From positions 62,001-126,000 of IMG/VR virus record IMGVR_UViG_3300009184_000029: a stretch of DNA of 64,000 nucleotides; one strand, given 5' to 3'. The translations under genes were made by a program, and so were the position numbers. Shown one piece after another: positions 1-64,000 of the stretch. Under the pieces are notes generated by a model. The model made no database searches. It had not been told where the DNA came from and saw nothing but the letters and a program-made list of their open reading frames with translations. How positions within the stretch are numbered: position 1 is the first letter of the stretch; every line of letters starts with the position of its first letter.

Positions 1-1432
1 CATCGAATAATACAACTGAATATGGTTTTGTTTTAACTTGTTCAGTTAATTGACCACCTTCTTCATACCCAATATAACCAGGAGGTGAACCTATTAATCT
101 TGAAACACTGTGTTTTTCTTGGAATTCACTCATGTCAACCCTGATTAAATTATTATCACTTCCAAAAATTTGTTTTGCAAGTTCTTTGGCGAGTAATGTT
201 TTACCAACACCTGTCGAACCTAAAAATATGAATGAACCAATTGGTTTGTTAGGGTCTTTAATACCTAAACGATTTCTTCTTATCGATTTTGAAATTTTTT
301 GAATCGCTTCTTTTTGACCAATGACAGATTTATTTAATTCTTCTTCCAAATTAATTAAAGCATTTTTATCATCCAAAGTTAATTTTGTCAAAGGTATTTT
401 TGTCATCATTGATACTACCTCATAAACTAATTCATCTGAAATATCTTTTCTATTATTCAATAAATCCTGTTCAAATTTCTTTTTTTCAGTTTCTAATTGT
501 CCAATAATCTTTTTTTCTTTGTCCCTAAGACTTGCGGCCTCTTCATAATTTTGTTTCTTAACAACTGTTATTTTGAGTTGTCTAATTTCCTGAGCTTTCT
601 TTTTTAATTCCTCAATAATTTCAGGATTCTTAACATCAACCTGTGCTCTTGCTCCAACTTCGTCTAATATATCAAACGCTTTATCAGGAAATTCTCTATC
701 TGTAATATATCTTTCCGCTAAATCGACACAAATTTGTAAAATTTCATCAGAATATTTTACTTTATGGTAATTTTCATATTTGTCCCTAACATTTTTTAAT
801 ATTTGTAAAGTTTCATCTTTTGTGGATGAATTAACAATTACTTTTTGAAATCTTCTATCTAAAGCACCATCCTTTTCAATTTGTTTTTTGTATTCATCTA
901 AAGTTGTTGCACCAATACATTGAATTTCTCCTCTTGATAATGCAGGTTTTAAAATATTAGATGCGTCTAAGGTACCTGAAGCGTTACCCGCTCCAACTAT
1001 AGTATGAATCTCATCAATGAATAATATTACGTTTGGATTTGCTTGAATTTCCTCCAATATCACCTTCAATCTTTCTTCAAATTGTCCTCTATATTTAGTA
1101 CCGGCAACAACTGAATTTAATTCTAACGATAAAATTCTTTTATCTAATAGATTTCGTGGGCAATCTCCTTCAAATATTTTCATTGCCAATCCCTCAACAA
1201 TTGCGGTTTTACCACACCCTGGTTCTCCAATAATAATTGGGTTATTCTTTTTACGTCTAGATAAAATTTGCGCAATTCTAACTATTTCAGTCTCCCTACC
1301 AATTACAGGGTCCAATTTACCTTCTTCCGCAAGTTTGATTAAATCCTTACTGAAGTTATCTAAAACTGGTGTTTGTGAACCACTATCATTATTTTTTGAA
1401 GGTTTAGAACCTTCCCCGATTGAATCTGTCAT
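1..1432 (-). CDS. clpC: ClpC/ClpA-like AAA+ Clp ATPase, 3'-truncated by window edge, no N-terminal Clp-repeat domain
   Basis: Manual translation from ATG at 1432: [22 protein letters not shown], Walker A GEPGCGKT, Walker B IIFIDEIH, CIGATT, FPDKAFD, UVR-like [11 protein letters not shown], second Walker [18 protein letters not shown]. Missing from the ORF track because it lacks a stop in the window. Confidence 0.93.
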
Positions 1433-1521
1433 AAATATTTTTTTAAAATTTTAGTAATAAAATTCATAAAATTCAATGATTAACTTTCTTAAAAAAATTA
1501 TTATATTTAAAATAAAAAAGT

Positions 1522-1764
1522 ATGGCAATCAAAAGAGAAATAATCGAAGGGACAAAAATAATTTGTGAAATCGAATCATCGAACATTGAAAAGACTACCT
1601 ATGATACCCAATCTAAGAAATTAGTAGTCGAGTTTAAAAATAATGTTGAGTACGAATATGAGGACGTACCACATCAATTGTATACACAGTTTAGAATATC
1701 TGAATCTCAAGGGGCTTTTTTCAATAAAAACATTTCAAAAAATTTTAAATATAAAAGATTGTAA
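1522..1764 (+). CDS. KTSC-domain protein
   Basis: 80 aa with IESSNI..YD....L.VEF.N...YEYEDVP...Y..F..SESQGAFFNKNI, the typical KTSC pattern. Confidence 0.88.
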   Translation: MAIKREIIEGTKIICEIESSNIEKTTYDTQSKKLVVEFKNNVEYEYEDVPHQLYTQFRISESQGAFFNKNISKNFKYKRL

Positions 1765-1773
1765 TAAATCGTA

Positions 1774-1781
1774 TATTTATA
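1774..1781 (+). promoter_or_regulatory. TATTTATA upstream motif (putative late promoter)
   Basis: Exact motif 4 nt before GTG at 1786. Confidence 0.5.
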
Positions 1782-1785
1782 ATTT

Positions 1786-2517
1786 GTGAGTGATAACATT
1801 TTAAAAAGCTTCGAAGTTAAAGAAACACTTAATCCCAAAGTTTGGGATGACTATAAATCTTTGGATAATGCCAAATTAAAATCTGACATTAGAAAAAGTC
1901 TTCTTCAGGTTGCTGAAGAATTTATTTATTTTGTAGATGTTGATTTGGAAATTAGTGATATCGTACTAATGGGTTCATTAGTTAACTTTAATTGGTCCAA
2001 TTTCTCAGATTTTGATTTACATGTTATTGCCGATTTTAATCAGTTTTCAAAAGAACAAAAAGATTTATATGAGCAGTTTTTTGATATGAAAAAGACACTG
2101 TTTAATATAAAACATAATATTAAAATTTTGGGATTTGAAGTTGAACTTTATTTACAGGATAAAAACTCAGCCCATTTTAGTGACGGTGTATATTCATTAA
2201 TTGATGATGAGTTTATTAGTAAACCAAAAAAAATCACAAATAAGATTAATACAAAATTATTACAGGATAAAGCAAAACAATGGATGAGTATTATTGATGG
2301 GGCGATTGATAACGCTAAAGATGAAGAATTACATACGTCAATTGAAATACTTAAAAAATATTATAAAAAACTAAAAAAATATAGACAGTGTGGTCTTGAA
2401 AAGGGTGGAGAGTTTTCTTTAGAAAATTTAGTTTTTAAATATTTGAGACGAAACGGATATGTTGGTAAATTGTTAGATTTTAGAAACGAAATATTTGATA
2501 AAAAAGTTTCAGCATAA
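1786..2517 (+). CDS. DNA polymerase beta superfamily nucleotidyltransferase
   Basis: hGS motif (VLMGSL) followed by SDFDLHV (DxD) and a later acidic residue (EVELY); helical C-terminus; GTG start. Confidence 0.75.
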   Translation: MSDNILKSFEVKETLNPKVWDDYKSLDNAKLKSDIRKSLLQVAEEFIYFVDVDLEISDIVLMGSLVNFNWSNFSDFDLHVIADFNQFSKEQKDLYEQFFDMKKTLFNIKHNIKILGFEVELYLQDKNSAHFSDGVYSLIDDEFISKPKKITNKINTKLLQDKAKQWMSIIDGAIDNAKDEELHTSIEILKKYYKKLKKYRQCGLEKGGEFSLENLVFKYLRRNGYVGKLLDFRNEIFDKKVSA

Positions 2518-2567
2518 TTACTTTATAAAACATTTAAATAATAAATTAAAAAAGTGATTTATTACTA

Positions 2568-2575
2568 TATTTATA
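2568..2575 (+). promoter_or_regulatory. TATTTATA upstream motif
   Basis: Exact motif 13 nt before ATG at 2589. Confidence 0.55.
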
Positions 2576-2588
2576 TATAAAAACTTTT

Positions 2589-2759
2589 ATGGCAAATACT
2601 AGTGCAGGAACTGCTTATAATATAATAAACGTATCAACGGGTGCTTGTGCTACTTGCACATCAACTATATCACCACATCCAGTTTGGTCAGATAATACAG
2701 GAGGAACAATTGTTCAAATGAGTATGATTACAATTGGAGGGTCAGGATTAAATAGCTAA
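2589..2759 (+). CDS. small 56-aa hypothetical protein (not in ORF track)
   Basis: MANTSAGTAYNIINVSTGACATCTSTISPHPVWSDNTGGTIVQMSMITIGGSGLNS*; fills the intergenic gap, preceded by TATTTATA, stop 4 nt before next ATG. Confidence 0.7.
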   Translation: MANTSAGTAYNIINVSTGACATCTSTISPHPVWSDNTGGTIVQMSMITIGGSGLNS

Positions 2760-2763
2760 AAAA

Positions 2764-4038
2764 ATGAGTAAATTAAAACCAATCGGAAGCGAAAAATTAG
2801 AGGGAAAGGCTAAATTGCAAAGAATGTTAGAAATTGCAAAATACAATGAAACCCCAAAAGAATCAATTAATGAAGTAACTTCAAAAGACTATTCTATTCA
2901 GTTATCTGATGGAAATGTTTATGAAATATATAAAGAAAAGAATGGTTATATTCTAAAGAAAAAAATCAATGAGTCTACTTCAGAATATTTGGAGCCAATG
3001 AAGAATAGAAAATACTATTCGTCTTATTCACAGGCTTTGAAAAGGTTAAATCTTTTAACTAAAGAGATTAACACTTTGACTGAACATTCTGAAAATATTT
3101 CATTGTTTGGAGAGTCTAAGCGTTTTTTTTTAAAGAGAGCTAAGGGTGGATACAACGATGAAACACCTGAAGGTGAATTAGAAGAGCAACCTACTCCTCC
3201 GGCAGCCCCTGTGGCACCAACACCTCCTCCACCACCTGTTGAAGATGAAATGGGTCCTGAGGAACCAATTGAACCTGTATCTGATGAAATGGGTCCTGAA
3301 GAACCAATTGAACCGGCATCTGATGAAATGGGAGGGGAAAAAAATGACCAATTTAAATTAATTCAAAAACTTGTGGGTAAATTAACTCAAAAGTTAAGGT
3401 CTAGAAGTGAAAATGATTTATTAACAAGTAAGGAAATTAAATATGTTTTAAACTCAGTAATTTCTTCTTTAGAATTAGATAATTTAGATGAGGAAGACAA
3501 AGAAGAGATTTTAGCGAGATTTGAACCTAATGAAGAAGGTGATGAAATGGGAATGGAAAGTGAAGAAGATTTTGGTGGAGAAGAACCTGTATCACCTGAA
3601 GAAACTCCAGTTCCTCCAGCGCCTGAAGGTGAAATGGAAGAAGGTATGTTCCATTCTGATAGATTTGAAAAAATCTCTAGCAAGTATCCTGATATGGATG
3701 ACACTGACAGACGTTTTAGAAGTAAAATAATGGATTCAGTTTTTGCTGAGTCTAAAGTTGATAAAGTATTATCAAAATACTTTGTAGTTAGTGAACTTGA
3801 AGAGAACATTCAAAAAAACAAGAAGAGAATAAAAGAAGAATATTACAACCAAAGAAAAAAAGAGATTGTTAGTGAGATTAGAAAATATTCTTTAACTAAT
3901 AAGCAACGTAGATTATCTGAAGAATTTATTGACACATTACCAATGATTAATTTTGTAGGTAGAACAAACAAAGGAAACTTAGTTTTTGAACACAAAAATA
4001 ATCAAGTTAAAATAAGTCCTGAAGGTAGAATTTTATGA
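2764..4038 (+). CDS. acidic Pro-rich hypothetical protein, probable prohead/internal head protein
   Basis: 424-aa ORF, Pro/Glu low-complexity middle, several (I/L)xE motifs, in the head gene block. Confidence 0.55.
   Translation: MSKLKPIGSEKLEGKAKLQRMLEIAKYNETPKESINEVTSKDYSIQLSDGNVYEIYKEKNGYILKKKINESTSEYLEPMKNRKYYSSYSQALKRLNLLTKEINTLTEHSENISLFGESKRFFLKRAKGGYNDETPEGELEEQPTPPAAPVAPTPPPPPVEDEMGPEEPIEPVSDEMGPEEPIEPASDEMGGEKNDQFKLIQKLVGKLTQKLRSRSENDLLTSKEIKYVLNSVISSLELDNLDEEDKEEILARFEPNEEGDEMGMESEEDFGGEEPVSPEETPVPPAPEGEMEEGMFHSDRFEKISSKYPDMDDTDRRFRSKIMDSVFAESKVDKVLSKYFVVSELEENIQKNKKRIKEEYYNQRKKEIVSEIRKYSLTNKQRRLSEEFIDTLPMINFVGRTNKGNLVFEHKNNQVKISPEGRIL
3244..3333 (+). repeat. 39-bp in-frame tandem repeat (2.3 copies, DEMGPEEPIEP(V/A)S)
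   Basis: gatgaaatgggtcctga.gaaccaattgaacc.g.atct at 3244 and 3283, partial copy at 3322. Confidence 0.9.
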
Positions 4039-4430
4039 GTCACCTAATTTATGTCAATGGATTAGGTCCAAACTATAAAGGTAATAGAATATATGAATTT
4101 ATATTTTCAAAAACTGATGAGTATTGGCAAGATGATTGGGATGGGGATATTGCAAATGGAAATCCTACACCTCCTGAGATTGAATCCATTGAGTTTATTG
4201 GTACTTTAAATAAAGAAGATATAGAGTTGGAATTAATACAAAATTCCGACTTTTTTAGTATGAAAGACGGGGTTGATAATGTGGTAGCTTTGGCTTGGGA
4301 AAAGGATAAAGATATTGAGAAACGTTTGGTTTTTCACTTCGGAGATTCTTTAGAAAAAGTGAAAGATAAATTGTATGAGAAAGATTTAATTTTAGATATT
4401 AAAAAAAATGAATACCAACTTGAAAAATAA
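4035..4430 (+). CDS. hypothetical protein
   Basis: 131-aa ORF, ATGA overlap with the upstream stop. Confidence 0.8.
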   Translation: MSHLIYVNGLGPNYKGNRIYEFIFSKTDEYWQDDWDGDIANGNPTPPEIESIEFIGTLNKEDIELELIQNSDFFSMKDGVDNVVALAWEKDKDIEKRLVFHFGDSLEKVKDKLYEKDLILDIKKNEYQLEK

Positions 4431-5229
4431 AATTAGAAACTTGCAAATTGCGGGTTTCAGTAATAAGACATTATCTTTGATGTCTGAGAATGATATTAAA
4501 AATCTTCATGGTTTAGTTTGTGAAGCTACAATGACTTACGATATTAAAAACAATCCAAAAGACAGTGAAAGTTATAACGCTTTACCACCTGATGTTAAAT
4601 CAAAAGGTTCAGTTGGTTCAGATGGGAAAATTGTGGTTCAGACAGAGTCTGAATTACAAGAAAAAGAAGAGGATAACGCTTGGGGTATTTGTACAAAATC
4701 AATAGGTGATAAAGTAGGTACTACAAAACGTTCAAAGTGGGGTAAGAAAATATTAGACAAGTACGAAAGATGTGTTAAACAAGTTAAAAAAGATATTAAA
4801 GAGGGTAGAGACCCATATAGAACTATCTTTGAAGAAAGAATGGAATCAATAATTGAAAACAAACTTTCCGCCCAAATTTCAAAAAAAGAATTGGTTGATT
4901 TGGTTAAAAATTACACTAAGAAAATTACAAATGAGGCGGAAATGGCTGACCCAATCACAAAACCTAAACCTGGTGTTAAACCTGGTACTGATACTGATTT
5001 TGACCCATTCATTAACCCTGACCCAAATGACCAACCTGAAGCTAAAAGAAGAAATATTAAATTTGGGGGACCTGCAGTAAAACCTAAACCCGGTGTTAAA
5101 CCTGGTACTGACACTGATTTTGACCCATTCATTAATCCGGACCCAAATGACCAACCTGAAGCTCGTTCATTTAACGTTAATAAATTTATGTCATTAGTTA
5201 AAAAGGCAGGATTATTAAAAAAGAAGTAA
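4408..5229 (+). CDS. hypothetical protein with duplicated 28-aa Pro/Asp module
   Basis: 273-aa ORF containing KPKPGVKPGTDTDFDPFINPDPNDQPEA twice. Confidence 0.8.
   Translation: MNTNLKNKIRNLQIAGFSNKTLSLMSENDIKNLHGLVCEATMTYDIKNNPKDSESYNALPPDVKSKGSVGSDGKIVVQTESELQEKEEDNAWGICTKSIGDKVGTTKRSKWGKKILDKYERCVKQVKKDIKEGRDPYRTIFEERMESIIENKLSAQISKKELVDLVKNYTKKITNEAEMADPITKPKPGVKPGTDTDFDPFINPDPNDQPEAKRRNIKFGGPAVKPKPGVKPGTDTDFDPFINPDPNDQPEARSFNVNKFMSLVKKAGLLKKK
4960..5163 (+). repeat. 84-bp direct repeat (4960-5043, 5080-5163)
   Basis: Near-identical copies differing only at synonymous positions. Confidence 0.92.
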
Positions 5230-5230
5230 T

Positions 5231-6793
5231 ATGAAATTAAATAGAAGACAATTACAAGAGGTACAAAGTCAAAAAAAATTAATTAATAAACTTAAAGGTT
5301 TACTTAATGAAGCTCCTCCGATGAGTTTTGGACCTGAAGTTGGTGGAGGTAGACCCGCAGCAAAATTACAAGGTAAAATAGAAAAAGGTGAACTACCTTT
5401 AAGTAAATTTGGATTAACTCAACCACAAGTTGACTTTTTCACTTCTCAAGCATTTAAAGATTCAATAGTTAATTTAGAAAGATTATTTAACAGATATTCA
5501 GGAATTGATAGAAGATTAGTTGCGGGAAATCAATCATTAAAGAGAGATGCCGAAACTGCATTTAGAGGACTTTATGATTTAGTTGGTCAACTATTACAAG
5601 AATTAATCCAATTACAAAGTAGAAATAAAGTTGCGTTAGAGGAAATCGCAGCTGAATCTGTTGAAAGGGCTATGGGGATTGATAGAGAATTTTTTAGTAA
5701 TAAATTAAAACTTGATGGAGAATTCACTACAGGATTTTTGAATAAGTTGAAAGGTATGAAAGAAAGAGTTCAAAATATCTCTGATGAAGAAATAATGGAA
5801 AAATTTGCAGATGTTGATGAGGAAAAGAAAGAGAAGTTGGAACAAATGAGAGATGAATTTGAAAGTGAGGGGATTGAATTTGATGAAGAAAAGGCAAAGG
5901 AGGCAATTGAGTCTACCTTTAAAATATCTCCTGATACTGCGGAAAGGGCGAAGAAGGAATTTTCAGATGAAGTTTCAAGAAGAATGATTATTAATTTATT
6001 CAGAAGAGGAATGGCTTTAAACTACGCCAACGCTTATGACATATGTAGTGAAAAGATTGAGGAATTACCTAACGGAGCTAGAATTATACAGTTATCTAAT
6101 ATATTACAACCAATCATGTTACACATGTATTGGTTATTCCCTGACATTGGTTCAGTAGGAAATTCAGGTGGAGGACAAATTGGACAAATTGAAGTACAAC
6201 CACCGAGTAACCAACAATCTGGTGGAGGTAATGATGAAGATGGGGAAGAAGAAGATGAAGAAGAAGATTCTTCTGAAAATCAACCACAAACTCCACAACA
6301 ACAATCAGGACCATTTATCATTAAAGCAAGAGCAATGACTTTACCTTTATTGGTCCATGAATTGGTTAAAGGTGTTATAATGTTCTTCACATCTGCAGGT
6401 GGTGAAAAATCTGAAAAGGGTGTATTAGCAAAAAAACAAGCCAGTTCATTAGAAATTGAAGCGTATGATTTAGTTTATGGAGAAAAATTCTTTTTAGAAT
6501 TTTACAAAGAGTTTAATAAAATTGTTCCTGACAAACAAGAACAAAGAGATTTAACTCCATTTGTTTTAAAATATTTATCTGAAGAAAAATATGAAACTTT
6601 AGTTGAGTTAGCAAAATCATTGTTTACATTAGGTTTATCTGATGCGGATTATGCGAACAATTATATAACTAATTTAGTTGAGAAATCTAAAAAATTACAA
6701 AAACAAATGGAAAAAAATCCTTCATATATGAAGAAAAAATATAAGGATGATTTTGAAGGTGATGATGACTATTTGTCGAGTTTAGGACTATAA
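5231..6793 (+). CDS. large hypothetical protein upstream of terminase
   Basis: 520-aa ORF with acidic/Gln linker; no confident family. Confidence 0.8.
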   Translation: MKLNRRQLQEVQSQKKLINKLKGLLNEAPPMSFGPEVGGGRPAAKLQGKIEKGELPLSKFGLTQPQVDFFTSQAFKDSIVNLERLFNRYSGIDRRLVAGNQSLKRDAETAFRGLYDLVGQLLQELIQLQSRNKVALEEIAAESVERAMGIDREFFSNKLKLDGEFTTGFLNKLKGMKERVQNISDEEIMEKFADVDEEKKEKLEQMRDEFESEGIEFDEEKAKEAIESTFKISPDTAERAKKEFSDEVSRRMIINLFRRGMALNYANAYDICSEKIEELPNGARIIQLSNILQPIMLHMYWLFPDIGSVGNSGGGQIGQIEVQPPSNQQSGGGNDEDGEEEDEEEDSSENQPQTPQQQSGPFIIKARAMTLPLLVHELVKGVIMFFTSAGGEKSEKGVLAKKQASSLEIEAYDLVYGEKFFLEFYKEFNKIVPDKQEQRDLTPFVLKYLSEEKYETLVELAKSLFTLGLSDADYANNYITNLVEKSKKLQKQMEKNPSYMKKKYKDDFEGDDDYLSSLGL

Positions 6794-6801
6794 AAAATTC
6801 A

Positions 6802-6829
6802 AATAAACCCCTCAGAAGAGGGGTTTATT
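6802..6829 (+). terminator. intrinsic terminator hairpin
   Basis: AATAAACCCCTC-agaa-GAGGGGTTTATT perfect 12-bp inverted repeat just after the stop at 6793. Confidence 0.85.
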
Positions 6830-6838
6830 ATTTTAAAG

Positions 6839-6846
6839 TATTTATA
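6839..6846 (+). promoter_or_regulatory. TATTTATA upstream motif
   Basis: Exact motif 6 nt before terminase ATG, right after a terminator. Confidence 0.6.
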
Positions 6847-6852
6847 CAATAT

Positions 6853-8601
6853 ATGAGTTTAACAAAAGAACAAGTTTTATTAGAGTATAGTAAATGTATG
6901 AAATCAACACCATACGCTCTGAAAACGTATTTACAAACGTATGATAATACGGTATCTAAATACGTTCCTTTGGAGTTATTTCCTGACCAACATACATTGA
7001 TTGATGATTATGAAAATTTTAATGAAAATATTGCATTAAAATATAGACAGGCTGGGGTTTCTACAGTAACTGCCGCATGGGCATCCAAAAGATTAGTATT
7101 TGCTTCAAAAAGTAAACCTGAAAAAATATTGATAATTGCTAATAAATTGGACACTGCGGTTGAAATGGCAAATAAAGTAAGGGGATTTACTGAACAATGG
7201 CCAAAATGGGTTGGTGTTACATTCTCCGCAGAAAAAAACTCACAAAGACATTTTAAACTTTCAAATGGATGTGAAGTTAAAGCAGTTGCAACATCTAAAG
7301 ATGCACTGAGAGGATATACTCCAACAATATTAGTTTTTGATGAAGCTGCGTATATTGAAGCAGATGGGGATTTTTGGGCGGCTTGTATGGCGTCTTTATC
7401 TACAGGTGGTAAAGTAATCGTAATATCAACACCAAATGGTTACGACGCAATTTACTATGAAATTTATGACCAAGCAATCAGAGGTATGAATGAATTTAAA
7501 ATTTCTGAAATGGCTTGGTTTAAAGACCCAAGATATGCTAAGGACTTACATTTGGTCAAAGTAAAAGATATTATTCATTATTTTTTAAATCGAGATGAAT
7601 ATAAAGAAGTTGAAATTATTGAATATAAAGATAAGGAGAAAAATTTTGATGAAATAAAAAATTTAATCTCTGAAGGATACAAACCATGTTCTAGTTGGTA
7701 TGAGAAAATGGTTAAAAAACTTAAATACGATAAACGAAAAGTTAACCAAGAACTTGAGTGTCAATTTTTAGGTTCAGGGGATAACGTATTTGATTCCAAT
7801 GTACTTGACTCAATAAGGACAGATATGGTCAAAGACCCTTCATCTAAATTTATGGGGGGGAGTGTGTGGATTTGGAAAGAACCTGTTATGGGTAAAAAAT
7901 ATATAATGGGTGTTGACGTTTCAAGAGGAGACAGTGAAGATTATTCAACTTTTGAAATATTAGATTTTGAATCACGAGAACAAGTTGCAGAATACATAGG
8001 AAAAGTCCCTCCCGATATTTTAGCGGAAATTTGTTATAAATGGGGACAAATGTATAGTGCGTTTATTGTTGTCGATATAACCGGTGGAATGGGTGTCACT
8101 ACCTCAAGAAAATTACAAGAATTAGGTTATCGAGATTTATATGTTGATGGTATAGACGCCACCAACAGATGGAAGTATGACCCAAAAACACAAGATAAAA
8201 TTCCTGGAATTAATTTCAACTCAAAAAGAGTTCAAATAGTTGCATCGTTTGAAGAGTACATTAGACATGGATTGAAAATCTATTCATCAAGACTATTGAA
8301 TGAAATGAACACATTTGTTTATATAAATGGAAGACCTGACCATCAGAGAGGTCAACACGACGATTTAATCATGTCAATTGCAATGTGTTGTTATGTTGGT
8401 GAATCTTCTTTCACTCAATTAACAAAGGTTACCGAACAAGCAAAAGTTATGATAGATTCTTGGCAAGTTAATTCATCAGTACCTGAATCAAGAAGTAGAT
8501 TTTTTGACCCAGTATTTGAACAATACGGACAAGCAAAGAAAAATGAAGCAACAAAAAATGATTATGAAAACTATTTATGGTTATTCGGAGGACGTAGATA
8601 A
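6853..8601 (+). CDS. terL: terminase large subunit (T4 gp17-like)
   Basis: Deviant Walker A LKYRQAGVST, Walker B ILVFDEAAYI, ISTPNG coupling motif, QELECQFLGSG, RNase H-like MGVDVSRGD and HDDLIMS; adjacent to portal. Confidence 0.95.
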   Translation: MSLTKEQVLLEYSKCMKSTPYALKTYLQTYDNTVSKYVPLELFPDQHTLIDDYENFNENIALKYRQAGVSTVTAAWASKRLVFASKSKPEKILIIANKLDTAVEMANKVRGFTEQWPKWVGVTFSAEKNSQRHFKLSNGCEVKAVATSKDALRGYTPTILVFDEAAYIEADGDFWAACMASLSTGGKVIVISTPNGYDAIYYEIYDQAIRGMNEFKISEMAWFKDPRYAKDLHLVKVKDIIHYFLNRDEYKEVEIIEYKDKEKNFDEIKNLISEGYKPCSSWYEKMVKKLKYDKRKVNQELECQFLGSGDNVFDSNVLDSIRTDMVKDPSSKFMGGSVWIWKEPVMGKKYIMGVDVSRGDSEDYSTFEILDFESREQVAEYIGKVPPDILAEICYKWGQMYSAFIVVDITGGMGVTTSRKLQELGYRDLYVDGIDATNRWKYDPKTQDKIPGINFNSKRVQIVASFEEYIRHGLKIYSSRLLNEMNTFVYINGRPDHQRGQHDDLIMSIAMCCYVGESSFTQLTKVTEQAKVMIDSWQVNSSVPESRSRFFDPVFEQYGQAKKNEATKNDYENYLWLFGGRR

Positions 8602-8729
8602 TGGGATACATTGCAAGAAAAACATCAGGTAAATCAGTCGGAGGGTCAAAATTAAATGTCCCAGGACAAGGTATTTTAGCGGTTAAAAATAGTGATAGTA
8701 ATAAAAATATTACAAAACCTAAAAATTAA
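8601..8729 (+). CDS. small basic 42-aa protein (not in ORF track)
   Basis: TAATG overlap with the terL stop; MGYIARKTSGKSVGGSKLNVPGQGILAVKNSDSNKNITKPKN*. Confidence 0.6.
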   Translation: MGYIARKTSGKSVGGSKLNVPGQGILAVKNSDSNKNITKPKN

Positions 8730-8775
8730 TAAATTATATTCACAAATCTGCTAAAATAAATTATTTTTAAAATAT

Positions 8776-10605
8776 ATGCAAGACCAACAAAATAATAATT
8801 TGACAGTATGGCAGAAATTATCTTCGGTTTTTGGGCCAAATTCCCTAATGAACCAAGATTTTCCTACTTTTAAGTTCGATAAAAAAGAACTTTTAAAGAC
8901 TACGTCAAAACAGGAATATGAAAAAGAGAAATTACAAGCTCAACAAACATTTTATTTAGCCAACCAATGGCAAAAAATTGAGAGTAATTTATACACTCAG
9001 GCCACTTATTACGAACCAACTAGATTATCGGCATTTTATGATTATGAATCTATGGAGTTCACACCTGAAATTTCGGCAGCTTTGGATATATATGCCGAAG
9101 AGTCAACTACTCTAAATCAAGATGGATACATGATGCAGATTTATTCAGAGTCAAAAAGAATAAAATCTATACTTGTTGATTTATTTGAGAATGTTTTAGA
9201 TATAAACACTAACTTACCGATGTGGACAAGAAATACTTGTAAATACGGTGATAACTTTGTTTATTTAAAATTAGACCCTGAGAAAGGAATCATTGGAGTC
9301 AACCAATTACCAATCATTGAAATTGAGAGATTGGAAAGAGGAATGATGGCCAAAACCACAGAAGCGTCTCAAGATGTTGAAAAGAAACATATGAAGTTTA
9401 CATGGAAGCACAAAAGTATGGAATTTAATACTTGGGAAGTGGCGCATTTTAGATTACTTGGGGACGATAGAAGATTACCGTATGGAACATCTATGCTTGA
9501 GAAGGCAAGACGTATTTGGAAACAATTATTATTGTCAGAAGACGCGATGTTAATTTATAGAACATCAAGAGCTCCTGAAAGAAGGGTATTTAAGATATTT
9601 GTTGGAAATATGGATGACAAAGACGTTGAACCATATGTACAAAGGGTTGCCAACAAATTTAAAAGGTCTCAAGTTGTTGATGAAAAGACAGGTAATGTTG
9701 ATATGAGATTTAATCAAATGGCGGTAGACCAAGATTATTTTGTACCTGTTAGAGACCCGGCACAAACAATGCCGATTGATACTTTACCTGGTGCAACTAA
9801 CTTATCTGAAATTGCGGATATTGAATATATTCAGAAAAAATTAGTTACCGCTTTAAGAGTACCTAAAACATTTTTGGGATTTGAAGAAGCAATTGCTGAG
9901 GGAAAAGGATTGGCTTTACAAGATATAAGATTTGCAAGAACAATTAATAGGATACAAAAAAGTATGTTGCAAGAATTAAATAAAATTGCAATTGTACATT
10001 TATTCTTATTAGGATTTGAAGATGAATTAACCAACTTCAAACTATCACTAACAAATCCATCTACACAAGCTGATTTATTAAAAATTGATGTTTGGAAAGA
10101 GAAAGTTCTTTTATATAAAGATTTAACTGCTGACCCTGGAAGTGGTATTGCACCTGTTTCAGTTTCGTGGGCGAAGAAACATATTTTAGGATTTTCTGAT
10201 GATGAAATTAAGTTGGATTTACAACAACAAAGAATTGAACGAGCTGTCGGTGAGGAGTTAAAGAAAACTCAGGAAGTTATTAAGAGTACTGGATTATTTG
10301 ATAATATTGATAAACTTTATTCTGATAAAAAAGAAAAAGGTGACGATGGAGGTGAAGGTTCAGGAGGTTCTGAAACATCAGAACCACCAATGGGAGGAGG
10401 AGAAAGTACACCACCACCGGCTGAAGGAGGAGGGGGAGAACCTGAAGGTACACCACCACCAATTACAAGTTCAATAGATGATAGAAAAAGTAAATTAGTC
10501 ATCGAGAATCACATAAATAGAGAAGATGAAATTTACTTATCTGAACAAGCAAATAATCTATTTGCTCAAATGGATGAAAAAATAGAAAACTTACTTAAAC
10601 TATAA
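8776..10605 (+). CDS. portal protein (T4 gp20-like)
   Basis: PEISAALDIYAEES, EDAMLIYRTSRAPERRVFKIFVGN, DYFVPVR, IDTLPGATNL..I.DIEY..KKL..ALRVP. Confidence 0.95.
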   Translation: MQDQQNNNLTVWQKLSSVFGPNSLMNQDFPTFKFDKKELLKTTSKQEYEKEKLQAQQTFYLANQWQKIESNLYTQATYYEPTRLSAFYDYESMEFTPEISAALDIYAEESTTLNQDGYMMQIYSESKRIKSILVDLFENVLDINTNLPMWTRNTCKYGDNFVYLKLDPEKGIIGVNQLPIIEIERLERGMMAKTTEASQDVEKKHMKFTWKHKSMEFNTWEVAHFRLLGDDRRLPYGTSMLEKARRIWKQLLLSEDAMLIYRTSRAPERRVFKIFVGNMDDKDVEPYVQRVANKFKRSQVVDEKTGNVDMRFNQMAVDQDYFVPVRDPAQTMPIDTLPGATNLSEIADIEYIQKKLVTALRVPKTFLGFEEAIAEGKGLALQDIRFARTINRIQKSMLQELNKIAIVHLFLLGFEDELTNFKLSLTNPSTQADLLKIDVWKEKVLLYKDLTADPGSGIAPVSVSWAKKHILGFSDDEIKLDLQQQRIERAVGEELKKTQEVIKSTGLFDNIDKLYSDKKEKGDDGGEGSGGSETSEPPMGGGESTPPPAEGGGGEPEGTPPPITSSIDDRKSKLVIENHINREDEIYLSEQANNLFAQMDEKIENLLKL

Positions 10606-10613
10606 TATTTATT
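10606..10613 (+). promoter_or_regulatory. TATTTATT upstream motif
   Basis: Variant motif 15 nt before ATG at 10629. Confidence 0.5.
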
Positions 10614-10628
10614 AATAAAATAATAATT

Positions 10629-11342
10629 ATGAAATTTGGAATTTTAAAAACCGCTATTGAGAATAAAATGGTAAATTCATTTGCAAAAAATGAACTTACT
10701 GAAAATTTCAAAACGTTTAGGAAAACAATATTAGGTAATAGTAAATTAAAAAAACTATATTTTATATACGATAAACTTAACGAAAATTTAGGTGTTGACC
10801 AAACAACTGCAAGTATAATTTTAGAAGAGTTATCAAATGAGATTAAATCAATTAAATTGACTGAATCTGAAATTACTAAAATAAAGAAATGGGTTGGTAA
10901 CAGTTTAAATGAGAATAATTACTCAGATATTGATAACTATTTACACACAACATTAAGTGAGATTGAAAAAAAATCAGAATCTAAAATTAAAATTTTAGAA
11001 AACTTACAAAAAACTAAAAAAGTAATCTCTGAATCTAAATTACCTATCTCTTCTTTATTGAAAATTGCTAATAATAATGCTAATGAATTTTTGAAAAATT
11101 TAAGTGAAGGTGATAAAAAAGAAGTAATGTCACTTTTAAAAGAATCTGATACTGATATTAAAGAAAAATTTGAATCCTTAAAAACCGAGGCGACTGAAAA
11201 ATTAAATTCAATAATGAATGAATCTACTGACGAAAATTTAAAACAAACTATTAATGAAACTATAAAGAGTATCCAAAACAAAAAACCATCTACTGTTGAA
11301 CTTATTAAACTAAAAGAACTTTATAATAATATTTTACTTTAA
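10629..11342 (+). CDS. helical hypothetical protein, probable prohead-associated
   Basis: 237-aa ORF between portal and protease, many (L/I)xE motifs. Confidence 0.6.
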   Translation: MKFGILKTAIENKMVNSFAKNELTENFKTFRKTILGNSKLKKLYFIYDKLNENLGVDQTTASIILEELSNEIKSIKLTESEITKIKKWVGNSLNENNYSDIDNYLHTTLSEIEKKSESKIKILENLQKTKKVISESKLPISSLLKIANNNANEFLKNLSEGDKKEVMSLLKESDTDIKEKFESLKTEATEKLNSIMNESTDENLKQTINETIKSIQNKKPSTVELIKLKELYNNILL

Positions 11343-11367
11343 TTTTACATTTTATTTTTAAACAATT

Positions 11368-11394
11368 AAATCCCTGAATAAGGGATTTTTTTTT
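11368..11394 (+). terminator. intrinsic terminator
   Basis: AAATCCCT-gaata-AGGGATTT followed by a T run. Confidence 0.82.
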
Positions 11395-11453
11395 GACTTA
11401 AACATTATTTTTTCATAGATTTTATAAAAATAAACATGTTATGAAAATGTATA

Positions 11454-11903
11454 ATGAAAAAAGGGAAGTCGTGTGTTGTTAAGGGATATAAAAATTTTAA
11501 AGTTAATTACGGAACAGTAGATTCAAAAAGTTTTAAGTCAATTTATATAAACGTTCAGTCTTGGGTTTCACCCAAAAACTATGATGAGAGATGGGAAAGA
11601 GTTGTCTCAAATTTTAATAGAGAAATAAAACAAACAATTTCAGGTACATTAAATAATGATTTGTTTTCAAACAAATTCATGACTGATTTAGATTTAAGAT
11701 ACAGTGGTATTGAGTATGGTAAAAAATCATTTATGAATTTTGAGGTCACTTTATTTATTAATACGAATATAGATTTTAAATCTGAAGTTATAAAAACGGA
11801 GGTTAAAAAAATTGTAAACTCTGTAAATAAAGAAAATTTCTTACCTAATAAGAATTTTAGTTTTAGTCTTAAAAAAACAGTTTTAGAAAAGGTTTTAAAT
11901 TAA
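11454..11903 (+). CDS. hypothetical protein
   Basis: 149-aa ORF; possible TTGACT-N17-TAGATT promoter at 11393-11421. Confidence 0.75.
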   Translation: MKKGKSCVVKGYKNFKVNYGTVDSKSFKSIYINVQSWVSPKNYDERWERVVSNFNREIKQTISGTLNNDLFSNKFMTDLDLRYSGIEYGKKSFMNFEVTLFINTNIDFKSEVIKTEVKKIVNSVNKENFLPNKNFSFSLKKTVLEKVLN

Positions 11904-11917
11904 TCTGATTTGCATAA

Positions 11918-11925
11918 TATTTATA
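11918..11925 (+). promoter_or_regulatory. TATTTATA upstream motif
   Basis: Exact motif 14 nt before ATG at 11940; supports this start over the TTG at 11910. Confidence 0.55.
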
Positions 11926-11939
11926 AAATAAAAAATACT

Positions 11940-12659
11940 ATGCAAAATTATAAAATATTAGGACCCAAAGATACAGGTAAAGGGATTCTGATTGAGTGGG
12001 ATGCGGGTTATATATCACCTAGAGACGTTAACAATTCAAAATTTTTAAATGAAAATATAAATCCAGCAGATTATTCTAAACCATATGAATTTTATGCGGT
12101 TTTACAAAAATATAATGTACCAAATAGAAATGGTAGAATATATCCTGAAAGAGTATTAAAGAGAGAATCTGAAAATTATAAAAAGAATTACATCAATAAA
12201 GGTGTTGCTCTATCTGAGTTAAATCACCCTGAGTCATCTTTAATTGACTTAGATAGGGTCTCACATATCATTACAGACGTTTGGTGGGACACTAATGTAT
12301 TACTTGGTAAGATTAAATTATTAACTTCACCAGGGTATCATGAAAGAGGAATAGTATCAACCAAGGGTGACCAAGCGGCTAATTTGTTAAGACAAGGGGT
12401 AACATTAGGAATATCTTCAAGAGGAGTTGGGTCATTAAAAAAAGTGGGAGACCAAAACGAAGTTCAGGACGATTTTGAATTAATTTGTTTTGACTTGGTA
12501 TCCTCACCATCAACACCCGGAGCGTATCTGTTTAAAGAACCTGAAGAAAGATTTAATTTTGAAGAGAATATTAAAGAAGAGGAAGATACTCGTATAAAAA
12601 GAATGGGAAGTAAATCTTTATCTATGATGGATAAATTAACTTCATATTTAAATAAATAA
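11940..12659 (+). CDS. prohead core maturation protease (T4 gp21-like)
   Basis: NRNGRIYP, SELNHPE (His), LGISSRGVGS (Ser), FDLVSSPSTPGAY. Confidence 0.93.
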   Translation: MQNYKILGPKDTGKGILIEWDAGYISPRDVNNSKFLNENINPADYSKPYEFYAVLQKYNVPNRNGRIYPERVLKRESENYKKNYINKGVALSELNHPESSLIDLDRVSHIITDVWWDTNVLLGKIKLLTSPGYHERGIVSTKGDQAANLLRQGVTLGISSRGVGSLKKVGDQNEVQDDFELICFDLVSSPSTPGAYLFKEPEERFNFEENIKEEEDTRIKRMGSKSLSMMDKLTSYLNK

Positions 12660-12707
12660 TTTTCTTTACATTAACGTTTTTTTTTATCATATTTAGAAAA
12701 AAAAACT

Positions 12708-12923
12708 ATGGAAATGGACGAAAAATATTTTGTGGCTAAAATCCAATACGATTTGCCAGATGAGAACTCAGGAAAAATTAAAAAAGTAAGAGAAGAAAAA
12801 CTTGTTAAGGGTTATAATGTTACTGATGTTGAAGCTAAGGTAACTAAAGCCTATGAATCATTTAGTTATGATTGGAGAATCACTTCAGTTGCTGAAAGTA
12901 AAATTGACGAAGTATTTGACTGA
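12708..12923 (+). CDS. small protein, DUF4494-like
   Basis: YFVAKIQYD...GKIKKVREEKLVKGYNVTDVEAKV resembles the recalled Bacteroidota-associated DUF4494 pattern. Confidence 0.55.
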   Translation: MEMDEKYFVAKIQYDLPDENSGKIKKVREEKLVKGYNVTDVEAKVTKAYESFSYDWRITSVAESKIDEVFD

Positions 12924-12945
12924 GATTATTTTAAATAAATAAAAT

Positions 12946-12975
12946 AAAAAGGGGGGGGGGTTACCCCCTTTTTTT
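12946..12975 (+). terminator. intrinsic terminator containing a G10 tract
   Basis: AAAAA-G10-TTA-CCCCC-TTTTTTT after the stop at 12923. Confidence 0.75.
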
Positions 12976-13016
12976 ATTATGGGAATAAAAAAAATAGTTT
13001 TTTTTATTAATCTACA

Positions 13017-13024
13017 TATTTATT
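13017..13024 (+). promoter_or_regulatory. TATTTATT upstream motif
   Basis: Variant motif 16 nt before scaffold ATG, after a terminator. Confidence 0.55.
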
Positions 13025-13040
13025 TAGAAACAAACAATTA

Positions 13041-14546
13041 ATGGCAACAAAAAATTTAGTTGAAGATGCTTTAATCCAAATCAAGAATTTGGAAGAAGTA
13101 ATTAATGAAAACGCAAAAGAAATACTTCAATCTACCATGAAAGAAGAAATTAGCGAATTAGTAAAAGAGTCTATTAAAGAGGCTGATGAAGACGAGAAGG
13201 ACGAAGCTCCGGATGATGATGAATTAGAAATCGAAGACGAAGTCGAGGTTGATGATTTAGATTCTGACGAGAATGACGACCAAGATGGTATGGAATTCGG
13301 TGGAGGTATGGATTTCTCAAACGAGACACCTACAATCGATTTGACAAAAGGAGCAACAAATCAAGAAGTTGCCAATGTATTCAAAAGACTCAAGGACACA
13401 GATGAGGTTATTGTCGTTAGAGATGGTGACAATATTGACCTTACAGTTGGTGGTGAAGAGTATATCATTAAGTTAAATGAAGGTATGTACATGGATGAAG
13501 ACGAGGATGTAAATCCTGCGGATGACGCTATTCCTATGGAAGAAGAAGACGAATTCGACATGGAACTTACAGGTGACGAAGAATTAGAAGAAGATTTTGA
13601 TGATGAAGACATGGACCGAGAGGAAATGTATAGAAGAATCTTTGCCGAAATGGACGAAACCGAAGAAGATGATACTGAAACCGTTTATGAATTAGAAATG
13701 GACGGAGAAGAGTTACCATCAGGTGATGAATCACTTGAGGAAGATTTTGAAGACATGAATCTTGATAACATGAATTATGATGATGTTGCATCTGATGTTG
13801 CATCTTATGAAGATGAAGAATCTGATGAAGAATTCGAAGAAGGTTGGATGAATGAGGCTCGTAAAACAAACAAGAAAACTATGAAACCTGTAGGAAGAGG
13901 AACGGGTAAACCCAAATTCGAATACAAGAAGACAACTGGCGGATTTAAAGAAAAAATGAAGCAAGGAACTAAAGGTGTTGGAATGGGTAAAGCCAAATTT
14001 GAATACAAGGAATCAGATAACAAAATGAAAAAAGTTGAGACAAAAGAAGCGGCTCGTACTTATGGTTATGGTTCAAAAGATAAAAGTCGTGGATTGAGAA
14101 AAGGTATTACACCAAACAGAAATCTAACATTTGAATCTTATGAAAAATTGGTTGAAGAAATTTCTTCACTTAGACAAAAGAACGAAGAGTACAGAAAAGC
14201 TTTGAACTTGTTTAGAGAAAAATTAAATGAAGTGGCAATCTTTAATTCAAATTTAGCTTACGCTACAAGATTGTTTACTGAACATTCAACTTCAAAACAA
14301 GAAAAGATTAACATTTTGAGAAGATTCGACAGCGTTGATACAATCAAAGAATCTAAAAAATTGTACAAATTTATCAAAGAAGAACTTGATTCAAACAATG
14401 ATAAAGGAACAATTAACGAAGCATTCGATAGAGTTGTAAACGTTGAACCTCAAACTGGCTCAGCTGTGAATTTAATTGAATCAAAAACGTATGAGAATCC
14501 ACAATTCTTGAGAATGAAGGATTTGATGACAAAAATAATAAAATAA
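13041..14546 (+). CDS. prohead core scaffold protein (T4 gp22-like position)
   Basis: Very acidic, coiled-coil C-terminus, many (I/L)xE sites, between protease and MCP. Confidence 0.8.
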   Translation: MATKNLVEDALIQIKNLEEVINENAKEILQSTMKEEISELVKESIKEADEDEKDEAPDDDELEIEDEVEVDDLDSDENDDQDGMEFGGGMDFSNETPTIDLTKGATNQEVANVFKRLKDTDEVIVVRDGDNIDLTVGGEEYIIKLNEGMYMDEDEDVNPADDAIPMEEEDEFDMELTGDEELEEDFDDEDMDREEMYRRIFAEMDETEEDDTETVYELEMDGEELPSGDESLEEDFEDMNLDNMNYDDVASDVASYEDEESDEEFEEGWMNEARKTNKKTMKPVGRGTGKPKFEYKKTTGGFKEKMKQGTKGVGMGKAKFEYKESDNKMKKVETKEAARTYGYGSKDKSRGLRKGITPNRNLTFESYEKLVEEISSLRQKNEEYRKALNLFREKLNEVAIFNSNLAYATRLFTEHSTSKQEKINILRRFDSVDTIKESKKLYKFIKEELDSNNDKGTINEAFDRVVNVEPQTGSAVNLIESKTYENPQFLRMKDLMTKIIK

Positions 14547-14575
14547 ACTAAAAAATAATAAAAACCAAAAATAAA

Positions 14576-16378
14576 ATGGGAGCATTATTAGAAAGTGGAT
14601 TAGTTGGTAATATCGGTCTTAAGCACCTTAAAGTTATCAAGGAAGACACTATAAACAAATGGGACAAATTAGGGTTCCTAGAAGGTCTTAGAGGCCACCT
14701 AAAAGAAAATGTCGCTCAGTTGTATGAAAACCAAGCGTCACATTTGATTAACGAAGCTGCAACTACTGCTGACTCAGGTTCATTCGAAACTGTGGTATTC
14801 CCTATCATCAGACGTGTGTTCTCTAAATTGTTATCAAATGAAATCGTATCTGTACAAGCTATGAACTTACCAATCGGTAAATTGTTCTACTTCGTACCTC
14901 AAATCCAAGCGTATGATACTGCAAGTGGTGGAGCAAACCCTCACTACAAACCATATGGTGCACCAAGTGGTCCATCAACTCCTGGAGCTGGATATGATAA
15001 CAATTCAAAAAACCTTTATGACAGATTCTACGAAGGTGGTGAACCAGCGTTAGACCCACCTGGATTGTTTGACTATTCTAAAGGAGCTTATACTGCAACA
15101 ACTGCAAGTATTGTAACTGCAGTATGGTCTGGTGGAGATTTAGTACAAAATAACGTTACAGCGTCAACAGAATATAGAAAAGTATTATTAATTATGTCAG
15201 GTTTCAGTCAAGACGGACCTGGTAAATTAATTGGTCCTGATGGTAATACTTTGGATAGTGAAACTTTCTTATCTGATTTACAAGTTAGAGCGGCTTCTAC
15301 AGGGGTATTTAGTGGACTTACTAATAGCGGACCATTATTGTTTAGAGTTGTTACTCAAAGATATGGTTATGGTATTGTTCAAGGTTTAAATACTGAAACA
15401 TTTACTACATGGCCAGCGGGTAATGGTGGAGCTTATGATAACATTTGTAACACTGCAGGAAAAATCTATTTGGAAGTTGACTTACAAATACCAGCATGTA
15501 TTTCATGTGGAGCATCAACTCCTGATGGTTACTCAGGTTTAACAACTTCCGTTGGTGCAGGTTCTGTGTTATCAGCAGGAAATCAATTCACAGCTACTTA
15601 TAGACTTTATAAGAACTTAGAATTTGAAGATGCTATCGGTGAAGTTTCTTTTGACCTTCAATCTGTAACAGTTTCTGTAACTGAAAGAAAGTTAAGAGCA
15701 CAATGGTCACCTGAATTAGCTCAAGACGTTGCGGCTTTCCACAACATTGATGCTGAAGCTGAATTAACAGCATTATTGTCTGAACAAGTTGCAGCTGAAA
15801 TTGACCGTGAAATCTTACGTGACTTACGTAAAGGTGCAGCTTGGACATTACGTTGGGATTACAACGGATGGAAGAGACTGAACAACCAAGCTACTCCATA
15901 CACTCAAAAAGACTGGAACCAAACTTTGATTACTGCGATTAACCAAATCTCAGCTCAAATTCACAAGTCTACTTTAAGAGGTGGAGCTAACTGGATTGTT
16001 GTATCTTCTGAAATCAGTGCGATTTTTGATGATTTGGAATACTTCCACGTATCAAATGCGGCTCCTGAGCAAGACCAATTTAACATGGGTATTGAAAGAG
16101 TTGGTACTTTGAGTGGTCGTTACCAAGTATACCGTGACCCATACTTCCCACCAAACACTGTGTTGATTGGTCACAAAGGTACATCTTTATTGGATACTGG
16201 TTACATCTACGCTCCATACGTACCTCTACAATTAACTCCAACTATGTATAACCCATTCAACTTCACACCTATCAAAGGTATCATGACACGTTACGCTAAG
16301 AAGATGGTTAACAACCGTTTCTATGGTCGTATCATAGTTGATGGAGTACGTACATTTGACTTAAATGAATTAAGATAA
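14576..16378 (+). CDS. major capsid protein (T4 gp23-like) with large insertion
   Basis: VFPIIRRVF..L..NEIVSVQAMNLP.G..FY; SRKLRAQWSPELAQD-like segment; IDAEAELT.LLSEQVAAEIDREI; GYIYAPYVPL; GIMTRYA. Confidence 0.97.
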   Translation: MGALLESGLVGNIGLKHLKVIKEDTINKWDKLGFLEGLRGHLKENVAQLYENQASHLINEAATTADSGSFETVVFPIIRRVFSKLLSNEIVSVQAMNLPIGKLFYFVPQIQAYDTASGGANPHYKPYGAPSGPSTPGAGYDNNSKNLYDRFYEGGEPALDPPGLFDYSKGAYTATTASIVTAVWSGGDLVQNNVTASTEYRKVLLIMSGFSQDGPGKLIGPDGNTLDSETFLSDLQVRAASTGVFSGLTNSGPLLFRVVTQRYGYGIVQGLNTETFTTWPAGNGGAYDNICNTAGKIYLEVDLQIPACISCGASTPDGYSGLTTSVGAGSVLSAGNQFTATYRLYKNLEFEDAIGEVSFDLQSVTVSVTERKLRAQWSPELAQDVAAFHNIDAEAELTALLSEQVAAEIDREILRDLRKGAAWTLRWDYNGWKRLNNQATPYTQKDWNQTLITAINQISAQIHKSTLRGGANWIVVSSEISAIFDDLEYFHVSNAAPEQDQFNMGIERVGTLSGRYQVYRDPYFPPNTVLIGHKGTSLLDTGYIYAPYVPLQLTPTMYNPFNFTPIKGIMTRYAKKMVNNRFYGRIIVDGVRTFDLNELR

Positions 16379-16396
16379 TATTTCTTAATGTGTATA

Positions 16397-16426
16397 AAAA
16401 AAGGTCAGAGAAATCTGACCTTTTTT
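16397..16426. terminator. bidirectional intrinsic terminator
   Basis: AAAAAAGGTCAGA-gaaa-TCTGACCTTTTTT between convergent MCP and 16435..16689. Confidence 0.9.
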
Positions 16427-16434
16427 ATTTTTAA

Positions 16435-16689
16435 TTAATCCATTGTTATTTTCCGTAAACACTTGGATAACAATTCTGACTCAACTATGGTAAACACTCC
16501 TTTAGAGTAAGCGTGTTTTATACCTTCCATAATTAATACAAATGATTGTTCTTTATTTACATTCTGAATAAATAAATCTAAATCTTTATCAGATGCGTAA
16601 CTTAAATAATTTAATAATGTTCCTTTTGGTTCAATACTTTTTAAGTCGTTTTGTAATTCTTCTATTTTACTTTTGTCTTGTTCTGTCAT
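16435..16689 (-). CDS. hypothetical protein
   Basis: 84-aa ORF ending at the shared terminator. Confidence 0.75.
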   Translation of the reverse strand: MTEQDKSKIEELQNDLKSIEPKGTLLNYLSYASDKDLDLFIQNVNKEQSFVLIMEGIKHAYSKGVFTIVESELLSKCLRKITMD

Positions 16690-16695
16690 ATCAGA

Positions 16696-16709
16696 TATTT
16701 ATATTTATA
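16696..16709 (+). promoter_or_regulatory. tandem overlapping TATTTATA motifs in a divergent intergenic region
   Basis: TATTTATATTTATA, 17 nt before ATG at 16727. Confidence 0.55.
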
Positions 16710-16726
16710 AAATGTATTAATTATTA

Positions 16727-17389
16727 ATGAAAAAGTCAAATTTAAATGAAACAACAGGTACTAGTGGTTCAGGAACTTACAGAGCACCTGTAAGACCTGG
16801 TTTTAGACTTTGGGATGGAGATACTTTAAAACCATTTACTGAAAAACTTAACGGGTATATGAACGCCGAAGTTTATGTTGATTCATTAGATGGTAATATT
16901 AATACTAAGGATGTTGAGGAAAAAGAAAGAAAGGCTAAAAAACTTTCAAAATTTGATAAAAAACATCCGGTTCAAAATGATGATGACGGAGACAATTTAA
17001 ATAATGATAATACTAAACCTGAGTTAATTAAAAGACTTTTTAAATCCAATGTAAACGAAGATTTAGCCGTTTGGTTCGGCACAAAGAAAAAACCGAAGGG
17101 TAGTAAACAACCTAAAGGACCATGGGTTAATATTTGTAAAAAAGATAAGAACGGTAAACATCCTCCATGTGGTAGACCCGAAGCGTCGGATAAAGCGTAT
17201 CCAAAATGTAGAGCTGCGGGTGTTGCTGGAAAAATGACTGATTCCGAAAAAAAATCAGCGTGTCAACAAAAAAGAAGGGCTGAAAAGAAAGACACCCAAG
17301 TAGGTAAAGGTCAAAAACCTGTAATGACATCATATAAACCTAAGAATGAATCATTTATTATTGAATTGATTAGAAAAAGTTTATTATGA
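16727..17389 (+). CDS. hypothetical protein with Cys-containing basic module
   Basis: EDLAVWF...GPWVNIC...PPCGR....YPKC; recalled from T4-like phage hypothetical proteins. Confidence 0.7.
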   Translation: MKKSNLNETTGTSGSGTYRAPVRPGFRLWDGDTLKPFTEKLNGYMNAEVYVDSLDGNINTKDVEEKERKAKKLSKFDKKHPVQNDDDGDNLNNDNTKPELIKRLFKSNVNEDLAVWFGTKKKPKGSKQPKGPWVNICKKDKNGKHPPCGRPEASDKAYPKCRAAGVAGKMTDSEKKSACQQKRRAEKKDTQVGKGQKPVMTSYKPKNESFIIELIRKSLL

Positions 17390-17772
17390 AAGTATCTGTA
17401 GTTTTTAAGAAAAAAGTAAATGAAAAAAAACAAAAAATAACAAATGACTTTATTAAGTTGTTACAAGAAATTATGCCATTAAAAAATGACATAACAATTC
17501 ATTTTTTGGATAAGAGAAAAGGAAACATGACAACAGGGTTAGAAGTTAACCGAGAAATATATACATTATATGGAAATCGTGTTTTAGTTGACGTATTAAG
17601 AACTTTGTGTCATGAGTGGACACATTGTTACCAAGAAGAGAATATAGATGAAAAAAAGGACGTTAACATCCCTGGTAAACCTCTTGAGAATATGTCAAAT
17701 GTAATTGCCGGAGCTATCATTAGATACTTTACAAAAAGTAACCCCGAAATCGGGGATTACTTATTCGAATGA
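17386..17772 (+). CDS. putative zincin-type metallopeptidase
   Basis: HExxH (TLCHEWTH) plus downstream E (PLENMSN) in 128 aa. Confidence 0.65.
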   Translation: MKVSVVFKKKVNEKKQKITNDFIKLLQEIMPLKNDITIHFLDKRKGNMTTGLEVNREIYTLYGNRVLVDVLRTLCHEWTHCYQEENIDEKKDVNIPGKPLENMSNVIAGAIIRYFTKSNPEIGDYLFE

Positions 17773-18204
17773 TTTAGTCTGAACAATATTATTATATATT
17801 GTTGATAAAGAATCTTTAATTTGAATATCCAAGTCTTTTTCCATTTTTAAAGCCCTTTCTTCCATTTCTTTCTTAAAGAAATCTTTTAATTTTACCCAAT
17901 CAATATCTGGAAGTTTAATAAAATAACTGTAAGTATGATTTGTTATAGTTACCTCACCCTCTTCCATTGTTATGAAAATTCCACAATTTTCATTTTTAAT
18001 ATATTTTTTACGAGAAATTGGAGCAATTAACAATTCCGAATTTGGGTCGTGAATTAATTGTCTACAAATAGCACTACATTGGTTAAATCGAGTTCTTTGG
18101 ATTTTTCTCAATTCATTGTTGTGTAGATTTCTAAGAAATATTTTGTATTTCGCAATTAGTTTTTTGAATGGTGACATATTTGTTTTTTTTACAAATATAT
18201 ACAC
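17761..18204 (-). CDS. hypothetical protein
   Basis: 147-aa ORF; convergent 12-nt overlap with the peptidase gene. Confidence 0.7.
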   Translation of the reverse strand: MYIFVKKTNMSPFKKLIAKYKIFLRNLHNNELRKIQRTRFNQCSAICRQLIHDPNSELLIAPISRKKYIKNENCGIFITMEEGEVTITNHTYSYFIKLPDIDWVKLKDFFKKEMEERALKMEKDLDIQIKDSLSTIYNNIVQTKSFE

Positions 18205-18671
18205 TATTTCTTAGAACCACAATAGGGAGGGGAACATTTTTTATTTCCATCTAAACCTTTTATTTTCCCTTTACAAACTTGGACTGCGTATCCATTAGCA
18301 TATGCACTTGGGTAGACTTTAAATTTTGATTTTGCCGCTGATTTACCACGAGAACATAGTTTAGTACCAGTTTTTTTACCTTCCATCATCATATCTTTAT
18401 CATCAATATTCATAGATAATTCCATACCATCTTTTTTAGTTTCATTCATTAGAAAATCAAACACTTGGTCTAAATTATTTTTAGATTCTGCGATATGGTC
18501 CTGAGCCCAATCATGACCGTTAGATAGAATATTTTCAATCATATCTCTGTCCATATCTAATAGAATATCACATTGCCTCCTCATTTGTTCTAAATTACTA
18601 AAAAACATATATCTTTCTTCTGTTTCTTTTAGAACCTTTTTTAATAAAAATTTTAAATTATTTGTATCCAT
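18204..18671 (-). CDS. hypothetical protein with C-terminal KFKVYPSAYANG module (DUF5872-like)
   Basis: KLCSRGKSAAKSKFKVYPSAYANGYAVQVCKG; family name recalled, not searched. Confidence 0.6.
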   Translation of the reverse strand: MDTNNLKFLLKKVLKETEERYMFFSNLEQMRRQCDILLDMDRDMIENILSNGHDWAQDHIAESKNNLDQVFDFLMNETKKDGMELSMNIDDKDMMMEGKKTGTKLCSRGKSAAKSKFKVYPSAYANGYAVQVCKGKIKGLDGNKKCSPPYCGSKK

Positions 18672-18675
18672 ATTA

Positions 18676-19185
18676 TTAATTTTTTAAATCACCTTTTAAG
18701 TCATCACAAACTATTGATAAAAACGTTTCTATTTCTCTTTCAAGACCTTCAAAATCTTCAAATAGATTTACTCCGTCTTGAGATTCAAAATTACATAAAG
18801 AGTAATTACCGTCATTATCACAGTAAATTTCTCCATAATATAATTTGTCATTAACATTTAAATATCCTGTGTGTATTATTTCATCGATAGTTTCTTCAGT
18901 TGTTTCGTATTTAAATCTCATATCCGGAATTCCATGAGTTGAGTCAAATTTCCAAATTTCACCTGAAGGAACTTTATCTGACATCTTAATTACATCATCT
19001 TCATCATCTAAAAATTTATCAGTTTTAGAATAATGGTCAAGATATCGTCTTTCTTTATCTGATAATGAATCTAAACCTGATGAAGATATCTTTTCTAAAA
19101 TCTTATTAAGTTTGTCCCAGTCTTCATTAATTATATTTTTAATTAATTTAACTAATTGATTTTCTGTAAGTCTTATTTTTTTCAT
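18676..19185 (-). CDS. hypothetical protein with KIRLTE..L....INE leader
   Basis: 169-aa ORF. Confidence 0.75.
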   Translation of the reverse strand: MKKIRLTENQLVKLIKNIINEDWDKLNKILEKISSSGLDSLSDKERRYLDHYSKTDKFLDDEDDVIKMSDKVPSGEIWKFDSTHGIPDMRFKYETTEETIDEIIHTGYLNVNDKLYYGEIYCDNDGNYSLCNFESQDGVNLFEDFEGLEREIETFLSIVCDDLKGDLKN

Positions 19186-20678
19186 TTTTTATTAACTATT
19201 TGAAATGTTAGAGTTCTTTTATAAGTATTAATTTCACCAGAAGTTAATACCTTCATATCAACGTAGTATTCATTTGGTATTTTGTCTCTAGTGTCGAATA
19301 CAAAATAATATTGGTTTGAACTCCTGTTTACTTCAGTCCAATCTTGTACTTGAACCTCTGTTTGACCTTCTCTAACATATATTCTGTAATATGCTTTAAT
19401 GTTGTTTAATAACTCAGATGTAGAATATGCTTTTTTAATTATCACTCCAACCCTTCTAACATCCGTGTTTAATACTTTCTCATCTTGTTTAATACCATAA
19501 AAATCAAATCCGTATAAATCAGGGTCTTTACTTTCAGGTGAAATATTAAAACCATATTTAAATGGTAAAATAGTAAACATGTTTTCTATGTTAGGTAATG
19601 AATTACCATTGTAAGTTAACCCTACCCATACGTCAGAATATGTACAAGGTATTGTAGATGTAATTCCTGTAATTGTTACTTCATATACTCCTGTACTTAT
19701 TCTACAAGTTTGTAAATTACTTTTAATTAAACTATTGGAATTATTATATATGTTCACTAAAGGATTTGAATCTAAATTAGTTAAAGTACCGTCAATATAT
19801 GAATATAAATATAATTTATTAGTCGCATTGGAATAGAATGAATTTCTATTATCTTGTACTAAATCATCAAAAGATGTTTCTAAAAATGGTTGATAAAAAG
19901 TTTGAGTATACTTTGTAAAAAATCCAACGGAATACGTCTCAGTTAAACCTGTTAAATTTTCTATTTCAGGAACATACGCAACTCCCCATCCTGTGACACC
20001 TGTAGTACCTCCGGTCAATATTGAATTAATTTCATTTGTCATGTTAAATTCAATATCTTCATTACCTAATTCAAAATGTTGAGTATCAACTATAGTTAAT
20101 GCTGAATATTTAATTGATGTACTTGGACCACTATTTGTATTTAAATAAATTCCATTTGTACTCCACCCTGATACCGTAGTTTTTTGAAACCAATTTGATG
20201 GTCTACTTGAAAACGACTTATCCAATGGTGAAAATAGTGAAGTTAAACTTCCCTGAGAACTGTTCTGAGTACTTTGAAAATCAAAATAATCGTACCCTAC
20301 TCCTTCATCCCATGATTGAGGATTACCGGTTGAACCTGATGTTTTTGGTATTCTAAATAAAATTAAATCAAAAGAAGTTGCTCTTCTTCTACCTTCAGAA
20401 GTTGTTGAGTTAATTAATTCAGTATCAAATGAAGATGTGTTAGTCATCCTCAATGAGTGAGACATTGATGTACATGCGGTTGATATTATACCTGAAGATA
20501 TTTTTGTTTGTAAATCAGTTAAGTCCAAATCAAAAATAAATCTTGTGAATCCTTGTTGTGATATTTGATTTTCGGTTGCCCCAAAATTTAACTGCATTAC
20601 AGGATTTCTCGCAGTATTAACATATGATGAATATATTAAAGTATTGTTTTTGGAAAAATATGACCTGTGAATTGACAT
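19182..20678 (-). CDS. probable virion structural (tail/baseplate) protein
   Basis: 498 aa, Ser/Thr/Asn-rich beta-type composition, directly downstream of the gp5-like gene, own TATTTATA motif. Confidence 0.55.
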   Translation of the reverse strand: MSIHRSYFSKNNTLIYSSYVNTARNPVMQLNFGATENQISQQGFTRFIFDLDLTDLQTKISSGIISTACTSMSHSLRMTNTSSFDTELINSTTSEGRRRATSFDLILFRIPKTSGSTGNPQSWDEGVGYDYFDFQSTQNSSQGSLTSLFSPLDKSFSSRPSNWFQKTTVSGWSTNGIYLNTNSGPSTSIKYSALTIVDTQHFELGNEDIEFNMTNEINSILTGGTTGVTGWGVAYVPEIENLTGLTETYSVGFFTKYTQTFYQPFLETSFDDLVQDNRNSFYSNATNKLYLYSYIDGTLTNLDSNPLVNIYNNSNSLIKSNLQTCRISTGVYEVTITGITSTIPCTYSDVWVGLTYNGNSLPNIENMFTILPFKYGFNISPESKDPDLYGFDFYGIKQDEKVLNTDVRRVGVIIKKAYSTSELLNNIKAYYRIYVREGQTEVQVQDWTEVNRSSNQYYFVFDTRDKIPNEYYVDMKVLTSGEINTYKRTLTFQIVNKK

Positions 20679-20695
20679 TTATAAAGTTGTTTCTT

Positions 20696-20703
20696 TATAA
20701 ATA
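20696..20703 (-). promoter_or_regulatory. TATTTATA upstream motif (minus strand)
   Basis: Plus-strand TATAAATA, 17 nt upstream of ATG at 20678. Confidence 0.6.
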
Positions 20704-22284
20704 TCAATTTATTCGAATATTCTTATTCAAAATAGTTTGATTCGCCTGAGCAAGTTGTTGAGTGATGTCAGTAATTGATGTACCATCTAAAGATGTCGGT
20801 GTAGGAGGAGCTGGAACAACACAAGGATGTACGTGAGTCGCCATGAATCCAATTATTTTACTGAGTAACGCAATTAATTTTTCACCTCTAACCATTGAAT
20901 TTGTTTTATTTTCTAACGGAATACCATCATTTGATAAAAAGAATTTTGATTCTAATCCGTAAGATGTGTCAGAATATGAAATTTCACCTAAAGTATTTTC
21001 ATTATAAGATAGGAAATAAATCTTATCTGAACCCATAGATATATTTGTGTTATTTACAGGTAAATGTTTGTAGTCGTTAGATTTTATAATATTTGTTTTA
21101 AAACTATTTGGATTTCCGTTAGTCTTTACAACTCCATATCCCACTTGATTTGTAATATTATCATAGTTAGATATTGCCATTATTAAATTTATATTGTTAA
21201 CCTTAATAGCGTCATTAATGTCTCCAGTGTAATTTTTAATTATTTTATATAAATCAGGAGTAGGTCTATAATAGAATGGTAAAATATTTAAGTTACCATC
21301 ACCACTTTTTAAAGATAATGTACTATCGTCATTTATTTTAACAACACCATCATATACTTGTTTAATAAAATCACTAATAATTTTTCCTGTTTCATCTAAA
21401 GTTTTACCTTGGAAGTTTAGATTTGCCATGAAAATTTTATCAGTTTCGTCAATAACACTATCAACAACTAAAGTATCAGAATCATATTTTAATGTTTCAG
21501 ACGGTAATCTGTATAAAAATACTTGGCCTGTAAAAATTTTTGCAGGATTTTCTGGGTTCTGAATATTATACTCGACCAAATACTTTGTTGCTTGTGGAGT
21601 GTAAGAAACCTCAACTATTGGTTCTGCGGGTAAAGTAACAATTGTTGTGTCAAATTCTGTAATTTGTATAAATGATTTTTTATCATTTGCCGGGGTTTCA
21701 TTGTATTGGTTTAAATTATTTTTATCACATTTACCAACCCTTAATAAGATTTCACTTTCTTTTACTATAATATCTGAAGTACCTCTACCCTGAATTGCAA
21801 TATCATTATAATTTGGGAATAGACCTTTTTCTGATGGTTTTTGATAATCATTAGTATTTGGTACCAATATAAACTCATTTGCCCCTAATAATCTATCTCC
21901 TTCACCACTACTTAATTTTGATGAACGGTGGTCATCTTTATATATATTCTTAGCATTACTTAATGGATGTATAAAATAAAATTGGTTATTATAACCATCT
22001 CCATCTTCAGGTGCCGCATATATTAAACATACTCTTTCACCTGTTTTAGGTATAATGTTTAAAAAATTACCAAATAAAGGAGTGAACATTAAAGGGTCTT
22101 CATCCAACCATTTAAATTCAGGATATAAATCTTTAGTATTTGGGTCATAAGCGTCTTTATTACGTATTTTTATACTTTCAAGTTGCTCCTCAATTGCGTC
22201 CATTTCGGCAAAAACACGGATTCTACCTAATTTAGCCGGGTCATTATCACCTTTTACAATTCCGTAATAAATTACTCTTTTCAT
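20704..22284 (-). CDS. baseplate central spike/hub (gp5/VgrG-like)
   Basis: N-terminal OB-fold GIVKGDNDPAKLGRIRV and IPKTGERVCLIY; C-terminal THVHP metal-binding tip motif. Confidence 0.78.
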   Translation of the reverse strand: MKRVIYYGIVKGDNDPAKLGRIRVFAEMDAIEEQLESIKIRNKDAYDPNTKDLYPEFKWLDEDPLMFTPLFGNFLNIIPKTGERVCLIYAAPEDGDGYNNQFYFIHPLSNAKNIYKDDHRSSKLSSGEGDRLLGANEFILVPNTNDYQKPSEKGLFPNYNDIAIQGRGTSDIIVKESEILLRVGKCDKNNLNQYNETPANDKKSFIQITEFDTTIVTLPAEPIVEVSYTPQATKYLVEYNIQNPENPAKIFTGQVFLYRLPSETLKYDSDTLVVDSVIDETDKIFMANLNFQGKTLDETGKIISDFIKQVYDGVVKINDDSTLSLKSGDGNLNILPFYYRPTPDLYKIIKNYTGDINDAIKVNNINLIMAISNYDNITNQVGYGVVKTNGNPNSFKTNIIKSNDYKHLPVNNTNISMGSDKIYFLSYNENTLGEISYSDTSYGLESKFFLSNDGIPLENKTNSMVRGEKLIALLSKIIGFMATHVHPCVVPAPPTPTSLDGTSITDITQQLAQANQTILNKNIRIN

Positions 22285-22475
22285 TTTCTTTCGTTATATT
22301 CTTTAAGTAATAAATTATAGGTATTTTCCAATTTATCTAAATGCTCACTGAATTTTAAAATTGAATTTTTAGTAAATTCAAAGTCTTTAGAGATATGTTC
22401 CATCGCGATAACTAAATCCTTGTTACTTTTATTTTTATAATTTTTTATTATTTCTAAAATTTTATCAGATTCCAT
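22281..22475 (-). CDS. small coiled-coil protein
   Basis: 64-aa ORF coupled to both neighbours. Confidence 0.7.
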   Translation of the reverse strand: MESDKILEIIKNYKNKSNKDLVIAMEHISKDFEFTKNSILKFSEHLDKLENTYNLLLKEYNERK

Positions 22476-24433
22476 TACATTGATTTTCCAAATAATTTTA
22501 TCGATGGTGTAATACCTGGTATTTCAGGAAGTGCAATTTGAGCTTTTGAATTTTCAGCAGATTCTTTTTGTTGAGCGTTTAGCACTCCTTGTAAAGCTTG
22601 TAATCCCATATTAGGTGACCCATCAGGCATAGGACCTGTAGGAATACCTATTGCTTGCATCTCCTCAATTGTATTAGAAAACGCTCTTGTTGAATTGTAT
22701 CCCTCTAATAACGCACATGCGTTTAATAAAGGTAAAGGTATGTTTAATGGAACCCCAAATATACTTAAAAATTTAAGAATTTCATCAATAACACTTTTAC
22801 ATTGCCTATAATCTTGAACAAAAGTAACCCCAACAATTAGTACTTGTATAAGTTTTAAAATCATTATAGTTTGAATATCCTGTGATTTACTTTGAACATC
22901 TTTTGTAATTCTTTGTACTAAGAAAAATATATTTTTTTTAAGTTCCTCAACTAATTGTTTTACAAAATATGCAGCGATTCTACTAATAACATTGTAGATA
23001 AATTTTGACAATTTTTTAAAGAATTCTTGTACATCAGATATTGTATTTGTAATAGATTGACCAACTAATTGTAATGAAATTAAAACTCCTAAGATTACTT
23101 TAGGTGATAGAATTGCTCCCGCAATTGCGATTGGTATTTTTTTAAAAATATCATCATCAAACGATACTTTTATTTGTGGATATGGAAACAACAAACTCCA
23201 TTTTTTATTTTTAACAATATCGTCTAATGCCGAAATCAATGCATTTTCATTTTCTAAATCGACTTCAGTGATTCTAACTAATTCATTAATAATTGAATTT
23301 GAATCAACAGGTAACTCTACGTTATCACAATCTTTAAAAGTAATTACCTTATTAAAAATATTTTGTGACCTTTCTTGTAAAGCCCTTAAATCTAAATCAT
23401 CAATCTCAAAAAAGTCACTATTTATTTCACCTAATTCAGATACTTTGGCAGTACCCTGTACGTCAATTTCAGAAGGAGCTTGACAAAAACCAAGTATTCT
23501 TTGTATAAATCTACCAAATTTAGTTGTATCATCAATTTGGGCAGTACCTGAATTTATTTCCATTGAAACCGCTCCCGTTAAAGCGTCAATAAGTCTACCA
23601 ATCATGTTATTAGTGTCGATTGGGGACATTGAACCGTAATAATCAAATAAAAAATCTTGAATACCATTATTAATAATTGTAGGTGTTATACCCCCAACCC
23701 TTGCTTTCATGGTAATTTTTAAAAAATCACCTGCGACATTATTATTTGTTGTTATAGTTCCATCAGGCCCAATTGTTGTTACAGTACCAACCGCACTGTA
23801 TTGTATATCAAATAAATTTTGACCTGATTTACCCACAAGTAAAGTAGATGTTGAGTTATCTATTTTATCTTTAATTAAACGATTTATACTTGACGGAAAA
23901 ACTGAAGGTTGAAATGTATTTATTTCATAAAAAAGTTTTCCGGCGTTTTCAGTTGGTTTTAATTTTAAAGATTTAAATAAATCTATATCAGGTATTGAAA
24001 CATAAATTACTTGTCCGTCAGTATACTGTTGTTGTTGATTACACCCAACCAAATTTACAATTTCCTCAACTAATATTTCTTTAAATATTGGTTTTGCTTT
24101 ATATGCAATTTTAATAAATTTGTCTTTTAATAAAGTTACAGTTTCAGTTGGAACATTACTTTTATCTAAAGCCGAACTTTTGGCCTTTAATATTAGTTGT
24201 TTTATAAGTTCCATTTGATTATCAACCTCACTTTGAACTTTCTTTTTAAAATTCTCAGCCTTTTGCTTTGCAGCTATTATTTGGTCAACTATCTTTTCTT
24301 TTGAATTTTCAGCTTTATTACCTAAAGTTTTAAGTAAATTATCTTTATCAGACGCGACTTGATTATAGGTTGATACAGCATCAATTTTAGACGATGCCTG
24401 ATTGTAACTATCTTTTAAATCTGGAGATGCCAT
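22475..24433 (-). CDS. large hypothetical protein, possibly baseplate/tail associated
   Basis: 652-aa ORF in an operon with the gp5-like gene. Confidence 0.6.
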   Translation of the reverse strand: MASPDLKDSYNQASSKIDAVSTYNQVASDKDNLLKTLGNKAENSKEKIVDQIIAAKQKAENFKKKVQSEVDNQMELIKQLILKAKSSALDKSNVPTETVTLLKDKFIKIAYKAKPIFKEILVEEIVNLVGCNQQQQYTDGQVIYVSIPDIDLFKSLKLKPTENAGKLFYEINTFQPSVFPSSINRLIKDKIDNSTSTLLVGKSGQNLFDIQYSAVGTVTTIGPDGTITTNNNVAGDFLKITMKARVGGITPTIINNGIQDFLFDYYGSMSPIDTNNMIGRLIDALTGAVSMEINSGTAQIDDTTKFGRFIQRILGFCQAPSEIDVQGTAKVSELGEINSDFFEIDDLDLRALQERSQNIFNKVITFKDCDNVELPVDSNSIINELVRITEVDLENENALISALDDIVKNKKWSLLFPYPQIKVSFDDDIFKKIPIAIAGAILSPKVILGVLISLQLVGQSITNTISDVQEFFKKLSKFIYNVISRIAAYFVKQLVEELKKNIFFLVQRITKDVQSKSQDIQTIMILKLIQVLIVGVTFVQDYRQCKSVIDEILKFLSIFGVPLNIPLPLLNACALLEGYNSTRAFSNTIEEMQAIGIPTGPMPDGSPNMGLQALQGVLNAQQKESAENSKAQIALPEIPGITPSIKLFGKSM

Positions 24434-24795
24434 TAAATCTCAAACCTTTTTTCTTCGTTATTTATGTCTTTCTCAATTAAACTTTGAAGAACATTCTCAT
24501 CCATTGAAGTTATGTCAAAATCATCTTCTTTTGAATTTTGTTTTTCCCAAATTGAAGACTGTAATTTAGATAACTGTAATTTTTTTTCAACACAATCATT
24601 TATTATTTTTTGTTGTTTTTCAATTACAGGACCTATAAGAGTCATGTCCTCAGGTTCTTTCATCATTGCAACCATCTTATTTTGAATTCTTATAGCAGTT
24701 GACCTTTGTTCAACCAGTTCATTATAGATTTCTTGCATCAATGTGATTATAGAATCTTTAGTAAAATTAATTTCTTTTTTCTTTGGTTTACTCAT
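24433..24795 (-). CDS. small coiled-coil hypothetical protein
   Basis: 120-aa ORF. Confidence 0.75.
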   Translation of the reverse strand: MSKPKKKEINFTKDSIITLMQEIYNELVEQRSTAIRIQNKMVAMMKEPEDMTLIGPVIEKQQKIINDCVEKKLQLSKLQSSIWEKQNSKEDDFDITSMDENVLQSLIEKDINNEEKRFEI

Positions 24796-24799
24796 ATTC

Positions 24800-24807
24800 T
24801 ATAAATA
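24800..24807 (-). promoter_or_regulatory. TATTTATA upstream motif (minus strand)
   Basis: Plus-strand TATAAATA, 4 nt upstream of ATG at 24795. Confidence 0.55.
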
Positions 24808-24822
24808 GAAAATATTAGATTT

Positions 24823-25554
24823 TTATTCATCAACTACATTTGACAAACCAATATATAATTTTTTATATTTTTTAATTGATTGTCTAATTTCCTTAGTTGA
24901 AAGGTTAGTCATTTCCCTCAGAGATAAAAGAATAAGATTTTTATTAAACTTATTGTTTGATGACGATAAAAATATTGATTCATAATTTGAAAATATTTCA
25001 TGTAATGCCAATCCTAGTTTATATTCATTATCTGAAAGAGACGGTTCATCTAACACTATTCTAATCTCAACAATTAAATCATTTATTACTGATTTTTCAC
25101 CCCCTTCTTCAAATTGCATGTCGTATGACATTTTTGGATTGTTTTCCAAGTCTGAAGAAATATCTTCGTATGAAATTTTTCTGTTTGTTTCTTTTTGGTC
25201 TTTTAGTATTTGACCCATTAAATAATTTTTACAAATTGTCCCAAAATAGGAATAAGCCTTTTTTTCTTTTGACGGACTAAACTTGTCAATTTTTGTCATT
25301 AAAAAGGAATGGGTATCGGTATGTAAATCCAAAAAGTCCATGTCTTTTCTGTACAATTTATATCTCCTTATGATAGATGAAATCATCTTGTCTAAAGGAC
25401 TTCTGAGAAATTGATTGTATATTTTATTTTTCTCATTGAAAGTATCAGCGGTGAGAAACATCCTCACCGCTAACTCTTCTCGTTCCGCAAAATAATTTTC
25501 ATTCTTTTTTGGACGTTTTGTATCATCGAGAACAATTATTGTATCCCCAGTCAT
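24823..25554 (-). CDS. phage late-transcription sigma factor (gp55-like, sigma70 region 2)
   Basis: KMISSIIRRY...D......FLM.KIDKFSPSKEKKAYSYFGTICKNYL resembles region-2 FDPxKxxxxxYFxxI. Confidence 0.72.
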   Translation of the reverse strand: MTGDTIIVLDDTKRPKKNENYFAEREELAVRMFLTADTFNEKNKIYNQFLRSPLDKMISSIIRRYKLYRKDMDFLDLHTDTHSFLMTKIDKFSPSKEKKAYSYFGTICKNYLMGQILKDQKETNRKISYEDISSDLENNPKMSYDMQFEEGGEKSVINDLIVEIRIVLDEPSLSDNEYKLGLALHEIFSNYESIFLSSSNNKFNKNLILLSLREMTNLSTKEIRQSIKKYKKLYIGLSNVVDE

Positions 25555-26354
25555 TAAACACTTGGTTCATAATTTATTTCTCTATCTGATGTGAAAAAAT
25601 ATTCTTTTTTCGCAGATTCAACCCAAAATTTAACTTCTTTTTCATCTAATTTAGACTCACTATTTTTGTAATCCCAAAATAAAGATTGTTCTCTTAAATT
25701 AGTATGTTTATAACCAATCTTAGGAATTGTCATAATTTTAACTGAATTATAAGTCATTCTTAAAAGAAACTCATAAACAAATGTCAATTTTAAATTACTT
25801 TTAAATCCTCCAAATTCCTTAACAGTACTTTTTTTGATTACCATTCCTGAAGTTTGAAAATTTTGATACCCGTGTAATGTTTCATTAGTTAAGATACCAA
25901 CTTCTTGACTAAAATTAGCAGCAAATGTTGCTTCATTTGTGAATCCCGCAAAAACTGATTTATTATCCACATCAATTACTACTGGTAAAAACGCATCTAC
26001 ATCGGGATGATGTGTGGTATATTTTTGAACATTATTAAACCAAATTGATGAATACTCATCATCAAATTCAAAGAAACTTAACCATTCAGATGATGAATTT
26101 TCAATACCCATATTGATTTGAGATGAATAATTTGGTTCATCTTTAAATTCAACCATTTTAACATTTAAATCACCAAAATCAAAATTATTTAAATATTCTG
26201 TTAATTTTTCTTCATTTGATTTTACAATTACTAACTCATTGAATGGAGTTTTTTGAGTTTTTAAACTCTCAATACATTTTTTAAAATATTCATCAAAATC
26301 TCTAACTAGTGCCGATTTGATTGGTAATATTACTGATAAATTTAATTTTTCCAT
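25554..26354 (-). CDS. glycosyltransferase family 2
   Basis: SVILP start, NELVIV, FFEFDDEY (DxD-like). Confidence 0.8.
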   Translation of the reverse strand: MEKLNLSVILPIKSALVRDFDEYFKKCIESLKTQKTPFNELVIVKSNEEKLTEYLNNFDFGDLNVKMVEFKDEPNYSSQINMGIENSSSEWLSFFEFDDEYSSIWFNNVQKYTTHHPDVDAFLPVVIDVDNKSVFAGFTNEATFAANFSQEVGILTNETLHGYQNFQTSGMVIKKSTVKEFGGFKSNLKLTFVYEFLLRMTYNSVKIMTIPKIGYKHTNLREQSLFWDYKNSESKLDEKEVKFWVESAKKEYFFTSDREINYEPSV

Positions 26355-26358
26355 TTTC

Positions 26359-27414
26359 TTATACTGTTTGAAGTTTATTTAGTTGTGACTCAATCATTTC
26401 AATTCTAATGTCGAAATAATTTTGGAAATTTTCAATTACTGAATTTTCAAATTTTTCTTTACTTGAGAATAACGATGATGTTTCTTCCATTGATTCATAG
26501 AGTTTTTCAGAAATATTATCTTCCAACCAATTTTGAATGAAGTCAGCAATAAAATCAACAATTTTATTTTGTTCTTGAATCCAAATACCATTATGTTCAT
26601 TCATCCAAGACGGAGCCATGTTTGGAATTTTACCAATAACTGGTACACCACACTTCATTGATTCCAATGGGAATGTTCCAAATGAACTAATTGGGTCAAT
26701 CCACACACTCAAAAAACATTCTTGGAATGTTTCAGCAAATTGTTCTTCAGTCAAACCTCTCATATCTCTAAATGCGAACCATCTAAACTGAGGGTATTTT
26801 AAGTAAAAAGACTTAATTACATTCATTGAATCTCTTTGTTCTCTTGAATGAATTGCGATAATTGGTTTTGGTGGAATTGATTGTTTAACAAATCTTTCTG
26901 AGATGTAAGGTTCAATTACATCAGTCGGGGTATTTTTCATCATCCCTGAAACATAATTTTTTAATGATTCTGAGGTTGTAATACATTTATTAACATTCAA
27001 CTGAGACCAATTTGTACCAGGTTGTAATGTATCTAAAATGTAATCATAACATTGTGCCAATGAAATCTTGATACAAGGTAGATTAGAAATTTGTTGCATT
27101 ACGTACCCAAATAGTTCAGGAACAACAATCATATCTTCAGGTGACACCATCAATTGATTACCCTCAACAGATGAATGAGATAGTTCGTCCATATATTCGG
27201 AACCTAAACATTCTTTGACTCCAACATAGTCTGATTTTTCATGTAAAATCATTGAGTTAAATCCTGCTCTTTTTAAAGTTAGAGCCATTTGATAAATGAA
27301 TCTAACACTACCTGTTAAATTACCTTTTGTATCTTGTACAAAAAAATAAATTTTGGCAGATTTGTTTTTTAGATTTTCGATGGATACTTCTAATTTTTTA
27401 ATATTCTCGTCCAT
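26359..27414 (-). CDS. GT-B glycosyltransferase (GT4-like)
   Basis: SFGTFPLESMKCGVPVIG donor-binding motif. Confidence 0.75.
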   Translation of the reverse strand: MDENIKKLEVSIENLKNKSAKIYFFVQDTKGNLTGSVRFIYQMALTLKRAGFNSMILHEKSDYVGVKECLGSEYMDELSHSSVEGNQLMVSPEDMIVVPELFGYVMQQISNLPCIKISLAQCYDYILDTLQPGTNWSQLNVNKCITTSESLKNYVSGMMKNTPTDVIEPYISERFVKQSIPPKPIIAIHSREQRDSMNVIKSFYLKYPQFRWFAFRDMRGLTEEQFAETFQECFLSVWIDPISSFGTFPLESMKCGVPVIGKIPNMAPSWMNEHNGIWIQEQNKIVDFIADFIQNWLEDNISEKLYESMEETSSLFSSKEKFENSVIENFQNYFDIRIEMIESQLNKLQTV

Positions 27415-27415
27415 T

Positions 27416-27679
27416 TTAAATTTGTTTAATTATTTTATTATAAAGTAATGTATTAAATGCAATCTTAAAGGGAATACTAACATCACTTTTATCCCCTAAA
27501 GTTTCGTCAACTTCATCCTTTTCGGTTAAAATTGTCTCAATCATAATTTTTATTAACTCATAAGTGACCACACTTATTTGTTGCTCAGTTACACCAGATA
27601 CCGACTCAATCAAAACACTTTTACTGTTTATTTCTTCTAAGTCAATATAGTATAAATTATTGAATACTTTTAACATCAT
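27416..27679 (-). CDS. hypothetical protein
   Basis: 87-aa ORF. Confidence 0.7.
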   Translation of the reverse strand: MMLKVFNNLYYIDLEEINSKSVLIESVSGVTEQQISVVTYELIKIMIETILTEKDEVDETLGDKSDVSIPFKIAFNTLLYNKIIKQI

Positions 27680-28319
27680 CCTTTTTAATTTTATCTATTA
27701 TACTTTGCAGTTCTTTTAATTTTGTAATGGAATACTTTGACTCAGAATCTTCATTATATTGAGTGTTATATTTTATACAAGGTTTTTTACTTTTTTTAAT
27801 TAGTTCAGGATTTGAAGTCACTAATACATCAAAATTCCCCCAAATACTATCTTCTGTAATCTTACTATAAAAAATATATTTCTCAACTAAACATCCAAAC
27901 TTTGATAAGAAAAAAAGAGTTGCGGGTTTAGATTTACCGATTTCATCTGAAATTATTACTATTTCGTTATCGTCTCGGTTATTTAAATAAAATTCGTTTA
28001 AATCGTTAAACGTTGACATTTCAGTTGATGAGGCATGTCCAAATATCCCCATAGCAAAATCCTCATACATAAATGAGTACAATTCTTCTTCATTTCTAAA
28101 TTTAAAGTGATTTAATAAATTTAAACTTGTAACAGGTGATAAAACCTCATAATTAAATTTATCCTCAACAACTGATTCCAAATTGTTTTCATCGGTAATG
28201 TCAATTTTAACCAAAGTTTCTTCAGTTTCATTTTCATCAATCATATGTTTCTCATATAATTGAGTGAATTTTGCAATAGTATCCCTTAAAACTCCGTTAA
28301 CCTCAATCCCTATCTTCAT
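27657..28319 (-). CDS. HAD-fold 5'(3')-nucleotidase-like protein with altered motif I
   Basis: MKIGIEVNGVLRD (cf. MxIGIDxDGVL), later K and cap-like region. Confidence 0.6.
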   Translation of the reverse strand: MKIGIEVNGVLRDTIAKFTQLYEKHMIDENETEETLVKIDITDENNLESVVEDKFNYEVLSPVTSLNLLNHFKFRNEEELYSFMYEDFAMGIFGHASSTEMSTFNDLNEFYLNNRDDNEIVIISDEIGKSKPATLFFLSKFGCLVEKYIFYSKITEDSIWGNFDVLVTSNPELIKKSKKPCIKYNTQYNEDSESKYSITKLKELQSIIDKIKKDDVKSIQ

Positions 28320-29034
28320 ATCTTTTTAATAATTCAGTAATAATCGGATTTCTAACAACATCTCCATCTCCAAATTCATGGACACCAACTTCAGACATGT
28401 TTCTTAATCTTTCTAAAACGTCCCATAATCCTGAGTGTTTTTTATCTTTATATCTGTCAGTTTGTTCTAAGTCACCGGAAATAAAGAATTTACTATCAGT
28501 CCCAATACGAGTTAAAAGAAGTTTCATTTGTTTTGGTGTGGCATTTTGTGCTTCTTCAAAAATTAATATTGAGTTGTCAATATTCATACCTCTCATATAT
28601 GCCAAGGCAAAAACCTCAATAACCTCTAACTGTTTTAATTTTTCTCTAGCCTCCTTACCTATAATTTTGTTTAATAAATAATAAGATGGAAAAATATAAG
28701 GGTCCAATTTCTCTTCCACATTACCTGGTAATGAACCTAATTTCTCTTCAGCCTCGACCGCAGGTCGAACAATAATTATTTTCTCATATGGGGAATCATG
28801 TTCGGCCAATAAGTCAACTGCTGCCTTCATTGCAATAAAACTTTTACCAACACCCGCAGGTCCTGAACAAACAGTAATTTGGTTTCGTCTAAGTTTATCG
28901 TAATACTCCCTTTGACTTTGGGTTAAGAATTTATCCTTACCCTTTTTTATAATTCTACAAATTTGGTCTTTTTTTGAGACCTTAGTTTCTGACCCAAAAT
29001 CAATTGGGTCTTTAGTTGTTTTCTTTCTTGTCAT
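28303..29034 (-). CDS. phoH: PhoH-family ATPase
   Basis: GPAGVGKS, IIIVRPAVE, LGSLPG, LAYMRG, EEAQN, GDLEQTD, VVRNP. Confidence 0.95.
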   Translation of the reverse strand: MTRKKTTKDPIDFGSETKVSKKDQICRIIKKGKDKFLTQSQREYYDKLRRNQITVCSGPAGVGKSFIAMKAAVDLLAEHDSPYEKIIIVRPAVEAEEKLGSLPGNVEEKLDPYIFPSYYLLNKIIGKEAREKLKQLEVIEVFALAYMRGMNIDNSILIFEEAQNATPKQMKLLLTRIGTDSKFFISGDLEQTDRYKDKKHSGLWDVLERLRNMSEVGVHEFGDGDVVRNPIITELLKRYEDRD

Positions 29035-30008
29035 TATTTAATTGTATAATAATCCATCCAGTAGTCAATCATTTCATCTAACATTGACTCAAATGTATAG
29101 TCATGTAACCAACCTGTTTTAATTTTTAATTTTGAACAGTCTCCTTTTAAATCGTGTAATTCTTCAGGTCTTAAAAATTTTTCATCTTGTTTAACATATT
29201 CAGACCAATTTAGACTTAATCTTGTAAAAACATAATTGACAAGTTCTTTCACTGAATGAGATATTCCTGTTGAACAAACAAAATCATCGGGTTCATCTAA
29301 TTGTAATATTTCCCACATTGCCTTAACATAATCTTTAGCGTGTCCCCAGTCACGAGTAGCGTCAAGATTACCCAATTTAAGTTCATTGGATAGTCCTAAT
29401 TTAATCTTAACCGCTTCTTTACATACTTTATTAGTTACAAAGTTTGTTCCCCTTCTTGGGGATTCATGATTAAATAAAATCCCATTTGAAATAAACATTC
29501 CGTAAGAATTTCTATAATTACGACAAATGTTATAACTGAATACCTTAGCACACCCGTATGGGGACACAGGATTCATTGGAGTAGTTTCTCTTTGATATCC
29601 ATCTGAGTCAATTGAATTACCAAACATTTCTGAAGAAGATGCTTGATATATTTTTGTGTCAGGCTTAATTAATTTAACCGCCTCTAAAAGATTTAAAGTT
29701 CCTAATCCTGTTACATTTGTTGTGTAAATTGGTTGGTCAAATGAAATTCTAACATGTGATTGAGCAGCTAAATTATATATCTCATCTGGCATTATTTTCT
29801 GAACTACTGATATTAGTGAAGACATGTCAGTTAAGTCCGCATAGTGAAGTTTTATCTTAGTATAAACATTATCCAATCTTGATGTTTGGTTTTCGGCAAC
29901 TGAATTTCTTTTTAAAGTTCCGTGAACTTCATACCCTTTTTCTAATAAAAATTCACTCAAATATGACCCATCTTGGCCATTTATTCCTGTTATTAATGCT
30001 TTTTTCAT
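29034..30008 (-). CDS. gmd: GDP-mannose 4,6-dehydratase
   Basis: ALITGINGQDGSYL, YNLAAQSHV..SF, YQASSSEMFG, SPYGCAK, GILFNHESPRRG.NFVT, RDWGHAKDYV. Confidence 0.96.
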   Translation of the reverse strand: MKKALITGINGQDGSYLSEFLLEKGYEVHGTLKRNSVAENQTSRLDNVYTKIKLHYADLTDMSSLISVVQKIMPDEIYNLAAQSHVRISFDQPIYTTNVTGLGTLNLLEAVKLIKPDTKIYQASSSEMFGNSIDSDGYQRETTPMNPVSPYGCAKVFSYNICRNYRNSYGMFISNGILFNHESPRRGTNFVTNKVCKEAVKIKLGLSNELKLGNLDATRDWGHAKDYVKAMWEILQLDEPDDFVCSTGISHSVKELVNYVFTRLSLNWSEYVKQDEKFLRPEELHDLKGDCSKLKIKTGWLHDYTFESMLDEMIDYWMDYYTIK

Positions 30009-30874
30009 TGTTTAATATAATCTCTATAGTTTTCAATATTATTTAAAAGATACGATGGGTAAGTGTCGTCAATTGACACCTTTAAAAGTTTACCTCGAAA
30101 AAACGGGTCATTTTCCTCAACAATATTATTTTCAACACTTGATAATATATAAGGATTATTAAATTCTTGATGGGAATATGCATCAATTTTTGTTTTAACT
30201 CTTTCAGGACCTCCCATAAAACTAAAATGCCAACCACCACTCTCAACAATATTAGTCGTGTGTTTATTTTGTCTAATTAGATTAATCGATTTATTTTTTA
30301 AATTGCCGTAAGACAAACATTTAGTACCACTCCAATTATATTCTTTTAATAAATTAAAGTAATAATAATATGTGGTTTGTTTAAAATCGAAAATTGAATT
30401 TAAAATTGAATTTTTTAGTTTTAAAATTTCGTCAGGATTTGGTATTTCATCTAAATCTGATATTAATACTATATCGTCATCAGAACATCCAATCATACCA
30501 TAAAACATGGATTCTCTTTGGTAAGTTTCTCTACCCCATTGTTTTTCATGCCTTCCCCATCCTTCAGATGATTCTACATATTTTAAAATTCTGTTTTTAA
30601 CATTATCCACATCACTTAATGGATTTGATACATATGGTAAATTAATAAAATCATCAGGAGTGTCATTAACAATCACATGAATTATTTTATCTTCAAATTT
30701 TTTAAATTTGTCTTTATTTTCATTAAAAAATAATGGTTTTTCCTTACCTGAAAAAGTTACCGTAGATTCAACTATTACAAATTTATCAACAATATCATTA
30801 AGTATTTCTAATCTTAATTCCAATATATCTAATTCGTTAAAAAATAAAAAACAGTCGTATATTTTATTCATCAT
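30005..30874 (-). CDS. glycosyltransferase family 17-like (MGAT3-type)
   Basis: IYDCFLFFNELDILELRL, ISDLDEIP, GWHFSF. Confidence 0.88.
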   Translation of the reverse strand: MMNKIYDCFLFFNELDILELRLEILNDIVDKFVIVESTVTFSGKEKPLFFNENKDKFKKFEDKIIHVIVNDTPDDFINLPYVSNPLSDVDNVKNRILKYVESSEGWGRHEKQWGRETYQRESMFYGMIGCSDDDIVLISDLDEIPNPDEILKLKNSILNSIFDFKQTTYYYYFNLLKEYNWSGTKCLSYGNLKNKSINLIRQNKHTTNIVESGGWHFSFMGGPERVKTKIDAYSHQEFNNPYILSSVENNIVEENDPFFRGKLLKVSIDDTYPSYLLNNIENYRDYIKQ

Positions 30875-31782
30875 ATTAAATTTTTAGATTTATAATATTC
30901 TAATGCTTGGTTTTTACAGGTTTGATAATCAAACAATTGACCATCCCTATCCATATATGTAAATCCTCGAGTATACACATCACCAGTTGCCCAATAACCA
31001 TCACTAACATTATGTCTTGACCAATATTTTGGAGCAATCACTTTGTTTACATTTTGATTTAACCAAGCCGGCCACCAACCAAATGTTGAGTTAGAAATTA
31101 TTAACCATTTTGCTTTATAGATTAAATAAAAATCAAATCCTATTTCATCATGTATTGTAGGAATATCAAATGGCATATACATTCTTGCACAATTTGGGTC
31201 ATCAGTTACCACTAAAAATTTCATATTGGGGTTAATTGAGACCATATGGTTTATTGAGTCCCTCCAATATTCTCTTCTTAATATAACATTTGGTATATTT
31301 TGATATTCACCACCTCTAAAATTTAAAATACATAAATTATCATCAAGAACAATTGATAAATCATTTAATTTTTTTTCGTATTTATTTATATATTCTCGTT
31401 TAATTTTAAACCAATTCAGTATATCAGGTTTTTTTTCAATTAAGTAATCTTCACATTGATAAATTCCGCCTAATGCCCCATTATCTCCAATTAATTTAGT
31501 ATTATCACTAATCCCATAAACTCTTGGGTCAAACATTGTTATGTTTACATTATCATAGTGATGATATGTAATCCATCTTTCATGAAATTCGGTAAAGTCT
31601 CCAGTGACTTCTTTACCGAAATCAACATCCATAAAATACATTTGATTCATCCCGCCATAATAATCGTGACTTGGGGTTGGATTAATTCCCCACTCAAATC
31701 CTAATTTTTCGGCAACCGCTCTACAAACAGAATATTGCCACATATGGTTTCCAAAATTACCAGTTAAATTTGTAGTTATCAT
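30871..31782 (-). CDS. glycosyltransferase family 11 (alpha-1,2-fucosyltransferase-like)
   Basis: GNFGNHMWQY, NFRGGEY, IISNSTFGWWPAWL. Confidence 0.88.
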   Translation of the reverse strand: MITTNLTGNFGNHMWQYSVCRAVAEKLGFEWGINPTPSHDYYGGMNQMYFMDVDFGKEVTGDFTEFHERWITYHHYDNVNITMFDPRVYGISDNTKLIGDNGALGGIYQCEDYLIEKKPDILNWFKIKREYINKYEKKLNDLSIVLDDNLCILNFRGGEYQNIPNVILRREYWRDSINHMVSINPNMKFLVVTDDPNCARMYMPFDIPTIHDEIGFDFYLIYKAKWLIISNSTFGWWPAWLNQNVNKVIAPKYWSRHNVSDGYWATGDVYTRGFTYMDRDGQLFDYQTCKNQALEYYKSKNLI

Positions 31783-31783
31783 T

Positions 31784-32491
31784 CTAAATATTTCTATATT
31801 GTTCCTTAATTGTAAAATTATTACTGAACAAAGTAAACATTGCTCTCTCTAAAAGATATGCTTCTCCTGGTTGAACATGCCAAGACACATAATGTCTCAT
31901 AGTCTCATAAAAATGTTTATTATATTTTAGAATGTCTTTTTTTGGTATGATGTGGTTTCCACCAGGGGCGAACCTAATATATTCTCCAAATACAGGATTT
32001 TCAAATATACTGAGTAACATTTCTCGATAATTAAAAATATATTTACATTTATGAATTCTTGCAACAGTCGCATCAACCTCAATAGGTTTTTCATGATATG
32101 CGTCAGTCTCATCTACAAATGAATATATATTAGGACTGTGTCTCGGGTGGTCCCTTATATAGTTTTCAATTGTTGTAAATTCAGTGTTATTTATAATATT
32201 TTTAAATTTTTCAAATCCACAATGTCTGGGGATGACATTTCCTTTACAAAAAATAATTACTTCAGGTAAATTTTCATAATTTGTTACAATGAAATCAAAT
32301 ATGTCATAAATGTTTGCCCCGACATTAATTTGGTGTTTTATTTTTTCTGACGGTGTAAATCGGTGAGCTCTATCGTAAATTAAATAATTGTCAGTGTACT
32401 CCTCCACCCAAGATTGACTTAAATCTTCAGGTAAAAAATTAAAATCTGTAACTACTAAAAACGCTCCTGATGTTATAATTTTATTAGACAT
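31784..32491 (-). CDS. DUF3431-like protein
   Basis: NVGANIYD..DFIV.NY.NLP...IF; start moved to ATG 32491, just after the upstream stop. Confidence 0.65.
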   Translation of the reverse strand: MSNKIITSGAFLVVTDFNFLPEDLSQSWVEEYTDNYLIYDRAHRFTPSEKIKHQINVGANIYDIFDFIVTNYENLPEVIIFCKGNVIPRHCGFEKFKNIINNTEFTTIENYIRDHPRHSPNIYSFVDETDAYHEKPIEVDATVARIHKCKYIFNYREMLLSIFENPVFGEYIRFAPGGNHIIPKKDILKYNKHFYETMRHYVSWHVQPGEAYLLERAMFTLFSNNFTIKEQYRNI

Positions 32492-32492
32492 G

Positions 32493-33380
32493 TTATGAAA
32501 AATATTTAAAATTTGTTTTATCAAATTTTGTATATAGACCAAAACAGGTCATTTGTCCCCACAATGGAAGATGTACATCATCTGCAATACCGAAAAATAA
32601 TGAACTCAATGCAAAATTACTTCTTGATAATATTACAGTTTCTGAATTACATAAAAGAAATAAATCATAACATGGGTCATCATTTGAAATATATCGATAT
32701 GGTAATTCAGGAATATATTCACCTGGATTAGTTACAATAATGACTTCGTGATTTGGTTTATTTATTAATACCTCTTCAATAACTTTTTTTATTTTAATTG
32801 GGGGCAAAGGGGATTGATTATTAAATTCAGGATGAGTTTGTCTAAATTTAACATCGAATTCAACATCTGGGATTAAACCACTTTCAATATGATTTTTAAA
32901 ATGATTTGCACATACTGAACCATCGTAATCAGGTCGACCTTTAACATCCTCAAGTCTAAGATGAATTAAAATTGTTTTTTTTGGGTCAAATGGAATTTCA
33001 TAATTCATTGATTTCCCATACTCCATAAATTTTTGTTTAAACTCTTCCGAGTAAACATTGTTTTTAAAATATGTAAAAAAATCTGTTTCTAAATTTAATA
33101 ATGTCTTTGACCATACAGTATAATGTGTTGGGGCTGCCAAATCAATCTCTTGAGTAAAATCCTCTGAAGTAAGTTTACTATTATGTAAATCAATAATGTC
33201 AAATAATATTTGTAAAAAAATAGTAGTATTGTATGATTGATTATATGAGTTATATATTCTTAAATGTGTCCTATGATATTTTACATATATGTCATTATTT
33301 ATTGAGTATAAAATTTGAGAAATAATGTCCCCAATATTTCCACCTAACCTATCGCTAGACCCAAATAAATCTGTAAACAT
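32493..33380 (-). CDS. divergent GT11/GT23-like glycosyltransferase
   Basis: DRLGGNI N-terminus, IHLRLED, DLFLL...VILSRSNF. Confidence 0.6.
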   Translation of the reverse strand: MFTDLFGSSDRLGGNIGDIISQILYSINNDIYVKYHRTHLRIYNSYNQSYNTTIFLQILFDIIDLHNSKLTSEDFTQEIDLAAPTHYTVWSKTLLNLETDFFTYFKNNVYSEEFKQKFMEYGKSMNYEIPFDPKKTILIHLRLEDVKGRPDYDGSVCANHFKNHIESGLIPDVEFDVKFRQTHPEFNNQSPLPPIKIKKVIEEVLINKPNHEVIIVTNPGEYIPELPYRYISNDDPCYDLFLLCNSETVILSRSNFALSSLFFGIADDVHLPLWGQMTCFGLYTKFDKTNFKYFS

Positions 33381-33382
33381 AG

Positions 33383-34006
33383 TTATATCTTTTTAAAAAT
33401 TGCGGTTAAAATGTTAGGAGTTAAATTTTTATCAACTCTAATATTATCTTCTAAATTACAATAATTTAACATACTATATCCTTGTCGATTCATAAACTTT
33501 TCAAGAGATTTTTCATTAAAATGAAAAATATGTTCATTAGGTTTTCGATGTTTCCAATTAGTAAACCATTCATCGTCCAATCCATTATGACACCATGGTA
33601 AACTAATAACAACATATGTGCATTTTAAATTTTTAACAAATTCAATATCGTGAAAATGTTCTAAACAATCAAAAAATGTGATAACCTCTACTTCTTTATC
33701 TAATATATTTTTAACAAATTCAATTCCGTCAGGTAATGGATATGCGGGTTCAATATCATTACCGTATAAATTGTTTATTAAATTTTTACAAGAGTCTAAA
33801 AAATACCCGTTACCATATCCAACATCCATTAATGAATTTGGTACTTTACCAATTGAACCAATTATATATCCTAGTCTAAGATTTTCTATATTTCTAGTCT
33901 GATTAAACATACCATATCTATCACCATATGATTTGTCATAAATAAATTGTTCTTTTATTATTTGTTCAATAACACCATCTTGTGTTAGTCTGTAATTTTC
34001 AATCAT
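33383..34006 (-). CDS. class I SAM-dependent methyltransferase
   Basis: LMDVGYGNGYF motif I; TFFDCLEHF. Confidence 0.88.
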   Translation of the reverse strand: MIENYRLTQDGVIEQIIKEQFIYDKSYGDRYGMFNQTRNIENLRLGYIIGSIGKVPNSLMDVGYGNGYFLDSCKNLINNLYGNDIEPAYPLPDGIEFVKNILDKEVEVITFFDCLEHFHDIEFVKNLKCTYVVISLPWCHNGLDDEWFTNWKHRKPNEHIFHFNEKSLEKFMNRQGYSMLNYCNLEDNIRVDKNLTPNILTAIFKKI

Positions 34007-34007
34007 T

Positions 34008-34763
34008 TTAAATCATTATATATTTTATGTTATCATACCAATAGTATGATTTATTTGTTATTCCCCATCCTTCAGGACATTTGTCATCAATTATTTTTTT
34101 AAAACACTCAATATCCAAGTCATTTTTGTAGTAATTTTTTATTGATGACGATAAAATTGAACTTCCAGACCAAACACACATGAATTTTTTACATGAAAAA
34201 ATTAAATCAACATAATGAAAAATATTTTTAGTGGTAATAAATTCAACAACTAAATCAGAAAAAAAATCATCAGGGACTACTAAATTAGGGTAGTCATTTG
34301 TTAAAATAACTAAAAATTTTTCATTTTTATATGTTAATAAATGAGATTTTATTTTTTCATTATCATACTCTTTAACTGATACACTGTTTAAATCTAAAAC
34401 TATATAATCATTAAATTCATTTATATTATTTGGTTGGTAATATATTTTAGCGTATTTACTTTCATTATTTACCCCATAAATTAATTCGATATTTTTATGT
34501 GTTGTAAATTCTTTATTAAAATCGACCGTGTCAGAAACCCCCCAGTTATCTAAATGTCCACAGTTTGCGTTTTCAGAGGTAATACCAATAACATGTGGAT
34601 TGGTGCCCCATACTAAATCATAAATTTCCTGACTTCTAAATAATGATTTATCACTTATGTAAAATTCATACCCTAAATTTGTAAATATTTCGGGTAATGT
34701 TGAGAAAGATAAATGGTCCCCAAGTCCTCCCCAATTAACATATAATATTTTTTTTTCCATCAC
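34008..34763 (-). CDS. putative GT-B glycosyltransferase (GT9-like GGLGD)
   Basis: N-terminal WGGLGDHL; context. Confidence 0.5.
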   Translation of the reverse strand: MMEKKILYVNWGGLGDHLSFSTLPEIFTNLGYEFYISDKSLFRSQEIYDLVWGTNPHVIGITSENANCGHLDNWGVSDTVDFNKEFTTHKNIELIYGVNNESKYAKIYYQPNNINEFNDYIVLDLNSVSVKEYDNEKIKSHLLTYKNEKFLVILTNDYPNLVVPDDFFSDLVVEFITTKNIFHYVDLIFSCKKFMCVWSGSSILSSSIKNYYKNDLDIECFKKIIDDKCPEGWGITNKSYYWYDNIKYIMI

Positions 34764-35527
34764 TCTTTTGGATATAAAAAATCTTTAGCAAATGTATCTT
34801 CAATTTCATTATAATTGTTTTCGTTAAAAGTTTCAATTGGTTTTTTTATATTTATATTATCAACACCTCCTCTTTCTCTTTTAATTAAAAATTCAGGATA
34901 AGTTCTTATATAATAATGGTTTAGTTGGGCGATTTCATCGTTTGCAAAATAATTAAATGGCCCCGACCCTTGATTAAAATGAGTATCCATCCATAAATTA
35001 CCGCACCAATGAATGTGATGTTCAGTATGTGGGACTAATTTACAAATACTTTTAAACTGAGAATGTAATGTTTTTTTTCTTTTGGTAAATCGTTTAAGTT
35101 GACTTGTATAAGTTTCATCAAATGTATTTAATCCATTATCCCCAAACATTGCCCAATTTATTACTAAACAATTACAATTATCATAATTATTTATAAAATC
35201 TTGAACATTTTTATGTTTTTTTAATACTAAAAATTCGTCAATATCGAAAAACGCAGCCCATTCATATTCTTCGTAGTAATTTTCAGCAAATTCAGCAAAA
35301 CATTTAGATTGTATATTTCTTACCCATAACGGTTCATCACTCATGTAAGAAAAACCATCATATTCATGTAAATGAACATTTTTGTGTGAAGTATTATTTT
35401 CCCATCTCCAATTATTTTGAAATATGTGTATATCGTCAAATCCTAATTTAACATTATAATCAATCCATTCTTGAATATATAGTTCATCTTTATGTGCTAA
35501 AGTAACTAACGCAATTTTTTTTTTCAT
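34760..35527 (-). CDS. GT-A glycosyltransferase (GT92/GT2-like)
   Basis: EELYIQEWI-like start, FFDIDEFL, INWAMFG, FKSI, LNHYY. Confidence 0.85.
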   Translation of the reverse strand: MKKKIALVTLAHKDELYIQEWIDYNVKLGFDDIHIFQNNWRWENNTSHKNVHLHEYDGFSYMSDEPLWVRNIQSKCFAEFAENYYEEYEWAAFFDIDEFLVLKKHKNVQDFINNYDNCNCLVINWAMFGDNGLNTFDETYTSQLKRFTKRKKTLHSQFKSICKLVPHTEHHIHWCGNLWMDTHFNQGSGPFNYFANDEIAQLNHYYIRTYPEFLIKRERGGVDNINIKKPIETFNENNYNEIEDTFAKDFLYPKE

Positions 35528-35530
35528 TTT

Positions 35531-36190
35531 TTAAAATTTTGGATAACTTGAATTTGTCCCCATGTAGTTATGAAACGCGAATGGTTTAATTCCTTGTATT
35601 TCAGGTATCATACTTTCGTGTGAAAAATATTTTGCAATGTCTATGTCTGCAAACTTACATCCCTGTTCGATATATTTATGTCTGTAATGAGCACAAATAA
35701 AACCATCCTCATTTGTGTATCCATAAAATGATTTCCATTCTAAGTTAATATTGTTTGCAACATCAAGTAATTTTTTACTTCTTAATGAAACACTATTACC
35801 TTGTCTAATAATGTTCCCATGAATATCTCGATATGATATATCGTCAGTAGGTAGTGGAAATGGGGCACCAATATAATCGTAGTCTAAAAAATCATCTCTC
35901 CATGATTGGGGATTAACTATAAAACCATTATCATGAATTAAAATCGCATAATCAGTATCAACATGTTTCGGTAAATTATAAATTATATTATAATTCCACT
36001 CATCAATATTTGAACTTTTTTCTGTAAATTCATGTTTGATATATGTTGGTAAATTTTCAGGTTTAATATCTGAAGCAATTTTAACATCTCCAAATTTAAT
36101 ATTTCTACAACTATACTCTAAAGCTTGAATTGTTTGAGGTATTCTTACACTTGTTAGCGCAATTAAAGTTATATTACTTAGATTAATCAT
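35531..36190 (-). CDS. DUF5672-like putative glycosyltransferase
   Basis: ILIHDNGF...W.D.FL.YDYIGAP, GN..SLRSKKLL, NEDGF, FS.E, FAFH. Confidence 0.75.
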   Translation of the reverse strand: MINLSNITLIALTSVRIPQTIQALEYSCRNIKFGDVKIASDIKPENLPTYIKHEFTEKSSNIDEWNYNIIYNLPKHVDTDYAILIHDNGFIVNPQSWRDDFLDYDYIGAPFPLPTDDISYRDIHGNIIRQGNSVSLRSKKLLDVANNINLEWKSFYGYTNEDGFICAHYRHKYIEQGCKFADIDIAKYFSHESMIPEIQGIKPFAFHNYMGTNSSYPKF

Positions 36191-36197
36191 AATTTTA

Positions 36198-36830
36198 TTA
36201 TATTTGATTTACTCTTTCTAAAACAGTTAATCCATTATTATTTGTATAATGTTCTTTGATTACCCAATTTTTATTTCTATCTAAAAAATCCATCATTGCG
36301 GTATACAAACCTCTTTTAATAACTTTTTCGTTTGAAATTTTAGGAGAAATTTGACCGTTTTGATAAAAATCTTCATCAGTATAACCAAAAGTTACGGTAT
36401 CATGTAAAATTATCCATTTTTTAACTTTTATTTCATGCTTATCCAACTCTTTGCTTAATTGGTTATATGTGTGTAAAGTATCAATAAATAATAAATCAGT
36501 TTCATCTATCTCAATAGAAAGTACATCTCCTAAAATAAATTCAAAATCACAATTACAATTTTTTGCAAATTCATTTGTCTCATTTTCATATGGTTTGAAA
36601 AAATGATAATTTAAATCTATTGATTTAACTTTTTTTGGTTTTCCAAGTATTAAGGCTAAAGTTGAAATTGCAAATCTAGTGCCCATTTCTGTAACTACTT
36701 CACATTTTGAGGAATACTCTTTTAATGTTGGTAGATGTTCATTAATATCAACCATACCTCTACCGTATAATATATGGTTAGGAAATTGTAACTTACAAAT
36801 TTTGTCAAAATGAATTTCTGGTGTCTCCAT
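36198..36830 (-). CDS. class I SAM methyltransferase (Methyltransf_24-like)
   Basis: INEHLPTL, EMGTR, DLLFIDTLHTY, ILHDT, NNNGLTVL. Confidence 0.85.
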   Translation of the reverse strand: METPEIHFDKICKLQFPNHILYGRGMVDINEHLPTLKEYSSKCEVVTEMGTRFAISTLALILGKPKKVKSIDLNYHFFKPYENETNEFAKNCNCDFEFILGDVLSIEIDETDLLFIDTLHTYNQLSKELDKHEIKVKKWIILHDTVTFGYTDEDFYQNGQISPKISNEKVIKRGLYTAMMDFLDRNKNWVIKEHYTNNNGLTVLERVNQI

Positions 36831-36835
36831 TGTTT

Positions 36836-37540
36836 TTATGAATTATATTTTTTATTTACTATATTTAAATCTTTTATTTTTCTGTCTTCTTTAATTGTTG
36901 TGGTTAATTGGTCAGAACTTGTTCTATTTACGACTGTAATTGATTCAGAAATCAACGGCTCACCGTAAAGTAAATAAAGTTTCTGATAAAAATCACAATC
37001 CATTAACCAAATTAAATTTTCATCAAATAATGGAATATTTTTATTTTTCACAGTAAGTCCGCTGGGACCACCTAAAGAGTTATTACCTGACCAAACTGAT
37101 TCATTCCATCTTGGGGTATATAAATTATATAAATTTACCCCATCTTTTGTATGATAAAATTTTGTAAAAAACCAAAATATATTTTTATTTTGCATTATAA
37201 AATTATATTGATTTTCTAATGAAGAATAGTCATACAAAAAATCATCCTGAAACAAAATTTTAATCCATTCACCTGAACAATTTGCAATTGCGTTATTAAT
37301 ATTTGGAGAATGTGAATTAAAACTATGTTCGTTATTTTTTACATATTTAATATGTAATTTTTTTGACCACAATTCACAAAATTTTTGAATTTCATTATTT
37401 TTGCTATCATCAGATATCACCACTTCAAAGTTTTTAAAAGTTTGCTCATTAAGTAATTCAAAATTTTTATTTAAATACTCAATTCCTTTATCATTAAACT
37501 CATATGTTGGTATTGCAATTGAAAAGAAAAAAACACTCAT
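36836..37540 (-). CDS. glycosyltransferase family 2
   Basis: SIAIPTYE, EVVISDDS, KILFQDDF. Confidence 0.88.
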   Translation of the reverse strand: MSVFFFSIAIPTYEFNDKGIEYLNKNFELLNEQTFKNFEVVISDDSKNNEIQKFCELWSKKLHIKYVKNNEHSFNSHSPNINNAIANCSGEWIKILFQDDFLYDYSSLENQYNFIMQNKNIFWFFTKFYHTKDGVNLYNLYTPRWNESVWSGNNSLGGPSGLTVKNKNIPLFDENLIWLMDCDFYQKLYLLYGEPLISESITVVNRTSSDQLTTTIKEDRKIKDLNIVNKKYNS

Positions 37541-37546
37541 ATTAAA

Positions 37547-38233
37547 TTATAATATTTTTTTTAATTTTTGTAAACCCATTGTAGTATCTGAGGGTACATT
37601 TAATGGTTTAAGAATTGGTACAACAATTGAAGTTTTTATTGCCAAATCGTAAATTGATTTTGATTCCGTACCCACATTATAAACTCCATTTTCATTTTTT
37701 AAAATTAATCTAATGACAAGTGATGAAATAATGTCAACATAATCACAATTTGTTTTAATGTCTGTCCAAGCTTTATCGTATGGGAATGGATTTGGTTTAT
37801 GTGATAATCTACAAATTAAATAATTATTACATTTTAATTGGACATGCCCGTCAGATAAAAGTTTTGTATAACCATACCATGTATTTAAATGTGATGGTAC
37901 ATCTTCTTCTGACGCATTCGGCACTGAATTAGCGTAAATATAATCAGTAGATATTTGAATTAATTTTTTATTAGTCTTATTACAATATTCGACTAACTCA
38001 TCAACAAATTTATAATTTATTAACCAATTAGAATTTTTATCATCGGAATAAGTTTTAGTAAATGCAATACAATTTAAAATTACACTATAATTTTCCATAT
38101 ATGGAATTAATGTTTCAAAATTTAAAACATCAATATTATTTTTTTTCCTTGAAATAAAATCCCAATTAGTTTGTCTGTAAATTTCAGACCCAAGTAACCC
38201 GTCTCCTAAAATTAATACTTTTAATTTATCCAT
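37547..38233 (-). CDS. RmlD-like NDP-4-keto-6-deoxysugar reductase (SDR)
   Basis: ILGDGLLGS, ISTDYIY, YGYTK (YxxxK). Confidence 0.85.
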   Translation of the reverse strand: MDKLKVLILGDGLLGSEIYRQTNWDFISRKKNNIDVLNFETLIPYMENYSVILNCIAFTKTYSDDKNSNWLINYKFVDELVEYCNKTNKKLIQISTDYIYANSVPNASEEDVPSHLNTWYGYTKLLSDGHVQLKCNNYLICRLSHKPNPFPYDKAWTDIKTNCDYVDIISSLVIRLILKNENGVYNVGTESKSIYDLAIKTSIVVPILKPLNVPSDTTMGLQKLKKIL

Positions 38234-39525
38234 TTTTGTTTAAATATATTTTCTACATATTCAAAAATATCTTCGTCATAATGAGGTGCAGCCCCTAAGA
38301 AAAAAACTCTATCCAAGACCATATTTGAATTTGGGTATTTATTAAAATCATCTAAATGAAAGTATCCCGGATGATATAAAATGTTGCCTGCAAAATAATT
38401 TCTAGTTTGTATTTTATTATCCTCAAGAAATTTAACTAAGGTGTCTTTTAATTCTTTATTTTCACAAATAAAAGGTGTTCCAAACCAGCATGTTTCAGAT
38501 TTAGTTAAAGAATTAACTCCTTTTACTCCTGTAACATATTTTACAATAATGTCCTGAATTCTTCTTTTACTATTTTTTCTTTTTGAATCTATTTCCTCAA
38601 ATTTTGATAACTGTACTAATCCAATTGACCCTTGTAAATCCATTGGCTTTAAATTATAACCCATGTTAGTAAAGACATATTTATGGTCAATAATTCCATT
38701 ATATGACTCTAACCAATTATCGAATCTATTTTTACAAGTACCACAAGACAACAAATTTGCAGAACCAACACAATAACAATCTCTTCCCCACCATGAGATA
38801 CTAACAAATAGTTTTTTTAAATCTTCAATATTAGTACAAATCATCCCACCTTCCCCTGTTGAAATGTGGTGAGCGGGATAAAAAGAACATGACCATGCAA
38901 TATAATAATCTGATATTGGTTTATTATCCCATTTTGTGCCTAATGTATCACAACTATCCCCTACTAATTTTAAATTATATTTTTCACATAATTCTTTTAA
39001 AAAATCCATATCAGGAGGATTCCCTAATACAGGAGAAACAAATATTGCTTTAGTTTTATCCGTAATCTTCTCTTCAATCTTTGTTACATCAAAATTTAAA
39101 GTTTCCCACTCAATATCAATAAAAACAGGTTTTAATCCATTTTGGACTATAGGAGCAATTGTTGTTGGAAATCCTACAGGAGAAACAATAATTTCATCCC
39201 CATCTTCCCATTTAAAAAACTTTTTAAGTGCGGTGATTAATACCAAATTTGCGGAACTACCTGAGTTCACCATATGAGAATACTTTACTCCAAATATTTT
39301 TGAAAACATATTTTCAAACTTGTGAACATTTTCACCTGCAACAATCCATTTTCCTGAAATTAAAGTGTTAATCGCTGAAAGTATTTCTTCATGGTCCCAA
39401 TAAGGTCCTGAATATAAAACTTGGCTTTTTCCTGGCACAAATTTTTGATTGTATAGATACTTAGGATTATTTAATATGATGTAATCCTTAATATCGTTTA
39501 ATAAATCTTCTATTTTTTTTGACAT
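38221..39525 (-). CDS. rfbH: RfbH/DdhC-type (E1) NDP-4-keto-6-deoxyhexose 3-dehydratase
   Basis: VNSGSSANL, SFYPAHHISTGEGG (His replaces the aminotransferase Lys), C-x57-C-x-C cluster ligands, YNLKP, LFAGN-like YFAGN. Confidence 0.88.
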   Translation of the reverse strand: MSKKIEDLLNDIKDYIILNNPKYLYNQKFVPGKSQVLYSGPYWDHEEILSAINTLISGKWIVAGENVHKFENMFSKIFGVKYSHMVNSGSSANLVLITALKKFFKWEDGDEIIVSPVGFPTTIAPIVQNGLKPVFIDIEWETLNFDVTKIEEKITDKTKAIFVSPVLGNPPDMDFLKELCEKYNLKLVGDSCDTLGTKWDNKPISDYYIAWSCSFYPAHHISTGEGGMICTNIEDLKKLFVSISWWGRDCYCVGSANLLSCGTCKNRFDNWLESYNGIIDHKYVFTNMGYNLKPMDLQGSIGLVQLSKFEEIDSKRKNSKRRIQDIIVKYVTGVKGVNSLTKSETCWFGTPFICENKELKDTLVKFLEDNKIQTRNYFAGNILYHPGYFHLDDFNKYPNSNMVLDRVFFLGAAPHYDEDIFEYVENIFKQKWIN

Positions 39526-39548
39526 ATTAAAATATATGTAATTCGTAG

Positions 39549-40313
39549 TTAATTATCAATAGAGACCCATTCATTTGGAATTATGTCTTGAGTATCTTTT
39601 GGTCCGGTTGGTCCAAACCATTTTTTTGGTGTAATTATTTTACCATTATTATCATTAAGATATGACCCCCACCAACTGAATGAACTATTAGATATTATAA
39701 CATTTTTACACATAGTAATTAATGTAAAATCTAAAATTTCATCATCAAAATCTGAGTATAAAAAATTATCAGATTTAAAGTTTAATTTAACCCAATCCAT
39801 ATCATCTGACACAAATATAAATTTTGTGTCATTGATTAACTCAATTGCCTTTTGGTAATAATTTAAATCACAGGTAAAATGAAAATCTTTAAATTTTAAA
39901 TAATCACCTCTTCTTATATGAACACAAGTTAAATTTTTAATATCATATTTACTTGATATTACTTTAATATTTTTATCACTAATAAAAAATAATTTTTTAA
40001 TATCATTTATATTATTTTTAAAATATTTTTCACTTTGGAAATACCCATTTAACAATAAATTTTTTTCATAAGGTATATTAGAAAACGAAAACTTTGGTTC
40101 ATTATATTTTTTTTCAAATTCATAGTTATTGTGATTTGGAATATTTTTAAAAATATTATCTATATATTTGATAGATTGATTACCTTGATTTGGTGTGTAA
40201 CATTGATGAAAATTAAATGAATAGGTATCATCATTAGACAATGCTAATGACACTGTTGCTGCAATTTGGAACATTTGATTACCAAGACCTCCCTGTAAAT
40301 TACAACTTATCAT
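39549..40313 (-). CDS. glycosyltransferase family 11
   Basis: GGLGNQMFQ, GYFQSEKYF, VHIRRGDY, ISNSSFSWWG. Confidence 0.95.
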   Translation of the reverse strand: MISCNLQGGLGNQMFQIAATVSLALSNDDTYSFNFHQCYTPNQGNQSIKYIDNIFKNIPNHNNYEFEKKYNEPKFSFSNIPYEKNLLLNGYFQSEKYFKNNINDIKKLFFISDKNIKVISSKYDIKNLTCVHIRRGDYLKFKDFHFTCDLNYYQKAIELINDTKFIFVSDDMDWVKLNFKSDNFLYSDFDDEILDFTLITMCKNVIISNSSFSWWGSYLNDNNGKIITPKKWFGPTGPKDTQDIIPNEWVSIDN

Positions 40314-41016
40314 ATGGTTTTTTATTTCTTATTTTGGTGGCGTGGTCATTGACCATATCCATATTTACTTTATGCTCGTTGATAGGATTATTTTCGTTAT
40401 ATATATAATTTATTTCACTCATAAAACGATAATGTTCCTCACCTGACATTTCTAACATCGGAAACATAAAACACAGGTCCCCACTCCATTGCCAGTAATT
40501 ACCATTTTCATCTCTTAAATCTTCTTCTTTGATTTTTCTCCACAAAAAGGTTCTCCAAGTTCGAATATGAGATGCGGTAAATCTACTTTTTCGTAAATTT
40601 GAAAAATTTGTTTGAGGTTGTGAAAATCCTGGTGTTCCATTTGAGTATTTAAAACTTCCATTTGCAATCCAAATGTTTTCATCTTCATATAATTTATTAA
40701 TTCTTGTTAACACATTTGAGTCGGATAACCAATCATCCCCATCAACTTCAACAATTACTTCATTGTCTGATATATTTTCATTATATCTAATTATTTTATC
40801 AAAATTACCCGCTTGATATAATTTTTTATCATTATCGTCGACTAAAATAAATCTATTATCATCTTTAATTAAATCTTTAACTATCGATACTGATTTATCA
40901 GTTGATAAATCATGAGTAATGTAACATTTAAAATCTTTAAACCTTTGTCCCATAATAGACAATATTGATTTTTCAATGTAATTTTCCGCATTATAAAAAC
41001 CTGTTAAAACTACCAT
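40300..41016 (-). CDS. glycosyltransferase family 2
   Basis: EVDGDDWL, HIRTWR, DLCFMFPMLEM. Confidence 0.85.
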   Translation of the reverse strand: MVVLTGFYNAENYIEKSILSIMGQRFKDFKCYITHDLSTDKSVSIVKDLIKDDNRFILVDDNDKKLYQAGNFDKIIRYNENISDNEVIVEVDGDDWLSDSNVLTRINKLYEDENIWIANGSFKYSNGTPGFSQPQTNFSNLRKSRFTASHIRTWRTFLWRKIKEEDLRDENGNYWQWSGDLCFMFPMLEMSGEEHYRFMSEINYIYNENNPINEHKVNMDMVNDHATKIRNKKPYDKL

Positions 41017-41017
41017 A

Positions 41018-41698
41018 TTATTTAATATATTTTTTTAAAATTTTATCATTATACCCCTCTCTGTTGATTTGTAAAAAATCTATACTTTGATTAATTAAAA
41101 TATCATTTTCTGTATCCCAATTTAAATTTAATAAATGTGTTTCTTCTTTTATTTTCGGATTTTTATGTAGTAAACCATATATTTTATTTGATAACTCCAT
41201 GACACTTATTTTCTCAACTCCTGATAAAAATAATAAACTATTATTTGTTTTATCAATACAATATAGAACAATATTTACCAAATCTTCAATATCAATCAGA
41301 GAACGATAAACATTTTTATAAATTAATATTTCATTTTCATTTTTAACAGATTCTTTTAAAAAATTAACAATATTATTTTTATTTCCGTTAAATCCAACTA
41401 TTTGAGGAATTCTAAATATTATATAATTTTTACAATTGTTTTTGATAATTTCCTCGACTTGTAATTTATGTCTATAGTAATCATTATCAATTATTCCTGT
41501 TAATACGCTGCTAAAATAAATTAATTTTAAATTTTGATTGTTATTAATTAAATTAATTAATAATTTTTTTTCTCGTTCAAAATTATTGATGTTTGTTTCT
41601 TTAGAGTTAGATACACCTGAAGCAAAAATTAAAAAATTCTCTAATGACTCGGAAAATTTTTTAAACTCTGAGGATAATAAACCTGAGCCAACAATCAT
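41018..41698 (-). CDS. short NAD-dependent epimerase/dehydratase-like protein
   Basis: MIVGSGLLS, IFASGVSNS, YFSS, YYRHK (YxxxK). Confidence 0.78.
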   Translation of the reverse strand: MIVGSGLLSSEFKKFSESLENFLIFASGVSNSKETNINNFEREKKLLINLINNNQNLKLIYFSSVLTGIIDNDYYRHKLQVEEIIKNNCKNYIIFRIPQIVGFNGNKNNIVNFLKESVKNENEILIYKNVYRSLIDIEDLVNIVLYCIDKTNNSLLFLSGVEKISVMELSNKIYGLLHKNPKIKEETHLLNLNWDTENDILINQSIDFLQINREGYNDKILKKYIK

Positions 41699-43557
41699 AA
41701 TTCAAATAATTTAATCCATTTATCAATTACTTCTTGATTAGTTAGTATACTAACCTCAGTTTTTGTTGATTCGGTTCCTAAAAATTCTGTATTAGTTAAA
41801 TAACATTCATCTTTAACCAAACACGCCACTTCACTTATTGATGAGTGGTAAACTTTACCAATCATATTATACATTTCTTGTTTATTTGTATGTGTTCCAT
41901 AAAAAATTACACGAATACCGTCAATTAAAGGTTTTACGTAATTTTCATAATATATTTGGTCCGTAACATTACCAAATACATATATTTTTTCACAATTATC
42001 ATTTAATGCTCGTTTAATTGATACGTGAGTTTGTTTATTTTCATCAATACTGCCAATAATACCCACAGTATTTGAAAGATGAGATTTATTAATAGAAATT
42101 AAGTTTTCTTTTAAATTTGGAATTATGTTAAAGTCTCCATTGTATTGCTTATGATAATTTCTCTGTTCATCATTTATAAACACTACTGTGTCCCAAAATT
42201 GTTTTTTTTCTCCAACTTTATATAGATTTTTTTCATGACAAGATAATATTACTTTTTTTGCAGGAGGTCTTGATGGTAAATCTAAAAAATGACAAATTAA
42301 AATATCAGATTCGGTAACCGATAAATATTGAATTAATGATGATTTACATTTATCTAAATGCCAATTATGTGGTCCATAAAATGTACAATCAATACCATTT
42401 TTATTTAGAGTATTTGTTAAGTTAATAAATGCTGTTGTTGAGCCACCTTTTTCTGAAAAACCTGAAACAATTTTGACTTTAAGACCATCATAGGGTTTAA
42501 ATTCATTTAATAATGATATTAAATCTTCTTTTTGGATAGAATCATTAATTGTTATAATTTTTTTAACATTACGATAATCTGAAATTATATTAAGATTATT
42601 GTCTGTTGTATTATTATAAATTTGTAAAACATTTGGATATAATAATTCACACATCCTAACTTCATCTAAGTTAGATGGAATAATAACATCAATCTTATGT
42701 TCGGATGTTTTATAATACTGACCAATTTGTGATGTTTGAGGTCCATTTTGAGTGTTAATCATAAATGTACCGTCTCCTATTTTAAACCCAATAGGGTTAG
42801 TAATACTAAAATTAGTTAATTTCTCACTTTTAAATTTTGAAGACACATTTGACAAACTAGAAATTATAACATTTAATTCTTCATTTGGTAAGTACCCAAT
42901 TTTAGATGGTAAATTATTTGAGTATTTTTCACTAAAAAGTTTTCTGTTTTTTTCCCATTGCTCGTTTGTCATCCCGATAGATTTATGGGTGACTCTAATA
43001 TTTGTTATAACCCCAATTTTAACCCCATCTAAAAAATTTCTATAGCAAAAATTAACATCGTACATGTGAAACCCTGGAACTGAATCATCGTATCCTTTGC
43101 TTATTTTAGTTTTATTAATTGCGGTAAATAAACCGTCAACTAAAATTACTTCTTTTATGTTATTTTGTAATGAGTCAGAATATCTTGATTCCCATTTTTT
43201 ACCTTCATGTTCATGGTTTACAATACCCCACATTTTTGACCTATCTTCCCACCACATACCACTTTTTGGTAAAAGTGTAGAACCCGCAACTCCTAAAATT
43301 GCAAAATCAGAATTTCTATCAAATAACTTTTTCAATTTTTGGCCCCAATTATTGGTATCAAAATAGATGTCATCATGACATAAAACAACTATATCATATT
43401 CTGACTCTGATATAATTTCATTATAAACTTGAGATAAATTTTTTTCTCCGTTATTAATCTTTTCAATAATTTGAACTTTAGGATTACCTACTGACTTTTT
43501 AAGATATTCTTGAAAATTTTTATTACAACTTTTTGTACTATATCCTATCGTTATCAT
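41695..43557 (-). CDS. two-domain glycosyltransferase (GT-A N-terminus plus GT-B-like C-terminus)
   Basis: YN..I.ES.YDIVVLCHDDI, GFHMYDVNFC; C-terminal GGSTTAF and VGIIGSIDENKQ. Confidence 0.75.
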   Translation of the reverse strand: MITIGYSTKSCNKNFQEYLKKSVGNPKVQIIEKINNGEKNLSQVYNEIISESEYDIVVLCHDDIYFDTNNWGQKLKKLFDRNSDFAILGVAGSTLLPKSGMWWEDRSKMWGIVNHEHEGKKWESRYSDSLQNNIKEVILVDGLFTAINKTKISKGYDDSVPGFHMYDVNFCYRNFLDGVKIGVITNIRVTHKSIGMTNEQWEKNRKLFSEKYSNNLPSKIGYLPNEELNVIISSLSNVSSKFKSEKLTNFSITNPIGFKIGDGTFMINTQNGPQTSQIGQYYKTSEHKIDVIIPSNLDEVRMCELLYPNVLQIYNNTTDNNLNIISDYRNVKKIITINDSIQKEDLISLLNEFKPYDGLKVKIVSGFSEKGGSTTAFINLTNTLNKNGIDCTFYGPHNWHLDKCKSSLIQYLSVTESDILICHFLDLPSRPPAKKVILSCHEKNLYKVGEKKQFWDTVVFINDEQRNYHKQYNGDFNIIPNLKENLISINKSHLSNTVGIIGSIDENKQTHVSIKRALNDNCEKIYVFGNVTDQIYYENYVKPLIDGIRVIFYGTHTNKQEMYNMIGKVYHSSISEVACLVKDECYLTNTEFLGTESTKTEVSILTNQEVIDKWIKLFEL

Positions 43558-44129
43558 ATTCCTGTACTCCCAAAACCATTTTCGTTTCTATCTTTATTAT
43601 TGATTTTATCTATTTTAACAAGATTCACCCATTTACCTCCAGTGCATCTTGATACAACCCCCTGAGCAATTTTCATTCCTTTAGTGATTGTAAATGGGGT
43701 TGAATTAACGTTAAAAATTATAACTTTAACTTCTCCTGTATATCCTTGGTCAACTGTTCCTGGACTATTTAAAACCATTAACCCTTGGTTAATTGCTAAA
43801 CCGCTTTTTGACCTTACTTGGATTTCAAAATCTTCAGGAATATCAAATTTAATCCCTGTTGGAATTAGGGCTCTACCTAAAGGTGGTAATGTAATTTCTT
43901 CAGATGAATATAAATCAAACCCACTATCACTTAGATAATTGTACTTTAATTCATAATCTTCATCTGAAGTATATTTTACTAAAACTTTACCTGAATTTTC
44001 ATCTATGTCATCCTCAAGTCCTTGGATGTCAATACCAAATGAATCTTTTAATTTATTAATCAATAAGTCATACTGATTATTTTCAATTAATGATTCTAAT
44101 TCGTTCATTTCATCACTAAAATCGTTCAT
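43554..44129 (-). CDS. dut: trimeric dUTPase
   Basis: SGFDL, QVRSKSGL, GTVDQGYTGEV, KIAQG, RNENGFGSTG. Confidence 0.96.
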   Translation of the reverse strand: MNDFSDEMNELESLIENNQYDLLINKLKDSFGIDIQGLEDDIDENSGKVLVKYTSDEDYELKYNYLSDSGFDLYSSEEITLPPLGRALIPTGIKFDIPEDFEIQVRSKSGLAINQGLMVLNSPGTVDQGYTGEVKVIIFNVNSTPFTITKGMKIAQGVVSRCTGGKWVNLVKIDKINNKDRNENGFGSTGI

Positions 44130-44824
44130 AAAGATGTTATTTTTTTGACTACATTTATTAATACTTCTACATCTTTCTCACAATATTCTTTAATCTCATC
44201 ATACTTATTTTCATTCCAAAACGAGTTATGAACTTTACTACCTGTGATTTCCATATTTTTAGAACTCTCAATACCTAAAGAAATACACATTAATTCTAAA
44301 GAACTGATTGCCCCAAATTGACCGTATTGCCATATTTCTTTTGTATCAATCGCCTTAATCTCCCAAGGTTTAGTATCATATGATGGTAAAATACCTGATG
44401 GTAAAACTCCATTAATCATCATTCGTTTCGCCAATACAGGTATGTCAAAATTCTTTAAATTATGACCACATAAAACAAAACCTAATTTATCGACTCTATT
44501 CAGTAATTGGTTAACTTCTGTTAATAGAACTTTTTCATCTGAATTAAAAAAAGTTTGTTTTTTAACTTCACCCTTAGGGTCTAAAAATCCAACAGATACA
44601 CAAATTATTTTACAAAATTCAGGTATTAAAGCGGCTCTTAATTCAAATATTTCTTCAATCGATTTTCCTGAATCTTCAGTAAATCTTTTTAAAAACCAAT
44701 CTTGATAATTAGTGAACTGAAATAACAACTCGGGATAGTCTTTTTTGAAGTTTTCAAAATTACTTGATACTCCTACTGTCTCAATGTCAATAAATAAAAT
44801 TTTGTTTATTGGATGTTTTATCAT
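44126..44824 (-). CDS. DEDD 3'-5' exonuclease (PolB-exo-like)
   Basis: FIDIET, GHNLKNFDIP, YCEKDV. Confidence 0.9.
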   Translation of the reverse strand: MIKHPINKILFIDIETVGVSSNFENFKKDYPELLFQFTNYQDWFLKRFTEDSGKSIEEIFELRAALIPEFCKIICVSVGFLDPKGEVKKQTFFNSDEKVLLTEVNQLLNRVDKLGFVLCGHNLKNFDIPVLAKRMMINGVLPSGILPSYDTKPWEIKAIDTKEIWQYGQFGAISSLELMCISLGIESSKNMEITGSKVHNSFWNENKYDEIKEYCEKDVEVLINVVKKITSL

Positions 44825-46035
44825 ACTATGGATTTATAAAATTCTTGTCTTGCTTTTGTAACTATATTTAAATCATATTTTGCGGAAACTGTTTCATATA
44901 ATCTTTCACCCATATCCTTAACTAAATTAGGATTTTGTTGTAATTTCTTAATATGTTTCGCCCAATCACTGTGGTTTCTTGAGTCCCCAACAAGTAATGC
45001 GTTCCCGTCTACAAAGTTACCATTTTTTAAACAATGTTTCAAGTCTATTGTATAAGGACCAAAATCACTTGCGATTAATGCTTTTTTATAAAATCCTGAT
45101 TCTATCACCTTTAATTGTGATTTAACTTTGTTAAACATATGTTGTTTAACAGGTGCTAACGAAACATCAAATTTTGAATAATTTTTAGCATAGGATGTTA
45201 CAGGTTTTGTCCAAACTCTCAAATAAGGTTGCTCGGATTCGTTCTCATACATCGTATCTTTAAATCTTTCAAGATGTAATTTATATTCAGGTGTAACAAT
45301 AGAATAATTGTCAGTAAAAATCTTTTCATACAGGTACCAAACAGTTTCGTTAGGTTTGATTGGTCTTTGTTTTTTCTCACCTGTTTGTTGATTTATTTCA
45401 GTCATTACTCCTCTTGTGTCAAACCCACATAATACAAATTGTAAGTTGTCTTTAATATCTTTTAACTTACTAACCATACCATCTAACAACATTAAATCGT
45501 GTAAATGTGATGAACCACCTAACCACCCAACTCTTAATTTATCTGATTCGGGAGTTACTTCTTTAAATTGTGCCTCATTAGGGTCAATCGCATTAGGGAA
45601 TATAAAAACATTTGGATTGAATTTTTTAATCTCGTCCGCAAAAATAGTAGTTGTTGTAGTTACATATTTTGATAATTTTAAATTTGCTACAATCTTTTCA
45701 TGAATTTTGTCCTGTTTAATTAAATCATGAAGAGGATGTTCTTTAGTAGGTAACCAATAATCATCAATATCACATACAGTGATAATACCTAGTTTATTTA
45801 AAACAGGGATAAATTCTATTGACGCATCCAAATTAGGGGAAACTGAACGATGGTAATGTACAATATGGTATTGTTTCCAAAATGAAATGTCATTCAAATC
45901 GGGTTCAAATACAATATCTACGTGAAAATCTTCAGAATAATTATTTTGTAAGAATATGTGGGGGTCAATTGACCTGAATTTTCCAACACCTGTACGGTCT
46001 GATGGTACTACTAGTAATTTAATTTTTTCTTTCAT
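44821..46035 (-). CDS. GT-B glycosyltransferase (GT4-like)
   Basis: DIDDYW, VGWLGGSSH..DL, DVSLAPV, KSQLKVIESG....IASDFGPY. Confidence 0.85.
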   Translation of the reverse strand: MKEKIKLLVVPSDRTGVGKFRSIDPHIFLQNNYSEDFHVDIVFEPDLNDISFWKQYHIVHYHRSVSPNLDASIEFIPVLNKLGIITVCDIDDYWLPTKEHPLHDLIKQDKIHEKIVANLKLSKYVTTTTTIFADEIKKFNPNVFIFPNAIDPNEAQFKEVTPESDKLRVGWLGGSSHLHDLMLLDGMVSKLKDIKDNLQFVLCGFDTRGVMTEINQQTGEKKQRPIKPNETVWYLYEKIFTDNYSIVTPEYKLHLERFKDTMYENESEQPYLRVWTKPVTSYAKNYSKFDVSLAPVKQHMFNKVKSQLKVIESGFYKKALIASDFGPYTIDLKHCLKNGNFVDGNALLVGDSRNHSDWAKHIKKLQQNPNLVKDMGERLYETVSAKYDLNIVTKARQEFYKSIV

Positions 46036-46041
46036 TTAAGA

Positions 46042-46070
46042 ATAATAGTAATATATTAACCATTATTCAA
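46042..46070 (-). promoter_or_regulatory. sigma70-like promoter candidate at the head of the glycan cassette
   Basis: Minus strand TTGAAT-N17-TATTAT; chance matches are common in AT-rich DNA. Confidence 0.4.
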
Positions 46071-46083
46071 TAAAGAATTTAAA

Positions 46084-46674
46084 TTATTGCTGTAATTTTT
46101 TAATTTTTGAAATCTTACCTACGAACAAATGTTGACCAACTTTAATTTGAATTGTGTCACTTGCTTTTGTTTCAGATTCAACCATTAATCCTTGTTCACT
46201 CAAAACTTCTTCCATAGTTTCTCTTACAATTTTTTTAATATCATTTGCGGATAATCCTCCTTGCGAATATGAAACTTGTTGATTTGGAACTCCTGACTTT
46301 TCTTTGTCTTTTTTCATTAATCTAGATGCTGCTTCAATTACATCATCTGAAATTGTTGGTTCCATTGGTTTAACTTGAGCAATGGGGTGTTCAATCATTA
46401 ATTTTTTGATTGCGTCAGGTAATTTTGAATTTTGAATTCTATCTAATGGGTTTCCCTGAGGTATTTTTTGAACTGGTTGTTGAGCCGGAGCGTATTCCTC
46501 GGGGATATTATATTTTGCGATTGGTGATGAAAATTCTTGTAATTGAACATTTTGTGAAAATCCACCTCCATTGTCATAATTAGAGCCTGAACTACCAACT
46601 GAACCTCTTGAGATTTGGTCACTTTTTTCCATGATTTTCTTAGAAATCATTAATTTTTCCATTAAACTATTCAT
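46084..46674 (-). CDS. hypothetical protein
   Basis: 196-aa ORF. Confidence 0.75.
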   Translation of the reverse strand: MNSLMEKLMISKKIMEKSDQISRGSVGSSGSNYDNGGGFSQNVQLQEFSSPIAKYNIPEEYAPAQQPVQKIPQGNPLDRIQNSKLPDAIKKLMIEHPIAQVKPMEPTISDDVIEAASRLMKKDKEKSGVPNQQVSYSQGGLSANDIKKIVRETMEEVLSEQGLMVESETKASDTIQIKVGQHLFVGKISKIKKLQQ

Positions 46675-47059
46675 TTTCTCCTTGTTTGAAAATTTTAAGT
46701 ATCTTACTAAACTTTTTATGCCCGTTAGGGTTAAAACCTGGTTTTGGTTCTGAAAAACTATTTAGAGTTGGTTTATATGTTTGTATTCTATCAAGTCTAA
46801 AAGTTCTCCATCCTGGTAAAGGTTGTGTTCCATCGGAAGCTGTTTTAGAAGAGCCATCTAATTGATATGCACTAATAACTTTATTTCCCCTTGTTGAAAC
46901 CCCAAAAGTATAGATTTCAATGTCTCTATACCCTCTACCCTCATTCTCATCACCTAAATAATAAATTGTTACAATTTTTTTATTTCTTATTGCGTCGGTG
47001 ATGTTTTCGTCCGCCACCATTTCTAAAATAAGAGTTTTAAATGAATTGTAAAGTTTCAT
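46667..47059 (-). CDS. stand-alone WYL-domain protein
   Basis: AI.NKKIVTIYY, R.IE.Y..G, AYQ, WRTFRLDRI. Confidence 0.82.
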   Translation of the reverse strand: MKLYNSFKTLILEMVADENITDAIRNKKIVTIYYLGDENEGRGYRDIEIYTFGVSTRGNKVISAYQLDGSSKTASDGTQPLPGWRTFRLDRIQTYKPTLNSFSEPKPGFNPNGHKKFSKILKIFKQGENE

Positions 47060-47349
47060 TACGCTGAAGGTGTTGTATAAGGTTTGTTTGGTTGATACTC
47101 ATTAATTTTAATCTCCGCCTTTCTCTCTATAATATCACTATTAGAACCTCCGTTCTGAGTATCTAAGAATGAACCGGTACCTTTACCCATATCATCACCA
47201 TCAGATAGTGCATCTTTATTAGTTTGAGAATATTTGTTTGCGGTTGAGAAAGTATTTTTAGAGAATAACTTTCTTCTTTCTGCTTCGGCAATTGCACTTA
47301 AATCATTTTTTGGTTGTGATAAGTCAATTGGTTCAATTTGTTCTGCCAT
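47059..47349 (-). CDS. hypothetical protein
   Basis: 96-aa ORF. Confidence 0.75.
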   Translation of the reverse strand: MAEQIEPIDLSQPKNDLSAIAEAERRKLFSKNTFSTANKYSQTNKDALSDGDDMGKGTGSFLDTQNGGSNSDIIERKAEIKINEYQPNKPYTTPSA

Positions 47350-47803
47350 AATTTATTTCATTTATAAGTTTATTAATTCTATCTATTTGTTCGCTTAATC
47401 TTGGGAAGTGTTTGTCAACACCCGTTCTATGACTTTTTGACGGTCTAAGGTCATTTGAAAAATTACTTCCTTTTATTAGATTAACTCCTGAGTCCTCACG
47501 TCTTTTGTTTTTAGATTTACTATAAACCCTTTGACTATTTAACGTGTATTCTACAAATTTTTTCATTTCATCCCCACCGTTTAATTCATACTCAACTTCA
47601 TTATCTTTTTTTTCAGTCTTATCAAAAAAATTTTTAATTCTTTTTAAAGATTGGTAAGTCGCCTTTTTTTCCTTTCTTAATTCCTTATTTCTTTTATACC
47701 CTTGTGAATCCTCATTGTCTTTATGAGCATTAAATTTTTCCTTTAGAGTATCTAATAGATGTTTTGGAATATCAAAAGTCTTATCGTATAAATTCTTATT
47801 CAT
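47333..47803 (-). CDS. basic hypothetical protein
   Basis: 156-aa ORF. Confidence 0.75.
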   Translation of the reverse strand: MNKNLYDKTFDIPKHLLDTLKEKFNAHKDNEDSQGYKRNKELRKEKKATYQSLKRIKNFFDKTEKKDNEVEYELNGGDEMKKFVEYTLNSQRVYSKSKNKRREDSGVNLIKGSNFSNDLRPSKSHRTGVDKHFPRLSEQIDRINKLINEINYGRTN

Positions 47804-48641
47804 ACTTTAATTTTTTTACAAGTTCTTTAAAAGAAATACCTTCTTTTTTTGCTTTTAACTTTAATTTCTCAATTATTTTTTCAATTTGGTTATCTGAATA
47901 TATTTCGTTATCGTTATTTTTATTATTCAACAAAATATCCTCAACCATTTTAATTGCTCTTTTTTTTCTTATCTCTTCTATTTTATCTTTTTCAAAAAGG
48001 TTCATTCTATCAATAAATCCTTTCATTTTTCTAATTTTTTTAGGAGCTCTTTTTGTTCTTTTACCTGTTGGGTCCTTACCAAAATCTACAGTTCTTTCAT
48101 ATGCGTCTTTGGGATTTAAATCCATTTTGTCTTTTAAAAACTTGTAGGTTTTTTTACCGTCCATATCCTTAGTTTCATCATAACCAAAGGCTGGGTCAAA
48201 ATTCACCTCAGAAACGACATCTTCTGATTTTTCTTCAGATTCTCCCCAATAAACTCGATACCCTCTTGTTAAAGGATTATTAGTCTGTCTACTCATCGTA
48301 ACATAAACGTCGGTTGTATATTTTGGTGATAATGATAAACCTAATGGAATTCTTGAAGATAAAAATGTACCATCAGAGTCAACTAACTCACCCAACTCTT
48401 CTTTCTTTGAATCAAATTTTTTCTTTAATTCTGACTGAGTTTTTGGTTTTTTATCTTTTATTAAATCTTTAATTAATTTTTCAAATTCTTTTTTATTTTC
48501 TTTTTTGAATTTGATTATCTCATCATTTTTTCTTGCCTCGGTCAATGTATTATTAATTGAATAATACAAGTCAATATGATTTTTTCTTTCCTTCATGAAA
48601 AAATAATAAGGATTTAAAAAATATTCTTTATCAAAATGCAT
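47796..48641 (-). CDS. hypothetical protein
   Basis: 281-aa ORF, first gene of the minus block. Confidence 0.78.
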   Translation of the reverse strand: MHFDKEYFLNPYYFFMKERKNHIDLYYSINNTLTEARKNDEIIKFKKENKKEFEKLIKDLIKDKKPKTQSELKKKFDSKKEELGELVDSDGTFLSSRIPLGLSLSPKYTTDVYVTMSRQTNNPLTRGYRVYWGESEEKSEDVVSEVNFDPAFGYDETKDMDGKKTYKFLKDKMDLNPKDAYERTVDFGKDPTGKRTKRAPKKIRKMKGFIDRMNLFEKDKIEEIRKKRAIKMVEDILLNNKNNDNEIYSDNQIEKIIEKLKLKAKKEGISFKELVKKLKYE

Positions 48642-48657
48642 AATAGAGTTTTTTATA

Positions 48658-48685
48658 TATAAATACTTTATAATAACTATTTATT
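48658..48685. promoter_or_regulatory. divergent pair of TATTTAT(A/T) motifs
   Basis: TATAAATA at 48658-65 (sense for the minus gene at 48641) and TATTTATT at 48678-85 (sense for the plus gene at 48692). Confidence 0.62.
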
Positions 48686-48691
48686 TGAAAA

Positions 48692-50899
48692 ATGGCTCAA
48701 CAGAATATAAACCAATATAATTTTAAAAAATGGTACATCAAACCTATACAAAATACGTTTGATATATCGTTAGCTTCAGATGAGATTGATTACCAAGAAG
48801 AGGTGTTATTTTCAAATAAAATAATATCAAGTTCTGACGGTAATAAATTACCAATTTATTTTGATTTAAACTCATATTACAGTAGTCAAAAACTACAATT
48901 AAATTACGGAGAGTTTAAGAGTGGTAACACCTTAATATCTATTAATTATTATAACCCAAATGGGGATAATTTAAATTGTTATTCCTCAACAACTTTATGT
49001 GATATTGGATTAACAGGTATTGATAACGGACTTGTAGATAGTATGTCTGGACAATCGATAAGTTATATGATGGGGTTGTTACCTTTAACTGAACAATTTA
49101 AAAGAGACAAATTCGATAGAAGATTAAAATTATCACAAATTACAGGATATACTTCTTTACCAAATATTAGATTTTCCGCAAATACTGCAACGACATTATA
49201 TGATGTTGTATCTAAATCATCAAGTAGTATTGGTTATTATAATCAATTATATGGTGGATTTTATCAGGGATTTTATAAATTATTTGGATATGATTATGAG
49301 GTTTTTCCTGAAAGAACAAATAAAGGATGGTCTGTTGAGATGTTACTTAGACCAAGACAAGAGTCTCAGTATTCTCCAAATGAGGACCAAACAACATTAA
49401 ATCAGGTTTATCCTTATAATAAAAATACTTTCTTTTATTTTGGGTCAAGAGCTGAAAATAAATTTTATCATTATGCATCAGGTTCACCATCTTCAGATAG
49501 TGGATATACAAGAGTTACTGAAAGTTTAGTTGATTTAAAAACTTGTGCTTGTTCAAACACAGGAGTTACAAATTCGAGATGTATTAATGTATACGAACCT
49601 GTAACTTATGAACCGCAATATAACACAAATTGTTCTTGTTGCGGAACCACAGAAGTTGCTCGTCCTGAAAAAGACCCATTATTTGACAGTATGTCAAATT
49701 CATTATCTTTTAGATTATCAGGAGACCCAGCAAATCCAAAAATATGTGTTAAAGTTTTAAAATTCACAGGTGATTGTTCAGTAACAGGTACTTGTCCAAA
49801 TACAGGAATAACATATACCACAGGATACACGATTACTGAATATTGTTCGACTAAAACAATATATGAATATTGTGAGGTTGAGAATCCTTTATATTTGAAT
49901 AAGGAACACTGGTTCCATTTAACTGCGGTTTGGAGTAGAAACGCTTATTTTGATAAGTGTGATTTAGTATATAAAGGAGGGTTAGGTACAATATCTAAAG
50001 AATATTTTGCGGATAGTTTATCTAATGATACGGTGTTATTAATTGAACCTCCAATAACCTCAGGTCAAAAAGTTGCAGAAAAAGTTGAGATAGTTAATTT
50101 AAATGAAGAATGGTTAATACAAAAAGATAGTAGATTAGGTGCATTAAAATTATATGTTAATGGTGAATTATTTTACGTTATAAATGGATTTGAGGAGGTA
50201 ATACCAAGAGGACTTAATACTGAAAAGGAAAAACAACTTGGAGTACCTTTTAACATATCTTGGGGAGGAGGGACTCAAGGACTTAGGGAGAACCTTACAT
50301 TTTCAGGTGTCAATTCTTCAATTTATATCCAAGACCCTGAATTATTTCCAAATAGTACTTTATCAGCGTCTACATTATCAGGGATAACAACTAATATATT
50401 AATCGAAGAAAATTTTGGTGGTAGTTTTGATGGAGCAATTTCACAATTTAGAATGTATAGTGAACCTCTTAACTATCCTGAAATTATTCACAATTTTGAG
50501 ATATTAAAAAATAAATTTAATCTTTTTGATTACAGATGTCCTGATTGTAATGATGACTTGGTTAATGATATTACAAGTTCAGTTAGTGACTTAGGATTTA
50601 TTTCATTCTCATCTAATACATTTTCAGCATTAACGTATACGTTGTATTTCATACCTGAAGATGAAGTAAATAGAATTACAATATCTGAAGAAACATCAAT
50701 ACCGACATTTCCATCATCTTACGATATAACACAACCACCAATATCCCCATTTTTAGGGGCTGGCGACTATTATTTTTATTTTGACTTAATAGACCAAACA
50801 CTAAAAGTTACAAATCCAACAAACTACTTTGGTGAAGCAATCTTAATCGGTGGTGATTTTTATTTAGTTGACGGAAATGGGGATTACATTATAATTTAA
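48692..50899 (+). CDS. virion protein with LamG/concanavalin-like domain
   Basis: WFHLTAVW, LKLYVNGEL, FDGAISQFRMYSEPL; Cys-rich inserts. Confidence 0.65.
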   Translation: MAQQNINQYNFKKWYIKPIQNTFDISLASDEIDYQEEVLFSNKIISSSDGNKLPIYFDLNSYYSSQKLQLNYGEFKSGNTLISINYYNPNGDNLNCYSSTTLCDIGLTGIDNGLVDSMSGQSISYMMGLLPLTEQFKRDKFDRRLKLSQITGYTSLPNIRFSANTATTLYDVVSKSSSSIGYYNQLYGGFYQGFYKLFGYDYEVFPERTNKGWSVEMLLRPRQESQYSPNEDQTTLNQVYPYNKNTFFYFGSRAENKFYHYASGSPSSDSGYTRVTESLVDLKTCACSNTGVTNSRCINVYEPVTYEPQYNTNCSCCGTTEVARPEKDPLFDSMSNSLSFRLSGDPANPKICVKVLKFTGDCSVTGTCPNTGITYTTGYTITEYCSTKTIYEYCEVENPLYLNKEHWFHLTAVWSRNAYFDKCDLVYKGGLGTISKEYFADSLSNDTVLLIEPPITSGQKVAEKVEIVNLNEEWLIQKDSRLGALKLYVNGELFYVINGFEEVIPRGLNTEKEKQLGVPFNISWGGGTQGLRENLTFSGVNSSIYIQDPELFPNSTLSASTLSGITTNILIEENFGGSFDGAISQFRMYSEPLNYPEIIHNFEILKNKFNLFDYRCPDCNDDLVNDITSSVSDLGFISFSSNTFSALTYTLYFIPEDEVNRITISEETSIPTFPSSYDITQPPISPFLGAGDYYFYFDLIDQTLKVTNPTNYFGEAILIGGDFYLVDGNGDYIII

Positions 50900-50902
50900 A
50901 AG

Positions 50903-50910
50903 TATTTATA
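50903..50910 (+). promoter_or_regulatory. TATTTATA upstream motif
   Basis: Exact motif 4 nt before tail fibre ATG. Confidence 0.55.
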
Positions 50911-50914
50911 AAAT

Positions 50915-53900
50915 ATGGCACAAGGAAAAACAATAACACAATTACCCTTAATATTAAGTGCGGATAGTTCGTCTAGCACAATTATCGTAAAAGATGGAGT
51001 TACAAGTCAAATACAGTACTCGGCTTTAACAGTTAGTCCTGAAGTATTTCAGACTACAGTTGATTCTAAACTTGGTTTAACAGGAGGTACAGTTGACGGA
51101 CAGGTACAAATAGTATCATCTTTAAGTTCTGAAGTACCGGGACAATCTTCACAATTACTACCAACAACAGGATGGACATCAAATGGATGGACTGGTAATT
51201 TTACAACAGGATTTACTCATACAACAGGTAATACTACAACATTAGTAAGTACATATTCAGCAAGTCCTGCTACAACATATGTACTTAAATACGATATAAT
51301 ACCCACAAACACAACATATGATATATATTTTGGACAAAATGGAGAGTATTTAAATACTAGTTTAAACGTTACAAATACAGTCGGATGCTCAAGTAATAAA
51401 GAAGTAAACGCTGGATTTATATGTTACGATGGTTTCCAAGTAAAATATTTTATTACTAATGATGCCAAATCAGGTACTCAATGTATTAATGGAAATTGTC
51501 CAAAAGGATTTAAATGTGAAGGTGGGGAATGTGTTGTTGATTTAGATTCGGGCGTGTGGTCTGAAAAATATGTTGGGTATGATTGTGCAAAAGTTGTTGC
51601 AAGTCCTTGTACATACGCAACTGCAGTTAATATAGGATGTCATACTTGTTGTAATGCGAGACCAATACCTGTAATATGTGACGGACAACAACAAATTATT
51701 GGATACGTTAATGAGTGTGCATTATACGGACCTTCTAAAAGTACAACATACTCAGGTCCAAATGGTATAATATATACCGAATTACTTGAGGAATTTATTG
51801 ATAATATAACTTTTAATGACACATTTAGAGGACGTATAAATTACGGTTCTTCTTGTGACGGTAACGCCGATTGCGGACCGGGTTATGTTTGTCTAAACGG
51901 ATATTGTGTTAGACAAATTATAACATCATCAATGATTTCAGGATTAGAATGTGCTTCAAGTACTTATTGTCCACAAGGATTTACATGTAATAATGGTAAT
52001 TGTGAACCTGATTTAGCATCAGGATTTTGGATTGAAATTGGAGAAAAACCGGGAGGATATCCAATATACCAAGGACCAGGTGGAGTTGAACTTCACACAG
52101 GATGGGATGAAGGGGAAGGATATGCATTATATGAAAATCCAAATAGTTATGTTGGAGAATATAGACAAACTTGTTCAATAAATAACGATTGTCCAAAAGG
52201 TTTTATATGTGTTGATGGATATTGTGTTAAATTAATACAAACATCAAACTTGTTCAATGGAATGAGTAACAAAGGGGTTTGTGGATGTCCAACAGGATAT
52301 AAAACCAATCCTGTTTATCCATATACAGCAACAACATCTTGTTTTGCGGATTTAGAAAGTGGTTATTGGACAAATGTTGGCACAAGTTCAAATAACGCAA
52401 ATGGAACAGTAACAATAAGTTTTGGTGGAATATCTGCAACAACAAATACTTCAGGAAGTATTGGAGTTTATGCTAAAGATTATTCACCATTAAGAGTCAC
52501 TCCGACCAGTAATTTTGACGGTTTATTATTGACGTACTTGAGAGAAGTTACGGGAACAACAACGTCAACATTTACATTGTCTGATGGAAACTCCGCAAAT
52601 GTTACACAACTTAGAGGTGGTACCGCAAATTTATATAATAATTTTATAGGTGTTGATTCAGGTAATCAAAATATAAGTGGACAAAGAAATTTATCTTTAG
52701 GACAAAACACATTAACAAGTAATGTTAGTGGAAGTAAAAACGTATCAATTGGAGTTGATAGTTTAAAATCAATAGTTGCGTCTGATTCTAATATTGCAAT
52801 CGGTGACTCGGCATTATTAAATAATGGATATGGTTCCAATAACGTCGCAATAGGTACAAATTCAATGTTGGTGGATAAAGACCCTAATTGTTCAGTGGCA
52901 ATAGGGGATAATTCATTAGCAAATAACTCAGAAATTGATGGTAATGTTGCAATAGGATGTTCTGCAGGTGAAAAAAGTAATGTACCAAACACTGTTTATA
53001 TTGGAGCAAGGTCAGGACTTATTGATTTGGGAGAAGGGTCAACATTTGTTGGTTATGAAAGTGGTTTAAATAACATAGGAAATTATAACACTTTTTTAGG
53101 TAATTTAGCCGGATATAGTAATACATCGGGAGACAATCTAACATTTATAGGATATAATTCGGGATTAAATAATACTTCGGGGTCTGAAAATACATTTATC
53201 GGTTCTGAATCAGGAGTTTATAATCAAGACGGAATTCGTAATGTTGCTATAGGTTCTTATGCCGGGGCATTTACATTGGATGGGGTTACTGAAAACACGT
53301 CACCAAACCGTTCGGTTTATATTGGTAGTAATACAAAATCATTTAATGTTAATGATACAAATTCAATAGTAATTGGTTTTGGAGCTGAAAGTCAGGGTGA
53401 TAATACTGTTGTTATTGGTAATGACAATACTGAAACAATATATTTAAATGGTGATTTAAATGTTACCGGAGCAGACTCAACATCATTTAATGTTAATGAC
53501 TTTGGAATAAATTCAACTGATGTAATAACATTAGTCACCGATTCTTTATCTATTCAAGATAGTCAGGGTGACGGTTATCATTTAACAACAAATAGTGGTC
53601 AAAATGGTCAAGTTTTAACATATACTAACGGAAATGCCATTTGGCAAAACACATCTGGAGATGGAAATGTTACAGGCTCAGGCACTTTAAATTATATACC
53701 AAAATGGTCAGGTTCAACTGGGTTACGTAATAGTGTAATTTTTGATAATGGTTCATTTGTCAGTGTCGGATATAACAATTTACTTACTTCATTTATAGTA
53801 TCCGCAAACACATTTAACATAGGAAAAGGTGGTAGCACTTCATCAAGAGCATTATTCATGGGAAAATCAATCCCATCAACATGGCTAGGTTCAGATAGTT

Positions 53901-55045
53901 GTGGTCAGTTTGATTTTAACAATCCTGGTGGTGACCAAGGAGTTGTTATTAGAACAAATGCGGGATATGTTGGCACCGGAGGAACACCTGTTGCAGGAGG
54001 AATTATTTCAGTTCAGGGTAATGCTAAAGGTTTAATATTTGCGGGTAATCCTATAGAGGAAAACCATTTAGTTATTGATAGTTTTGGTAAAGTTGGTATT
54101 GGTACAAATATACCAGTTTCTAAATTAGACGTTAGTGTTACGGCAAATACTATCGGTGTGAGAATATCAGGTAATAGTGACTCAGAGATGTTAAGAATTA
54201 CACAGACAGGTAATGGGAACGCATTTGTGGTCGAAGATTCCTCAAATCCTGACTCAACTCCATTTGTTATAACATCGGGAGGTACTGTGGGTATTGGTAT
54301 TGATTCACCATTACATGGATATAAATTACATGTCAGGGACGGAGCTGCAACAAATAGTATTGGAATTAGCGGTACAATGTCCGTATTTGAAAGTACTGGA
54401 AATACATATGTGAGTATTTTAAGTCCAAATGCAAATACCTCAGGTATTGCATTTGGTACTGATGAGTTACGTAGTGCGTCCTATCTTAGATGGAGTTACA
54501 CTAATAACCAAATGTCTTTATCTACTAATAGAACGGGGGCAACTTTATCTTTTTCTACCGATAACGAACAGCAGAGAATGTTAATAACATCAGGAGGAAG
54601 TGTGGGTATCGGAACTTCATCACCATCAACAACTTTACATGTTTCGGCAAGTACAAACCCTGTTAGATTTGAAGGTTTACAAACAAACACAGGAGCAACT
54701 AAAACAGTAATTGCAGATAATAACGGAGTTCTTTATACTGAAACCAAACCTAAAAAATATGTTGCGTTATTAACACAAACAGGTACAAGTGCTCCAACCG
54801 CGATTGTTTTAGAAAATACATTAGGTAATATCACATTTAGTTATTTTCAAACTGGCAAATATACAGTAACCGCAACTGGATTGTTAACATTAAATAAAAC
54901 AACAGTTATTACAGGAGGAGCGGTTTGTGCTATAGATACATTAACTGCGAATGGGTTTAATTTATCATCATACAGTATGCCACCAGTTGCTAACGCTAAT
55001 GGAATACTGAATAACTCAACTATTGAGATTAGCGTTTATCCGTAA
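50915..55045 (+). CDS. long tail fibre / adhesin with Cys-rich repeats and YadA-head-like repeats
   Basis: Gly/Thr/Asn-rich; N..IG..S repeats at about 52640-53450; VGIGT motifs; C-terminal KKYVALLTQTGTSAP domain. Confidence 0.82.
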   Translation: MAQGKTITQLPLILSADSSSSTIIVKDGVTSQIQYSALTVSPEVFQTTVDSKLGLTGGTVDGQVQIVSSLSSEVPGQSSQLLPTTGWTSNGWTGNFTTGFTHTTGNTTTLVSTYSASPATTYVLKYDIIPTNTTYDIYFGQNGEYLNTSLNVTNTVGCSSNKEVNAGFICYDGFQVKYFITNDAKSGTQCINGNCPKGFKCEGGECVVDLDSGVWSEKYVGYDCAKVVASPCTYATAVNIGCHTCCNARPIPVICDGQQQIIGYVNECALYGPSKSTTYSGPNGIIYTELLEEFIDNITFNDTFRGRINYGSSCDGNADCGPGYVCLNGYCVRQIITSSMISGLECASSTYCPQGFTCNNGNCEPDLASGFWIEIGEKPGGYPIYQGPGGVELHTGWDEGEGYALYENPNSYVGEYRQTCSINNDCPKGFICVDGYCVKLIQTSNLFNGMSNKGVCGCPTGYKTNPVYPYTATTSCFADLESGYWTNVGTSSNNANGTVTISFGGISATTNTSGSIGVYAKDYSPLRVTPTSNFDGLLLTYLREVTGTTTSTFTLSDGNSANVTQLRGGTANLYNNFIGVDSGNQNISGQRNLSLGQNTLTSNVSGSKNVSIGVDSLKSIVASDSNIAIGDSALLNNGYGSNNVAIGTNSMLVDKDPNCSVAIGDNSLANNSEIDGNVAIGCSAGEKSNVPNTVYIGARSGLIDLGEGSTFVGYESGLNNIGNYNTFLGNLAGYSNTSGDNLTFIGYNSGLNNTSGSENTFIGSESGVYNQDGIRNVAIGSYAGAFTLDGVTENTSPNRSVYIGSNTKSFNVNDTNSIVIGFGAESQGDNTVVIGNDNTETIYLNGDLNVTGADSTSFNVNDFGINSTDVITLVTDSLSIQDSQGDGYHLTTNSGQNGQVLTYTNGNAIWQNTSGDGNVTGSGTLNYIPKWSGSTGLRNSVIFDNGSFVSVGYNNLLTSFIVSANTFNIGKGGSTSSRALFMGKSIPSTWLGSDSCGQFDFNNPGGDQGVVIRTNAGYVGTGGTPVAGGIISVQGNAKGLIFAGNPIEENHLVIDSFGKVGIGTNIPVSKLDVSVTANTIGVRISGNSDSEMLRITQTGNGNAFVVEDSSNPDSTPFVITSGGTVGIGIDSPLHGYKLHVRDGAATNSIGISGTMSVFESTGNTYVSILSPNANTSGIAFGTDELRSASYLRWSYTNNQMSLSTNRTGATLSFSTDNEQQRMLITSGGSVGIGTSSPSTTLHVSASTNPVRFEGLQTNTGATKTVIADNNGVLYTETKPKKYVALLTQTGTSAPTAIVLENTLGNITFSYFQTGKYTVTATGLLTLNKTTVITGGAVCAIDTLTANGFNLSSYSMPPVANANGILNNSTIEISVYP
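51482..52370 (+). repeat. protein-level C-x4/5-C-x5-C-x4-C repeats (4 full plus 1 variant)
   Basis: CINGNCPKGFKCEGGEC; CDGNADCGPGYVCLNGYC; CASSTYCPQGFTCNNGNC; CSINNDCPKGFICVDGYC. Confidence 0.88.
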
Positions 55046-55098
55046 AATCTATTTATTAGTTTTGTTGTAATTGTATATTATATTCATAATTTAAAATT

Positions 55099-56343
55099 AT
55101 GAAAATTTTTATACAAGTCGCGTCTTATCGTGACCCTCAGTTATTACCTACAATTAATTCTGCGATAGAAAATGCAAAAAAACCAAATAATTTGGTATTT
55201 GGAATCGCTAGACAATTTAAAGAAGACGATGGTTTTGATAACTTAGATGAGTATTCTAAAGATAAAAGATTTAGAATTTTAAACATACCATATAATGAAT
55301 CAAAGGGTGCGTGTTGGGCTAGAAATCAAATCCAACAATTACATAAGGGTGAAAAATATACATTACAGATTGATTCTCATATGAGATTCGCCCCTAATTG
55401 GGACGAAGAAATGATAAAAATGGTTAAATCTTTACAAAAAAAAGGTCACAAAAAACCATTATTAACGGGATATGTTTCATCATTTGACCCTGAAAATGAC
55501 CCTGAAAGTAGAGTTAAAGAACCATGGAGAATGGTTTTTGATAGGTTTATTCCTGAAGGGGCTGTATTCTTTTTACCCGAAACAATACCAAATTACCAAG
55601 ATTTAACTGAACCAATTCCCGCTAGATTTTATTCTGCACATTTTTGTTTTACATTAGGGGAGTTTGCAAAAGAGGTCCAACACGACCCTGAATTTTATTT
55701 TCATGGTGAAGAAATCTCAATATCTGCTAGAGCATATACCCATGGTTATGACTTATTTCACCCTCATAAAACATTAATTTGGCACGAATATACTAGAAAA
55801 GGTAGGACAAAACAGTGGGATGATGACGGTAAATGGGTTGAAAAAAATAACCATTGTCATAAAAAGAATAGGTCTTTATTTGGAATGGATGATGAAAATG
55901 AAATGGAACATGGGATTTATGGGTTTGGAAAAGATAGAAGTTTAAGGGATTATGAAAAATATTCAGGGTTACTTTTTTCAAAAAGAGCGGTACAACAATA
56001 TACATTAGATAAGAATTATCCTCCAAATCCTTATAATTTTGATAATGAAGACGATTGGTTAAATTCATTCTCATCAATATTCAAGCATTGTATAGACGTA
56101 CAATATTCAAGTGTACCTGAAAGAGATTATGATTTTTGGGCAGTTGCATTTCATGGTGATAATGATGATACAATATATCGTAAAGATTGTGATGAAAGAG
56201 AGATTCAATCTTTCTTTAGAGACCCTGATGGGTATTGTAAAATATGGAGAGAATTCCCAACTCTAACTAAACCAAAATATTGGGTAGTTTGGCCACATTC
56301 TAAATCAAAAGGATGGGGTGAAAGATTAACAGGTAATTTATAA
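55099..56343 (+). CDS. GT60-type polypeptide/hydroxyproline alpha-GlcNAc transferase-like
   Basis: IFIQVASYRD, GACWAR, LQIDSHMRF..NWD, GEEI..SARAYTHGYD.FHP, WHEYTR. Confidence 0.85.
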   Translation: MKIFIQVASYRDPQLLPTINSAIENAKKPNNLVFGIARQFKEDDGFDNLDEYSKDKRFRILNIPYNESKGACWARNQIQQLHKGEKYTLQIDSHMRFAPNWDEEMIKMVKSLQKKGHKKPLLTGYVSSFDPENDPESRVKEPWRMVFDRFIPEGAVFFLPETIPNYQDLTEPIPARFYSAHFCFTLGEFAKEVQHDPEFYFHGEEISISARAYTHGYDLFHPHKTLIWHEYTRKGRTKQWDDDGKWVEKNNHCHKKNRSLFGMDDENEMEHGIYGFGKDRSLRDYEKYSGLLFSKRAVQQYTLDKNYPPNPYNFDNEDDWLNSFSSIFKHCIDVQYSSVPERDYDFWAVAFHGDNDDTIYRKDCDEREIQSFFRDPDGYCKIWREFPTLTKPKYWVVWPHSKSKGWGERLTGNL

Positions 56344-56347
56344 TTTT

Positions 56348-57067
56348 ATGAAAAAAGTAATATGTTTTAGTTTATGGGGTAATGATTATAGGTATTTGGG
56401 GGGTGCGTTACAAAATGTGGAACTTGCCAAATATTATTATCCTGATTGGATTTGCAGATTTTATCTTGGTAAATCAACAAATGAAAAATTTAAAAATATT
56501 TTAAAAGGTTTTGATAATGTTGAAATAATTGAAATGGATGAGGATGGTGATTGGAGAGGAATGTTTTGGAGATTCTTTGCTGCTTCAGATGATTCAGTTG
56601 ATGTTATGATGTCAAGAGATGCTGATAGTAGAATACATAAAAGAGAAGTCGAAGCGGTTAAAGAATGGTTAAATTCGGATAAACAATTTCATATCATGAG
56701 AGACCACCAATATCATAGTGTACCATTACTTGGTGGAATGTGGGGAGTTAAGAAAGGAGTTTTAAATGGTATTGTCGATGAAATAAAAGAATACAATGGA
56801 GGTGACTTTTGGCAAGTTGACCAAAATTTCCTTAGAGAGAAAATTTTTGATAAAGTAGTTAATGATTCTTTTGTACACGATGAAATGCATAGATATGTTG
56901 TTGATTCAAATAGATATCCAAATACTACAAGAAATCCAAGTCATTTTGTGGGTCAAGCATATAATGGTGATGGGAAGATATTAGATGCTCCTGAACATTT
57001 TAATGATTTTCTTTTCGAATTAGAAAATTTTAAATTAAAAATTTATGAGGAGTCAGAATTAAAATGA
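56348..57067 (+). CDS. putative GT-A-like protein (FSLWG / RDADSR family)
   Basis: CFSLWG, MFWRF, SRDADSR, HIMRDH, LLGGMWG. Confidence 0.55.
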   Translation: MKKVICFSLWGNDYRYLGGALQNVELAKYYYPDWICRFYLGKSTNEKFKNILKGFDNVEIIEMDEDGDWRGMFWRFFAASDDSVDVMMSRDADSRIHKREVEAVKEWLNSDKQFHIMRDHQYHSVPLLGGMWGVKKGVLNGIVDEIKEYNGGDFWQVDQNFLREKIFDKVVNDSFVHDEMHRYVVDSNRYPNTTRNPSHFVGQAYNGDGKILDAPEHFNDFLFELENFKLKIYEESELK

Positions 57068-58008
57068 TAAAAATTAAATTAGAGTGCTGGTGGACTAATT
57101 CTTCAACACTTAAAGATAGATTCATTAAACAGTTTGTCCCAAACTCAGACCTTTCATTATATGAGTTTGTTGATAACAATCCTGATTTTACAATAGTTTT
57201 TGGTAAAACTGAGTTTGATAAAATTGAGACTCCAAAAAGTAGAACTTTTTATATATCTCAAGAACCATTATGGTCACCAAATGAAAAAAGAGATGTTTGG
57301 GATTATTGTTCAAAAATATTAATATCTGACAAGTCAATATTTGAAAATAGAGAAGAATACATTGAAATTTTATTACCGATGTTTTATGCGGGTCATGGTG
57401 AATATCATGAAGATAAAAACTATGACTGGGGTATGTTTTTAAAGGATGAAAAATTTAATAAGACAAAATCAACATCAGTTATTGTTAGAAAAGACTATGC
57501 TAGTTATTGGGACCATTTAGAAATTAAAGACGTTTCAAAAATTATATATAAATTAAGAACTGATTTAGGTGTTAAATTATCTGAAAATAAAGAAATAGAT
57601 ATATTTGGAACTCATTGGGAAAACAATGGTGAAAATATATTTGGGGCGGCTTGGAACAAAAGAGTTGCTCTCAATGAATATAGATTTTCTTTCTGTTCTG
57701 AAAATTCAATACAAAAAAACTATATAAGTGAAAAATTTTGGGATTCGGTTCTTGTTAATACTGTACCAATTTATTTAGGGTGTTCAAATATTGATGAATA
57801 TATCCCTAACGATTATTATATTAATTTAAATCAATACGGGGATGATATTGATGTTATGTATGATTTAATATCAGATATTACAAAAAATTCAGATACTCTT
57901 TATAAGATATACGAACCAAAAATCAAAGAATTAAAAAATATGTTTTTCACTGACCAAAGGTTTAATTTATGGATAAAAATTAAAAATTTAATACATGGTA
58001 TCAATTAG
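57064..58008 (+). CDS. glycosyltransferase family 10 (alpha-1,3-fucosyltransferase-like)
   Basis: YRFSFCSENS...NYISEKFWDS......PIYLG. Confidence 0.88.
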   Translation: MIKIKLECWWTNSSTLKDRFIKQFVPNSDLSLYEFVDNNPDFTIVFGKTEFDKIETPKSRTFYISQEPLWSPNEKRDVWDYCSKILISDKSIFENREEYIEILLPMFYAGHGEYHEDKNYDWGMFLKDEKFNKTKSTSVIVRKDYASYWDHLEIKDVSKIIYKLRTDLGVKLSENKEIDIFGTHWENNGENIFGAAWNKRVALNEYRFSFCSENSIQKNYISEKFWDSVLVNTVPIYLGCSNIDEYIPNDYYINLNQYGDDIDVMYDLISDITKNSDTLYKIYEPKIKELKNMFFTDQRFNLWIKIKNLIHGIN

Positions 58009-58708
58009 TTTAAATATGAAGTTTTGGGATGACGGAAAGGAGGATTCAACAAGAGTTAGAAACGTCTTATTTTCGTGGGGGGAATTAAAAAAATTATCAT
58101 CATTTCTTTTTGAGAATGGTGTGTTACCTAAATCAACCCTTTATGATTTTTCAGAAAAAAGAATTATCCCTGACTCAACACACATACCATATCCTTTAGG
58201 CGTTTATAAAAAGGCAGAAAAAACAAACATAATTTTAAACCAACGAGTTGGGTATGATTTTTTTATGATGATTGATTGTGACGCTTTTTTTCACGAGGAT
58301 GATTATCCAAAATTATTAGATGTTATATTAAATTTAAAAAAAGGAGACGTGATTACTTTTGATTTGGCTAAATTACACAATAATGTTTCTGATTATTTAA
58401 TTGACAATAAATTTATTAAAGATAAATCAGATTGGGATTTTGCATATTCTGGTGATAAATCTAATGGTCCATTAAATGGAAGAATTGGTGGGTTAGGTGG
58501 TGTCTATATTTGTGATACTGATTTACTACGAAACTTAGGGGGATTTGACTCTAAATTTGAGACGTGGGGTGGTGAAGATGGAGAAATGATGGATAGAATT
58601 TTAACATCAGATATGGTAAAAAATGTAATTCCTATTAGAGATTTTTTCCCATTTCATTTACCACATTTTATCGATTGGGGTAATAAAAATTACAACAAAA
58701 ACGCATGA
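57995..58708 (+). CDS. GT7/GT2-type glycosyltransferase
   Basis: MIDCDAF (DxD), LGGFDSKFETWGGED. Confidence 0.82.
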   Translation: MVSISLNMKFWDDGKEDSTRVRNVLFSWGELKKLSSFLFENGVLPKSTLYDFSEKRIIPDSTHIPYPLGVYKKAEKTNIILNQRVGYDFFMMIDCDAFFHEDDYPKLLDVILNLKKGDVITFDLAKLHNNVSDYLIDNKFIKDKSDWDFAYSGDKSNGPLNGRIGGLGGVYICDTDLLRNLGGFDSKFETWGGEDGEMMDRILTSDMVKNVIPIRDFFPFHLPHFIDWGNKNYNKNA

Positions 58709-59580
58709 AAAAAATTAAGTTTATAACCGCAATATATAATGACCTTTTTGGTAGTGAATTTGGGGGTAGGATTAACCGACAACATCACTATAAATGGAGT
58801 TTGATTTCATTATTAAGAATGACAGACGCCGATTTTGTATGTTATACATCAAAAAGAGAACTTGATGATTTACGTAGTTTCTTCTATGAAAAGAATAACA
58901 TACCAGAAAGTCAACTTAAATTTATTGAGTTTGAATTATCAGATAAAAAAAATTTCAGTTTTATTGATGAATATAAAAATATTGAGGAAATTCGCAAATC
59001 AGACAGATGTTATGAAATACAATACAATAAGTTTTTTTGGTTCTTAAATGAGGATTTGTCTTATGAATATTATTATTGGTTAGATGCAGGATTGTCTCAT
59101 TGTGGGTTATTACCTGATAAGTACTTAACGTATTGTGATGAATATAGAGGATATTATGATTCTTATTTTTTTGATAATAATTTTTTAAATAATCTATTAG
59201 AAAAAACAAAAGAAAACATAGTTGTATTTTCAAAGGACAACCATAGAAATTTTTGGAGTGGAACAGTTCCACCTCAATATTATAATGAATACGATTCTTC
59301 AGTTCATATTATTGGTGGGTTATTTGGTGGTAAAAAAGAAAATATGAAGTGGTTTGTTGACGAATTTGATAAGATGTTAAATCTAATAACCAACGAACAA
59401 AAAAAGATATATAGTGAAGAACAAATAATGTCATTAATTTATCAAAACAATAAAAGTAAATTTAAAACATTTGATTTTGATGTATGGTGGCATGAGACAA
59501 ATGGCCCCAAAGGACTACCTGAAGATTTTTTTGTAGTTAATAAAAGTTTTTATAAATCATTAGAAGACGTTAATATATGA
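58705..59580 (+). CDS. HtrL/WlaTC-like protein
   Basis: YEIQYNKF.FL, YWLDAG, IIGGLFGG, EEQIMS. Confidence 0.75.
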   Translation: MKKIKFITAIYNDLFGSEFGGRINRQHHYKWSLISLLRMTDADFVCYTSKRELDDLRSFFYEKNNIPESQLKFIEFELSDKKNFSFIDEYKNIEEIRKSDRCYEIQYNKFFWFLNEDLSYEYYYWLDAGLSHCGLLPDKYLTYCDEYRGYYDSYFFDNNFLNNLLEKTKENIVVFSKDNHRNFWSGTVPPQYYNEYDSSVHIIGGLFGGKKENMKWFVDEFDKMLNLITNEQKKIYSEEQIMSLIYQNNKSKFKTFDFDVWWHETNGPKGLPEDFFVVNKSFYKSLEDVNI

Positions 59581-61256
59581 GTTTTACTTTAGTTACTGGT
59601 TTATGGGATATTGGAAGAGGAGAACTTAATGAAGGATGGTCAAGAAGTTTTAATCACTACTTAGATAAATTTGAGGAGTTATTAAAAATAGAAGAAAATT
59701 TAATAATTTTTGGAGATTCAGAGTTAGAAAAATTTGTAAGTGAAAGAAGAAATCCAAAAAATACTCAATTTATAATTAGAAATTTAGATTGGTTTAAAAA
59801 TAACGATTACTATGAAAAAATTCAAAATATAAGAAATAGTTCGGAGTGGAAACATCAATCAGGATGGTTAAAGGATTCCACTCAAAGTAGGTTAGAAATG
59901 TATAACCCTTTGGTTATGTCAAAAATGTTTTTATTAAATGACGCTAGAATTTTTGACAAGTTTAACTCTCAATTTTTATTTTGGATTGATGCAGGTATTA
60001 CCAACACAATCCATCCTGGATATTTTACTCACGATAAAGTATTTGATAAATTACCTAAAGAAATTAAAAAGTTTACATTTGTTTGTTTCCCATATAATGC
60101 GTCCAATGAAATTCACGGATTTGAATATCCTGAAATAAATAAATGGGCGGAAGGTAATGTTAAAAAAGTTGCCAGAGGAGGATTTTTTGGAGGTCCTAAA
60201 GAAACTATATCTGAAATAAACTCACAGTATTATAACTATTTAATTAACACATTAAGTGAGGGATTAATGGGAACTGAAGAGTCAATATTCTCAATAATGG
60301 TATATTCCAAATCAGAATTAATTGATTATTACGAAATCGAAGAGAATGGACTGATGGGTAAGTTTTTTGAGGACATTAAGGAAAATAGTTTGGATAAAAA
60401 AAGTGAATATAAACCAAAATCAACGTACCTTACAAAATACGATAAGAATAATGTCGGTTTATATGTAATAACTTTTAATAGTCCAAATCAATTTAAAACT
60501 TTAATTAATTCAATGTTAGAATATGATTCGGACTTTGTTAATTCCCCAAAAAGAAAAATATTATTAAATAACTCTACCGATTTATCGACCACGGATGAAT
60601 ATGTTAGATTGTGTGAAGAATTTGGATTTGAACACATAAAAAAAGATAACATAGGTATTACAGGTGGAAGACAATTCATTGCGGAACACTTCAATGAAAC
60701 TGAATTAGATTACATGTTCTTTTTTGAGGATGATATGTTTTTTTATAATAAAAAGGGGGAAGTTTGTAATAATGGATTTAACAGATATACCCCAAATTTA
60801 TATAAAAAATCTTTAAGTATTATTCATGAAGAAGATTTTGATTTTTTAAAATTAAATTTCACCGAATTTTATGGTGATAATTCAACACAGTGGAGTTGGT
60901 ATAATGTACCCCAAAATTTTAGAGAAACTCATTGGCCTAAAAACAAAAAATTACCTGTACAAGGATTAGACAAGAATGCTCCAAGAACAAAGTTTAATGA
61001 AATAAAATCATATAATGGATTACCATATGCTTCAGGGGAAGTATACATATGTAATTGGCCGATTCTCCTATCAAAAGAAGGTAGTTATAAATGTTATGTC
61101 GAAACAAAATATGCAAGTCCATTTGAACAAACAATAATGTCTCACAATTACCAAGAGATGGTTAAAGGTAATTTAAACCCAGGATTACTATTAATTACTC
61201 CTACTGAACATAATAGATTTGAACATTATGAATCAAGTTTAAGGAAAGAATGTTAA
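59577..61256 (+). CDS. HtrL/WlaTC-like domain fused to GT-A-like domain
   Basis: TLVTGLWDIGR, YNPLVMSK, FWIDAG, RGGFFGG, TEESIFS; C-terminal YVITFNSP and FFEDDMF. Confidence 0.78.
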   Translation: MSFTLVTGLWDIGRGELNEGWSRSFNHYLDKFEELLKIEENLIIFGDSELEKFVSERRNPKNTQFIIRNLDWFKNNDYYEKIQNIRNSSEWKHQSGWLKDSTQSRLEMYNPLVMSKMFLLNDARIFDKFNSQFLFWIDAGITNTIHPGYFTHDKVFDKLPKEIKKFTFVCFPYNASNEIHGFEYPEINKWAEGNVKKVARGGFFGGPKETISEINSQYYNYLINTLSEGLMGTEESIFSIMVYSKSELIDYYEIEENGLMGKFFEDIKENSLDKKSEYKPKSTYLTKYDKNNVGLYVITFNSPNQFKTLINSMLEYDSDFVNSPKRKILLNNSTDLSTTDEYVRLCEEFGFEHIKKDNIGITGGRQFIAEHFNETELDYMFFFEDDMFFYNKKGEVCNNGFNRYTPNLYKKSLSIIHEEDFDFLKLNFTEFYGDNSTQWSWYNVPQNFRETHWPKNKKLPVQGLDKNAPRTKFNEIKSYNGLPYASGEVYICNWPILLSKEGSYKCYVETKYASPFEQTIMSHNYQEMVKGNLNPGLLLITPTEHNRFEHYESSLRKEC

Positions 61257-61262
61257 GGTTGA

Positions 61263-61270
61263 TATTTATT
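61263..61270 (+). promoter_or_regulatory. TATTTATT upstream motif
   Basis: 12 nt before ATG at 61283, where structural genes resume. Confidence 0.55.
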
Positions 61271-61282
61271 TAAAAAATATCA

Positions 61283-61651
61283 ATGGAGTTTACTATTGCA
61301 AAAAATTCTAATTTACCTGTTTTAAAAATGCAACTTGTTAATGATGGTATAACTGACCCGTCAAAATTTAGTTCATTTATTGAAAATTCTTTGATTTATT
61401 TTTCTATGAAGGACTCTAGTAACGGGTCGTATAAGATTCAAAGTGCTCCTGCAGGATTTGTTAATAAAACATTTGTTAATCCTGATGCAACACCTGAATA
61501 TTATATTTTTTACAAATTTACAAAAACGAATACAAATAAATCGGGAATTTATGAAGGTGAGTTCAAATTTATAAATGATGAAGGTACCACAATTTTACCG
61601 ATAAGAGAAAAATTAATAATAAAAGTTATTGATAGTTATGTTTATTTTTAA
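61283..61651 (+). CDS. BppU-N-like baseplate/tail adaptor domain protein
   Basis: F.I.KNS.LP.L...L, G.YEGEF, ILPI...L.I.V.DS. Confidence 0.6.
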   Translation: MEFTIAKNSNLPVLKMQLVNDGITDPSKFSSFIENSLIYFSMKDSSNGSYKIQSAPAGFVNKTFVNPDATPEYYIFYKFTKTNTNKSGIYEGEFKFINDEGTTILPIREKLIIKVIDSYVYF

Positions 61652-61653
61652 TT

Positions 61654-62655
61654 ATGGAATGGTTTATTAAAAAAAATTCAACACAACCTATTTTACAACT
61701 TGAGTTTTCTCTCAATGGTAGGAGTGATTTTAATAAGAATGAAAATTTAACAAATTTCCCATCTGTTTATATATCTTTTTTAGATGTTAATAAGGGGAAA
61801 TATTTATCAACTTCAAAAACGTGTTACATAACAAAAAGTGGGTTAACCACAAATCCTACCGTTGAGAAGTATTATGTTAATTATCAATTTACGAATAAAG
61901 AAACTAAAAATATTGGTAGATATGAAGCTCAATTATCTATGATAGGTACTGACGGTACAAATATACTACCAATATCTGAAAAATTATATATTAATGTGAT
62001 TGATAGTTTTTCAGCTGATTATTATGGGTTTGATACAAATTATAAATTAGAAAGACCTTGTTGTAATGGTAAAGGAATTACTCCCGAACCTGAACCTGAA
62101 CCATTACCCGACGCTTTATTATTTATTGAGCCGGTTTCAAAATCTTCTTTTGTTTCAAATTATATGGTATCTCAGGGAGTGAATTTTTACGGTTTTAATT
62201 ATGGAATACCTCCAACATCTGATGATGATATTTTAAACTATATGGAAATGTATGCCAATTATGGTGACGATAATAATTTACCAATAGTTATACGACAAAC
62301 AATACCCCAAACTAATGGAGGTTATGATGATTTTAACAATCCTATAACAAAATATAATTTTTTAACAACCGAGATTGATTTAGGAACAATAAATGAAGAC
62401 GCTTGGTATACTTGGGTTATACCCATGGATTCTTTAGGAGGAGGTAAACAAACTAAAATATCTTATAGTACATCATCCCCAAATGACCTATTAACTGAAA
62501 ATATGAACAATCTAATATATCAATACGATGTTGTTTATAATGGTGTGAGCTTTAATTCGGGAAAATATTCAGTTTATACAACTTTTCAAAGTCATAATTT
62601 TAGGTTGAATAATAATAATAGATATATTTATTTTAAAGGTCATACTGTAGAATAA
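61654..62655 (+). CDS. BppU-N-like paralogue with PEPEP linker and C-terminal domain
   Basis: N-terminus parallels the previous ORF (WFIKKNSTQPIL, GRYEAQL, ILPISEKLYINVIDS). Confidence 0.6.
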   Translation: MEWFIKKNSTQPILQLEFSLNGRSDFNKNENLTNFPSVYISFLDVNKGKYLSTSKTCYITKSGLTTNPTVEKYYVNYQFTNKETKNIGRYEAQLSMIGTDGTNILPISEKLYINVIDSFSADYYGFDTNYKLERPCCNGKGITPEPEPEPLPDALLFIEPVSKSSFVSNYMVSQGVNFYGFNYGIPPTSDDDILNYMEMYANYGDDNNLPIVIRQTIPQTNGGYDDFNNPITKYNFLTTEIDLGTINEDAWYTWVIPMDSLGGGKQTKISYSTSSPNDLLTENMNNLIYQYDVVYNGVSFNSGKYSVYTTFQSHNFRLNNNNRYIYFKGHTVE

Positions 62656-62656
62656 A

Positions 62657-64000
62657 ATGAGTTTCAATTATAAAAATCCATTATCATCAACACAATTAGA
62701 CGGTACTAATTCGGTATCAAGAACATCAGTTTTTGGTACAAATTTTTCGGTTTTACAGACTGGTGGTTATATGGAAATATACCATTTAAGTGGTCTAACA
62801 TTTACAATACCTAACGGAAGTACAGGTTTAACTGAATATAGTGGTAATACAATACCTATTCAGTTTACTGTTTCAAATAATGTTAATGTACCAAATGTAC
62901 TAACATTAAATTCTGATAATATATCTTCAGGGAGACAAAGGTTGGGAATGTTGGTTTATGTTTATGAAAACAATACAACCTATCAATTAAGAATTCCTAA
63001 TTATGATGAATTATTTACTAGTGCAGTTACTACCAATGACGTTACCCAAACACAATTTGGTACTGCTGTAACTTATTCAGGACAAGGTGGGGTATCATTA
63101 ATTAACGCTTGGACGGCGAACACTATTGATGGTGTTGGTGGATATACAAAGGATGATGCTAAATGGGTAGTATATGTTGGGGATGGTGGAGGCGCGTCTT
63201 TAGTGAGTGGAACCACATCAGCAGGTACGGGTTCAACAACCGCAATCACTTTAAATTTAGTTGAGAATAATGGCACGAGTGGAATTACTGTAGATTTATC
63301 TAATGCGTTAACCTACATAAATCCTGACCCTGTTAAAAAAACTGTTGGAGGTATAGAAATACCTAACGCACCATTTGTTAGTGGGATGACTTTTCAACAA
63401 ATAATTGATGAGATTTTTTATCCTAAATTACCTCCCACAATTTTATTTAATAGATTTAATAGTTTTTTAATTGGTGGGACCGGACTTTTTGATACAAACC
63501 AAGTTTATGAAGTGGGCACGATTGGTGGGGTACAAATGACCGCAGGAATTATTCAAGGACAATCAACGGCAACTGGACAACCAATAAAATATATGGGTTT
63601 ACCAAACACATATACATTTACAGGAAACGGATTTACAACACAAACATTTAGTACTGCCGATTTAAGTAGAGCAACAACAGAAGTAAGCTATACAGGTTCG
63701 GTAGGTACAAACACATTTTACGTTAAAGTTGATTATAATTCAGGTGACATTCCTGTTTATGATGATGGTAGTCCATATAATAATGCCACATTTATTAATG
63801 CTGGTAGCATTTCAACAACAACAAGTTTTAATTGTAACTATCCATTTTTTGCAAATACTTTAGATATAACAGACTCTGACGGAACAAAATTAACATTAGC
63901 GGCAAGCACTGTATCTGAATACGTTTTTGAATACTTTCAAACAGAAATTAACGACCCAACAGGATTTGGAGTTTTTAAAAATTATATTGATATTGCCCAA
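62657..64000 (+). CDS. tail fibre/structural protein, 3'-truncated by window edge
   Basis: Manual translation MSFNYKNPLSSTQLDGTNSVSRTSVFG...RQRLGMLVYVYENNTTYQL; Thr/Gly-rich; no stop noticed while reading to the end. Confidence 0.72.
   Translation, partial: MSFNYKNPLSSTQLDGTNSVSRTSVFGTNFSVLQTGGYMEIYHLSGLTFTIPNGSTGLTEYSGNTIPIQFTVSNNVNVPNVLTLNSDNISSGRQRLGMLVYVYENNTTYQLRIPNYDELFTSAVTTNDVTQTQFGTAVTYSGQGGVSLINAWTANTIDGVGGYTKDDAKWVVYVGDGGGASLVSGTTSAGTGSTTAITLNLVENNGTSGITVDLSNALTYINPDPVKKTVGGIEIPNAPFVSGMTFQQIIDEIFYPKLPPTILFNRFNSFLIGGTGLFDTNQVYEVGTIGGVQMTAGIIQGQSTATGQPIKYMGLPNTYTFTGNGFTTQTFSTADLSRATTEVSYTGSVGTNTFYVKVDYNSGDIPVYDDGSPYNNATFINAGSISTTTSFNCNYPFFANTLDITDSDGTKLTLAASTVSEYVFEYFQTEINDPTGFGVFKNYIDIAQ

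Follow-up and report, generated by a model that had tools for sequence, protein, structure and literature searches.

A six-gene glycosyltransferase cassette in the tail-fibre gene block of a large freshwater T4-like phage and its putative role in virion protein O-glycosylation

A large freshwater T4-like phage carries six translationally coupled genes for soluble glycosyltransferases within its tail-fibre gene block. With moderate confidence, and in the absence of any measured glycan, acceptor or enzyme activity for members of this clade, we consider them most likely to constitute a cytoplasmic pathway which puts O-linked sugar chains on the phage's own fibre or baseplate proteins. What is new here is the arrangement of the locus in related phages, where conserved first and last genes enclose a swappable middle, the occurrence of the same terminal pair in many bacterial phyla, the recurrent neighbourhood of Thr-Pro-rich proteins, and the similarity of the predicted GT60 fold to mucin-type polypeptide GalNAc-transferases. 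The window analysed is a stretch of 64,000 nucleotides (positions 62,001 to 126,000 of IMG/VR record IMGVR_UViG_3300009184_000029), and the relevant features are as follows.

25554..46035 (-), second, larger glycosylation island, inferred to supply sugar donors and further transferases
48692..50899 (+), fibre-like protein (735 aa) with an N-terminal part conserved at the start of the fibre block in relatives
50915..55045 (+), large fibre or tail-spike-like protein (1376 aa), candidate glycan acceptor in this phage
55099..56343 (+), ORF1, GT60-family, GT27-like retaining GT-A glycosyltransferase with a C-terminal beta domain, proposed priming polypeptide O-glycosyltransferase and conserved 5' bookend
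56348..57067 (+), ORF2, GT-A-like putative hexosyltransferase (239 aa), variable-middle gene
57064..58008 (+), ORF3, GT10-type putative fucosyltransferase (314 aa), variable-middle gene
57995..58708 (+), ORF4, GT2/GT7C-type inverting GT-A glycosyltransferase (237 aa), variable-middle gene
58705..59580 (+), ORF5, remote HtrL/WlaTC-like glycosyltransferase (291 aa), commonest middle family
59577..61256 (+), ORF6, two-domain glycosyltransferase with an N-terminal HtrL domain and a C-terminal GT-A domain, conserved 3' bookend
61283..61651 (+), BppU_N-like baseplate or fibre-anchor domain protein (122 aa)
61654..62655 (+), protein with a BppU_N-like N-terminal domain, a (Pro-Glu)n linker and a variable C-terminal domain (333 aa)
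62657..64000 (+), first of a run of paralogous Ser/Thr-rich fibre-like genes, running off the window

The spacings between the six cassette ORFs are 4, -4, -14, -4 and -4 nt, so four junctions overlap. In a Pfam search ORF1 matched PF11397 (GlcNAc, the GT60 family) with E 5.7e-70 (237 bits against a cut-off of 21), ORF3 matched PF00852 (GT10 C-terminal domain) with E 2.4e-14 (53.8 bits against a cut-off of 23.9), ORF4 matched PF02709 (Glyco_transf_7C) with E 2.3e-9, although over only 41 residues (167-207), and ORF6 matched PF09612 (HtrL_YibB) with E 4.9e-19 on residues 2-251. ORF1 also matches phrog_24687 (E 3e-168) and shows about 79% identity across hundreds of metagenome clusters. ORF2 has no Pfam or PHROG hit. 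It does contain CFSLWG and RDADSR (DxD) motifs, and the protein atlas places it among GT-A-like viral hexosyltransferase clusters (0.99); the structure of the nearest cluster, not of this protein, superposes on GT2 N-domains at TM 0.93. An ENS...Y.SEK motif is present in ORF3, while ORF4 has DCD and WGGEDGE motifs. ORF5 also lacks a Pfam hit, but matches HtrL-domain proteins both by BLAST (E 4e-4) and in the atlas (feature score 0.97, TM 0.68-0.74 to HtrL families). The cassette is not an assembly artefact, as contigs from four other sequencing runs cover it at 99% identity or better, and a 294-kb contig carries all six genes at 94-99% amino-acid identity.

The AlphaFold model of the ORF1 product (pLDDT 94.8) is closest in fold to mucin-type polypeptide GalNAc-transferases: its top 25 PDB matches are polypeptide GalNAc-transferases T1/T2/T4 (ppGalNAc-T2/T4/T1 being the best, E 1e-10) and PGANT9, at E 1e-10 to 4e-9, aligned over about 440 columns including the C-terminal domain. 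D92-x-H94 and H229 are invariant. The 559-aa ORF6 product is modelled as two GT-A-type domains (pLDDT 89.7), and its best fold matches are the protein-directed two-domain enzymes LH3, mimivirus R699, LARGE1 and COLGALT1; E384-D385-D386 are invariant and a DNS motif is conserved in its C-terminal half. No hydrophobic segment was found in any of the six proteins. Within the 64-kb window there is no multi-pass membrane ORF typical of a flippase or polymerase, the one ORF with hydrophobic segments having three.

The cassette is flanked by fibre-like and BppU_N-like genes. The 1376-aa upstream protein is rich in Ser+Thr (22%) and Gly (12.6%) and hits PHROG tail-spike (E 4e-23) and virion-structural (E 2e-17) families. 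It is only 76% identical, with indels, to the copy in the related locus L006, while the cassette genes are 94-99% identical. Homologues of the 735-aa protein, which has a weak LamG hit, open the + strand block in many viral loci at 45-65% identity. The two genes downstream of the cassette share a 120-aa N-terminal domain (residues 1-119 of the 333-aa protein are 36% identical to the 122-aa protein), which looks BppU_N-like only in the atlas (TM 0.74/0.81), not by Pfam. The C-terminal part of the 333-aa protein is 36% identical to a separate 181-aa gene of another related locus, L002. The gene running off the window is 91% identical to the 513-aa gene of locus L173, which is followed by five further fibre-like genes (657, 544, 471, 509 and 499 aa), mostly paralogous, with 19-28% Ser+Thr.

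In 74 of 80 related viral contigs from IMG/VR the GT60 gene and the HtrL fusion are conserved bookends located on the fibre-gene strand, and a BppU_N-like homologue, free-standing or fused, follows the cassette in nearly all viral loci. Seeding the search from the BppU_N-like gene instead recovered GT60 within 10 kb in 64/80 loci, nearly all of the rest being cut short on the upstream side. Between the bookends lie 1-11 variable genes, representing 41 families in 31 arrangements and coding mostly for sugar-building enzymes. The ORF5 family occurs in 59 of 77 loci, including ORF332 of the cultured Xanthomonas phage XacN1 (29% identity), whereas the families of ORF2, ORF3 and ORF4 occur in 7, 8 and 5 of 77 loci, respectively, the last one always together with GT10. 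In co-occurring populations, summed contig depth over GT60 is about 5-7 times that over the middle genes. XacN1 has the same core genes, namely GT60 (47%), the HtrL-like gene (29%) and the fusion (41%), and is reported to have at least two virion glycoproteins (PMC5852040). However, in XacN1 the cassette lies beside DNA polymerase and RNase H genes, not tail genes.

Candidate acceptors are suggested by the same set of loci. Thr-Pro-rich, mucin-like tracts (median about 71 aa) occur in fibre-like ORFs of 74/80 loci; 140 of 141 such genes are on the cassette strand and no tract is in the transferases, while the 6 loci without tracts are short. The phage under study and its 94% relative, however, have no Thr-Pro tract in the 64-kb window or in about 10 kb further on; the best Ser/Thr/Pro 25-mer reaches only 0.6, so the proposed acceptor type is missing in the visible sequence of this phage. 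Its 333-aa protein has a PEPEPEP linker, whereas the related L002 411-aa protein has a Thr-Pro tract about 170 residues in. Thr-Pro linkers could also simply be common in these phages; no GT60-free sister group was available as a control. Co-expression of the cassette with fibre genes is not shown either: a promoter-like TATTTAT motif is located 14 nt upstream of the 735-aa protein gene, within 90 nt of 24/28 related genes of this type and upstream of the BppU_N-like gene in all 70 relatives (mostly 11-22 nt from the start), but upstream of GT60 in only 16/78 relatives, and some relatives have a terminator-like hairpin there.

The GT60 and fusion genes are also adjacent in about 30 of 80 bacterial genome loci from many phyla. 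In 12-13 loci the pair lies with PqqD, a peptide-binding protein, and a roughly 300-aa P-loop protein. In Tepidamorphus an 87-aa protein with a Ser/Pro/Thr-rich tail, conserved in 5 loci, is encoded just upstream. In Sphingobacterium the GT60 homologue sits in a RiPP cluster with a GG-leader precursor, a radical SAM enzyme and a C39-ABC exporter. In T6SS clusters of Ralstonia and a Neisseriaceae strain it lies beside baseplate genes, and spike-like proteins whose N-termini, in our reading, look like VgrG carry (Thr-Pro)n or Pro-rich repeats in 5 loci.

Taken as a pathway, the GT60-family enzyme is inferred to use a DxH...H metal site to put a first sugar, probably a HexNAc, on Ser/Thr of a fibre protein before or during tail assembly. 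The conserved HtrL + GT-A enzyme and the HtrL-like enzyme are inferred to add a conserved inner part of the glycan, and the genes in the middle to build a strain-specific outer part, so that swapping them changes the glycan from phage to phage. Here these are the GT-A-like enzyme, the GT10 putative fucosyltransferase and the GT2/GT7C-type enzyme, while elsewhere they include GT25, GT11-like and GT2 enzymes, sugar methyltransferases, an aminotransferase and UDP-galactopyranose mutase. Donor sugars such as GDP-6-deoxyhexoses may come from the second island, where Pfam and PHROG hits include GDP-mannose 4,6-dehydratase (29034-30008, E 3e-117), GT17, two GT11, GT92/GT2_4, DUF5672, DUF3431, a methyltransferase, several GT2, GT2_5 and a DegT protein closest to RfbH (38221-39525, NCBIfam E 1e-107; RfbH/ColD-like), although the functional link to the cassette is an inference. 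Possible benefits are stiffening or protease protection of fibre linkers, shielding, or adhesion.

The sequence-only reading had proposed a priming-plus-extension pathway for protein O-glycans, probably acting on the virion, which is supported as the best explanation but not proven. Its description of the cassette as eukaryote-type is not supported, as the GT60-like family is widespread in bacteria and phages (4584 clusters at 50% identity, 561 genome stretches). Priming on hydroxyproline is not supported either, since no 2OG/prolyl hydroxylase was found in any window ORF scanned. The same is true of a Lewis-type glycan: the GT7 assignment rests on a 41-residue motif that GT2, GT7 and GT27 share, and the GT10 + GT7C pair is only one of 31 interchangeable arrangements.

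Other roles appear less likely. The enzymes might rebuild or decorate the host's LPS, capsule or surface glycans during infection, for example to block superinfection or to stop progeny sticking to lysed cells, as proposed for the "LPS gene" islands of T4-like cyanophages. HtrL/WlaTC and GT25 are indeed best known from LPS and lipo-oligosaccharide core loci, the second island of more than 15 sugar genes resembles the cell-wall-modification gene sets of cyanomyoviruses S-SCSM2R and P-SSM2 (PMC12801897), and one bacterial homologue lies near capsule or EPS genes (Wzi, Bac_transf, GT1). Nevertheless, we regard this as unlikely: none of the six proteins has a membrane segment, no initiating phosphoglycosyl transferase, flippase or polymerase is present in the window, the fold and family of the GT60 enzyme point to polypeptide acceptors, the cassette is fixed inside the fibre block while the other island sits among early-type genes, and bacterial homologues associate with peptide-binding proteins, precursor-like peptides and spike proteins.

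The bacterial neighbourhoods with PqqD, a P-loop protein, small Ser/Pro/Thr-rich proteins and a RiPP cluster could instead suggest that the target is a small phage or host peptide or protein, such as a secreted or regulatory product, rather than the tail. This seems doubtful, as the phage loci contain no PqqD or P-loop partner, no small Ser/Thr/Pro-rich ORF is seen in the window, and the lineage-wide linkage is to fibre and baseplate genes that carry the Thr-Pro tracts. Least likely is the addition of sugars to modified bases of the phage DNA to evade restriction, as in T-even phages and other phages with glycan-modified DNA. The genome is T4-like (Gp23, Gp20, TerL), the C-terminal part of the fusion protein has a weak PHROG hit to beta-glucosyl-HMC alpha-glucosyltransferase (E 0.0014, 53 residues), a dCTP deaminase/dUTPase-like gene is present in the window, and the location of the XacN1 cassette would also fit. 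However, no dCMP or dUMP hydroxymethylase-like ORF is present in the window, fucosyltransferase-type and polypeptide-transferase-type enzymes are not those known for DNA, and the position in the fibre block and the links to Thr-Pro tracts and peptide-binding proteins are left unexplained by this reading.

The 64-kb window is part of a large T4-like phage from freshwater metagenomes, with a GC content of about 28%. It encodes a Gp23-type major capsid protein, a Gp20 portal, a T4-type large terminase, a prohead protease and PhoH. The same DNA is found mainly in freshwater runs, with a few marine and estuary ones. The GT60 protein occurs on contigs of up to 229 kb, and close homologues on contigs of up to 294 kb. 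The nearest isolates by capsid protein, Microcystis phage Mel-JY01 and Flavobacterium 'immuto' phages, are only 42-46% identical. Megablast of the cassette found no DNA-level relatives among sequenced phages, and only four jumbo phages carry the GT60 gene at protein level. The best cellular matches to the GT60 gene (58-67%) are in Saprospiraceae, Lewinellaceae and Cytophagaceae assemblies, which hints at a Bacteroidota host, though some of those contigs may be mis-binned phage. Membership of the window in the 'moraphage' lineage was not established; the respective paper only notes glycosyltransferases among its core genes (PMC12619734).

The cassette and the downstream gene discussed below are located as follows:
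55099-61256, + strand: six ORFs of the glycosyltransferase cassette (ORF1-ORF6)
61654-62655, + strand: gene with a BppU_N-like domain followed by a PEPEPEP linker (residues about 140-155)

The six ORFs occupy exactly the region proposed by the sequence-only reading, and four of the five junctions overlap by 4-14 nt. ORF2 has no profile hit, but it contains the FSLWG and RDADSR motifs and is GT-A-like in the protein atlas. ORF3 has a GT10 C-terminal catalytic domain (PF00852, E 2.4e-14, 53.8 bits against a cut-off of 23.9) and contains ENS followed by Y-I-SEK, matching the ENS...Y.(T/S)EK motif that appears to be conserved in the family; the N-terminal GT10 domain was not detected. ORF4 matches only PF02709, on residues 167-207 (E 2.3e-9), with a weak GT2_2 hit in addition; its DxD and WGGEDxE motifs are shared by GT2, GT7 and GT27. 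None of the six proteins has a hydrophobic segment.

Upstream of the cassette lie a 735-aa fibre-like protein and a 1376-aa protein, the latter being 22% Ser+Thr and hitting tail-spike and virion-structural PHROGs. Downstream are two genes that share a BppU_N-like domain. The resemblance to BppU_N is not supported by Pfam (no hit at E below 0.1) and comes from the atlas, with a feature score of 0.96 to a cluster partly annotated BppU_N; the structure of the nearest cluster, not of this protein, superposes on a BppU family at TM 0.74/0.81. In the 94% relative, the block continues with six more fibre-like genes, mostly paralogous, and then DNA polymerase B and gp13.

ORF1 matches the GT60 family profile PF11397 well above the curated threshold (E 5.7e-70, 237 bits against a cut-off of 21, residues 55-292). 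Neither phmmer nor a 22-sequence profile retrieved a PDB relative; only the fold search was informative. The predicted model is confident (pLDDT 94.8), and its best solved-structure matches are GT27 mucin-type polypeptide GalNAc-transferases, aligned across the catalytic domain and the extra C-terminal domain (E 1e-10, TM about 0.5, 10-18% identity). D92-S93-H94 and H229 are invariant in 22 diverse homologues, as would be expected for the DxH...H metal site of retaining GT27/GT60 enzymes. The family is not peculiar to eukaryotes: there are 4584 clusters at 50% identity, 561 confirmed stretches in bacterial genomes from many phyla, and fold relatives in uncultured tailed phages and giant viruses. 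Very large proteins of 1300-2460 aa contain 3-4 tandem GT60-like stretches (representative proteins P0122, P0123, P0125 and P0131).

ORF6 has an N-terminal HtrL domain (PF09612, residues 2-251, E 4.9e-19, 69 bits against 24). It is far below the NCBIfam YibB equivalog cut-off (73 against 265 bits), so it is a family member, not an orthologue. An alignment of ORF6 homologues shows a second domain with a conserved DNS motif and an invariant EDD motif. The AlphaFold model (pLDDT 89.7) has two GT-A-type domains in tandem, and its best PDB matches are the two-domain protein-directed enzymes LH3, mimivirus R699, LARGE1 and COLGALT1. The cassette therefore encodes seven transferase domains. ORF5 has no profile hit and is a remote HtrL relative, supported by BLAST (E 4e-4) and by the atlas (0.97, with TM about 0.7).

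In a contig with a 94% identical GT60, all six genes are kept at 94-99% identity, while the large fibre gene is only 76% identical. In relatives with about 79% identical GT60, the GT60 (79%), the fusion protein encoded by ORF6 (74%) and the 122-aa gene (62%) are kept, and the middle genes are replaced. Across 80 IMG/VR loci, 74 have GT60 and the fusion protein on one strand, separated by 678-7192 bp holding 1-11 genes. Of the other six, three are short loci, one has a middle running more than 10 kb beyond the stored flank, and two have the fusion gene replaced or reduced. The 232 middle proteins from 77 loci fall into 41 families and 31 arrangements, the commonest being a GT25-type enzyme plus the HtrL-like enzyme, while the window's arrangement is unique in this set. 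The middle families include GT25, GT10, GT_PLOD, GT2, weak GT11-, GT8- and GT6-like proteins, two kinds of sugar methyltransferase, a DegT aminotransferase and UDP-galactopyranose mutase. In two public runs (X3 and X4), summed contig depth at 90% likeness or above is about 5-7 times higher over GT60 than over the middle. With the caveats of such a profile, this fits many co-occurring relatives sharing the bookend but not the middle. Joints in public contigs that skip the middle genes have only 20-22 matching letters on one side and were not counted.

The T4-type late promoter TATAAATA is not enriched (15 seen, 18 expected). Its reverse complement, in contrast, appears in a promoter-like motif, (C/G/A)TATTTAT(A/T), which lies 11-32 nt upstream of many structural genes in the coding orientation (13 of its 22 copies in the window, e.g., 6839-6846, 16696-16709, 48678, 50903-50910, 61263). 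Across relatives (loci L090-L169) a TATTTAT copy lies upstream of the BppU_N-like gene in 70/70 loci and of fibA in 24/28, against a background of 0.036 per 90 nt, but upstream of GT60 in only 16/78. We therefore do not claim that the cassette is co-expressed late with the fibres. In two loci (L093, L094) a GC-rich hairpin followed by a T run, terminator-like, lies about 30-60 nt upstream of the GT60 start, suggesting that the cassette is a separate transcription unit from the upstream fibre genes in those phages.

Bacterial relatives provide clues to the acceptor. The full-length fusion protein lies next to the GT60 homologue in about 30 of 80 genome loci, including long contigs of Gemmatimonadaceae, Lewinellaceae, Ectothiorhodospiraceae and Luminiphilus. 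In 12-13 loci the pair comes with a PqqD-like protein and a roughly 300-aa protein carrying a GxSGAGK(S/T) P-loop; the PqqD fold is probably a peptide-recognition element in RiPP pathways. The module, made of a small Ser/Pro/Thr-rich protein, GT60, the P-loop protein, PqqD and the HtrL + GT-A protein, is seen in Tepidamorphus (locus L089, 9670-14587), Gemmatimonadaceae (L087, 6290-12984) and Luminiphilus (L172). In Tepidamorphus the HtrL + GT-A protein is split into two genes, and the small protein just upstream (87 aa) has an RRKLL signal-like motif and a Ser/Pro/Thr-rich tail and recurs in 5 loci. In Gemmatimonadaceae a 726-aa NTP_transf_5 protein contains a region homologous to ORF5 (E 2e-13). 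In Sphingobacterium (L170, 2177-11311) the GT60 homologue sits in a RiPP-type cluster with a 69-aa precursor, which has a GG leader end and a twice-repeated Cys/Thr/Asn-rich core, a radical SAM enzyme and a C39-peptidase ABC exporter; a lanthipeptide dehydratase gene lies 8 kb away.

GT60 homologues are also embedded in type VI secretion clusters, in the order TssE, TssF, TssG, TssA-like, fimbrial-like, GT60 (L254, Ralstonia sp. 25C, 1-21362; L088, Neisseriaceae TC5R-5; loci L030, L050, L070 and L084). The Ralstonia copy lacks the C-terminal domain, and a PAAR gene follows it. In Neisseriaceae the GT60 homologue is followed by a stand-alone copy of the fusion protein's C-terminal GT-A domain (57% identity). 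The neighbouring spike-like proteins, whose N-termini appear to us to be VgrG-like, carry perfect (Thr-Pro)n runs near their C-termini in Ralstonia, Achromobacter and Paraherbaspirillum, and Pro-rich repeats in Trinickia and Paraburkholderia, suggesting glycosylated T6SS spikes. The phage itself encodes a ClpB/ClpV-like AAA+ protein at the window start (2-1432, - strand), which is 37-38% identical to the Clp-type ATPase gene located next to the GT60 homologue in Cupriavidus (L060, L073), probably the T6SS ClpV.

In the 80 IMG/VR loci, 141 ORFs have Thr-Pro-dominated tracts (median about 71 aa, up to about 900). Of these, 140 are on the cassette strand, in the fibre-like genes on both sides of the cassette, and none is a transferase. 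At least one tract is present in 74 loci, and the six without are all short loci with little flank. For comparison, 19 of 966 ORFs in the bacterial loci pass the same filter. In one relative, L002, two upstream fibre genes and the BppU_N-domain gene just downstream all have such tracts. Thr-Pro repeats are presumably typical substrates of mucin-type and GT60 polypeptide transferases. However, seeding from the BppU_N-like gene returned the same lineage, nearly always with the cassette, so these counts lack a GT60-free control group. Moreover, the window's phage and its close relative have no Thr-Pro tract in the visible 64 kb plus about 10 kb. The fibres of the window's phage are Ser/Thr-rich (19-28%) but not mucin-like, and the BppU_N-domain gene of the window has a Pro-Glu linker, whereas the related L002 protein carries a Thr-Pro tract. 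The window-type phage seems to have lost Thr-Pro linkers while keeping the whole cassette, for which we have no explanation.

The most economical reading is cytoplasmic O-glycosylation of fibre or baseplate proteins, in which GT60 primes the glycan, the two HtrL-type enzymes extend it and the interchangeable middle genes finish it. In the absence of direct glycan measurements, we consider this only somewhat more likely than not. The labels 'eukaryote-type', 'hydroxyproline' and 'Lewis-type' attached to the cassette by the sequence-only reading are not supported. No prolyl 4-hydroxylase (2OG-Fe(II) oxygenase), as required by a Skp1-type hydroxyproline pathway, was hit in any window ORF scanned, although only 64 kb of a roughly 229-kb genome is visible; a weak 2OG-FeII_Oxy_3 gene lies near the homologue in one Lewinellaceae genome.

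Against the virion-glycosylation reading, HtrL and GT25 families are better known from LPS cores, one bacterial locus has capsule or EPS genes nearby, and the cassette of the cultured Xanthomonas phage XacN1 is not next to tail genes. Host-envelope remodelling is an unlikely alternative. The membrane-embedded components of seroconversion or O-antigen modification cassettes (GtrA flippase, GtrB, a type-specific Gtr, or Wzx/Wzy and an initiating transferase) were not found: no such Pfam families were detected among the window ORFs scanned, no cassette protein contains a hydrophobic 19-mer, and only one ORF in the window has any. A non-virion peptide or protein target is less likely still. DNA glycosylation of the T-even type is very unlikely, as there is no hydroxymethylase or thymidylate-synthase-like ORF in the window (the rest of the genome was not seen), and the only trace is a weak 53-residue PHROG hit (E 0.0014).

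Phage-encoded virion glycosylation has been shown experimentally only in a few cases, mainly mycobacteriophages, and affects recognition of the phage particle. In mycobacteriophages (Freeman et al., 2023, as cited in PMC12619734 and PMC12801897), phage-encoded glycosyltransferases are likewise proposed or shown to decorate the phage's own structural proteins, and their genes lie within or next to the structural genes. There the glycans are on the C-termini of capsid and tail-tube subunits (PMC12619734), while here the neighbours are fibre and baseplate genes, the proposed priming enzyme is a GT60/GT27-like polypeptide transferase and the locus has conserved bookends around a hypervariable middle.

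XacN1 (ORF334-ORF330), Xoo-sp13 and Stenotrophomonas phages CM1 and RAS14 carry the same core genes, namely GT60, an HtrL-like gene and the HtrL + GT-A fusion (47%, 29% and 41% in XacN1), with inserted genes between them. In XacN1, GT60, a carbamoyltransferase, an HtrL-like gene, a 246-aa gene and the fusion gene lie in a row beside replication genes. Its authors detected at least two glycoproteins among virion proteins and suggested that the phage's own transferases make them, but annotated only ORF334 and ORF328 as glycosyltransferases and did not link the glycoproteins to specific genes (PMC5852040).

The eukaryotic GT60 enzymes (Dictyostelium Gnt1 and pp-alpha-GlcNAc-T, trypanosome mucin GlcNAc-transferases) and GT27 ppGalNAc-transferases share with ORF1 the Pfam family PF11397 (GT60) and a retaining GT-A fold, predicted for ORF1, with an extra C-terminal domain; the candidate acceptors of the phage enzyme, Thr-Pro-rich tracts, are inferred only from the gene neighbourhood. 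The phage enzyme has no signal anchor, so it is cytoplasmic, and the abundance of the clade in bacteria and phages gives no sign of recent eukaryotic origin. Giant-virus machineries (chlorovirus PBCV-1 capsid glycans, mimivirus fibril glycans) also combine virus-encoded, host-independent transferases with GDP-mannose dehydratase-type donor synthesis to decorate virion surface proteins. BFVD fold matches include Megaviridae and Pandoravirus GlcNAc-transferase-like proteins, and mimivirus R699 matches the fusion protein. Those are eukaryotic viruses with different acceptors and enzymes, and the similarity is at fold level only.

Our literature searches for GT60 or PF11397 in phages found nothing relevant. 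What appears to be new is the GT60-led, bookended, hypervariable cassette fixed inside the fibre block of a very abundant lineage, its recurrent neighbourhood of Thr-Pro tracts, and the occurrence of the same enzyme pair in bacterial PqqD/RiPP-like loci and type VI secretion clusters. If the cassette works as proposed, a very abundant lineage of large freshwater phages (the GT60 gene alone has more than 7000 metagenomic homologues) coats its host-recognition apparatus with strain-variable O-glycans. That would add a second, non-protein layer to host-range and adsorption evolution, give a function to the many 'orphan' glycosyltransferases in aquatic phage genomes, and connect phage fibres, type VI secretion spikes and RiPP-like glycopeptides through one enzyme pair. 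More tentatively, and with less than even likelihood, we speculate that tail fibres and baseplate proteins of this lineage and VgrG spikes of some type VI secretion systems carry mucin-like Thr-Pro domains that a dedicated GT60-led pathway O-glycosylates in the cytoplasm, the outer glycan being diversified by swapping transferase genes between the two bookends. This would be a prokaryotic counterpart of mucin-type glycosylation on contractile injection machines, evolutionarily linked to glycosylated RiPP-like peptides in bacteria.

A second, larger sugar-gene island of about 20 genes lies on the minus strand of the window:
25554-46035, - strand: the whole island
29034-30008, - strand: GDP-mannose 4,6-dehydratase
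37547-38233, - strand, and 41018-41698, - strand: two separate ORFs matching the N-terminal half and the C-terminal half of the RmlD/epimerase fold
38221-39525, - strand: DegT-family protein closest to RfbH
46667-47059, - strand: small WYL-domain protein, between the island and the fibre block

The island holds several copies of GT2, a GT1-like gene, GDP-mannose 4,6-dehydratase, GT17, two GT11, DUF3431, a methyltransferase, GT92/GT2_4, DUF5672, a DegT/RfbH-like enzyme, GT2_5 and a PHROG glycosyltransferase; PhoH, a dUTPase/dCTP-deaminase-like gene and a PolB-type exonuclease-like gene also lie in the block. It resembles the sugar-gene islands of the large T4-like aquatic cyanomyoviruses P-SSM2, S-SCSM1 and S-SCSM2R, which have a dozen or more glycosyltransferases (GT2, GT10, GT11, GT25) and nucleotide-sugar enzymes (PMC12801897). 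Those islands are interpreted as host cell-wall modification, and a GT60-led cassette inside the fibre block with Thr-Pro-rich neighbours has not been described there. Together with the cassette, the window has about 25 sugar-related genes in 64 kb, more than the 13 glycosyltransferases called a record for a marine phage (PMC12801897).

The DegT-family protein matches RfbH just below the cut-off (NCBIfam E 1e-107); RfbH is a 3-dehydrase type rather than a plain aminotransferase. Together with GDP-mannose 4,6-dehydratase, this suggests synthesis of a 3,6-dideoxyhexose such as GDP-colitose. The island could supply 6-deoxy or dideoxy sugar donors for the GT10 and GT11 enzymes, although this link is inference only. 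The two RmlD/epimerase-like ORFs lie 2.8 kb apart with three genes between them and could represent a split or a duplicated-and-truncated reductase. The WYL-domain match of the small protein bordering the island has an E-value of 7e-5.
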